From NCBI RefSeq assembly GCF_001545095.1, contig NZ_CP013213.1, positions 330,001-362,000 on the forward strand: 32,000 nucleotides of DNA, in the 5' to 3' direction. Both the position numbers and the translations under genes were made by a program. Positions 1-32,000 of this stretch are shown here, piece after piece. The number at the start of each line of letters is the position of its first letter. The first letter of the stretch is position 1. This DNA comes from Erysipelothrix larvae. GTDB lineage: Bacteria > Bacillota_I > Bacilli_A > Erysipelotrichales > Erysipelotrichaceae. Under the pieces are notes generated by a model that worked only from the letters and a program-made list of their open reading frames with translations, searched no databases and was not told where the DNA came from.

Positions 1-40
1 TCAAAATCATGATGGAACAAACCAACCGAAACTAAAAAGT

Positions 41-100
41 AAAAAACGAGGCAAATCAATTGACTTATGTCAAATCAATTGGTCTGACTCGTTTTTATTT
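41..100 (+). terminator. Possible intrinsic terminator of an upstream gene that lies outside the window
   Basis: ACGAG (46-50) pairs with CTCGT (88-92). An inner TTGAC/GTCAA hairpin (60-64/69-73) sits between them, followed by a T5 run (92-96). The structure is loose and has a long interior. Confidence 0.3.
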
Positions 101-166
101 TCACATCTTATTTGGTTTACATCCAATTTTGTGGTAAAGTATACAAGGAATAAAAGGAGATTTTTT

Positions 167-2413
167 ATGATTCGTCAAGAATTATTGGCGTTGCTTGGAC
201 AAGATTTAGACGGTGTAACAATCGATAAACTTTATCACGCAGTGAACCAATGTGTACAAAACAAAATGAAAAACATACCCCATGTTAGTGGGGACCGAAC
301 CCTTTACTATATGTCAGCTGAGTTTCTAATTGGGAAGCTCTTATCAAACAACCTTATGAATTTAGGCATTTACGATGAAGTAAAGGAAGCAGTAGAAAGC
401 ATGGGCTATCGCTTATCTGACCTTGAAGAATACGAACCTGAACCATCATTGGGCAATGGTGGTCTTGGACGTCTTGCGGCATGTTTCTTGGATTCAATCG
501 CAACACTGGGTCTTAATGGTGAAGGCTTAGGTCTAAACTATCACTTTGGACTGTTTAAACAAGTATTCGGTAAGGATCATTTCCAACATGAAACCAAAGA
601 TGTGTGGTTAGAAAAACCAAGCTGGCTTACAAAAACAGATTTCACAGTTCCAGTAACACTGGGAAGCACCTCTGTGATTGGACGTATGTATAACCTTGAT
701 ATTTTGGGATACAATGGTGAAAAAACAACCTTGCGTTTATTTGATTTAGAGAGTGTGGATGAAACACTAGTGGGTGATGGCATTCAATTTAACTTAGAAG
801 CCATCGATAAAAACTTAACCCTTTTCTTATACCCAGACGATTCAACGGATGCAGGAAAACGGTTGCGTTTTATCCAACAGTATTTTATGGTGAAATGTAA
901 CTTAGCATGGGTTTTAAGCCAACATGAAGCGCATATTGAAACCTTACACGAACATGTAGCGATTCAATTAAACGACACCCATCCTGTGATGGTGATTCCA
1001 ATGCTAGCCCTTGAACTTGAGAAACGTGGGATTGCATTTGATAAAATTGTGGAAATTGTCACCAAGACCTGTGCGTATACAAACCATACGATTTTGGCAG
1101 AAGCACTTGAAACATGGCCAATCTCATATTTTGAGACCATTGATCGTAACTTATCGGAAATGATTTGGAAATTAGACCGTGAAGCACGCTCACGCAGCAA
1201 AGATCCGTTCATTGGGATTGTTGGGTATTACTACATTGTTCACATGGCTGCATTAGCATGTAACTTCTCCCACAGCATTAATGGTGTTGCGGCGTTGCAT
1301 ACTGAAATCTTAAAGAAGACAACCTTAAAGAGCTTTTATGAGTTGTATCCTGAACGCTTCAACAACAAAACAAACGGAATTACCTTCCGTCGTTGGTTAC
1401 AATTCAGTAACCGTGAACTCACATCGTGGATAGAATCCAAGATTGGTGAAGACTTCACTCAAGATGCAATGAGCCTTGTGAAACTTGAGGCATTCAAAGA
1501 GGACAAAGAAGCACTTCAAGAACTTTTAGATATTAAACACCTTAAGAAACAACAATGTGTCGACTATATCTACGAGATATCGGGACGCAAGGTTAATGTG
1601 AATTCTATCTTTGATATTCAAATCAAGCGCCTTCATGAATACAAACGTCAACAAATGAACTTACTCTACATTATCTATCTGTATTTACGCATTAAAGATG
1701 GTGTTGTGCCAAAACGTCCGATTACATTTTTCTTTGGATCAAAAGCTGCACCCGCTTATGTGATTGCGAAAGACATTATTCATGCATTGCTTGTTATGCA
1801 AACATTGATTGAGTCGGATGAAGACGTTCGCAAACACATTCAAATTGTCTTTGTGGAAAATTACAATGTAACCAAAGCGGAAATGTTGATTCCTGCATGT
1901 GATGTGTCTGAACAAATTTCACTGGCAAGTAAAGAAGCAAGTGGTACGGGTAACATGAAACTCATGTTGAATGGTGCTTTAACATTAGGAACCCTTGATG
2001 GGGCGAATGTAGAAATCGCTGAACATGTTGGCGATGAAAGCATCTATATTTTTGGGAAACACTCGGATGAAGTCATTGATTTGCTGGGGTCTGGATCGTA
2101 TAATCCACGTGCTATGTATGAAAATACACCATGGATTCGCCGTTGTGTGGATTTCCTTACATCTGAACCGATGCGTAATATTGGAACCTTTGACTGCTTG
2201 AACCGCCTTCGTTATCACCTAGTAGATCATGATCCGTTCATGACCTTACTTGATTTTGAAGACTATGTTTGGGTTAAAAATGAAATGTTTGAAGACTATG
2301 AAAATAGAATGGAATGGGCTTCTAAGATGATGATGAACATTGCGAATGCTGGATTCTTCTCCAGTGATCGCACAATCGCATCGTATAACGAAGACATTTG
2401 GAATTTAAAGTAA
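167..2413 (+). CDS. glgP: Alpha-glucan (glycogen/maltodextrin) phosphorylase
   Basis: ORF 131..2413 trimmed to ATG 167, which follows AAGGAGA (154-160). About 748 aa. The PLP-lysine motif EASGTGNMKLMLNGALTLGTLDGANVEI and NDTHP are typical of the GT35 phosphorylase family. Confidence 0.95.
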   Translation: MIRQELLALLGQDLDGVTIDKLYHAVNQCVQNKMKNIPHVSGDRTLYYMSAEFLIGKLLSNNLMNLGIYDEVKEAVESMGYRLSDLEEYEPEPSLGNGGLGRLAACFLDSIATLGLNGEGLGLNYHFGLFKQVFGKDHFQHETKDVWLEKPSWLTKTDFTVPVTLGSTSVIGRMYNLDILGYNGEKTTLRLFDLESVDETLVGDGIQFNLEAIDKNLTLFLYPDDSTDAGKRLRFIQQYFMVKCNLAWVLSQHEAHIETLHEHVAIQLNDTHPVMVIPMLALELEKRGIAFDKIVEIVTKTCAYTNHTILAEALETWPISYFETIDRNLSEMIWKLDREARSRSKDPFIGIVGYYYIVHMAALACNFSHSINGVAALHTEILKKTTLKSFYELYPERFNNKTNGITFRRWLQFSNRELTSWIESKIGEDFTQDAMSLVKLEAFKEDKEALQELLDIKHLKKQQCVDYIYEISGRKVNVNSIFDIQIKRLHEYKRQQMNLLYIIYLYLRIKDGVVPKRPITFFFGSKAAPAYVIAKDIIHALLVMQTLIESDEDVRKHIQIVFVENYNVTKAEMLIPACDVSEQISLASKEASGTGNMKLMLNGALTLGTLDGANVEIAEHVGDESIYIFGKHSDEVIDLLGSGSYNPRAMYENTPWIRRCVDFLTSEPMRNIGTFDCLNRLRYHLVDHDPFMTLLDFEDYVWVKNEMFEDYENRMEWASKMMMNIANAGFFSSDRTIASYNEDIWNLK

Positions 2414-2417
2414 AACC

Positions 2418-2448
2418 AAGGCTGTTGATCCAAAAATCGACAGCCTTT
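2418..2448 (+). terminator. Hairpin downstream of glgP
   Basis: AAGGCTGTTGAT ccaaaa ATCGACAGCCTT forms a 12-bp stem with one G:U pair, starting 5 nt after the stop codon. The T-tract is weak (TTT only). Confidence 0.55.
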
Positions 2449-2518
2449 AGTGTTAATGGAGTCGCTCACTGTAGATTTATGATTGGCATGAAGGGCTAGA
2501 TTGAGCTAATACGTACGC

Positions 2519-2626
2519 AAAAAAAAGACGGAGCGGATATCACGTTTTAGGAAGTTATTTGTGTAATGTAAATCCATGAGGTAAACATGGTTTGTGATAT
2601 CCTTGGTTGGTTGGTTTTTTCCGTCT
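2519..2626 (-). other. Long composite hairpin followed, on the minus strand, by a T8 run; orphan terminator-like element or candidate small RNA
   Basis: AGACGGA (2526-2532) pairs with TCCGTCT (2620-2626). GGATATCAC (2535-2543) pairs with GTGATATCC (2594-2602). There is an inner CCATG/CATGG pair. The A8 run at 2519-2526 reads as T8 directly 3' of the hairpin on the minus strand. A minus-strand TATAAT (2640-2635) lies 8 nt upstream of the stem base. Confidence 0.35.
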
Positions 2627-2748
2627 ATATTTATATTATAAAGGGAAAATGCCGTTGTGCATGATAAGATTCTATCGTAAAATGAAGGTAAGAAAAGCAT
2701 CTTTGAAATTTTTTTCTCATGAGTAACAACGTGAAAGGAAACTGAGTT

Positions 2749-3630
2749 ATGTCAATACTAAGAAAACTGGTTGAGCTTAAAGACTTAACAAACAATGAAA
2801 AAGTGTTGGTTGATTTTATTTTAGAGGATCCTTCAAAAATTGTGAGCCTACGGCCAAAAGAAATCGCTGAGGCATCGTATGTATCAGTATCCACCATTTA
2901 TCGCCTTGTGGATAAATTAGGGTTAAGTGGCATTTCAGACTTAAAAGGCGAGATTGCGAAGTCCTTGATTGGATCACGCCATGAAACGTCCATAGAGGAC
3001 TATAACTTCCCAATTCTAGAGACGGATACAAACTATCAAATTATGAAGAACATGCATCAAATCTACCTTAAAACGATTGATGAGTCCGATGGATTGATGG
3101 ATTTGGATGTTTTGGGTGAAGTGGTGAATCAGATGCGAAAATCAAAGCGCATAAGTCTCTATGCTTCCTCTGCAAATCTATACTTCGCAGAAAATTTTAA
3201 GTTTCAAATGCAAGAGATTGGGATTGATGTATTGGCTCCTGTGGAAGAGTATGTACAGCGGTTGACCGCTGCAAACAGTACAGAGGATGACTTTGCGATT
3301 ATTATTTCGTATGGTGGACGGGGTCCTACGGTACAATTGATTTATAATATTCTCAAGATCAATAAAACGAAGATCTTATTGTTGACTTCCACCCAAGGCA
3401 ATCCGCATGTTGATGCATCGGACTATGTGTTATATCTTGCTTCCTTTGAAGATCATTATGATAAGATCTCATCCTTTGCGACACGGCTTACCATCATGTA
3501 TGTGTTGGATATTATATTTGCGGCATTCTTTAGCCTTGACTACAAAGCACATCTCGATCATAAGCGCACATCATTTTTCAAGCTTTTTGAAGGGATTGGT
3601 CCCAAAGAGAACACCAAAAATCATGAATAA
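2749..3630 (+). CDS. RpiR/MurR-family transcriptional regulator (HTH plus SIS domain)
   Basis: ATG follows AAAGGAAA. The N-terminal helix-turn-helix is EIAEASYVSVSTIYRLVDKLG. The C-terminal half, about 180 aa, has the layout of a SIS sugar-phosphate-binding domain. Confidence 0.85.
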   Translation: MSILRKLVELKDLTNNEKVLVDFILEDPSKIVSLRPKEIAEASYVSVSTIYRLVDKLGLSGISDLKGEIAKSLIGSRHETSIEDYNFPILETDTNYQIMKNMHQIYLKTIDESDGLMDLDVLGEVVNQMRKSKRISLYASSANLYFAENFKFQMQEIGIDVLAPVEEYVQRLTAANSTEDDFAIIISYGGRGPTVQLIYNILKINKTKILLLTSTQGNPHVDASDYVLYLASFEDHYDKISSFATRLTIMYVLDIIFAAFFSLDYKAHLDHKRTSFFKLFEGIGPKENTKNHE

Positions 3631-3640
3631 CACCCTTCGA

Positions 3641-4210
3641 TTACAAAGTATGGGTCTGTGTATGTGTTGGGTTGTATGCACCTTTTGAGTGCTCATAGGT
3701 TTTTGCCATAAACATACTGTCATAGCACAGTTGATGGATGCGATGGAGAATGTTGGTGTTGGCTATGATGCCATCCTCAAAGTCTGCATCTTCAATAAAT
3801 ACATATTTTTGAACTAAGAATGCACCCATATATGCAAGGATTGGTTTCAGTTGTGATTCAACCATGAGGTAGTGTTTTGAAGAGCCTGCCAATGCCACAA
3901 TACCAACCACCTTGTTTTTTAGTGCGTTGGGTGGTAATAAATCGAAGACATTTTTAAGGGCTCCGGGTATGGACGTTTGATAGGTTGGTGTCCCAACAAT
4001 TAAAATGTCACAGGCAAGGATTGTATTGATGAGTGTCTGTGTATCTTCATTGTATTCCCAAATCGGACGCCCATCACTAAATTGAAGGGCATATTCACCA
4101 ATATTTAAGCTTGTTTTTGTGTGTACGTCATCGAAACAGTTCATGACGGTATTTAATGCGGTTTTTGTTTTCTTTCCTGAAACTGAACCAATTAGTGCGA
4201 CGATATTCAT
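3641..4210 (-). CDS. NAD(P)H-dependent FMN reductase family oxidoreductase (flavodoxin-like fold)
   Basis: The N-terminus MNIVALIGSVSGKKTKTAL and the TPTYQTSIPGALKN segment are typical of the NADPH-dependent FMN reductase family. Convergent with the RpiR gene. Confidence 0.7.
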   Translation of the reverse strand: MNIVALIGSVSGKKTKTALNTVMNCFDDVHTKTSLNIGEYALQFSDGRPIWEYNEDTQTLINTILACDILIVGTPTYQTSIPGALKNVFDLLPPNALKNKVVGIVALAGSSKHYLMVESQLKPILAYMGAFLVQKYVFIEDADFEDGIIANTNILHRIHQLCYDSMFMAKTYEHSKGAYNPTHTQTHTL

Positions 4211-4312
4211 GGCAATGTATGCTCCTTTTTACGAACACTATTATACGAAACTTGCGATGATATTAAAAGTGAAGTAATTAGGCATCTGTGTGAAAAAAAG
4301 CACGATGGTGTA

Positions 4313-4321
4313 TGGTATACT
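4313..4321 (+). promoter_or_regulatory. Extended -10 promoter element upstream of cysS
   Basis: TGgTATACT lies 22 nt upstream of ATG 4343. GGAGG RBS at 4331-4335. No recognisable -35 (the upstream sequence is A-rich). Confidence 0.35.
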
Positions 4322-4342
4322 AAATAAAGATGGAGGCAACGT

Positions 4343-5671
4343 ATGAAACTATTCAATACTAAATCAAACCAAATCGAAGACTTTGTGCCAATCAATGCAC
4401 CAGAAGTGTCTTTGTACTTGTGTGGACCGACGGTCTATAATTATGCACATATTGGAAATGCACGGCCGATTGTTGTCTTTGATTTATTAAGACGTGTCTT
4501 AGAAACAAAAGGATATCACGTTAAGTTTGTCTCAAACTATACGGATGTAGACGATAAAATTATTCGAAAAGCGTTGGAAGAAATGACAACAGAAAAAGAA
4601 ATCTCAGAGCGTTATATTCATGCCTATGAATCTGTTAGACAGGCACTTCATGCTGAGGGAATCTATAAAACACCACGTGTTACTGAAGTGATGGACGACA
4701 TCATCGCGTTTATCAAAGAACTCGAAACAAAAGGGTATGCTTACTGTGTGGAAGGTGATGTGTATTTCAGAGTACGCAATGTGTCCAATTATGGAACACT
4801 CTCACACCAAAACCTTGAAGCACTTCAAGTAGGTGCACGCATTGATGAGAATGATAAGAAAGAAGATCCTTTAGATTTTGCGTTATGGAAAGTTACAGAT
4901 GATGCAGGCATTAAATGGGAATCACCATGGGGAATGGGCCGTCCTGGATGGCATACTGAATGTGTGGTCATGATCTATAACACCTTTGGCACACGCATTG
5001 ATATTCATGGGGGTGGACAAGACTTGAAATTTCCACACCATGAAAATGAAGCAGCGCAAGCACATGCGCTTCACCACCATGATCTCGCCAACCTGTGGGT
5101 TCATAATGCAATGTTGAACATTGATGGCGAGAAAATGAGCAAGTCCTTTGGTAATGTAATTTGGGCCAAAGACTTTATTGAAAAACTGGGTTCAAATGCA
5201 ACCCGGTGGCTTTTATTGTCCACACATTATCGCATTGTATTGAACATTACCGATGAAACAATCCAACAAGCACAAAATGATATTGTGAAGTTTGAAACCG
5301 TGCTTAAACAAGCACAACGCACCCTCTCACTGAATCACATCGAGACATCTTTGATCGATGAGGATTTAAACCGTGATTTTTTAAATGCACTGTATGATGA
5401 TTTGAATGTCGCGAATGCAACGGTATCTCTTTATGCATGTATGAAACACTTAAATCAAGCACTGCGTCAAAAGGATGCATTGGATGCTGTCTCAAAATAT
5501 ACCAATACCCTACGCTTTATGTTGGATGTTTTAGGCTTGGAATTTGACGTCTTTGAATTGACACAAGCCCAACGTGAGATGTATCTTCAGTGGCTAGAAG
5601 CCAAGGCAAATCGTGACTTTGAAACGGCCGATGCACTGCGTAATGTGCTTCAAGCTGAGGGGGTTTTATGA
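4343..5671 (+). CDS. cysS: Cysteine--tRNA ligase
   Basis: Class I aaRS HIGH motif (HIGNARP) and KMSKS motif are present, as is the cysteine-containing HTEC segment. Confidence 0.95.
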   Translation: MKLFNTKSNQIEDFVPINAPEVSLYLCGPTVYNYAHIGNARPIVVFDLLRRVLETKGYHVKFVSNYTDVDDKIIRKALEEMTTEKEISERYIHAYESVRQALHAEGIYKTPRVTEVMDDIIAFIKELETKGYAYCVEGDVYFRVRNVSNYGTLSHQNLEALQVGARIDENDKKEDPLDFALWKVTDDAGIKWESPWGMGRPGWHTECVVMIYNTFGTRIDIHGGGQDLKFPHHENEAAQAHALHHHDLANLWVHNAMLNIDGEKMSKSFGNVIWAKDFIEKLGSNATRWLLLSTHYRIVLNITDETIQQAQNDIVKFETVLKQAQRTLSLNHIETSLIDEDLNRDFLNALYDDLNVANATVSLYACMKHLNQALRQKDALDAVSKYTNTLRFMLDVLGLEFDVFELTQAQREMYLQWLEAKANRDFETADALRNVLQAEGVL

Positions 5672-6045
5672 ACGAATCGGGGAATGTACTTGCTTTTATT
5701 GGAGATGCGGTATTGTCACTTCAAGTACGGGAATACTTGGTGTCAAAAGGTGTGTCCCAACTGAGCCGCCTCCAACAACAATCCACGCGATTTGTCAGTG
5801 CCAGTGCCCAAGCAGAGTTTATGGTGTCTTTGATTGAATCCGATCTTTTAAATGAGACAGAAGTGAATGTCTATAAACGGGGTAGAAATGCGAAGTCAAA
5901 ATCTGTTGCGAAAAATGCCGATGTGATCACATATCGTATCGCAACGGGGTTTGAAGCACTGTGGGGATATTTATATTTAGAAGGACATCATAAGCGGCTC
6001 GACCAGTTGTGGTCTGAGTTTATTAAGAAGGTGGAATCACAATGA
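5668..6045 (+). CDS. mrnC: Mini-ribonuclease 3 (Mini-III)
   Basis: ATGA overlap with the cysS stop. RNase III-like signature LAFIGDAVLSLQVREYL. Sits between cysS and rlmB, as yazC does in B. subtilis. Confidence 0.85.
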   Translation: MNESGNVLAFIGDAVLSLQVREYLVSKGVSQLSRLQQQSTRFVSASAQAEFMVSLIESDLLNETEVNVYKRGRNAKSKSVAKNADVITYRIATGFEALWGYLYLEGHHKRLDQLWSEFIKKVESQ

Positions 6046-6755
6046 GTGAAATTTTATATGGAAAAAACAATGTACTTGCATATTTAAAGAATGGAAACAG
6101 ACCGCTCAAGGCGTATAGTTTAAAACAAGGTAATCTCAATGAAATCGAAGGACTTTTAAAGAAGATGAATGTTTCTGTGCAACGTGTTGATAAAAAACAG
6201 TTGGACCAAAAAGCAAACGGAAATCATCAAGGCATTCTATTAGAAATCGATGGCTATAAGACAACACCGCTTGAATCAATTATACAAAACGGAGCACATA
6301 AGTTATTGGTGATGCTTGATCAGGTTGAAGACCCACATAATTTGGGTGCGATTCTCAGAACCTGTGATGCTGTCGGTGTGGATGGGGTAATAATTGGAAA
6401 ACACCGCAGTGTTGGACTCAATGCAACGGTTGCGAAAGTATCTACAGGTGCCATTCATACCGTCCCGGTTGCAAGTGTCACAAACCTTTCGCAAACACTT
6501 CAAAGCCTCAAAGAACAAGGGTATTGGGTGGTAGCGTGTGAGAATGGCGTTGATGCAGTTTCATATACACAATTCCCAGTCGATATGCCGTTGGTCATTG
6601 TTATGGGATCAGAAGGAAAAGGAATTTCACGGATTGTGAAAGAAAATGCCGATATTTTAGTCACCATTCCAATGGTTGGAACCGTTAACTCATTGAATGT
6701 GTCTGTCGCAAGTGCAGTAATCCTATACGAGGTAATGCGAAGAAGGGGAGATTAA
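6042..6755 (+). CDS. rlmB: 23S rRNA (guanosine-2'-O-)-methyltransferase, SpoU/TrmH family
   Basis: ATGA overlap with mrnC. SpoU motifs DQVEDPHNLGAILRTCDA, VMGSEGKGIS and IPMVGTVNSLNVSVASAV. Synteny with yacO. Confidence 0.85.
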   Translation: MSEILYGKNNVLAYLKNGNRPLKAYSLKQGNLNEIEGLLKKMNVSVQRVDKKQLDQKANGNHQGILLEIDGYKTTPLESIIQNGAHKLLVMLDQVEDPHNLGAILRTCDAVGVDGVIIGKHRSVGLNATVAKVSTGAIHTVPVASVTNLSQTLQSLKEQGYWVVACENGVDAVSYTQFPVDMPLVIVMGSEGKGISRIVKENADILVTIPMVGTVNSLNVSVASAVILYEVMRRRGD

Positions 6756-6756
6756 T

Positions 6757-7371
6757 GTGTCGTATCATGATTTTGAAGCGCTCTATATGATTCGAAAAGG
6801 AAATTTTGAAGCAAAAGAAGGATTGGATTGTCGGTATAAATTACTCGTGTATAAAATGGCGAATGTTTACTTGATGAAGTATCATCTCTCAAACACAACA
6901 CTCCATGATGCACGACAAGCAGGATTTATGGGGTATGAAAAGAGCATTCGAAACTATGATGCAAGCCGATTAACGGGGCTTGCACATTTTGTCAAGCTCA
7001 CGGTAATTGATCACATACGAACATCCATTCGAACACACATATCCCTCAAAGGTATGATGAATCACTATGCAGTGTCCTTGGATAGTACAATCAGTGAAGA
7101 CGGGAAACTGGATTATCATGATGTAATCGCAAGTGAAAATCGTTCCTTTTGTCCGGAAACCTATACCTATATCAAAGAAGTGGATCATGAAATGAGTTAT
7201 ATGTTTAAAAGCACCATCACAGATACAGAACGGCGTATATTCGTTATGAAAGCACAAGGGTATGCCTATAAAGAAATTGCGCAAACACTGGATCTCACAT
7301 CAAAACAAGTTGACAACATTCTCCAAAAATTAACCCGTAAAGTAGAGTTGTTTAAAGATTACATGAACTAA
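6757..7371 (+). CDS. sigH: Sigma-70 family RNA polymerase sigma factor, SigH-like by position
   Basis: GTG start 1 nt after the rlmB stop. Region 2-like segment (DARQAGFMGYEKSIRNYD ... FVKLTVIDHIR). Region 4 HTH YKEIAQTLDLTSKQVDNILQKLTRK. Lies immediately upstream of rpmG-secE-nusG, as in Bacillus. Confidence 0.7.
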   Translation: MSYHDFEALYMIRKGNFEAKEGLDCRYKLLVYKMANVYLMKYHLSNTTLHDARQAGFMGYEKSIRNYDASRLTGLAHFVKLTVIDHIRTSIRTHISLKGMMNHYAVSLDSTISEDGKLDYHDVIASENRSFCPETYTYIKEVDHEMSYMFKSTITDTERRIFVMKAQGYAYKEIAQTLDLTSKQVDNILQKLTRKVELFKDYMN

Positions 7372-7603
7372 TAGCTATTCATTATTTTATGAAATTATGT
7401 GGGGGTAGGTAATCCATCACGATTAAGCGTGACAAAGAACCTGGTCAAAGGACTGTCTTAGCTGCGGTGATTTAGACATGATTTAATGATGTATGTGAGT
7501 TCTTTAGTCGCAATTATTTAAAGGGCAAACCCAGGTCAAATTTAAATGAGAATGTTGTGTAGTCAAAGGGGTGGCTTCATAATGATGAGATAAGCACTAA
7601 ACA

Positions 7604-7632
7604 TTGACAATAAAGGTGCGCTATGATAAAGT
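7604..7632 (+). promoter_or_regulatory. Sigma-A-type promoter for rpmG-secE-nusG
   Basis: TTGACA (7604-9), a 17-nt spacer ending in TGa, then TAAAGT (7627-32). This gives a consensus -35 plus an extended -10, 29 nt upstream of the rpmG ATG. Confidence 0.5.
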
Positions 7633-7660
7633 TATGTAGCACGAAAGTGGGGTTTTTAGT

Positions 7661-7819
7661 ATGACAAATAAGCGAAAAAAAGTGATACTCGTTTGTACAG
7701 AATGTTTGTCGCGGAATTATTCCACATTTCGAAATCATGTTAAATCAGAAGAACGACTTGAAATGATGAAATATTGTAAGCGATGTGGCAAACATACATT
7801 ACATCGAGAGTCAAAATAG
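7661..7819 (+). CDS. rpmG: 50S ribosomal protein L33 (zinc-ribbon form)
   Basis: Not in the ORF track because it is under 60 aa. My translation is [52 protein letters not shown], with a CxxC...CxxC pattern. Position upstream of secE is conserved. Confidence 0.9.
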
Positions 7820-7831
7820 GAGGTGTCAAGT

Positions 7832-8011
7832 ATGAAATGGTTTACACTAAGTGGTCTAAAAGAAGAAATTCGTAAAATTGAATGGCCTAAGCGTAAAGAG
7901 AATGTCTCGAATACGTTTACTGTTTTGGCTTTTGTGGGATTCTTTGCAGTATTCTTCATTGCAGCTGAGTTCTTAATTTCTGCATTCTTGAAAGTAGTAG
8001 GTGCATTCTAA
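7832..8011 (+). CDS. secE: Preprotein translocase subunit SecE
   Basis: ATG 7832 lies 8 nt after AGGAGG (7818-23). 59 aa with the KEEIRKIEWP motif and a single C-terminal TM helix. Synteny supports the call. Confidence 0.85.
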   Translation: MKWFTLSGLKEEIRKIEWPKRKENVSNTFTVLAFVGFFAVFFIAAEFLISAFLKVVGAF

Positions 8012-8015
8012 TATT

Positions 8016-8555
8016 ATGGAAGAAAAACTTTGGTATGTCGTAAACACTTACTCCGGTCATGAAAATAGAGTTAAAGAAAATCTAGAACGTCGTGTTGAAT
8101 CGATGGGAATTCAAGATTCTTTATTCAGAGTGTTGGTTGCAGAAGAAACAGTGATTGAATTTAATAAATCAGGTAAAAAAGTTGAGAAAATGCGTAATCT
8201 CTTCCCAGGGTATCTCTTTGTGGAAATGATTATGACCGATGAAGCGTGGTATGTTGTTCGAAATACACCCGGCGTAACCGGATTTATTGGATCATCAGGT
8301 GGTGGTGCGAAACCATTCCCTGTATCTCCAGAAGAAATCGAATCAATTCTACGTAGAATTGGTATGAGTGATAAGAAACTCGTGGTTGATTTTGGTGTGG
8401 GTGATCGCGTTAAAATCTTATCTGGACCTTTTAGTGGTTTAGATGGCGTGATTGATTCAATGAATGATGATGCACAAACAGCAATGGTACTTACAATCTT
8501 GTTTGGTCGTGAAACACCAACTGAGATATCATATACTGATTTGGAGAAACTATAG
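8016..8555 (+). CDS. nusG: Transcription termination/antitermination factor NusG
   Basis: Trimmed to MEEKLWYVVNTYSGHENRV (NGN domain). C-terminal KOW motif (GDRVKILSGPFSGLDGVI). Confidence 0.95.
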   Translation: MEEKLWYVVNTYSGHENRVKENLERRVESMGIQDSLFRVLVAEETVIEFNKSGKKVEKMRNLFPGYLFVEMIMTDEAWYVVRNTPGVTGFIGSSGGGAKPFPVSPEEIESILRRIGMSDKKLVVDFGVGDRVKILSGPFSGLDGVIDSMNDDAQTAMVLTILFGRETPTEISYTDLEKL

Positions 8556-8556
8556 G

Positions 8557-8580
8557 GAGCACGCTAATGTGCTCTTTTTA
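8557..8580 (+). terminator. Intrinsic terminator after nusG
   Basis: GAGCAC gctaat GTGCTC followed by TTTTT, starting 2 nt after the stop codon. Confidence 0.6.
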
Positions 8581-8613
8581 CTTTGTTTTCTTGTGTGAAG
8601 CAAGTACTATATG

Positions 8614-8642
8614 TTGCACACAAGAGTAAAGGATTCTATAAT
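8614..8642 (+). promoter_or_regulatory. Promoter of the mevalonate operon
   Basis: TTGCAC (8614-19), a 17-nt spacer, then TATAAT (8637-42). The 8-bp inverted repeat CTTGTGTG/CACACAAG (8590-8597/8617-8624) overlaps the -35. Confidence 0.5.
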
Positions 8643-8671
8643 TAGGATAGAAGTTATCGGAGTGTGATTAA

Positions 8672-9616
8672 ATGACAGTTGGACAAGGTATTGCTGGTGG
8701 CAAAATAATTTTAATGGGGGAGCATTCTGTTGTTTATGGGCAACCTGCAATTGCGTTACCTTTTTCTAAAGTTGCGATACAGTGTAGCGTTGATTTTATT
8801 CAAGGTGACAATACAGTAGATTGCGATTTTTATCATGGAAAACTCAATGAAGCACCCGTATTGCTTGAGGGTGTTCGTGCACTGGTTGAACGGACGATGA
8901 AAGAACTGGGCAAAGAGAATGATGGATTGCAATTAAGAATTGAATCAAACTTACCCGCCCAACGTGGATTGGGTTCAAGTGCCGCGGTTTCTGTCGCGGT
9001 TGTTCGTGCGTTATACGATGCGTTTAAAGTGGATTTAACCGAAGATGTTTTAACGGAATTGGTTGGGGTAGCGGAATCCATTTATCATGAAAGTCCAAGT
9101 GGTTTAGATGCAACGACCATCGCATCGGGAAAAGCCGTGTTTTTTGAGAAAAATCGAGGAAAGAAGTACTTACCAATGTCAATTGACGGAGTGCTTGTTG
9201 TTGCGGATACGGGTGTATTTGGACAAACCAAGCAAGCAGTCAGCTCTGTACGTACTCTATGGAATAATAATCCAGATCATATCAATCCAATCTTGGATCG
9301 TTTGGGAGAACTTACAATGCTTGCAAGCGAATGTCTTGAGACAAATGATAGTGTTATGCTTGGACGGACCATGAATGAAGCTCAAGCATTACTGCGACAA
9401 ATTGATGTCAGCGATGATCGTCTTGAGCATCTTGTTGAGGTTGCAATCGAAAGTGGTGCATTGGGCGCTAAACTGACAGGCGGTGGCAAAGGTGGGTGTA
9501 TGATTGCCTTATGCTCAACTTATGAAGCAGCAAATTATGTTTCACAAAAACTAAAAGAAGCAGGTGCTAGCAATACTTGGTTCTATGATTTAAAGGAGAT
9601 TGTTTCACATGAGTAA
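8672..9616 (+). CDS. mvk: Mevalonate kinase
   Basis: GHMP kinase motifs: GKIILMGEHSVVYGQPAIALP at the N-terminus, PAQRGLGSSAAVSVA (ATP-binding motif 2) and KLTGGGKGGCMIAL (motif 3). Confidence 0.9.
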   Translation: MTVGQGIAGGKIILMGEHSVVYGQPAIALPFSKVAIQCSVDFIQGDNTVDCDFYHGKLNEAPVLLEGVRALVERTMKELGKENDGLQLRIESNLPAQRGLGSSAAVSVAVVRALYDAFKVDLTEDVLTELVGVAESIYHESPSGLDATTIASGKAVFFEKNRGKKYLPMSIDGVLVVADTGVFGQTKQAVSSVRTLWNNNPDHINPILDRLGELTMLASECLETNDSVMLGRTMNEAQALLRQIDVSDDRLEHLVEVAIESGALGAKLTGGGKGGCMIALCSTYEAANYVSQKLKEAGASNTWFYDLKEIVSHE

Positions 9617-10550
9617 ACGCGTAAGAGCACACACTAATATCGCCTTGATTAAATACTGGGGTAAGAAAGATAAAGACTTGAGGTTGCCGTATAACTCAAG
9701 TCTTTCCTTAACATTGGATGGGTTTTATACCGAAACATCCGTGACCTACGATGATTCCTTAGATCACGATGTGTTCTATTTGGATGGCGTATACCAAGAC
9801 CAAGAAGAAGCACAACGTGTATTCTCTTTTATGCGTTTTCTGCGTTCGCGCTATGATTTACCACAAAAAGCGAAAATTGAGTCATGGAATCATGTGCCTA
9901 TGGCAGCAGGGCTTGCATCATCTGCGTCAGCATTTGCAGCGCTTGCGAAAGCCGCAACCCTTGATTTAGACCTCGATGATACCACACTTACCCGTCTGGC
10001 GCGCATGGGGTCAGGAAGTGCAAGTCGTTCTATTTATGGTGGATTTGTGAAGTGGGAACAGGGTGATGATGATCAAACAAGCATTGCCCATCCGATTGAT
10101 ATGAACCCTTGGGATGATATCCGGATGATCGTCTGTGTATTAAATTCGAAACAAAAACGTTTCTCAAGTTCAATGGCGATGGATAAGACAGTGGAAGAAT
10201 CCGTGTACTATGAAGGGTGGGTTAGGCAAAGTGAACGTGACCTTGTGAACTTAGAAAACGCCTTAAAAGCACATGATATTCATACGGTTGGGAAAATTTC
10301 CCAGGAAAATGCTTTGCGTATGCATGCTTCGCTAATGGCAGTGGGCCTGTGGTATTTTGAACCTGAAACCCTTGATATTATGAATCGAATTCGAGATCTA
10401 CAGGACAGTATTCCAGTGTACTTTACGATGGATGCTGGACCAAATGTAAAACTCATTACGACCCAAGAATATGTAGACGATGTATTAAAGGTCTTGAATG
10501 GAATTGAAGTTCATATCAGTAAACCTGGTCCAGGGGCATATGTCGTATGA
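9609..10550 (+). CDS. mvaD: Diphosphomevalonate decarboxylase
   Basis: ATG 9609 lies 10 nt after AAGGAG and overlaps the mvk end by 8 nt. Motifs: TNIALIKYWGKKD, MAAGLASSASAFAAL, GSGSASRS, FTMDAGPNV. Confidence 0.9.
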   Translation: MSKRVRAHTNIALIKYWGKKDKDLRLPYNSSLSLTLDGFYTETSVTYDDSLDHDVFYLDGVYQDQEEAQRVFSFMRFLRSRYDLPQKAKIESWNHVPMAAGLASSASAFAALAKAATLDLDLDDTTLTRLARMGSGSASRSIYGGFVKWEQGDDDQTSIAHPIDMNPWDDIRMIVCVLNSKQKRFSSSMAMDKTVEESVYYEGWVRQSERDLVNLENALKAHDIHTVGKISQENALRMHASLMAVGLWYFEPETLDIMNRIRDLQDSIPVYFTMDAGPNVKLITTQEYVDDVLKVLNGIEVHISKPGPGAYVV

Positions 10551-11515
10551 TTGAAGTTAAACACCCTGGAAAACTCTATGTGATGGGTGAGTACTCTGTA
10601 ATGCAACCTGGAAACAGTGCAGTGCTTATTGCGGTGAAACAAAAAATGATAACACGTATTGAAGCATCACCAGAGACACGCATTGAAACCCAATATGGGA
10701 CATTTCGACCACAACACAGTGATGAGAAATCATTGCGTTATGTTAAACAAGCGTATGAAGTCTGTGAAGCATATTTAAGGTTTAAACAGGTTTCATTCAA
10801 GCCATTTAAAATGAAGATTACCAGTACCCTTGATGTGGAAGGTAAGAAGTATGGATTTGGTTCAAGTGGTGTTGTGATTGTGAGTGTGTTGGATGCGATG
10901 CTTCACTATCATGCACTCAATGTGGATGCATTGACCCTGTTTAAACTGAGTGTATATACGCAATATTTGATGCATGAAATGAGTTCAGGTGGCGATATTG
11001 CGGTTGCCGTATATGGACAATCACTGGCCTATACGCGCTATGATACTGCGTGTGTGACTGCGGATATTCGGTGTGTTGAAATGGAATGGAATCAATTAAT
11101 GATCCAACCCCTAAAACTGGACGTTGATATCTTTGTGGGATGGACCCAATCCCCATATAAAACTCCCGATGCTTTGAATCATGCAAAAAGATTTGAAACA
11201 CTGTATCCGGATGCGTATGTGAAGCGTTGTGATGAGGCCCAAGAAATTGTGATGGGATTTATATCCAATCCACAAAACTTGAAGTATATTGATATGTATC
11301 GAGATTGGATGCGATCATTTCAAAAGTGGACGCATCAAGCGATTGAAACAGAACAGTTAACACATCTCATCCAAAGTGCACAAGATTGTGGCTTTGTTGC
11401 GAAAGTAAGTGGAGCAGGTGGTGGTGATTGTGGTATTGCCCTAGGTAGGGATCTTGATCCAACCCCTTTGTATCGTGAATGGGAAAAGCACGGGATTATT
11501 CCTGTGGAGATATAG
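10547..11515 (+). CDS. mvaK2: Phosphomevalonate kinase (GHMP type)
   Basis: ATGA overlap with mvaD. Motifs: GKLYVMGEYSVMQPGNSAV, KYGFGSSGVV, KVSGAGGGDCGIAL. Confidence 0.85.
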   Translation: MIEVKHPGKLYVMGEYSVMQPGNSAVLIAVKQKMITRIEASPETRIETQYGTFRPQHSDEKSLRYVKQAYEVCEAYLRFKQVSFKPFKMKITSTLDVEGKKYGFGSSGVVIVSVLDAMLHYHALNVDALTLFKLSVYTQYLMHEMSSGGDIAVAVYGQSLAYTRYDTACVTADIRCVEMEWNQLMIQPLKLDVDIFVGWTQSPYKTPDALNHAKRFETLYPDAYVKRCDEAQEIVMGFISNPQNLKYIDMYRDWMRSFQKWTHQAIETEQLTHLIQSAQDCGFVAKVSGAGGGDCGIALGRDLDPTPLYREWEKHGIIPVEI

Positions 11516-11523
11516 GAGGAATT

Positions 11524-12513
11524 ATGCGTTCAAAACGAAAAGACGAACATGTTGAGTTCGCATTAAAACAACCAGATCAAAAGAGTCCGTTTGAATCCAT
11601 GCGATTGAAACAAAACAGTTTACCCGAAATCGATGTAGCCGATGTTGATTTAAGTGCAACCTACTTAGGGCATTCTTTTGCTGTTCCGTTTTATATCAAT
11701 GCCATGACAGGAGGCAGTGAGAAAACAAAAGAAATCAATCGCAAGTTAGCGTTGATTGCGAAGAAGTATGGTCTTGCGATGGCAGTTGGGTCGCAACATG
11801 CAGCCCTTGATGATGCATCACTTCGATCGTCGTATGCGATTGTTCGTGAAGTCAATCCGGATGGATTTATTATGGGAAATGTAAATTGTAATGCGACACT
11901 TGAAGATGCACAACGTGCCATTGAGATGATCAAAGCAGATGCACTTCAAATTCATATTAATGTTGCCCAAGAACTCACAATGCGTGAAGGGGATCGCACC
12001 TTTAGACATTGGATTTCTCATATCGAACAAATTGTTGCAGGTGTGGATGTTCCGGTGCTTGTGAAAGAAGTTGGGAATGGTATGGATCGTGAGTCTGTAC
12101 GAAAACTCATTGAAATTGGCGTAAAAAGTGTGGATGTTTCAGGGCGAGGTGGGACCAACTTTATTTGGATTGAAGACAGTCGAAATGAAAAACCACGGTA
12201 TGATTACCTCAAAGACTGGGGCATGAGCACCCTTGAATCACTACTGGATAATCAAGTAAATATGCATGATGTTGAGTTTCTTGCATCAGGAGGTGTTAAA
12301 ACACCGCTGGATGTCATTAAATGTCTAGTGTTGGGTGCTCACGGTGTGGGAATTTCTAAAATGTTCTTAGATTTAGCAGTTCATGATGATATGGATCTGG
12401 ATGGGTTTATTGAAGACTTAAAACATATTATGGTGATGTTGAATAAACGCACACTATCCGAATTGACTACCGTACACTATGTATGCGAAGACATACAATG
12501 GAGACACTCATGA
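11524..12513 (+). CDS. fni: Type 2 isopentenyl-diphosphate delta-isomerase (FMN-dependent)
   Basis: ATG 11524 follows AGGAGGA. Motifs: INAMTGGS, VGSQ, VKEVGNGM, SGRGGTNF, ASGG. Last gene of the lower mevalonate block. Confidence 0.9.
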   Translation: MRSKRKDEHVEFALKQPDQKSPFESMRLKQNSLPEIDVADVDLSATYLGHSFAVPFYINAMTGGSEKTKEINRKLALIAKKYGLAMAVGSQHAALDDASLRSSYAIVREVNPDGFIMGNVNCNATLEDAQRAIEMIKADALQIHINVAQELTMREGDRTFRHWISHIEQIVAGVDVPVLVKEVGNGMDRESVRKLIEIGVKSVDVSGRGGTNFIWIEDSRNEKPRYDYLKDWGMSTLESLLDNQVNMHDVEFLASGGVKTPLDVIKCLVLGAHGVGISKMFLDLAVHDDMDLDGFIEDLKHIMVMLNKRTLSELTTVHYVCEDIQWRHS

Positions 12514-13340
12514 GAGCAGATTATCACGTACACAGTGCATACAGCGATGATTCATGGTATGAAATGGAAACCGTCGTCAAAGACGCGATTGAATTAGGAT
12601 TAACTGAAATATGCTTTACGGATCATGTAGATTATGGAATCAAGATTGATTGGGATGATCCCCGTGAACCCAAGACTGTTCAAGGGTTTAAATTGTTGAA
12701 TGTGGATTACCCAAACTATTTTGCGCAAATTGCGTCCCTTCAAGAGAAATATAAAGGGTTGATTTGTGTGAAAAAGGGATTAGAGTTTGGCATTCAAACA
12801 CATACAATCCCCTTGTACGAAGCATTATTTCAACGCTATCCGATGGATTTTGTGCTGTTGTCGATCCATCAAATCAAAGATCAAGAATTTTGGACGGGGG
12901 AATTTCAAGCGGGTAAGACACACGCTCAATGTTATCAAGCGTATTATCAAGAAATGCTTGATGTTATCACTCAATTTAAAAACTACAGTTGTTTAGCACA
13001 TATGGATTTGTTGCGCCGTTACCTTGATGTGGAAGTCGATGCTTTTGAATCCACAAAAGATCAAATCACGCAGATTTTGAAGCTGGTGATTAAAGATGGA
13101 AAAGGGATTGAAGTGAATACATCCTCAGTGCGTTATGGGGTAAAAGGACTAACACCTTCACGTGAAATTTTAACGTTATATCATCAACTGGGAGGCACCA
13201 TTATCACGATTGGAAGTGACGCTCATCAACAAGATCATCTGGGGTTTCATATTGAAGAATCGAAGCAAATTTTAAGAGAGATTGGGTTTAAAGCCACCTG
13301 TACTTTTGACAATATGGTTCCCATCTTTCATGCACTTTAA
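12510..13340 (+). CDS. PHP-domain phosphoesterase, HisJ (histidinol-phosphatase) family
   Basis: ATGA overlap with the fni stop, and GGAGA lies 6 nt upstream. The N-terminal ADYHVHSAYSDDS ... CFTDHVDYG and the later SIH, AHMD and GSDAH segments match the PHP metal-ligand pattern. Confidence 0.75.
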   Translation: MRADYHVHSAYSDDSWYEMETVVKDAIELGLTEICFTDHVDYGIKIDWDDPREPKTVQGFKLLNVDYPNYFAQIASLQEKYKGLICVKKGLEFGIQTHTIPLYEALFQRYPMDFVLLSIHQIKDQEFWTGEFQAGKTHAQCYQAYYQEMLDVITQFKNYSCLAHMDLLRRYLDVEVDAFESTKDQITQILKLVIKDGKGIEVNTSSVRYGVKGLTPSREILTLYHQLGGTIITIGSDAHQQDHLGFHIEESKQILREIGFKATCTFDNMVPIFHAL

Positions 13341-13397
13341 TTTAAAAGTTTTAAAGCAATGGATCTGATTCAATCGTATAGACTTTACTAATATCTA

Positions 13398-13427
13398 TTG
13401 AATCTAACCATCTGTTTGTGCTACAAT
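13398..13427 (+). promoter_or_regulatory. Promoter upstream of the pyrimidine attenuator and permease
   Basis: TTGAAT (13398-403), an 18-nt spacer, then TGcTACAAT (extended -10, hexamer 13422-27). Confidence 0.45.
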
Positions 13428-13512
13428 TCCTTTAAGGAAAAGTCCTTTAAGATGATCCCGAGAGATCAACAAGGTGTTGTAGCAACATTTTAAGGGCAAC
13501 CGCTCTTTTTTT
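13428..13512 (+). promoter_or_regulatory. PyrR-binding attenuator-like leader
   Basis: CCUUUAAGAUGAUCCCGAGAGAUCAACAAGG resembles the PyrR binding loop consensus (ARUCCAGAGAGGYU ... AAGG). The upper stem GAUC/GAUC appears to covary. CAACA/TGTTG/CAAC segments allow alternative pairings. A T7 run at 13506-13512 precedes the RBS. The terminator stem itself is imperfect. Confidence 0.5.
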
Positions 13513-13560
13513 GTGCGATTAAGGACTTCTTCTAAAATTAAGGGAGAAGGAGGACGTTTG

Positions 13561-14895
13561 ATGTCAACAAATCAAACATTTACTGGTTATTTACCAGATG
13601 AAAAGCCATCGTTTGGCAAACTTGTACTGTTTGCAGTACAACAGATTTTAGTAATGTTCCCAGCGACCGTTATGGTTGCACTATTAACTGGGTTCCATGT
13701 TTCTACCACTATTTTCGCAAGTGGGCTTGCAACATTATGCTTCTTATTTGTAACTAAGGGGAAAATTCCATTGTATTATGGATCAAGTTTCTCATATATT
13801 TCCGCAATTGTCGGAATCACCGGTGCTACCTATGGAGAAGTAGCTCCAGATATTTTAATCTCACAAGCACAATTTGGAATTATCATGTCCGGTCTTGTAT
13901 CAATTATCGCAGGACTTGTCGTAAATAAATTCGGACAAGATAAAATTGAAAAATTCTTGCCTGCAACAGTAACAGGATCAATTGCGATTATTATTGGTCT
14001 TTCCCTCGCAGGTTCTGCAATGACCGGTGCACTTGGATATCAAGTGGTTGACGGGGTTGCATCAATGGATATGAAGTCCGCAATCGTTGCGATTGTTACT
14101 TTAACTTCTACCATTCTATTCTCAGTATACCTAAAAAAAGGTATCTTAGGTCAAGTGCCAATTCTTATGGGAATTCTTGTTGGATATGGTTTGAGTATTG
14201 CGTTAGGTATGATTGACTTTGGATCAATATTCTCTCAACCAGTACTTCAGGCACCACATATCACCCTACCAAGTGCAAACTGGAAGGCAGTGACAGCAAT
14301 TATGCCAATTGCAATCGCAACCATACCAGAATCAACTGCGCATTTATTCCAATTGGATATCTATGTAAACAACGTAGCGAAAATGAAGAATTCTAAGAAA
14401 CGTTATGATATTGGCAATCGTTTAGGCTCAAACCTCATCGGTGATGGTGTGGGTGATATTGTCAGCGCAATGTTTGGTGGTCCTGCAGGAACAAACTACG
14501 GCGAAAATATTTCAACGATGGCAATCACAAATAACTTCTCAGTGTATGTGCTTGGTACCGCTGCGATTATCACAATGTTAATTTCATTTGTAAGTCCACT
14601 CTCAGCACTTGTTAGCTCGATTCCATCCGCTGTAATCAATGGCGTTGGGATTTACCTCTTTGGTGTTATTGGGGCACAAGGGATTGCGATTATTATTAAT
14701 AAAGGCGTTGACCTCTTTGATGCACGAAACCTTGCCATCATTTCAGTAATCTTGATCATCGGGCTTGGTGGTTCATTCGCATTTGAAGGCGGCATGATTT
14801 TGATTGGAACATGGGAATTACCTGCAATCGCAACCGCATCAATCGTCGGAATATTGTTTAATATCTTGCTCAGTTTTAAAAAGGAAACAGAATAA
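13561..14895 (+). CDS. pyrP: Uracil (nucleobase:cation symporter-2 family) permease
   Basis: ATG 13561 follows GGAGAAGGAGGA. About 12 predicted TM segments. The N-terminal GKLVLFAVQQILVMFPATV and the PESTAH / GENISTMAIT segments are NCS2-like. The PyrR-type leader upstream supports pyrimidine specificity. Confidence 0.75.
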   Translation: MSTNQTFTGYLPDEKPSFGKLVLFAVQQILVMFPATVMVALLTGFHVSTTIFASGLATLCFLFVTKGKIPLYYGSSFSYISAIVGITGATYGEVAPDILISQAQFGIIMSGLVSIIAGLVVNKFGQDKIEKFLPATVTGSIAIIIGLSLAGSAMTGALGYQVVDGVASMDMKSAIVAIVTLTSTILFSVYLKKGILGQVPILMGILVGYGLSIALGMIDFGSIFSQPVLQAPHITLPSANWKAVTAIMPIAIATIPESTAHLFQLDIYVNNVAKMKNSKKRYDIGNRLGSNLIGDGVGDIVSAMFGGPAGTNYGENISTMAITNNFSVYVLGTAAIITMLISFVSPLSALVSSIPSAVINGVGIYLFGVIGAQGIAIIINKGVDLFDARNLAIISVILIIGLGGSFAFEGGMILIGTWELPAIATASIVGILFNILLSFKKETE

Positions 14896-14922
14896 AGATA
14901 CACACAACATCATGAAATAATG

Positions 14923-14957
14923 ATACCTGTAACAGAAATTTGTTACAGGTATTTTTA
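14923..14957 (+). terminator. Strong intrinsic terminator after the permease gene
   Basis: Perfect 12-bp stem ATACCTGTAACA gaaatt TGTTACAGGTAT, followed by TTTT. Confidence 0.85.
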
Positions 14958-15112
14958 ATTGGCATAAAACAAGAAAGGACAAAAATTACCAATAAATAAG
15001 AACTTTAAGGGACTGAACGAACACATTAATGGAGAAACAAAGTGTGAAATAAAGGGGATATCCAAAAATCTAATTATTATTAATCTAACTTATAATCATA
15101 AAATTTTAGAGT

Positions 15113-15141
15113 TTGTGGTATGAATAAATTTATTTTATAAT
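15113..15141 (+). promoter_or_regulatory. Candidate promoter of the SipW/TasA-like operon
   Basis: TTGTGG (15113-18), a 17-nt spacer, then TATAAT (15136-41). Lies in a roughly 200-nt AT-rich spacer that carries the direct repeats AATCTAATT / AATCTAACT (15067-15089). Confidence 0.4.
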
Positions 15142-15165
15142 GGGGGCGTTAAAGGGGGATTGTCT

Positions 15166-15828
15166 ATGAAAGATAATACAAAGAAAAAGAGTTTAGCACT
15201 CTTTATTAGTTTATGTTCATTATTTATTTTCGCTGGATCACTTGTAGCGTACTTCAGCGATAAGGTAACTGGAGAGGCAAGCATTACAGCAGGTACGTTG
15301 GATATCGATGGTACTTATGAACTCTACTATAATGGTAGTGAAGAGAAAGTGCCGGATAACAAGCTCTTAAACTTTAATCCAGGGGATTATGTTGTAGTAA
15401 AAGCGAGCTTCACAAACGGAGGAACAAAGAGTGCATGGATTCGTAATTCAATCGGATTAACCGGGGGACTTGCTGAACTCACTACAGGTGAAGGGACACC
15501 AGTAATTTTAGTATATGAAGGAGAAGTTACCTCTAATTTTACACCTCAAAATGCAAAGAATCTAACATCAAACTCTTATATTTCTGGGACGAAGGTTATT
15601 GAAGGTTCAGCGGAAAAAGAACCTGAAGTTAACGGAGTCGAAAAATATGAAGTAACATACACAATTTACTTTAGTCCAGATGCTGGCAATAATGCACAAA
15701 GAAAGGATTTAGAACTAACTCTTCAAACTGAAGCTTTACAGTATAGAAATAATAAAGATATATCAGGAGATGATGCTTGGAAAAAAGTACAAGAGTATGT
15801 AGCTGACACAAATGTAGTTGAACCATAG
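15166..15828 (+). CDS. TasA/camelysin-family secreted protein with a SipW-type signal peptide (putative major fibre subunit)
   Basis: ATG 15166 lies 7 nt after AAGGGGGA. The signal is K-rich, then hydrophobic, then the VAYFSDKVTGEASITAGTLDI motif. The NFNPGDYVVVKASFTNGG and C-terminal AGNNAQRKDLELTLQTEALQYRNN segments parallel B. subtilis TasA (NLKPGDKLTKDFQFENNG; NKYQGNSIKLQFSFEATQWNG, recalled from memory). Confidence 0.8.
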   Translation: MKDNTKKKSLALFISLCSLFIFAGSLVAYFSDKVTGEASITAGTLDIDGTYELYYNGSEEKVPDNKLLNFNPGDYVVVKASFTNGGTKSAWIRNSIGLTGGLAELTTGEGTPVILVYEGEVTSNFTPQNAKNLTSNSYISGTKVIEGSAEKEPEVNGVEKYEVTYTIYFSPDAGNNAQRKDLELTLQTEALQYRNNKDISGDDAWKKVQEYVADTNVVEP

Positions 15829-15835
15829 TATCTAT

Positions 15836-16438
15836 ATGAGAGCATTAGTGGCAACATTCATTTGTTTGTTCACGCCAATCTCAGTGATTGATCTTAATCG
15901 TGCATTTGAAAATCAAAATGCAGTTTTACTTGAAATAAACGTTGATGATGTCCATCCAGGTACGTCATCAACGTTTACCTATGAGTTTGATAATACAATG
16001 GACTTTGAGGTCAGTCTCTATTTGATAAAGGTAGAAACAACAAACAACAATGAATTAACAAAAAACATTGTTTTAAGAATGTCTCAAAGTTCTATGGAGT
16101 TAGACCATAACGGAACTGAAATGAATCTATTAATTGCGACAATTGATAAAGGAGACCGCGTAAAAGTTGATTTTGAATACTCGATTGATCCACATGCTGG
16201 CAATGAAATACAAGGGTTATCAGAAACCTATCAACTTGAATTTATGATTTTTAATGGCGATTTGGACTTGCCTGATACAGGAAATCCAGACGTTGAATTA
16301 CCAACGCCCAATCCACCACTCATATTACCAAGTACAGGACTTGAAGGAGACAATCGTTGGCCAGTTATTGCGCTGGGAGGGGTGTTAATGGGAATCGCTC
16401 TTCTACTTAAGGAAAGGGATGATGAAGATGAAACATAA
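15836..16438 (+). CDS. TasA-like domain protein with a C-terminal LPSTG cell-wall sorting-type signal (putative anchor subunit)
   Basis: The start is uncertain: ATG 15836 lies 8 nt after the upstream stop and has no SD. Hydrophobic N-terminus plus RAFENQNAVLLEINV. DVHPGTSSTFTYEFDN and AGNEIQGLSETYQLEFMIFNGD match the TasA pattern. A Pro-rich linker leads to LPSTG (16325-16339), then a hydrophobic stretch VIALGGVLMGIALLL, then the tail KERDDEDET. Confidence 0.65.
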   Translation: MRALVATFICLFTPISVIDLNRAFENQNAVLLEINVDDVHPGTSSTFTYEFDNTMDFEVSLYLIKVETTNNNELTKNIVLRMSQSSMELDHNGTEMNLLIATIDKGDRVKVDFEYSIDPHAGNEIQGLSETYQLEFMIFNGDLDLPDTGNPDVELPTPNPPLILPSTGLEGDNRWPVIALGGVLMGIALLLKERDDEDET

Positions 16439-16946
16439 AATAATCGCGAATACAGTTCTAGTTTTATCAGTAATTTTACTTGTGCTAGCACTGTATTTTT
16501 CTTTTGTAAAAAAGGACAATGAAGAGATGTTTTTCTTTGGGTACAAACCGTTCATCATAACATCAGGATCAATGGAACCAAAGTATCCAGTAAATTCACT
16601 GGTGGTTGTGAAAAAAGTCGATGCATCAACCTTACAAGTCGGTGACGAAATTGCATTTTATAGTCATTTAATCAACGCAAACGTCTTCCACCGTATTGTG
16701 GATATCGATGATCAAGGATTTGTGACAAAAGGGGATAACAATAAGAATGCGGATCTTGAAATTGTTGAGACCATTGATGTATTAGGTAAAGCTGTGTTTT
16801 ACACTACTTTGACCACATCCATCATCGCTCATTTTAATTCACCACTTCATGTTGTACTGTATGGTGTTGTACCTGTATGTTCACTATATATTGGGGTGCA
16901 TTTTTTTGTTCGATATCGTAAAGAGAAACGGGGTGTGATCCAATGA
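16419..16946 (+). CDS. sipW: Signal peptidase I, SipW (ER/archaeal, Ser-His) type
   Basis: SGSMEP (catalytic Ser), FHRIVDID (His) and KGDNN motifs, with N- and C-terminal TM helices as in B. subtilis SipW. Alternative ATG starts at 16419, 16422 and 16428 follow AAGGAAAGGG. Overlaps the previous gene by up to 20 nt. Confidence 0.85.
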   Translation: MMKMKHKIIANTVLVLSVILLVLALYFSFVKKDNEEMFFFGYKPFIITSGSMEPKYPVNSLVVVKKVDASTLQVGDEIAFYSHLINANVFHRIVDIDDQGFVTKGDNNKNADLEIVETIDVLGKAVFYTTLTTSIIAHFNSPLHVVLYGVVPVCSLYIGVHFFVRYRKEKRGVIQ

Positions 16947-19270
16947 AACGTTTTGAAGTTCGTGCTTTTATCATCGGATGTATCCTAACGTGCCTTACGG
17001 TATTCATATCTCCAATTTCAGGGTTATTAAGTGATGTGGTTTCTCAATCCTTTAATATCAGTGCTTCAAAGATCCAAATCGAAGTCACGGACTTTAAGGT
17101 TAAACAAAACACCAAAACGTATCCTTTGGGTACTGATAGTCAGTTTGAGCCAACATTGATTCAAAATGAAGTGATGGGTATTGAATTTACTCTTAATAAC
17201 TCATCACCCTTTGATGTAGACGTTGAGGGCACCATCGAGTTATCCTTTGTGAACGAAGCAAATGAGACTCAGATTGTAACGCTGTATACGGGTGAAACGA
17301 AAGATGCTTCCATTAAAGCAGGCGAACTCAATGGCTTGATCATAGGAGAACAGGATCTTGATACTCAAGAATTATCAGCGACTTCGAACAATCGAACAGG
17401 TATTTCAAAGCAAGTCCTCGCTGACACTTTAACAACCAAAGATGGACTTGGTGAAGGGTTTAAATCAAAACGTTACACGTATAAACTGTATTTGGATGGG
17501 AATAACGTGGATAAAGAAACACTCATCAGCACAATAAAGGGTAACAAAATTGGGGTTGCGGTCAATGTTTTGGCATCACCTCAAAACAAACAGTCAACTT
17601 GGCAATCATCAGTTTCTACCTATGGTGAAATCAAAACGGGTGTTTTAAGGTCGCTCACATTCAATCTTACGGGTGATAATCCACTGTATGTATCAAAAGA
17701 CGATTCATATCTTGAACCAGGATGGGTTGCACAGGATGAGTATGATGATCCAGTATCGGTGGATGTTAGTGGTCAAGTTGAACCAAGCAAAATTGGGGAA
17801 TATACACTGGAGTACACTGCGAATTATTATGGTGAATTGCATAAGCTTAGTCGAACGGTTATTGTTACAGACCGTAAAAAGCCAGTCCTAAGACCTTATG
17901 TGGAAAATCCGAGAAAGTTTGTATCAGAGACAATTGATCTACGATCGTTTGTCCTTGTTGATGATGGACTCGCTGAACCAAATCTTAAGGATAAAATTGT
18001 CATTACAACACCATCAGATTATGATCCGATGAAACCAGGAAAATATAATATTTGCTACAATGTTACCAATGACATCGGTATGAAAGCAGATGAACTCTGC
18101 ATTAATCTTACGGTTTATGCATACAAAGAGATTGCACCAATGTATGACACAACAATTGCTCTTTCCACGGATGGTCATGTCTATAGCTGGGGCTTATCAT
18201 CAAATGGAGAAACTGGAAGAAACACAACAACTACACAATCTACACCGGGTGAAATCAGCGAACTGAGTGAGTATGAAGTGGTTAAAATAGATGGCGGAAG
18301 GAATTTTGGAATGGCGCTAACAGCTGATAATCGTATCTTTATATGGGGCAATGATTTTTTCGAAGGTGGTGGCGTTCAAGGTAATGGTGTGAAATTCATA
18401 AACAACTATGTTCCTAAAGAGCTTGTCGTGATGGATGGTTCAAAAGTAAAGTTTGTTCAAATATCCTGTGGTCGAAATACAGCTGCAGCATTGAGTGAAA
18501 ATGGCGTTGTATATACTTGGGGTGATGGAAACGATTACGCAAGCGGTCAAAACACGACTAATAGTATCTATGAACCAAAAGTGTTAAATATTGTAGGTAA
18601 TCCAACCATTAAGTTTGTTAACTTGGGTGTTAGGAATGGAGTTGCAATCGATACTGAAGATAACGTTTATTTTTGGGGACAAAATGGGTTAGGTGTCAAT
18701 AACAATGGAAGTGATGTTCGTGTACCTACCAATGTGAATGAAAAGCTTCGAAATATTAACGTTGATTCAAATATTGAAGCTACAGGTATTCCAAATATTA
18801 AAGAAATTTCATTAGGGACTGATCATGGATATATCCTTATGAATGACGGAAGGTTATATGCATGGGGGGAAAATGATCTTGGACAACTGGGGAATAACAC
18901 GAGAATGAGTGTTTCTCCAAAAGACCGTGTACCACAAATCATGACTGGATTTGGCGACTTCATTGATAAAGTTGAAGCGGGCGAGAATTATGGTGTTGCA
19001 CTGGATAGAAATGGAATAGCGTATGTTTGGGGATACAGTGCATTTGGATCTATTGGTGTATCAAATGGTACAGTACTCAAAACTCCTACCATCAAGAACC
19101 CAGCTGGTGGAAGGAAAATTACAAGCATCGGAGCATACTATGCAACGACTGGTCTTATCACAGAAGACGGATATCTGTATATGTCTGGAAGTAATGACTT
19201 CGGTGAGTTAGGAATTGGAAAAACTTCAGGTAATTCTTATGAATTTGTTAAAACACTCCACCCAGAATAA
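16943..19270 (+). CDS. Large secreted multidomain protein: SipW-type signal, TasA-like module, two Ig-like (DUF5011-like) domains and a 7-blade RCC1 beta-propeller
   Basis: ATGA overlap with sipW. The N-terminus has a hydrophobic helix followed by GLLSDVVSQSFNISASKIQIEV. Residues about 35-225 are beta-rich and end in LDGNNVDKE...VAVNVLASPQNKQ. Residues about 236-393 form two repeats of about 78 aa of the G.Y.L.Y.A...V.V.D type. Residues about 394-775 carry seven RCC1-like repeats (GHVYSWG, NRIFIWG, GVVYTWG, DNVYFWG, GRLYAWGENDLGQLG, GIAYVWG, GYLYMSGSNDFGELG). Confidence 0.8.
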   Translation: MKRFEVRAFIIGCILTCLTVFISPISGLLSDVVSQSFNISASKIQIEVTDFKVKQNTKTYPLGTDSQFEPTLIQNEVMGIEFTLNNSSPFDVDVEGTIELSFVNEANETQIVTLYTGETKDASIKAGELNGLIIGEQDLDTQELSATSNNRTGISKQVLADTLTTKDGLGEGFKSKRYTYKLYLDGNNVDKETLISTIKGNKIGVAVNVLASPQNKQSTWQSSVSTYGEIKTGVLRSLTFNLTGDNPLYVSKDDSYLEPGWVAQDEYDDPVSVDVSGQVEPSKIGEYTLEYTANYYGELHKLSRTVIVTDRKKPVLRPYVENPRKFVSETIDLRSFVLVDDGLAEPNLKDKIVITTPSDYDPMKPGKYNICYNVTNDIGMKADELCINLTVYAYKEIAPMYDTTIALSTDGHVYSWGLSSNGETGRNTTTTQSTPGEISELSEYEVVKIDGGRNFGMALTADNRIFIWGNDFFEGGGVQGNGVKFINNYVPKELVVMDGSKVKFVQISCGRNTAAALSENGVVYTWGDGNDYASGQNTTNSIYEPKVLNIVGNPTIKFVNLGVRNGVAIDTEDNVYFWGQNGLGVNNNGSDVRVPTNVNEKLRNINVDSNIEATGIPNIKEISLGTDHGYILMNDGRLYAWGENDLGQLGNNTRMSVSPKDRVPQIMTGFGDFIDKVEAGENYGVALDRNGIAYVWGYSAFGSIGVSNGTVLKTPTIKNPAGGRKITSIGAYYATTGLITEDGYLYMSGSNDFGELGIGKTSGNSYEFVKTLHPE

Positions 19271-19397
19271 GCTCATGGTGAAAAAGAAAGTACAGCGTTT
19301 TAGTGATGCTGTTAAGTAAGTAAAAACCAAGTTAGTGGATTAAACAGGTTCTAAGGTCAAGAACATAGTTTAGACAGAAGAGAATATTTTCTATGCC

Positions 19398-19436
19398 AAA
19401 AGAGGTACTATCACGAATCAGTGACAGTACCTCTTT
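19398..19436. terminator. Hairpin between the convergent RCC1-protein gene and mutY
   Basis: AAAGAGGTACTaTCAC gaatca GTGAcAGTACCTCTTT gives 15 bp with one A/C mismatch. The U-tracts are short on both strands. Confidence 0.55.
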
Positions 19437-19612
19437 GTCAATAAGCTAGAAGTCTATAATTCTTTTGTATTTTGGGTATACGAAAACTGAATTTTTGGTC
19501 AAATTACTTATTAATGATATTTATTTAAAATCTATAAATCCTAGTAAAGAGTGTTAAGGTCGTTTATATAACTGAGGACTTCATCGTTTTTTCAGTTCTG
19601 TGGATTTTTGAT

Positions 19613-20611
19613 TCACTGACTTGGTTTTATTTGCTCTAAATGAGCGATGAGAATTTTCTTATGCGCGGTAATCATTGCCTTTGAATTGACTTCATTAAGA
19701 TCCATAAGATGCCAGTTTTCATTGGCAGAAGTAGCTTCACTTAAGGGATGAACGTGGATATCCCATTCTAGGTGTGAGAATTTGTGTTTGAGTGTGAGAA
19801 GGGGCGGTGTGTCTTGATGACCATCAGTCATGGGTAAACGAAGTAAACCTTTCATCAATCCGTCACTGTCATCGGTTGATACTAAGAGGGAATGATTCTG
19901 TTGATAATACCAAACAGTTTTCTTAAAAGAAGGGACTTTCTTTGCTTTTGGAATATAAGGGATTTGTCCGATGTTTTCACCTCGATACCCTGCACACATT
20001 TCTTTAAAAGGACTGCCAACACATAAAGTGTTTGAAGGTGTATAGACCAAGGCACCCAGTTCCATCATGGCTTGATTAAAGTCACTTGGATTGGCTTTGC
20101 TTTCAATCAGTTCTTTCTTTAAAAAGGATTCAAAAACTTTATGTGCTTTTCGTGCGTTTACATTCTCAGTATAGTTTAAATAGCGTGCCATCACCCGTTT
20201 CACATTTCCATCAATGACGATTTCGGGTTGGTCAAAGGCGATGGATGCGATTGCGCTGGATGTATAATCCCCAATGCCTGGGATCAATAGAAGTTCTTCT
20301 TTCGTAGAAGGGATGATGCCATTGAAGTGTTCCATGACAAAAAGCGCGCCTTTGTGTAAGTTTCGAGCGCGGTTATAATATCCCAATCCCTCCCAATGTT
20401 TGAGGACATCATTGATATCTGCAGCTGCGAGTGTGCTCACATCTGGAAATGATTCAATCCATCGATTGTAATAGGGGATCATGGTTGCGATTTGTGTTTG
20501 CTGGGCCATAATCTCACTGACCCAAATGTGATAGGGGTCTTTTGAGGCGCGAAAGGGTAAGTCTCGCTTGTTTTCATGATACCAGTTTAAGAGTCTTTTC
20601 GTAAATTCCAT
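19613..20611 (-). CDS. mutY: A/G-specific adenine DNA glycosylase MutY (Fe-S ligand set incomplete)
   Basis: Trimmed to MEFTKRLLNWYHENKRDLPFR. HhH-GPD core with the catalytic-Glu motif VSEIMAQQTQ and the Asp motif VIDGNVKRV. The C-terminal NUDIX-like domain is present. The TTG/GTG extension in the ORF track has no SD. Confidence 0.9.
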   Translation of the reverse strand: MEFTKRLLNWYHENKRDLPFRASKDPYHIWVSEIMAQQTQIATMIPYYNRWIESFPDVSTLAAADINDVLKHWEGLGYYNRARNLHKGALFVMEHFNGIIPSTKEELLLIPGIGDYTSSAIASIAFDQPEIVIDGNVKRVMARYLNYTENVNARKAHKVFESFLKKELIESKANPSDFNQAMMELGALVYTPSNTLCVGSPFKEMCAGYRGENIGQIPYIPKAKKVPSFKKTVWYYQQNHSLLVSTDDSDGLMKGLLRLPMTDGHQDTPPLLTLKHKFSHLEWDIHVHPLSEATSANENWHLMDLNEVNSKAMITAHKKILIAHLEQIKPSQ

Positions 20612-20627
20612 AAATGTATTATACACC

Positions 20628-20660
20628 AAAAAAAAGAAAAGGGGTGTGTGAGCCCTTTTC
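20628..20660 (-). terminator. Minus-strand intrinsic terminator immediately upstream of the mutY start
   Basis: On the minus strand: GAAAAGGG ctcacacac CCCTTTTC followed by T8. It sits 17 nt upstream of the mutY ATG. Confidence 0.5.
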
Positions 20661-20823
20661 TAAAGAGAGATAGTGCAATTCATTATCCAATACTCCATGC
20701 ACTAAGAAGGAACGCATGAAGTATAATGAGTGAGAGACAATGAATGAGCAAGTAACAACTTTAATTTGGATATAAGTTGTTACTACAATATTACCTTTTT
20801 ATGAAGAAAAAATCAAGATGAAA

Positions 20824-20832
20824 TGGTATAAT
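20824..20832 (+). promoter_or_regulatory. Extended -10 promoter 8 nt upstream of ATG 20841
   Basis: TGgTATAAT (hexamer 20827-32). No SD lies between it and the ATG. Confidence 0.45.
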
Positions 20833-20840
20833 ATTTCCAT

Positions 20841-22127
20841 ATGATGAAAAATAATGACGGAATTCAATTCTATGAGAAAAAAAGCATAAAAAAATTCTCG
20901 TTTATTCTCCAAATTTTATTTGGACTTTTTGTAATTGTGATTGGTATCTCCATCATAATGCGTGAAAATTTTTGGTGGTGGGTTGTGAAACTATTAATCC
21001 AAGCTTTATTAGTTGGTACGGTATTTACCTTCTTATTTCGTTCAATCACAAATCGAAACCGACTGGATCTTTTAATATCTTTTGGCTCATTAGGATTCTT
21101 TATTTATTCTCTTTTTAATGAGAACATCTTCATGGAATTCTTTTCATTGTTCTTTGGTGTATGGGCTTTGTTTAATGCAGCAGTTAGAGGTTTAGAGTTA
21201 TTTGTTTCTTTCCAAAGAAAACAGAAAGGGAAAATTGTGATTACCCTTGAGTTTTTAGCGGGATTTGTCATGGGGACTTCATTATTAGTGTCCGGGGCAG
21301 AATCTGCTTTCTTTGTAAACTTACAAGTTGGGATTTATCTAATCTTGCATGGCATCTTACAAATTGTGGATCTCTTTAGAGTGAATCTTGGTTCAGGGTA
21401 CACGTTGAGAATGCCAGCTCCGATATTCGCTACAGCGTTACTTCCAAGTTTCCTTGTGAAGAAAATTGAGCGAGAAGTCGCATTGAATCCAGATCTTGTA
21501 CTGGATACGGTTGAACCTACAATCGGGGATTATGTTTCAATTTATATCTATATCAAAGATTATGGATATAATCGCATGGGTCATATTGATATTGGATATA
21601 ATGGAGCAATCTATTCGTATGGGTGTCACGATCCGCTCAATCGGCATTCAACTCAAGCTTATGGTGATGGTGTGTTGATTGTAGGATCTGAGTGCGAATT
21701 TGTACAGTATAGTGTGGATGATAGTTCGACAGTATATCGGTTCTTGTGTAAACTCACACCACAACAACGGGATCGGATCGAAGAACGCATTGACTTGTTG
21801 ATGAAACCTGCCTACTACTATGATTATCCTTTGGATCATGAGAAGACGAAAGATTCATACTTAAAACATCTGAAAGATTCACAAGTGGGGGTTGATTATT
21901 ATAAATTTATCAGTGGACCCTTTAAGACATACAATGTCTTTACCACAAACTGCGTGCTTGTTGCGGAGTATATTGTACAATCTACTGGAATGCAGTTGTT
22001 CCATGTGAATGGAATTATTACACCTGGAACGTATTACTCTTATTTGCATAGTAATGTGGGAAGAGTGGGGTCAATTGTTGAGAAAGAATATATTTATAAG
22101 AAAATTGGAGCGAAACCCAAGTACTAA
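20841..22127 (+). CDS. Integral membrane protein with a C-terminal soluble domain of unknown function (His...Asn-Cys motif pair)
   Basis: About 6 hydrophobic helices occupy residues 20-205 and resemble HdeD/DUF308-type helices. The C-terminal 220 aa contain MGHIDIGYNGAIYSYG (His248) and YNVFTTNCVLVAEYIV (Cys371). Confidence 0.65.
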   Translation: MMKNNDGIQFYEKKSIKKFSFILQILFGLFVIVIGISIIMRENFWWWVVKLLIQALLVGTVFTFLFRSITNRNRLDLLISFGSLGFFIYSLFNENIFMEFFSLFFGVWALFNAAVRGLELFVSFQRKQKGKIVITLEFLAGFVMGTSLLVSGAESAFFVNLQVGIYLILHGILQIVDLFRVNLGSGYTLRMPAPIFATALLPSFLVKKIEREVALNPDLVLDTVEPTIGDYVSIYIYIKDYGYNRMGHIDIGYNGAIYSYGCHDPLNRHSTQAYGDGVLIVGSECEFVQYSVDDSSTVYRFLCKLTPQQRDRIEERIDLLMKPAYYYDYPLDHEKTKDSYLKHLKDSQVGVDYYKFISGPFKTYNVFTTNCVLVAEYIVQSTGMQLFHVNGIITPGTYYSYLHSNVGRVGSIVEKEYIYKKIGAKPKY

Positions 22128-22154
22128 AGGGTTTCGTTTTTATGTATTTTCATG

Positions 22155-22358
22155 TATAATTTGTGTCAAAGGAGTGATGATATACAATGCGCAATTAGTT
22201 TCTAAACCACAAGACAATGAACGAGTTCTTATGTTTTTTGTCGTGCTAGAAACTAAAAAAGCTTGATATCATTTTTGTAAAGATTCTTTTTACTTTCTGG
22301 TACGCACGCTTGTGGGTATTTTTTTATTTTATTACCAAAAGTGAAAGGAAGAAAACAT
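22155..22358 (+). promoter_or_regulatory. Leader region upstream of the ABC-F gene (-10 box, short uORF candidates, U-rich hairpin)
   Basis: TATAAT at 22155-60. AAAGGAG at 22168-74, followed by ATGs at 22177 (a 29-codon frame) and 22187 (MRN-stop). The weak hairpin TACGCAC gctt GTGGGTA (22301-18, central G/G mismatch) is followed by a T-rich run (22319-30) just before the RBS. Confidence 0.3.
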
Positions 22359-23807
22359 ATGCAGAAAATAATAGACTTGGCTTCAGTTGTGAAAATCTAT
22401 GGGGATAAAACGCTATTTGAGATTAAACATCTTGAAGTTTTTGAAGGAGACCGTATTGGTATAATTGGTGCGAATGGTTCAGGGAAATCAACCCTGATGA
22501 AACTCATCGCAGGTGAAATCATGCCGGATCAAGGGGTGATTGAAGTAATTGAATCATTGGCTTATATGCCTCAACCCCTGGGGTCGAACATTGATGAGAT
22601 TGAGATTGGTTCCTATAGTGCATCCTTGTTTGATGTTGGACGCAATGCGGGTTATAGCGGGGGCGAGAAGACAAAACGTGCACTTTCAAATGTACTCTCA
22701 CAAAATAAAGCATTATACCTGCTGGATGAACCTACCACGAATATGGATTTAGTGTCCATCCAACATCTTGAATCAGAAGTATTAAAGTATTCTGGAACTT
22801 TGATTGTGATATCCCATGATACAACATTTCTTAATACCGTTGTGAATCGACTGTGGATTTTGGATGGTGGGACTGTCCGTGAATTTGATGGAACCTATGA
22901 GATGTGGCAGATACAACAACAACGTGAATATGATTATCAGTCCTTTCTGTATCAACAAGACCAAAAAGAGCGCAAGCGTCTTGAAAAGGAAGCAGCACGG
23001 ATTCGAATTGAAGCTCAAAAGGTGGGGAAAAAACCAAAACACATGTCGAGTAAAGAAGCGCGGATCTATGCCGGGATTGCGAGTGTCCAACAGGGACATG
23101 TTCAACGGCGTTCACGTCAGTTATTAAGTCGTATGGATCATAAGGAAACATTGAAGCGACCTGAAAGCAATGATCCCATAAATATCAGTCTTGGGTCTAC
23201 TCAAAAACTACGGGCAAAGACTGCAATCACGCTTGAGAACTTTAACCTTGCGTATGGTGAACGGGTGTTATTTAAAGATACCAACGCAACCTTAAAGACA
23301 AATGTTTGCAGTGTAATCACAGGTCCTAATGGGTGTGGTAAGACAAGCTTAATCAATGCGATTTTAAGAAAAGAAGATGGGATTGTTGTAAATCCTGGGA
23401 TACACTTTGGTGTATTCTCACAGTTTCACCAATCCATTGATCTTAAGAAGACGTTACTTCAAAATGTCATGAGAGAGAGTATCTATGACATGGGAAAAGT
23501 CAGAACCATTTTAAACAATCTACGATTTTCAAAAGAAGATTTGGATAAAACGGCATCTAAATTATCGGGGGGTGAGCGTGCAAAGTGTGTACTTGCGATG
23601 TTGATTGTTTCGGATATTAATGCCTTAATTCTTGATGAGCCTTCCAACCATCTTGACATGGATACACAACAAGCAATGCTAGATATGCTTGAAAACTGGG
23701 AACATACGCTAATCTTAGTGAGCCATGATCGGTGGTTCATTGATCAATTAGGGGATCAGGTGTTTGAAGTGAAACACCAGTCACTTGTACCATCAATAAA
23801 CGGCTAA
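22359..23807 (+). CDS. ABC-F family ATPase (two ABC domains, no TMD), Msr-like in size and architecture; possible ribosomal-protection (ARE) protein
   Basis: ATG follows AAAGGAAG. Walker A motifs GANGSGKST and GPNGCGKTS. Signature and Walker B motifs YSGGEKTKRA...LLDEPTTNMD and LSGGERAKCV...ILDEPSNHLD. A basic, Gln-rich interdomain linker of about 80 aa. 482 aa in total. Confidence 0.8.
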   Translation: MQKIIDLASVVKIYGDKTLFEIKHLEVFEGDRIGIIGANGSGKSTLMKLIAGEIMPDQGVIEVIESLAYMPQPLGSNIDEIEIGSYSASLFDVGRNAGYSGGEKTKRALSNVLSQNKALYLLDEPTTNMDLVSIQHLESEVLKYSGTLIVISHDTTFLNTVVNRLWILDGGTVREFDGTYEMWQIQQQREYDYQSFLYQQDQKERKRLEKEAARIRIEAQKVGKKPKHMSSKEARIYAGIASVQQGHVQRRSRQLLSRMDHKETLKRPESNDPINISLGSTQKLRAKTAITLENFNLAYGERVLFKDTNATLKTNVCSVITGPNGCGKTSLINAILRKEDGIVVNPGIHFGVFSQFHQSIDLKKTLLQNVMRESIYDMGKVRTILNNLRFSKEDLDKTASKLSGGERAKCVLAMLIVSDINALILDEPSNHLDMDTQQAMLDMLENWEHTLILVSHDRWFIDQLGDQVFEVKHQSLVPSING

Positions 23808-23811
23808 AAAA

Positions 23812-23843
23812 AGCGGCACAACTTAGGAAGAGTGTGTCGCTTT
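23812..23843. terminator. Terminator between the convergent ABC-F gene and mvaA; stronger for mvaA
   Basis: AAGCGGCACA (23812-21) pairs with TGTGTCGCTT (23834-43), giving 10 bp with one G:U. The A8 run upstream becomes a U-tract for the minus-strand transcript. The hairpin overlaps the last mvaA codons. Confidence 0.6.
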
Positions 23844-25076
23844 GAGTTGTTCTAGACACGCTTTGGCAGTGTCTGAATTTAGATGGGGTTGTTTTAAGAG
23901 TAGGTGTACCAATGCTTCAACTTCAGTGGGTTTTGCACCTGCCTTTAAAGCCAGGTTACGTGCATGGAGTGCCATGTGTCCTTTTTGGATACCATCGGTT
24001 GTGAGCGCATAGATTGCGGCGAAGTTTTGCGCCAATGCAACACAGGCAATGCATTCCATTAAGGATTTCACATCATGAAACCCAAGAATCTCATAGGCAA
24101 GTTTTACTTTAGGGTTGAGTCCAATGCTTCCACCAACGCTGCCTAACGCTAATGGCAGGGTTGTTTCACCACAAATCATGCCTTCATCATTTAATGACCA
24201 GGTTGTGAAGGGTTCAAGCTGTCCGTTTCGTGAATGATAGCTGTATATGCCAGCATTGACCGCGCGCCAGTCATTGCCGGTTGCGATTAAGATTGCATCA
24301 ACACCATTCATGATACCTTTGTTGTGGGTAGCGGTTCTAAAGGGGTCAAGTTTAGACAAAAGGCTTGCTTCAGTAATCTTTTGACCAATGGTATCGCTGA
24401 ACTTTAAGGTTGATGGGTCAAGGGTGCAGTGTGCATGGACGAGGCATTCTGGCGTATTGTTTGTGAGAATCGCCATAAGGGCGTGTTCTTGGGTGTTTGT
24501 TTCAATGAGTGTTCTGAGGCTTTCTAAGATGGTGTTAATCATGTTAGCGCCCATTGCTTCTTGTGTGTCCACTAAGACATCCACAATCACAAGGGTGTTA
24601 TCGTCTTTGGTGATGTGTCGTGTCGTGATGGATTGAACCCCACCACCCCGTTTTATAATCGATGGGTGCGCCTGATGGGCGTTGTCAAAGAGTGCTTCTT
24701 GGTGTGTCTCAATGAAGTCTTGGATGGCTTGGGGATTGTTTGGATTCACAAAAGCAATCTCACCGCGCATGACACGGGAAATGACACTGCTTGTGAAGCC
24801 TCCATTTTGTTTAATGATATTTGCGGCATTACTTGAAGCGGCAATTACTGAGGGTTCTTCTGTGACCATCGGAATGACAATTTGTCTTCCATTAATACAA
24901 TAATTTGGCGAAACTCCCATTGGAAGTTCGAATGTTGTGATTGCATTTTCAATCATATTATTGTAGGTAGAAGCTGGAAGTGACCCAAAATAATCGGGGT
25001 TAATGTGCCGATCACGTTTTAGGATTTCCAAACGTTCTGCAATACTTTTTTTATAAAAACCTTTATACTGTGACAT
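23823..25076 (-). CDS. mvaA: Hydroxymethylglutaryl-CoA reductase, class II
   Basis: Trimmed to ATG 25076, which lies 6 nt after GAGGTGA. About 417 aa, as expected for class II enzymes. Conserved segments include EEPSVIAA, DAMGANMINT and GTVGG-like SVGGS. Confidence 0.9.
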   Translation of the reverse strand: MSQYKGFYKKSIAERLEILKRDRHINPDYFGSLPASTYNNMIENAITTFELPMGVSPNYCINGRQIVIPMVTEEPSVIAASSNAANIIKQNGGFTSSVISRVMRGEIAFVNPNNPQAIQDFIETHQEALFDNAHQAHPSIIKRGGGVQSITTRHITKDDNTLVIVDVLVDTQEAMGANMINTILESLRTLIETNTQEHALMAILTNNTPECLVHAHCTLDPSTLKFSDTIGQKITEASLLSKLDPFRTATHNKGIMNGVDAILIATGNDWRAVNAGIYSYHSRNGQLEPFTTWSLNDEGMICGETTLPLALGSVGGSIGLNPKVKLAYEILGFHDVKSLMECIACVALAQNFAAIYALTTDGIQKGHMALHARNLALKAGAKPTEVEALVHLLLKQPHLNSDTAKACLEQLKATHSS

Positions 25077-25194
25077 GTATTTCACCTCACTCTTAATCAT
25101 AGACGAAAAGTGATCAGAATGCTATAAGTTTGAAGTACATTGCGATGCATTCATGGGATTAAGCGTTATAATAGATGCAAGGGAGGTTTGAAAC

Positions 25195-26136
25195 ATGAAA
25201 ACTACTAAAATATCAATTATCGGTGCGGGTTCTGTTGGTTCTGCAACTGCATTTGCACTGGTGAACCATGGCCTTGCGTCTGAAATCGTCATTGTCGATA
25301 TCAATGCGAAAAAAGCAGAAGGTGAAGCGATGGATATCGTTCAAGGGCAAGTATTTGTAAGTCCAGTGAATGTAAGAAGTGGCACCTATAGTGATACCAA
25401 GGGTTCTGACATTGTAATTATTACTGCAGGACTGGCACAAAAACCCGGTGAAACACGGATTGATTTAGTCAATCGGAATATTGAAATCTACAAACAAATG
25501 ATTCCAGAAATTGCATCCAATAACCCGGATTCAATTTTACTGGTTGTATCAAATCCTGTAGATATTCTTTCTTATGTAACTTATAAGTTATCAGGCTTTG
25601 CTGCAGAACGTGTGATTGGCTCTGGAACCGTTCTTGATACCGCGCGTTTTCAATCCATTTTATCGCAAGAGTTTGGTGTGGATGCCCGCAATATTCATGC
25701 GAATATTATTGGTGAACATGGAGATACTGAAATTGCGACATGGTCACTGGCAACCATTGCAGGACTTACCATCGAACAATATTGCCGTAACATTGGGTTA
25801 GAGTTTCCTGAAGAACATAAAAATGAAATCACAGATGCAGTTAAAAATGCTGCCTATGAAATCATTGATCGTAAAGGCTTTACCAATTATGCAGTCGCCC
25901 TTGCGATTACCCATATTGTGAAAGTCATCCTTCGTGGTGAAAACTCAATCTTGACCGTTTCGACACTTCAAAGTGGTGCATATGGGTTAGAAGATGTTTA
26001 TATCTCAGTTCCGACGATTGTGACACGAAGTGGTGTCAAACAAGTTGTGGAAGTCCCATATAGCCAACAAGAACGCCATGATTTAAAGGTGTCTGCTGAT
26101 ACGCTGAAAGCGATTTTAGACAGTTCAAACTTATAA
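25195..26136 (+). CDS. ldh: L-lactate dehydrogenase
   Basis: AGGGAGG RBS, with TATAAT at 25167-72. Rossmann motif ISIIGAGSVGSATAF. Substrate and catalytic segments VSNPVDIL, GSGTVLDTAR, IIGEHGDTE. Confidence 0.95.
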   Translation: MKTTKISIIGAGSVGSATAFALVNHGLASEIVIVDINAKKAEGEAMDIVQGQVFVSPVNVRSGTYSDTKGSDIVIITAGLAQKPGETRIDLVNRNIEIYKQMIPEIASNNPDSILLVVSNPVDILSYVTYKLSGFAAERVIGSGTVLDTARFQSILSQEFGVDARNIHANIIGEHGDTEIATWSLATIAGLTIEQYCRNIGLEFPEEHKNEITDAVKNAAYEIIDRKGFTNYAVALAITHIVKVILRGENSILTVSTLQSGAYGLEDVYISVPTIVTRSGVKQVVEVPYSQQERHDLKVSADTLKAILDSSNL

Positions 26137-26163
26137 ACATGTGTCTTTTCACATGTTTTTTTA
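26135..26163 (+). terminator. Intrinsic terminator after ldh
   Basis: AAACATGTG tctttt CACATGTTT followed by a T-run. It overlaps the stop codon. Confidence 0.8.
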
Positions 26164-26226
26164 TGTTTTTTTTGTATAATGACCCTTCAGTGGTGTATAA
26201 TAACGCAGTTATAGATAGGAAATGTG

Positions 26227-29194
<2,968 letters not shown>

Positions 29195-29198
29195 AAGG

Positions 29199-29245
29199 AA
29201 ATTGCATTTTTGGTTGAAGGATTCAATCTAAGATGCAATTTTTTA
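29199..29245 (+). terminator. Hairpin and T-run after tgt
   Basis: AAATTGCAT (29199-207 region) pairs with ATGCAATTT (29233-41). An inner TTGAA/TTCAA pair is present. The hairpin is followed by TTTT. Confidence 0.5.
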
Positions 29246-29280
29246 CACACATACACCAACGTTGAGGAGGGTTACCTATT

Positions 29281-30333
29281 ATGAATGTAAATGATTTTGA
29301 CTTTAATTTACCAGAGGAACTTATTGCCCAAGTTCCCCTTAAAAATCGTGAAACATCACGACTGCTTGTTGTGGCACAAGATCACCTAGAAGATCGTCAT
29401 TTTTATGATATCGTGGATTATCTTAAATCGGGAGATGTCTTGGTTGTGAATAACACAAAGGTCATCGCAGCCCGTCTTTTTGGCATTAAAGAAGAGACCG
29501 GTGCTCATGTTGAACTGTTGATTCTAAAGTTTGAAGGTAACCGTGTAGAATGCCTAGTGGGCAATGCGAAAGTTGTAAAACTTGGAACCCGGTTGAGCTT
29601 TGGTGAAGGGCGATTAATCGCTGTGTGTACTAAAATTGGGGAAGAGGGCATTCGCTTTTTTGACCTAGAATATGATGGTATCTTTTTGGAAGTGCTGGAT
29701 GAATTAGGGCAAATGCCCCTACCTCCGTATATCCATGAACGCCTTGAAGATCCAAATCGTTATCAAACCGTCTATGCGAAAGTGGATGGCAGCGCAGCAG
29801 CTCCGACTGCAGGGCTTCACTTTACACCAGATTTGATGGATCGAATTAAAGATTTAGGGGTGAGTATTGCGGAAGTAACCCTTCATGTGGGATTGGGAAC
29901 GTTTAGACCAGTGAAGGTTGAAACGGTTGAAACCCATAAGATGCATGAGGAACATTATATGATGTCCCAAGAAACTGCAGATCTATTAAATGAAGCAAAA
30001 GCAAAGGGTCGTCGTATTATCGCAGTTGGAACAACATCGGTTCGAACCCTTGAAACGATTCTAAAAAAATATGGGGCGTTTAAGGCATGTGAAGGCGATA
30101 GTGATATCTTTATCTATCCAGGATATACTTTTGAAGGGGTGGATGCAATCATTACAAATTTCCATTTACCAAAGTCGACCTTAGTGATGTTAGTGAGTGC
30201 TTTTGCAGGGAAGTCAGTGATTGAACATGCGTATCAACATGCAATTGATGAAAAATATCGCTTCTTTTCCTTTGGTGATAGCATGTTTTTACAAGAACCT
30301 GCCAAAGGGGTGTGTCGTAAAACTATAAAATAG
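29281..30333 (+). CDS. queA: S-adenosylmethionine:tRNA ribosyltransferase-isomerase
   Basis: GAGGAGGG RBS. N-terminus [26 protein letters not shown]. Motifs [26 protein letters not shown]. Confidence 0.95.
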
Positions 30334-30368
30334 TGATATAATAAGGAACAGTAGAGGGTGAGTTGTAT

Positions 30369-30872
30369 ATGGAAAAATTAGAAGTTAAAAAAATATTTCG
30401 ACGCATTGTATTGTTTGTGTTTCTTGGACACTTTGTCTTAAGTTTCATTCACTTACTTGTGTTTTATATGGGACATCCTCTGTTTGATATGCTCAATGAG
30501 TTTCCAATTTGGGTTCAAGTAGTGGGGGTATCCCTTTGGAACTTTATCGCATATGTAGTAGTGGGAATCATTTTGGGTGTGAACCGAGACGATCAACCCC
30601 TGTACTATTTATTGTTGGATCGTGCATTAATACTCTTAGCGTTGTTTTTAATCTTAGTATATGGTGCGATTTATATTTCAACCTATTGGTATACTTTACG
30701 AAATATATGGTTAATCTATAGTTTACTGAATGCGTTATTTGGTACGTATATGTACCGTCTTCCTACAGAAAGTATTCTGTCATTGTGGTGGGTTGTCTCA
30801 ACAATCGTCCCATCAATCGCAATGTTTGTGGGCGCTTTGATACGCATGCACTTTGAGGAGAAGAAATCATGA
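30369..30872 (+). CDS. Hypothetical integral membrane protein (about 5 TM)
   Basis: ATG lies 8 nt after GAGGGTGA. The sequence is strongly hydrophobic. I recognise no family. Confidence 0.55.
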   Translation: MEKLEVKKIFRRIVLFVFLGHFVLSFIHLLVFYMGHPLFDMLNEFPIWVQVVGVSLWNFIAYVVVGIILGVNRDDQPLYYLLLDRALILLALFLILVYGAIYISTYWYTLRNIWLIYSLLNALFGTYMYRLPTESILSLWWVVSTIVPSIAMFVGALIRMHFEEKKS

Positions 30873-31207
30873 AAAATTATTGGTCTGCACTTTTGGTAAT
30901 TATCGCAAGTGCACTTGTCTATCATTTACTTGAAAAATTAATACCGGGTGGATTTGGGTGGATCTTAACCTTGGTATACTGTATCTTACTGTTAGTCATT
31001 GGGGGATTTTTACTGCCAGGTAGAAAAAAGAACAATCGATGGTTTGGCAAAGTTGTCATCTCATTGATTGTAGTCTTCATCATGGGAATCCGTTTGGATA
31101 TCTTTGGTGTGTATGAATTCCAACGATTACTAAATTTAGTCGGCTTGAACGGAGTCTTTCTTGATTTACTCTTGGTATATTGTGGATGGGCGTTTTACCA
31201 AGTATGA
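30869..31207 (+). CDS. Hypothetical small integral membrane protein (about 3-4 TM)
   Basis: ATGA overlap with the previous gene. Hydrophobic helices are separated by a GRKKNNRWFGK loop. Confidence 0.5.
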   Translation: MKNYWSALLVIIASALVYHLLEKLIPGGFGWILTLVYCILLLVIGGFLLPGRKKNNRWFGKVVISLIVVFIMGIRLDIFGVYEFQRLLNLVGLNGVFLDLLLVYCGWAFYQV

Positions 31208-31983
31208 ATTTTTTTAAATTCTATCCAAACCCAGTAGAGGGGGTTTCTGTTGAGCCGTTCACAACAGTCTATATGATTCTATTGGCAATTACGCTTCTCT
31301 TAGTTGGTGTTGTCCTTTGGATTGGATACAACCAAAATCAAATGATGCGTCAAAAAACGATGCGTACGTTAATTTGGGCACTGCCCATCTTAGAATTAAT
31401 CCGTCAAGTGTGGTTAATTCAATCGGGTGGGTACGACTTAACAGAACACTTACCCATTCATCTTTGTGGCTTTATGATTTTTTTAATGCCATTATGGTGG
31501 ATGACACGCAGTAAGTTTTTGGAGAATTTTACCTATTATGCAGGGACCTTTGGGGCACTCATGGCACTTCTTTTTAACTACAACCATGCACCATGGTTTA
31601 ACATTCAAACCTTCCAAACGTTCTTAGTCCATGGTATTATTTTCTGTATTCCAATTTTTAACGTGCTTTATCTTGGGTTTAGACCCCAACGCAAATATTT
31701 TAGAACATCCGTAGTCTGTCTCTTTGGGTTGTCTGCACTTGTCTATGGAATCAATCTGGTATTAGGCAGTAACTACTTCTTCTTAATGGCAGCAGTTGAT
31801 AATTCACCCTTAGCTTTGATTGAATCGATTGTGGGCTATCCTTGGATGCTTCTTGTAGCAGCAGCTGGGATTGTCTTTATATGGTATTTAATGTTTATTT
31901 TCTTTGAGAAAAGTCAACGCAATCGCATGCGTTATGTAGTAAGTAGTGAATATGTTGAACGACATGTTCGTATTATCCGATAA
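31204..31983 (+). CDS. Integral membrane protein, YwaF/TMEM164-like family (tentative)
   Basis: ATGA overlap with the previous gene. About 7 TM. The LPIHLCGFMIF motif resembles the conserved LP.HLC motif of the YwaF-type family (recalled from memory). Confidence 0.55.
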   Translation: MNFFKFYPNPVEGVSVEPFTTVYMILLAITLLLVGVVLWIGYNQNQMMRQKTMRTLIWALPILELIRQVWLIQSGGYDLTEHLPIHLCGFMIFLMPLWWMTRSKFLENFTYYAGTFGALMALLFNYNHAPWFNIQTFQTFLVHGIIFCIPIFNVLYLGFRPQRKYFRTSVVCLFGLSALVYGINLVLGSNYFFLMAAVDNSPLALIESIVGYPWMLLVAAAGIVFIWYLMFIFFEKSQRNRMRYVVSSEYVERHVRIIR

Positions 31984-32000
31984 ATGAAAGAGTGATGAAT

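Follow-up and report, generated by a model that had tools for sequence, protein, structure and literature searches.

The 32-kb window analysed here, a stretch of the Erysipelothrix larvae chromosome, carries four co-directional, tightly packed genes on the plus strand (15166-19270) between two stable hairpins. All four open reading frames of the operon proposed in a first-pass annotation of this DNA were found on that strand, as were the two overlaps it described: P2 and sipW overlap by 20 nt, and sipW and P4 have an ATGA in common. P1 (AOC36_01665, 220 aa) lies at 15160/15166-15828, its ATG at 15166 following the Shine-Dalgarno sequence AAAGGGGGA (15151-15159); P2 (AOC36_01670, 200 aa) lies at 15818/15836-16438, where the ATG at 15836 agrees with the N-terminus of a paralogue; P3, which is sipW (175 aa), lies at 16419-16946 and P4 at 16943-19270. 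Upstream, an intrinsic terminator with a 14-bp stem and a T-run (14922-14953, plus strand; -18.5 kcal/mol, z = -5.7, the z-scores comparing folding energy with that of shuffled sequence) ends with its U-tract the gene of a xanthine/uracil-family permease, so assigned by Pfam, and bounds the operon on its 5′ side. The second hairpin (19398-19436; -22.4 and -24.8 kcal/mol, z = -7.0 and -6.0) lies between P4 and a convergent mutY-like gene. Both of the bounding hairpins that had been claimed are thus real and far stabler than shuffled sequence, but the 3′ hairpin probably serves above all to terminate the convergent gene, and works in both directions at best, because the minus strand has the better U-tract. 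It is plausible that the operon has its own promoter, since a putative sigma-A promoter can be read at 15113-15141 (plus strand), with a perfect -10 TATAAT (15136-15141), a 17-nt spacer and a weak -35 TTGTGG (15113-15118); with this -35 matching at 3/6 positions only, a consensus promoter scan did not list it. No sortase or regulator was found in the window, which counts against a wall-anchored fibre, and sinR/sinI were likewise not found within it.

P1 was first described as a TasA/camelysin protein, and its family is TasA. The family profile matches TasA (8AUR/5OF1) end to end, 29/29 P1 homologues match PF12389 (P1 itself lies exactly at the cutoff of 22.5 bits), and the top PDB match of the P1 AF2 model (pLDDT 87.7) in Foldseek is the TasA fibre 8AUR (E = 3e-6). 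The signal peptide spans aa 1-28 and is followed by a predicted N-terminal donor-strand arm, YFSDKVTGEASITAGTLDI (aa 29-47; 15250-15306, plus strand), which aligns with residues 28-47 of TasA, that is, the donor strand and linker; in the AF2 monomer model this mature N-terminus is disordered, in the manner of a donor arm. The residues F30, P72, F169 and Q192, which correspond to the TasA 'proline-box', are invariant in the P1 family and align with F29, P62, F200 and Q232, the interface residues of TasA (Roske 2023). The N-terminus also passes the SipW-cognate signal peptide model TIGR04088 (19.3 vs a cutoff of 19). That P1 meets PF12389 and TIGR04088 at their cutoffs only counts against a fibre, and the TasA equivalog model was not reached in the profile search.

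The kinship of P2 with P1 is remote and visible at the profile-profile and fold level only. A deep P2 family profile matched the P1 family (hhalign 95.4%, E = 1.7e-8), and in this alignment the PG-x and GN-x-x-Q strands, which had been proposed as common to the two proteins, are aligned together. The P2-family HMM matches P1 proteins at 1e-7 to 1e-12, and the top PDB matches of the P2 AF2 model (pLDDT 82.7) are TasA 5OF2/5OF1. Two results count against a fibre that includes P2: the P1 HMM searched directly against P2 gave E > 8, and the Foldseek TM-scores of the P2 and P1 models are low (0.35-0.40). The P2 C-terminus (16325-16435, plus strand) consists of LPSTG (aa 164-168; 16325-16339), a 17-aa hydrophobic segment (16358-16408) and a KER-acidic tail (16409-16435), with an extra LPDTG upstream (aa 145-149; 16268-16282). 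The combination of a TasA fold with a sortase-type sorting signal, as originally suggested for this protein, is therefore upheld by hhalign, the PDB matches and the LPSTG itself. The sorting motif persists in orthologues as VPNTG, IPDTG, LPNTG or LANTG. The N-terminus of P2 had also been read as that of a SipW substrate, and this we rejected: the resemblance lies in NRAFENQ, which is unconserved in orthologues, P2-family members have ordinary signal peptides, and the F-S-D donor motif occurs in 0/99 of them by regular expression and 0/100 by HMM alignment. Without a donor N-terminus, the predicted role of P2 becomes that of an acceptor-only, wall-anchored base.

P3 is, judging from its sequence, an active-type SipW signal peptidase, in line with the initial assignment. 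It belongs to the archaeal/ER-type signal peptidase I group (TIGR02228, 85.7 bits vs a cutoff of 51.85), and its motifs SGSMEP, FHR and KGDNN include SM, HR and GDxN, positions that are invariant and conserved in 13/13 aligned homologues; the SipW equivalog model was not reached in the profile search. The same kind of search found no TapA in the operon, as had been stated. P4 has the proposed three-part build on the plus strand: a TasA-like module with a signal peptide (aa 1-235; 16943-17647), an Ig-like region with two Bact_surface_Ig-like/DUF5011-type domains (about aa 236-394; 17648-18124), which matches PF16403 in two stretches (E = 1.7e-16), and a seven-blade RCC1-like beta-propeller (aa 395-775; 18125-19270, stop codon included) with seven WG-type blade motifs, a WD40_RLD score of 232.7 bits (cutoff 150) and RCC1 and RCC1_2 repeats. 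The N-terminal module was found by the P1-family HMM at E = 3e-4 in the E. larvae window and at 1e-9 in an orthologue, and hhalign gave 96.5% and E = 8e-10 over 200 columns. Its donor motif is degenerate in E. larvae (LLSDVV...) and canonical in orthologues (YFSD...AG.VD); the L that replaces the F of the family counts against a fibre. The claim of SipW-substrate N-termini on all three proteins thus holds for P1, holds for P4 in a degenerate form with canonical orthologues, and fails for P2.

When the motifs of the three families are set side by side, they are complementary, as far as can be read from the sequences: P1 combines a donor strand with an acceptor interface, P2 has the acceptor only and P4 the donor only. 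The F-S-D donor motif is present in 29/29 P1 proteins and in 9/11 P4-type proteins. PGD and GNxxQ occur in P1 and P2 and were not detected in the nine donor-bearing P4-type modules; Q192 is found in P1 only, and in the motif table the P4 N-module lacks all three. P2 also keeps the equivalent of the TasA interface proline P62. This complementarity fits an order with P4 as tip, P1 as shaft and P2 as wall-anchored base, and the operon may well encode a TasA-type surface fibre that is assembled by donor-strand exchange, a process with published precedent in TasA and BsaA, and has a covalent link to the cell wall. SipW would cleave the unusual signal peptides off P1 and P4 and so expose an N-terminal F/L-S-D arm on each. 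P1, the predicted major subunit, could polymerise head to tail by means of its donor arm and its complete proline-box acceptor interface and so form the shaft. P2, with its TasA fold, PG and GNxxQ and without a donor arm, would only receive a strand and so would occupy one fibre end, which a sortase whose gene lies outside the window would join to peptidoglycan through LPSTG. The P4 arm would insert into the last P1, and since P4 lacks PGD, GNxxQ and Q192, it would donate a strand and probably not be extended, which would place it at the distal tip; there, its Ig-like stalk and propeller would serve as a binding module, a predicted adhesin.

Comparison with other genomes strengthens this base, shaft and tip arrangement, to which the motif complementarity, the conservation of the module across phyla and the existence of SipW-sortase fusions all contribute. 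The order tasA-like gene, P2-like gene with [LV]PxTG, and sipW was found in Erysipelotrichaceae-like contigs, Pseudolactococcus, Sediminibacillus, a Streptosporangiales MAG, Saccharibacteria and Nomurabacteria, so that the module extends over Lactococcus relatives, Bacillaceae, an actinobacterial MAG and CPR bacteria, and in several loci it is adjoined by proteins in which a TasA module is joined to Ig and RCC1 domains. E. larvae has a second locus, in which a paralogue of P1 is likewise accompanied by a P2-like LANTG protein. SipW-sortase domain fusions occur in seven loci, each time 3′ of a P2-like gene; the His/Cys/Arg triad is intact in 3/7 and the catalytic Cys is absent in 4/7, which suggests that such a fusion does not always imply catalysis. 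Comparison of two strains found the P1 body and RCC1 blades 1-3 to be hypervariable, which fits surface exposure, and the donor strand to be invariant (P1 codons 1-45, dN = 0, dS = 0.20).

It is also conceivable, at a lower level of probability that we still take seriously, that P1 alone polymerises into a TasA-like matrix or surface fibre. In that case P2 would sit on the wall as a monomer, P4, exported via SipW, would be an adhesin that is free or loosely bound, and both would have no more in common with the fibre than an ancestral fold and an operon. In Clostridium perfringens, BsaB was not incorporated into oligomers of BsaA, and BsaC is a separately secreted protein; moreover, the P1 HMM failed to detect P2, and P2-like genes are missing from some related operons (L005, L008 and L010). 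Nevertheless, independent surface proteins do not readily account for the complementary loss of donor and acceptor motifs in P2 and P4, for a tasA-P2-sipW order strictly kept across phyla, for the P62-equivalent proline of P2 and the F-S-D arm of P4-type proteins, or for an invariant donor arm on a variable P1 body. We consider it rather improbable that the P2 of E. larvae is not processed by sortase and is instead held in the membrane by its C-terminal helix, anchoring or nucleating the fibre, or acts as a length-limiting cap. Its TIGR01167 score just under the cutoff (15.8 vs 15.9) and its net acidic tail favour this reading and count against the wall-anchored fibre, and the lack of a sortase within the 32-kb window, the membrane anchoring of BsaA oligomers and the fused sortase domains without a catalytic Cys (4/7) point the same way. 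Against this stand [LIV]PxT[GA] at the same position in 72/99 P2-family members, relatives that pass LPXTG or LPxTATN sorting-signal models, intact SipW-sortase fusions adjoining P2-like genes, and the LPXTG surface proteins documented for the genus. The opposite architecture, in which P4 nucleates at the cell surface, as proposed for TapA, and P2 is distal, or in which P4 is interspersed along the shaft, is very unlikely: the Bacillus subtilis initiator TapA, which is donor-only, is reportedly cell-associated, but the wall-sorting signal, if processed, makes the P2 end cell-proximal, P4 has no anchor motif, and P4-type modules lack the interface residues required for extension. That P1 is a non-structural camelysin-type secreted metalloprotease or antimicrobial protein, as the Peptidase_M73 annotation and the Pfam name 'Camelysin metallo-endopeptidase' historically implied, is hardly credible, since the structures solved in this family show jellyroll fibre subunits that assemble through donor-strand exchange, and what P1 conserves are fibre-interface residues rather than a metal site.

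The wall-anchored fibre that we favour resembles the tapA-sipW-tasA system of B. subtilis in encoding a SipW-type peptidase alongside a TasA-family subunit, in the donor strand and proline-box residues conserved in P1, and in having accessory subunits specialised for one fibre end. It differs in that TapA is absent, sinR/sinI are not nearby, the SipW and TasA equivalog models are unreached, attachment to the wall is predicted to be covalent, through the LPSTG of a TasA-fold protein without a donor strand, and the donor-only component carries Ig and RCC1 domains as passengers. In Sediminibacillus albus, one operon has both TapA and a P2-like LPxTA protein. The sipW-bsaA-bsaB-bsaC operon of C. 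perfringens, with srtB adjacent, also combines SipW with two or more TasA-like paralogues and a large binding-domain protein (vWA in BsaC, RCC1 in P4). However, its gene order is different, BsaA subunits are locked by an N35-E56-K74 isopeptide triad that is not evident in the P1 family, and BsaC, unlike P4, has not been reported to hold a TasA module. It counts against our model that strain 13 anchors its BsaA polymers in the membrane instead of the wall and can dispense with srtB. Sortase-assembled Gram-positive pili likewise have a tip adhesin, a polymeric shaft, a wall-anchored base and LPXTG anchoring, and in Streptococcus pyogenes SipA/LepA a signal-peptidase-family protein is genetically linked with sortase. 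In contrast to pili, in which sortase makes isopeptide bonds between CnaB-type pilins, the E. larvae subunits are predicted to be joined non-covalently by strand insertion between TasA jellyroll folds, and the E. larvae SipW keeps the catalytic residues that SipA has lost. Chaperone-usher pili (Fim/Pap) use donor-strand exchange and one-function terminal subunits such as the acceptor-only FimH tip adhesin, an analogy noted by Roske et al. and Boehning et al.; their proteins and machinery are unrelated, the E. larvae system has no usher or chaperone, and its polarity is inverted, the acceptor-only subunit being predicted cell-proximal. Archaeal bundling pili (AbpA) and Sulfolobus threads are, by description, built of TasA-like or Ig-like subunits through donor-strand complementation, but they are archaeal, and they are not reported to have a sortase-type anchor or an RCC1 tip protein.

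The first-pass annotation knew of no characterised example of such a system. This is correct with regard to experimental characterisation but overstates the novelty, because NCBI names LPXTG/LPxTA-bearing relatives 'TasA family protein' and a 2024-25 preprint noted that TasA/BsaA genes share operons with genes for LPxTG proteins and sortases. The same preprint suggested donor-strand heteropolymers for C. perfringens and described a BsaB-like gene with LPXTG in most strains, speculating that its product anchors the BsaA polymer through SrtB. Such operons have thus been noticed in databases, and none has been characterised experimentally. If the model is true, E. larvae appears to have a surface fibre with a hypervariable shaft, a wall-anchored base and an adhesin tip, joined by strand insertion.

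We propose that the four-gene operon of Erysipelothrix larvae represents a widespread and undescribed class of pilus in Gram-positive and CPR bacteria, a reading that we hold tentatively, as a real possibility that falls a little short of probable. In such a pilus, three diverged TasA folds would build a donor-strand-exchange heteropolymer made of a donor-only tip carrying Ig-like domains and RCC1 or other passengers, a donor-plus-acceptor shaft, and a sortase-anchored, acceptor-only base; processing and anchoring would be coupled, and many lineages would have fused SipW to a sortase or to a signal-binding pseudo-sortase. ORF calling fills the interval 15166-19270 with four co-directional genes on the plus strand. 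P1 (AOC36_01665, 15166-15828, plus strand) encodes 220 aa from the ATG at 15166, with a ribosome-binding site (AAAGGGGGA) just upstream, and P2 (AOC36_01670, plus strand) encodes 200 aa from the ATG at 15836. The signal peptidase gene P3 (16419-16946, plus strand, 175 aa) overlaps P2 by 20 nt and is itself overlapped at an ATGA by P4 (16943-19270, plus strand, 775 aa), so that both overlaps reported in the first-pass annotation are seen in the ORF coordinates.

The two hairpins that were said to bound the operon are real (z = -5.7 for the 5' hairpin and z = -7.0 for the 3' hairpin relative to shuffled sequence). The 5' hairpin is the terminator of the upstream permease gene. The 3' hairpin (19398-19436), which had been taken for the operon terminator, has its better U-tract on the minus strand, with only three U following it on the plus strand, and therefore mainly terminates the convergent mutY-like gene (19613-20629). 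With regard to the operon having its own promoter, a perfect -10 TATAAT at 15136-15141, paired with a weak -35, makes a plausible promoter, which a consensus scan missed. No Rfam element was found in the 5' leader, the sole match, SSRC10 (26 bits vs a cutoff of 56), being the terminator hairpin. Both flanks are housekeeping in nature: glycogen phosphorylase, cysS, nusG, mevalonate-pathway genes, a PHP phosphatase and the permease lie upstream, and the mutY-like gene, an ABC ATPase, HMG-CoA reductase, ldh, typA, tgt and queA lie downstream. Neither sortase nor regulator genes were found within the 32-kb window. The upstream mevalonate genes (8672-12513) comprise GHMP kinases, diphosphomevalonate decarboxylase and a gene of the FMN-dependent dehydrogenase family, possibly for a type-2 IPP isomerase, and the HMG-CoA reductase gene stands apart from them on the minus strand (23823-25100), about 4.5 kb downstream of the operon. 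Pfam gave no match at E <= 1e-5 for three ORFs of 204, 428 and 169 aa (6757-7371, 20841-22127 and 30363-30872), of which the 428-aa one appears to encode a multi-pass membrane protein with a soluble domain after the membrane segments.

The assignment of P1 to the TasA/camelysin family was borne out. P1 itself scores exactly at the gathering cutoff of PF12389 (22.5 bits), with only its N-terminal part covered, and marginally above that of the SipW-cognate signal peptide model TIGR04088 (19.3 vs 19). A PDB search with the single P1 sequence gave no match. Despite this at-cutoff score, membership of the P1 family in the TasA family is unambiguous: PF12389 is matched by 29/29 aligned homologues, the family profile aligns end to end with B. 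subtilis TasA (8AUR, 5OF1; E ~1e-3), and the AF2 model of P1 (pLDDT 87.7) finds the TasA fibre subunit 8AUR_A as its best PDB match (E = 3.3e-6), the TM-scores of the TasA matches being low (0.35-0.40) for the P1 and P2 models. In the HMMER alignment, residues F29, P62, F200 and Q232 of TasA correspond to F30, P72, F169 and Q192 of P1, all four of which are invariant in 29/29 family members. Moreover, the only internal segment that is disordered in the monomer model is the start of mature P1 (aa 27-46), as expected for a donor arm. This conservation of motifs suggests that P1 polymerises into fibres by donor-strand exchange, a mechanism that is established for TasA, as is the donor-only role of TapA.

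The relationship of P2 to TasA was far less apparent. Pfam and NCBIfam hold no family model for its domain and returned nothing for it besides a borderline LPXTG match, the P1-family HMM did not detect it (E > 8), a word-indexed homology search found nothing beyond the query sequences, whether it started from P2 alone or from a 5-sequence P2 alignment, and an hhalign comparison based on 5 sequences gave too little signal (P = 0.017). Exhaustive searching by HMMER with a three-sequence P2 profile yielded 207 relatives at E <= 1e-3. Most of these are 190-240 aa long and combine an ordinary signal peptide with PG[DF] and GN-x-YQG strands and with LPxTG or LPxTA at the C-terminus. A 100-sequence P2 profile then matched the P1 family with 95.4% probability (E = 1.7e-8, 162 columns), and in this alignment PG pairs with PG and GNxxQ with GNxxQ, so that these two strands are indeed common to P1 and P2, as had been proposed. 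The P2-family HMM also matches P1-type proteins directly (1e-7 to 1e-12), and when the AF2 model of P2 (pLDDT 82.7, core >90) was compared with 350,542 chains, 5OF2 and 5OF1 took the first two places (E = 3.6e-4, probability 1.0). Taken together, the profile-profile, reciprocal HMM and structural matches argue that P2 is a remote TasA-fold homolog.

The N-terminus of P2 is where the first-pass annotation has to be corrected, since it had been described as that of a SipW substrate. The F-S-D...AGTLD motif occurs in 0/99 P2-family members by regular expression and in 0/100 by HMM alignment, TIGR04088 does not match P2, and the orthologs and the family at large have ordinary signal peptides, mostly or in many cases with AxA-type cleavage sites. 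Mature P2 starts approximately where the self-complementing strand of TasA (residues 48-61) starts, which implies that the donor strand is absent. At its C-terminus, P2 carries LPSTG, then a hydrophobic stretch of 17 aa and a KER tail that is basic and then acidic; this tripartite signal, which scores just below the TIGR01167 cutoff (15.8 vs 15.9) and is conserved in the orthologs and in 72/99 family members, agrees with the sorting signal claimed earlier on a TasA-like protein, and P2 is a candidate sortase substrate. Indirect support for processing by a sortase comes from E. rhusiopathiae, for which LPXTG proteins have been described (RspA, RspB and others with an annotation as sortase substrates), and from the SipW-sortase fusions beside P2-like genes at other loci. 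The stretch 16268-16339 in fact encodes two motifs of the sortase type, LPDTG at aa 145-149 and LPSTG at aa 164-168, and P2 has a 19-aa insertion relative to its orthologs that looks like a partial duplication of the sorting-motif region.

P3 is predicted to be an active SipW-type peptidase, in line with its first description. It passes the archaeal/ER-type signal peptidase I model TIGR02228 (85.7 bits vs a cutoff of 51.85), and its Ser/His/Asp motifs (SM, HR and GDxN) are invariant in 13/13 aligned homologs. As it stays below the Bacillus SipW equivalog NF046067 (58.9 vs a cutoff of 190), it is better regarded as a SipW-like enzyme than as the B. subtilis ortholog. This stands in contrast to SipA of streptococcal pilus loci, which is catalytically dead, whereas P3 keeps its catalytic motifs.

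For P4, Pfam recognizes two Bact_surface_Ig-like domains and an RCC1-like propeller, with WD40_RLD at 232.7 bits (cutoff 150), RCC1 and RCC1_2 repeats and seven WG blade motifs. Its N-terminal ~190 residues are matched by the P1-family HMM (E = 3e-4 for the protein in the window and 1e-9 for an ortholog), and a five-ortholog profile of this module aligns with the P1 family over 200 columns (96.5% probability, E = 8e-10). P4 is thus best described from these profiles as a putative TasA module fused to an adhesin-like passenger, and the domain composition originally assigned to it, including the seven-blade propeller, holds. The SipW-substrate motif ascribed to its N-terminus holds in part: it is degenerate in the window (LLSDVV..., with no TIGR04088 match) and canonical in the orthologs (YFSD...AG.VD).

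It seems that the three TasA-like proteins divide the donor and acceptor functions among themselves. The F-S-D start of the donor strand is present in 29/29 P1-type, 0/100 P2-family and 9/11 P4-type proteins. P-G-D (at TasA P62) and GNxxQ are present in 29/29 P1-type proteins and in at least 90% of the P2 family in its own alignment, and none of the 9 donor-bearing P4-type modules has either of them intact. The equivalent of TasA Q232 (Q192) occurs in P1 only and is absent from P2 and P4, and on these motifs P2 and P4 appear to be divergent, specialized TasA relatives. In TasA structures, residues 28-38 form the donor strand that completes the next subunit, and the most conserved residues of the family, the 'proline box' (F29, P62, F200 and Q232), lie at the protomer interface, with F29 coming from subunit n, Q232 from n+1, and F200 and P62 from n+2. 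By this published geometry, a subunit that can only donate would sit at the start of a chain and one that can only accept would sit at its end, giving the order P4 -> (P1)n -> P2. Since only P2 carries a wall-sorting signal, the acceptor end would be cell-proximal and the Ig and RCC1 passenger distal. We infer that P4 is the tip, P1 the shaft and P2 the base, so that the base/shaft/tip model first drawn from gene content acquires a residue-level rationale.

Two analogies with characterized systems were considered. In the B. subtilis tapA-sipW-tasA operon there is a TapA and control by sinR/sinI, in contrast to the E. larvae operon, in which none of the four proteins matches the TapA model TIGR04087, as the first-pass annotation had it, and no regulator is found in the 32 kb. 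P2 might then be viewed as the analog or replacement of TapA. Sediminibacillus albus (locus L024, 4930-8627) has divergent sinI/sinR, tasA, tapA and sipW followed by a P2-family LPNTA protein, and its TapA scores 142 bits which, with sinR/sinI present, serves as a positive control. TapA and P2-like proteins therefore coexist in one locus and, as TapA is a donor-only Ig fold, simple equivalence is rejected. This coexistence raises the question of whether TapA or the anchored, donor-less TasA-fold protein is the fibre tether. The second analogy is with the characterized sipW-bsaA-bsaB-bsaC operon of C. perfringens, where BsaA adds an N35-E56-K74 isopeptide lock. A similar lock in P1 was set aside, because the P1-family consensus has no conserved N, E or K near these positions, a comparison made by numbering analogy without an aligned BsaA sequence; the family has other invariant residues (D32, K88 and E150).

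Comparison of the window (15166-15828 and 18143-18592) with a second strain (locus L001, 8001-8648 and 9763-12084) is consistent with the assignment of P1 and P4 to the exposed part of the fibre. Nucleotide identity is 99.2-99.7% in the flanks, and identities of 99-100% are found for the flanking genes, P2 and sipW. P1 has 78% nucleotide and 68% amino-acid identity (dS 0.31, dN/dS 0.62), and residues 401-550 of P4, which make up RCC1 blades 1-3, have 68-80% identity (dS 0.62), the rest of P4 being essentially identical. In P1 and the P4 patch, dS reaches 10-50 times the 0.01-0.05 of the flanks, which is a sign of imported alleles, and this looks like allelic replacement by recombination in exposed parts of P1 and P4. 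Within P1, the region of the signal peptide and donor arm (codons 1-45) shows dS = 0.20 and dN = 0, and the body has dN/dS ~0.74. Such a pattern is in keeping with a shaft and tip that are exposed and under selection and with constraint on the assembly interface.

The survey of related loci supports a dedicated gene module. The same four genes are syntenic in the second strain and occur with other flanks in Erysipelotrichaceae-like contigs (L003/L004 and L007), and three-gene or rearranged versions are found in L002, L008 and L009, so that the four-gene architecture recurs. A second E. larvae locus encodes a P1 paralog (AOC36_09245, 49% identity) and a P2-like protein with LANTG (AOC36_09240). 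The order tasA-like, P2-like with [LV]PxTG, sipW is found in Pseudolactococcus laudensis, a Streptosporangiales MAG, four Saccharibacteria and a Nomurabacteria MAG; large Ig and RCC1 proteins adjoin the module in three Saccharibacteria loci, with a TasA-module match in one. A 'faint' sortase adjoining L009 was not confirmed by NCBIfam. In the same locus, a P2-like ORF (7605-8123) stops directly after VPNTGER and has no membrane segment. Compared with a Logan contig that is identical in other respects, the sipW of GCA_036820705.1 is shortened at the N-terminus (L003 9352-9732 vs L004 9234-9758), probably because of a frameshift or an error in the assembly. Two of the related operons have an Mga-family regulator (PF05043) directly behind them (L002 6150-7634 and L008 9918-11420), and in L002 a giant Collagen_bind/SpaA-type adhesin comes next. 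Three further large proteins, with other passenger domains, adjoin tasA/sipW operons: one has six Ig-like domains (L005 946-3201, P1-family HMM 4e-36), one combines Ig-like and ALK/LTK glycine-rich domains with an FFSD donor motif at its start (L019 1958-6025, minus strand), and one of 596 aa has a P1-family match (L023 10034-11824). Modular proteins in which a TasA module is joined to a passenger may be a general theme.

At seven loci, a single polypeptide combines a signal peptidase domain of the archaeal type with a sortase domain (L013 9300-11252, L014 11588-12796, L018 11585-12802, L019 7711-8790, L020 11476-12666, L022 11578-12675 and L025 8620-9687). The hosts are CPR bacteria, an actinobacterial MAG and a Firmicute contig, and the fusion gene always comes directly after the P2-like LPxTG gene. 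As a Rosetta-stone fusion, this would tie SipW processing to recognition of the sorting signal. Reading the fusions as proof of catalysis has to be tempered, as the catalytic Cys (TLISC) is kept only in L014, L019 and L025 and is replaced by V, G, T or A in the other four; some of the fused sortase domains may therefore only bind the signal.

The general idea is foreshadowed. A 2024-25 preprint notes that in most C. perfringens strains srtB is accompanied by a bsaB-like gene with an LPXTG motif, whose product it speculates to serve as an anchor, and that TasA/BsaA genes are often in operons with LPxTG proteins, sortases and signal peptidases, heteropolymers being possible; it makes no mention of RCC1, CPR bacteria or Erysipelothrix. 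The family assignment is also partly in annotation pipelines already, as NCBI names Bacillaceae members of the P2 family 'TasA family protein'. In view of both, the novelty first claimed for the locus was overstated. We found no earlier description of a donor-strand-less, anchored TasA-fold family as a defined partner, of donor-only TasA-module adhesins with Ig and RCC1 passengers, of the complementarity of donor and acceptor motifs, or of SipW-sortase fusions.

TasA fibres are the model Gram-positive biofilm scaffold, and their attachment to the cell and the matter of dedicated adhesins are unsettled. The operon of E. larvae, a relative of the pathogen E. rhusiopathiae that comes from the gut of beetle larvae, and the related loci suggest a third Gram-positive pilus design besides sortase pili and type IV pili, in which donor-strand exchange would serve polymerisation, sortase chemistry would be used only for the wall link, and the tip would be modular. 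Motif complementarity gives simple predictions as to which subunit caps which end of the fibre, and the hypervariability of the shaft and of the propeller blades suggests that the fibre is under selection by hosts or phages. Through the SipW-sortase fusions, the coordination of signal-peptide cleavage with anchoring becomes naturally accessible to study, also in CPR episymbionts, for whose lifestyle surface attachment is central.

What the first reader, a model, noticed from the sequence alone, without database searches (positions are those of the whole stretch)
16943..19270. 775-aa chimera: SipW-type signal, TasA-like module, two Ig-like domains and a seven-blade RCC1 propeller
The domain layout, read directly from the translation:
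- Residues 1-45: a signal with the GLLSD...SASKIQIEV motif.
- Residues about 35-225 (nt 17045-17617): a beta-rich module ending in LDGNNVDKETLISTIKGNKIGVAVNVLASPQNKQ. This echoes the terminal GN..Q...A.Q strand of TasA-family proteins.
- Residues about 236-393 (nt 17648-18121): two tandem repeats of about 78 aa with DUF5011-like hallmarks (EPSKIGEYTLEYTANYYGELHKLSRTVIVTDRKKP and DPMKPGKYNICYNVTNDIGMKADELCINLTVYA).
- Residues about 394-775 (nt 18122-19267): seven W/S-G-containing RCC1 repeats.

RCC1/BLIP-II-type propellers are usually ligand- or protein-binding modules. One fused to a fibre-subunit module and translationally coupled to sipW suggests a dedicated adhesin or tip subunit. An alternative is a matrix-embedded binding protein.
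Basis: partly seen in the sequence, partly recalled or inferred. Interest (0 to 1): 0.75.

Follow-up and report, generated by a model that had tools for sequence, protein, structure and literature searches.

The report
Propeller-headed accessory protein of TasA-like fibre
This gene encodes a large secreted protein from a gut-type Firmicute whose N-terminus copies the strand that links subunits of a TasA-like surface fibre, followed by a stalk and a seven-bladed RCC1 propeller, so it is most likely a minor binding subunit of that fibre – a new variant of a known kind of system, not a new kind.

Summary
The 775-aa ORF (16943-19270, +) is real. Profiles confirm two Bact_surface_Ig-like (ex-DUF5011) domains and a seven-blade RCC1 propeller (PF25390, E 1e-68). 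The start codon overlaps the sipW stop (ATGA).

The N-module (residues 1-235) matches no Pfam, NCBIfam or PDB sequence. It shows no detectable similarity to TasA itself. Two AlphaFold models (pLDDT 61) give a beta-sandwich, with the TasA fibre only rank 15 in Foldseek at TM ~0.3.

What is robust is the N-terminus. After a predicted cleavage at 27|28, the mature end (LLSD...SASKIQIEV) aligns without gaps to that of the cassette's own camelysin/TasA-family protein P1 (YFSD...TAGTLDIDG). hhalign gives E 4e-6, and none of 300 shuffles reaches the score. In TasA this segment is the donor strand.

Only four relatives exist among 1.8 billion representative proteins. All are 763-773 aa with the same architecture, all follow sipW, and three sit in the same P1-P2(LPXTG)-sipW-P4 cassette. 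One host is identified (Erysipelotrichaceae MAG).

Best reading: a SipW-processed, TapA-like minor subunit that plugs its N-terminal strand into P1 and displays a propeller head. It is the positional analogue of C. perfringens BsaC.

Novelty: new variant of a known kind. The first reader is partly supported.

The parts
14922..14953 (+). Terminator-like hairpin ending the upstream permease gene. It marks the 5' boundary of the four-gene cassette.
   Evidence: 14-bp stem followed by a T-run; a 212-nt gap follows before the P1 start
15166..15828 (+). P1, the presumed major fibre subunit. It belongs to the camelysin/TasA family and has a SipW-type signal (…LVA|YFSD…TAGTLDIDG).
   Evidence: PF12389 is hit by all 4 orthologues (best E 1.1e-8) and TIGR04088 by all 4. 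hhalign against the TasA 8AUR sequence gives E 1.7e-4, with 0 of 120 nulls reaching the score. The ATG at 15166 is supported by the orthologues.
15836..16438 (+). P2, a small beta-rich protein with a C-terminal LPDTG/LPSTG sorting signal, a TM segment and a charged tail. It is the presumed wall-anchored base subunit.
   Evidence: TIGR01167 scores 15.9 bits, at its cutoff. The motif is conserved as LANTG and IPDTG in orthologues. Similarity to TasA is marginal (E 5.5e-3; 1 of 120 nulls).
16419..16946 (+). sipW, an archaeal/ER-type signal peptidase I. It overlaps the P2 stop and the P4 start.
   Evidence: TIGR02228 E 3e-24; SipW model NF046067 E 4.7e-16, below its cutoff; overlaps seen
16943..17023 (+). 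P4 residues 1-27: signal peptide (n-region MKR, h-region 8-22, c-region SPISG). Cleavage is predicted at G27|L28.
   Evidence: Hydropathy. Position -1 is G/S/S/S and position -3 is I/I/V/A in all family members. The invariant S30-D31 puts the Asp at +4, as in TasA (A28-F-N-D) and P1 (Y29-F-S-D). Cleavage itself is inferred, not shown.
17024..17092 (+). P4 residues 28-50: P1-like mature N-terminal strand (LLSDVVSQSFNISASKIQIEVTD). It is the putative donor strand plus the first core strand.
   Evidence: hhalign of the P4 family against the P1 family, starting at this motif, gives E 3.7e-6, with 0 of 300 shuffles reaching the score. The alignment is ungapped. The segment has low confidence in both models (pLDDT below 50 for residues 18-42 and 28-40). 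The equivalent TasA residues 28-38 are the donor strand (PMC9674648).
17093..17647 (+). P4 residues 51-235: core of the orphan beta-sandwich N-module.
   Evidence: The AF2 models have pLDDT 61 and pTM 0.62-0.66, with 12-14 strands. There are no profile or PDB-sequence hits. Collinear similarity to the P1 core is modest (E 4e-3; 1 of 200 block shuffles). The TasA fibre 8aur_A is rank 15 with TM 0.31.
17648..17887 (+). P4 residues 236-315: Ig-like domain 1 (Bact_surface_Ig-like, ex-DUF5011).
   Evidence: PF16403 best stretch 241-308, E 1.7e-16
17888..18121 (+). P4 residues 316-393: Ig-like domain 2.
   Evidence: It is the second PF16403 stretch. It resembles domain 1 (E 0.008). It is conserved in all homologues.
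18122..19267 (+). P4 residues 394-775: seven-blade RCC1-like beta-propeller.
   Evidence: PF25390 E 1.1e-68, PF13540 with 6 stretches, PF00415 with 5 stretches; seven blade motifs spaced 52-63 aa apart
18122..18577 (+). Blades 1-3 (residues 394-545): the segment that diverges between near-identical strains.
   Evidence: Against L001 it is 72-87% identical at nucleotide level (dS 0.62, dN/dS 0.24). The Ig domains and blades 4-7 are about 100% identical, and the flanks 99.7%.

Best explanation
P4 is the minor, binding subunit of a TasA/BsaA-type donor-strand surface fibre encoded by the cassette P1-P2-sipW-P4.

Proposed mechanism:
1. P4 is exported by Sec and cut by the co-encoded SipW after residue 27.
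2. Cleavage exposes an N-terminal strand (x-[F/L]-S-D...) that mimics the donor strand of the major subunit P1.
3. P4 inserts this strand into the acceptor groove of a P1 subunit, as TapA does for TasA. That would start a filament and leave P4 at the end made first, which is the distal tip.
4. P1 subunits then add by donor-strand exchange.
5. The LPXTG protein P2, which lacks the SD strand motif, would accept the last strand and be linked to peptidoglycan by a sortase encoded elsewhere.
6. The rest of P4 projects outward to bind a ligand that is still unknown. It consists of the beta-sandwich N-module, two Ig-like stalk domains and a seven-blade RCC1 propeller.

What is shown:
- the domain architecture;
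- the signal peptide;
- the P1-like N-terminal segment;
- the conserved sipW coupling and cassette;
- the absence of any other anchor in P4.

What is inferred:
- SipW cleavage;
- strand insertion into P1;
- the tip position;
- the roles of P2 and of the propeller.
For: (1) The architecture is confirmed by profiles and by the seven-blade count.

(2) P1 is a genuine camelysin/TasA-family protein with a SipW-cognate signal. SipW is identified.

(3) The P4 family and the P1 family share the N-terminal segment. hhalign gives 94.7% probability and E 6e-8 over the full length. Starting at xxSD it gives E 3.7e-6, with 0 of 300 shuffles reaching the score. The alignment is ungapped, with S-D invariant at +3/+4 from the predicted cleavage site. 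The hydrophobic positions +2, +5/6 and +12 match the TasA donor-strand contacts F29, I32 and F39 (PMC9674648; TasA sequence verified).

(4) That segment has low confidence (pLDDT below 50) in both monomer models, as expected for a strand without a partner.

(5) The family is tiny: four relatives among 1.84 billion representatives. All are 763-773 aa with the same layout. Every one lies directly downstream of a sipW. Three sit in the same four-gene cassette, in unrelated neighbourhoods and with the same ATGA overlap.

(6) P4 has no LPXTG motif, no second TM segment and no wall-binding domain. Its N-terminus is therefore the only evident means of attachment.

(7) There are precedents. TapA donates its N-terminal strand to TasA, is low in abundance, its gene overlaps sipW, and it sits only at the start of a filament (PMC10151520, PMC9674648). 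TasA-family operons often carry LPxTG and adhesin-domain genes, and heteropolymers have been proposed (PMC11580942).

(8) Between near-identical strains, divergence is concentrated in P1 and in propeller blades 1-3. This fits exposed, interacting surfaces.
Against: No curated SipW-signal, TasA, TapA or BsaA profile recognises P4 or any of its homologues.

The N-module profile shows no similarity to TasA itself.

Both structure models are of modest confidence. Their Foldseek neighbours are generic beta-sandwiches, with the TasA fibre only at rank 15 and TM 0.3.

Across the P4 family, the N-terminal strand is no better conserved than the rest of the N-module (26-32% against 28%).

In locus L006 a P4 homologue occurs with its own sipW but without an adjacent P1 or P2. 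Fibre attachment may therefore not be obligatory, or it may use subunits encoded elsewhere.

BsaC, the positional analogue in C. perfringens, is recovered as a secreted monomer (PMC11580942).

No multimer prediction could be run, and nothing has been tested experimentally.
Confidence: 0.5

Rival explanations
1. P4 is a soluble or matrix-embedded binding protein, like BsaC. It uses the cassette's SipW only for signal removal. It is then released, or it binds the fibre or matrix non-covalently through its propeller or Ig domains. It is not a filament subunit. Its P1-like N-terminus reflects only what SipW needs to recognise a substrate.
For: BsaC is a 70-kDa VWA protein encoded by the fourth gene of sipW-bsaA-bsaB-bsaC. 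It is found as a secreted monomer and its function is unknown (PMC11580942). The x-F-S/N-D motif right after the cleavage site could be a SipW recognition element, not a donor strand; TIGR04088 treats it as part of the signal. L006 carries sipW plus a P4 homologue without P1 or P2. The N-module is not demonstrably TasA-like.
Against: The similarity to P1 extends well past the cleavage site, into the first core strand and modestly beyond. In TasA and BsaA the same residues are the structurally verified or mutationally supported donor strand (PMC9674648, PMC11580942). The low-abundance, sipW-coupled gene arrangement parallels TapA (PMC10151520). If released, P4 would have no means of staying on the producing cell.
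Confidence: 0.27
2. P4 caps the opposite end of the fibre. Its N-module is a TasA-like acceptor that takes up the free donor strand of the last P1. P2 would then initiate the fibre at the wall with its own N-terminus.
For: The P4 core shows modest collinear similarity to the P1 core, which contains the acceptor groove (E 1e-3 to 4e-3; 0-1 of 200 shuffles). The TasA fibre-form subunit appears among the top 15 Foldseek hits only for the mature-form model.
Against: P4 keeps the invariant SD strand motif that an end-cap acceptor would not need. P2 lacks it. A2 against A4, and A3 against A4, show no N-terminal similarity. In TapA the Ig domain following the strand is complete and cannot accept a strand (PMC10151520). 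The fold evidence is too weak to infer a groove.
Confidence: 0.1
3. P4 is an independent surface or secreted RCC1 protein with no functional tie to the fibre. The adjacency to sipW and the N-terminal resemblance would be historical accidents, for example a leader copied from P1.
For: RCC1-repeat surface proteins occur on their own in gut Gram-positives, LPxTG-anchored in bee-gut bifidobacteria (PMC4449606). The N-module is an orphan.
Against: All five family members lie immediately downstream of a sipW. Three divergent cassettes keep the 4-nt overlap, despite 25-38% identity in the N-module and different genomic neighbourhoods. No member of the family was found in any other context.
Confidence: 0.08

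Closest known systems
[quoted passage not shown]
   Same: It is a SipW-dependent minor protein. Its gene overlaps sipW. Its mature N-terminus resembles the major subunit's donor strand and is disordered in the monomer. That strand is followed by a beta-sandwich domain. It is proposed to supply the first donor strand and to sit only at the beginning of a filament (PMC10151520, PMC9674648).
   Different: TapA has 253 aa and no stalk or propeller. P4 does not match the TapA profile TIGR04087. The gene order differs (tapA lies before sipW; P4 lies after). TapA is thought to sit near the cell or membrane, whereas the cassette here has a separate LPXTG protein for anchoring.
BsaC (CPE0517) of the Clostridium perfringens sipW-bsaA-bsaB-bsaC operon
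   Same: It is a large (~70 kDa) signal-bearing protein encoded by the last gene of a four-gene SipW/TasA-family operon. It carries a protein-interaction domain. Related operons contain an LPXTG BsaB-like protein. Its function is unknown (PMC11580942).
   Different: BsaC's interaction domain is von Willebrand A, not RCC1, and no VWA hit is found in P4. BsaC is detected as a secreted monomer whose export depends on type IV pilus genes. No P1-like donor strand has been reported for it.
TasA / CalY / BsaA major subunits (Pfam PF12389 Peptidase_M73, IPR022121)
   Same: They associate with SipW. They share the x-F-[S/N]-D N-terminal segment after cleavage and a beta-sandwich body. P1 of this cassette is a member.
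   Different: P4 does not reach any family profile and shows no similarity to TasA itself. It is three times longer, with C-terminal Ig and propeller domains that no described major subunit has.
LPxTG-anchored RCC1-repeat surface proteins of bee-gut Bifidobacterium
   Same: They are extracellular seven-repeat RCC1 propellers on a repeat or Ig-type stalk in gut Gram-positives. They diverge strongly between strains (PMC4449606). Here blades 1-3 diverge between near-identical strains.
   Different: Those proteins are anchored directly by a C-terminal LPxTG and carry 2-4 propellers with Flg_new repeats. P4 has one propeller and no sorting signal, and it is tied to SipW and a TasA-like cassette.
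Two-domain tip adhesins of donor-strand pili (e.g. FimH of type 1 pili) and tip pilins of sortase pili (own knowledge, not tested here)
   Same: The logic is the same: a minor subunit made of a fibre-attachment part plus a binding head, incorporated first and displayed at the tip, with a basal subunit anchoring the fibre.
   Different: FimH accepts a donor strand rather than donating one, and it needs a chaperone-usher machine. Sortase tip pilins are joined covalently through LPXTG and pilin motifs, which P4 lacks. No homology is implied.

Membership tests
TasA/camelysin family (Pfam PF12389 Peptidase_M73; NCBIfam NF046066 TasA, TIGR04090 BsaA) | The sequence matches the family profile at or above the curated cutoff. 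| tested here: not met
   There is no hit for P4 or for the isolated N-modules of all 5 family members, even at E<=10. As a positive control, P1 orthologues hit PF12389 in 4 of 4 cases, best E 1.1e-8.
TasA/camelysin family | Detectable sequence similarity to TasA itself. | tested here: not met
   hhalign of A5 against the 8AUR sequence scores 13.9 (E 0.3), and 62 of 120 block shuffles do as well. P1 scores 33.6 (E 1.7e-4), with 0 of 120.
TasA/camelysin family | A jelly-roll or Ig-like beta-sandwich fold superposable on TasA (5OF1/5OF2/8AUR). | tested here: inconclusive
TasA/camelysin family | Collinear similarity to a bona fide family member from the same cassette (P1). | tested here: met
   hhalign gives E 6e-8 over the full length and E 3.7e-6 starting at xxSD. 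After the SD motif it gives E 1e-3, with 0 of 300 nulls reaching the score. After the first strand it gives E 4e-3, with 1 of 200 block nulls and 0 of 100 column nulls. The signal is strongest in the first ~50 residues.
SipW-dependent substrates (NCBIfam TIGR04088 cognate_SipW signal) | Match to the SipW-cognate signal profile. | tested here: not met
   No hit for any P4 family member. All four P1 orthologues hit it, best E 4e-4.
SipW-dependent substrates | A signal peptide followed by x-[FYL]-[FL]-[SNT]-D close to the cleavage site, and a gene adjacent to sipW. | tested here: met
   S30-D31 is invariant. Small residues occupy -1 and small or aliphatic residues occupy -3 at 27|28. The ATGA overlap with sipW is conserved in 3 cassettes, and a sipW lies directly upstream in all 5 loci.
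SipW-dependent substrates | Actual cleavage by SipW. | not testable with these tools
   This needs N-terminal sequencing or mass spectrometry in sipW+ and sipW- backgrounds.
TapA-like filament initiators (TIGR04087) | Match to the TapA profile. | tested here: not met
   No hit.
TapA-like filament initiators | A mature N-terminus that mimics the major subunit's donor strand, and a gene translationally coupled to sipW. | tested here: met
   for the strand; for the overlap. The criteria are taken from PMC9674648 and PMC10151520.
TapA-like filament initiators | Donation of the strand to the major subunit, and nucleation of filaments. | not testable with these tools
An in-vitro polymerisation assay is needed.
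RCC1-like beta-propeller (PF25390, PF00415, PF13540) | Profile match above the cutoff, and seven repeats. | tested here: met
   PF25390 scores 232.7 bits against a cutoff of 150. PF13540 scores 137.7 bits and PF00415 121.1 bits. Seven blade motifs are present.
Bact_surface_Ig-like (PF16403, formerly DUF5011) | Profile match above the cutoff. | tested here: met
   60.5 bits against a cutoff of 27, in 2 stretches.
Sortase-dependent surface proteins and pilus tip adhesins | A C-terminal LPXTG sorting signal (motif, TM segment, charged tail). | tested here: not met
   No LPXTG-like motif and no second hydrophobic segment occurs in any P4 family member. P2 carries the sorting signal instead.
BsaC-type accessory proteins | A von Willebrand A domain. 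| tested here: not met
   No VWA family appears among the Pfam hits at E<=1. Only the operon position and the protein size are shared.

The most novel reading that the evidence does not exclude
The cassette builds a hybrid Gram-positive pilus of a type not yet demonstrated. Its shaft is polymerised by TasA-type donor-strand exchange. Its base is fixed to peptidoglycan by sortase, through the LPXTG protein P2. A TapA-like initiator starts the fibre and doubles as the tip adhesin, carrying an RCC1 propeller head. One Erysipelotrichaceae genome would carry up to three such loci. Their shaft subunit and propeller face are exchanged by recombination, giving strain-level variation in binding or antigenicity.
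Probability: 0.3. Interest if true: 0.7.

Novelty: new variant of a known kind. Interest (0 to 1): 0.5.

Why it matters
TasA-type fibres are known mainly as biofilm matrix scaffolds in Bacillus and Clostridium. How they are anchored is still unclear, and so is whether they carry dedicated adhesins. BsaC's role is unknown, and TapA has no binding head.

This cassette offers a clean, minimal test case. Its four genes have separable predicted roles: shaft, LPXTG base, peptidase, and a strand-bearing subunit with a propeller head. If the model holds, it would show three things:
- donor-strand fibres of Gram-positives can be polar, wall-anchored and tipped with an adhesin, like chaperone-usher or sortase pili;
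- a TapA-like initiator can be elaborated into an adhesin;
- bacterial extracellular RCC1 propellers, whose ligands are essentially unknown, have a concrete display context in a gut lineage (Erysipelotrichaceae).

If the model fails, P4 is still a useful second example of a BsaC-type accessory protein.

Tried and rejected
1. Word-index homologue searches with the N-module, both as a single sequence and as a profile, found nothing. They missed even P0001, so this is a limit of that tool. The exhaustive phmmer search found the four relatives.

2. Scans of genome contigs with P4 and with the N-module profile found only P0010's own MAG. Scans of metagenome contigs with the N-module and P1 profiles found nothing. 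I could not enlarge the family or the alignments.

I used hhalign against the verified TasA sequence as the calibration instead.

5. The first hhalign result (E 6e-8) was not taken at face value. Trimming showed that most of the signal lies in the first ~50 residues. Shuffle nulls were then used. An earlier null run timed out and another had a parsing error; both were discarded.

7. I considered a BsaA-type isopeptide lock (N35-E56-K74). The positions could not be mapped without a BsaA alignment or a multimer model, so I make no claim.

8. I looked for a riboswitch or other known RNA in the operon leader and across the window. Nothing reached a gathering score; the only sub-threshold match was a partial SSRC10 hit on the terminator (E 0.014).

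9. I looked for cassette-specific co-variation between the P4 and P1 strands. There are too few sequences, and no clear signal (inspection).

10. No sortase gene lies in the 32-kb window.


Full report
**1. Checking the observation**

Its ATG overlaps the stop codon of the preceding gene as ATGA, and a GGGGTG Shine-Dalgarno-like element lies 8 nt upstream.

The preceding gene is a SipW-type signal peptidase. It matches TIGR02228 (archaeal/ER-type signal peptidase I) at E 3e-24. It matches the Bacillus SipW model at E 4.7e-16, below that model's equivalog cutoff.

Pfam confirms the C-terminal two-thirds of the protein:
- an RCC1-like propeller (PF25390, 232.7 bits against a cutoff of 150; PF13540 E 5.8e-41 in six stretches; PF00415 E 2.8e-35 in five stretches);
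- two Bact_surface_Ig-like stretches (PF16403, the former DUF5011, E 1.7e-16).

I counted seven blade signatures of the form h-h-a-l-x-x-[DN]G-x-h-[YF]-x-[WS]G. They lie at residues 413, 465, 523, 575, 638, 693 and 745, spaced 52-63 residues apart. The two Ig halves resemble each other weakly (E 0.008).

The N-terminus has two basic residues and a hydrophobic stretch at residues 8-22. No other segment approaches TM-like hydrophobicity. There is no LPXTG-like motif in this protein or in any homologue.

**2. The N-module**

Residues 1-235 hit nothing in Pfam or NCBIfam. That holds when the N-modules of all five family members are scanned on their own at E<=10. The models that fail include camelysin PF12389, the SipW-cognate signal TIGR04088, TasA, TapA and BsaA. 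No PDB sequence matches, either with the single sequence or with a profile.

AlphaFold2 on the five-sequence alignment gave a beta-sandwich of modest confidence. With the signal the model had pLDDT 61 and pTM 0.62. In the mature form from residue 28 it had pLDDT 61 and pTM 0.66.

I verified the TasA sequence against PDB 8AUR and compared profiles directly:
- P1 family against TasA: score 33.6, E 1.7e-4, 0 of 120 block shuffles as high.
- P2 against TasA: marginal, E 5.5e-3, 1 of 120.
- P4 N-module against TasA: score 13.9, E 0.3, 62 of 120 shuffles as high. This is no signal.

**3. What is robust: a P1-like N-terminus**

The first gene of the cassette is P1 (15166-15828). It is a genuine camelysin/TasA-family protein with a SipW-cognate signal. 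All four orthologues hit PF12389 (best E 1.1e-8) and TIGR04088. Some also touch the TasA, TapA and BsaA models.

A profile-profile comparison of the P4 N-module family with the P1 family gave 94.7% probability and E 6e-8. I trimmed the alignments to find where the signal lies, and calibrated each trim with column and 8-column block shuffles:

| Alignment starts | Score | E-value | Shuffles reaching the score |
|---|---|---|---|
| at the xxSD motif | 44.3 | 3.7e-6 | 0 of 300 |
| after SD | 29.1 | 1e-3 | 0 of 300 |
| after the first strand | 25.2 | 4e-3 | 1 of 200 block, 0 of 100 column |

The register is the same in every trim: QNxVxxIxFxVxNxS aligns with PGDxVVVKAxFTNxG, and RYTYKLYL aligns with YxVxYTIxF.

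So the strong similarity lies in the first ~50 residues. The cores share a modest, collinear similarity that is empirically unusual.

Anchored on the invariant S30-D31, the two families align without gaps:
- P1: ...LVA|YFSDKVTGEASITAGTLDIDG
- P4: ...ISG|LLSDVVSQSFNISASKIQIEV
- most canonical P4 homologue (P0010): ...SS|YFSDVVNGNATATAGSVDLRI

All five P4-family proteins have the SD at residues 30-31. All have a small residue at position 27 (G/S/S/S) and I/I/V/A at position 25. This predicts cleavage at 27|28 and puts the Asp at +4, as in TasA (A28-F-N-D).

In the TasA fibre structure, residues 28-38 are the donor strand inserted into the next subunit. F29, I32 and F39 are its hydrophobic contacts, and residues 48-61 self-complement the monomer (PMC9674648). 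P4 has hydrophobic residues at the equivalent +2, +5/+6 and +12 positions (L29, V32/V33, I39).

In both monomer models this segment is the least confident part. That is expected for a strand without a partner, although a shallow alignment would produce the same result.

**4. Family and context**

An exhaustive phmmer search of 1.84 billion representative proteins with the N-module found only four relatives:
- P0001, 95% identical;
- P0008, 38% identical;
- P0009, 31% identical;
- P0010, 26% identical.

All are 763-773 aa and align end to end with the same architecture.

P0010 comes from an uncultured Erysipelotrichaceae MAG. The window's own gene content fits a low-GC Firmicute chromosome (GC 0.39): a mevalonate pathway, LDH, BipA, TGT/QueA and other housekeeping genes.

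The four-gene cassette has this composition:
- P1-like protein, about 220 aa;
- P2-like protein, about 190-200 aa;
- sipW, about 175 aa;
- P4-like protein.

It recurs in L001, L002 and L003-L005, in unrelated neighbourhoods. The 4-nt sipW/P4 overlap is the same in each, and P2 and sipW also overlap.

P2 ends in a sortase sorting signal: LPDTG plus LPSTG here, LANTG and IPDTG in orthologues, then a TM segment and a charged tail. P2 has no SD strand motif.

L006 holds a reduced module. It has sipW plus the P4 homologue P0009, without P1 or P2, flanked by four Mga-type regulators.

L001, L002 and L006 come from one sequencing run. Their composition matches the window (tetranucleotide r >= 0.96). 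This is consistent with three paralogous loci in one genome or genus.

**5. Mechanism**

The closest precedent is TapA. Its disordered N-terminus resembles the TasA donor strand and is proposed to provide the first strand. [quoted passage not shown] It is as scarce as SipW, and its gene overlaps sipW (PMC10151520, PMC9674648).

P4 repeats each of these features and adds a stalk and a propeller. It has no anchor of its own. The N-terminal strand is therefore the only evident way for it to stay with the cell.

I therefore favour the following model (confidence 0.5):
1. SipW cuts P4 at 27|28.
2. The exposed strand inserts into P1.
3. P1 subunits extend the fibre by donor-strand exchange. New subunits are added at the membrane-proximal end, as proposed for BsaA (PMC11580942).
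4. P2 terminates the fibre and is linked to the wall by a sortase encoded elsewhere.
5. P4 ends up distal and presents its RCC1 head.

Only the sequence features are shown. Cleavage, strand insertion, polarity and binding are all inferred.

**6. Rivals**

(a) A BsaC-like released or matrix protein that needs SipW only for processing (0.27). BsaC is the fourth gene of sipW-bsaA-bsaB-bsaC. It carries a VWA domain and is recovered as a secreted monomer. The SD motif could be a SipW recognition element, and L006 lacks P1 and P2.

(b) P4 as an acceptor cap at the other end of the fibre (0.1). This is disfavoured because P4, and not P2, keeps the strand motif.

(c) No functional tie to the fibre (0.08). 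This is disfavoured because every family member follows a sipW.

**7. Comparison with what is known, and novelty**

The general class is already described. BsaA/TasA-family operons often include LPxTG proteins, fibronectin, SpaA and choice-of-anchor-A domain proteins, signal peptidases and sortases. Heteropolymeric donor-strand filaments have been proposed, and members are noted in Coprobacillaceae (PMC11580942). Surface RCC1 propellers that diversify between strains are known in bee-gut bifidobacteria, where they are LPxTG-anchored (PMC4449606).

Three things are new here:
- the specific fusion of a P1-like strand, an orphan beta-sandwich, two Ig-like domains and an RCC1 propeller;
- its rarity;
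- the neat four-gene arrangement, which suggests a polar, wall-anchored fibre tipped with an adhesin.

I found no paper in the held library that links RCC1 to bacterial TasA systems. I therefore rate it a new variant of a known kind, with interest 0.5.

P4 should not be filed as a member of PF12389, TIGR04088 or TapA. Those profile tests were run and not met. The claim that it works like TapA rests on the strand similarity and on the genomic coupling.

**8. A side observation bearing on function**

The window and L001 are near-identical strains. The flanking permease is 99.7% identical at nucleotide level, P2 99.3% and sipW 99.2%. Divergence is confined to three places:
- P1, at 82% nucleotide identity;
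- residues ~26-125 of the P4 N-module, at 91-97%;
- propeller blades 1-3, at 72-87% (dS 0.62, dN/dS 0.24).

The Ig domains and blades 4-7 are identical.

The high dS points to imported alleles, not to point mutation. The pattern fits recombination at exposed or interacting surfaces, namely the shaft subunit, the module next to it, and one face of the propeller.

Noticed in passing
window 15166-15828 and 18122-18577, compared with L001 8239-8886 and 10001-12322: Divergence between two near-identical strains is mosaic. P1 is only 82% identical at nucleotide level, and P4 blades 1-3 are 72-87% identical (dS 0.62). P2, sipW, both Ig domains, blades 4-7 and the flanking permease are 99-100% identical. 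This suggests allelic replacement by recombination in the exposed parts of the system.
   Followed up: partly
L006 5862-15154: This is a reduced module: sipW (167 aa) plus the P4 homologue P0009, with no P1 or P2. It is flanked by four Mga/HTH_11-type regulator genes. It may be a separately regulated paralogue that relies on fibre subunits encoded elsewhere.
   Followed up: no
L001, L002, L006 (all from run SRR6161627) compared with the window: Three loci carrying P4-family genes share the window's GC content (0.37-0.39) and tetranucleotide profile (r >= 0.96). This is consistent with three paralogous loci in one genome or genus. P0010's host (L003-L005, L007; GC 0.44) is a different Erysipelotrichaceae species.
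   Followed up: partly
window 16270-16438 (P2 C-terminus): P2 carries two sorting-type motifs in tandem (LPDTG, then LPSTG 17 residues later). They precede the TM segment and an unusually acidic tail (KERDDEDET). Orthologues have LANTG or IPDTG. No sortase gene lies in the 32-kb window.
   Followed up: partly
window 15160/15166, 15818/15836 and 16419/16422: The mechanically listed TTG starts of P1 and P2 are probably wrong. Orthologues support ATG 15166 for P1 and ATG 15836 for P2. P2 and sipW overlap by 17-20 nt, and sipW and P4 by 4 nt. P2, sipW and P4 are therefore tightly coupled, while P1 is separated by a short gap.
   Followed up: yes
window 15836-16438 (P2): P2 has no Pfam family. Even so, its region around DVHPG...FTYEFDN aligns with TasA's LKPGD...FQFENNG (hhalign E 5.5e-3; 1 of 120 shuffles). 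Its GNEIQ motif aligns with P1's GNNAQ. It may be a second, very divergent TasA-like subunit.
   Followed up: partly
window 20841-22127: This 428-aa ORF has a multi-TM N-terminal half and a C-terminal half with no family assignment, apart from a sub-threshold DUF308 hit.
   Followed up: no
window 19271-19612: The consensus scan found no terminator-like hairpin between the P4 stop and the convergent mutY-like gene (19613-20629, minus strand). How the operon transcript ends is unclear.
   Followed up: no
tool behaviour (searches compared): The word-index homologue search returned nothing for the N-module, either as a sequence or as a profile. Yet P0001 (95% identical) is in that database and was found with the full-length query. 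Negative results from that tool for short divergent domains should not be trusted.
   Followed up: yes
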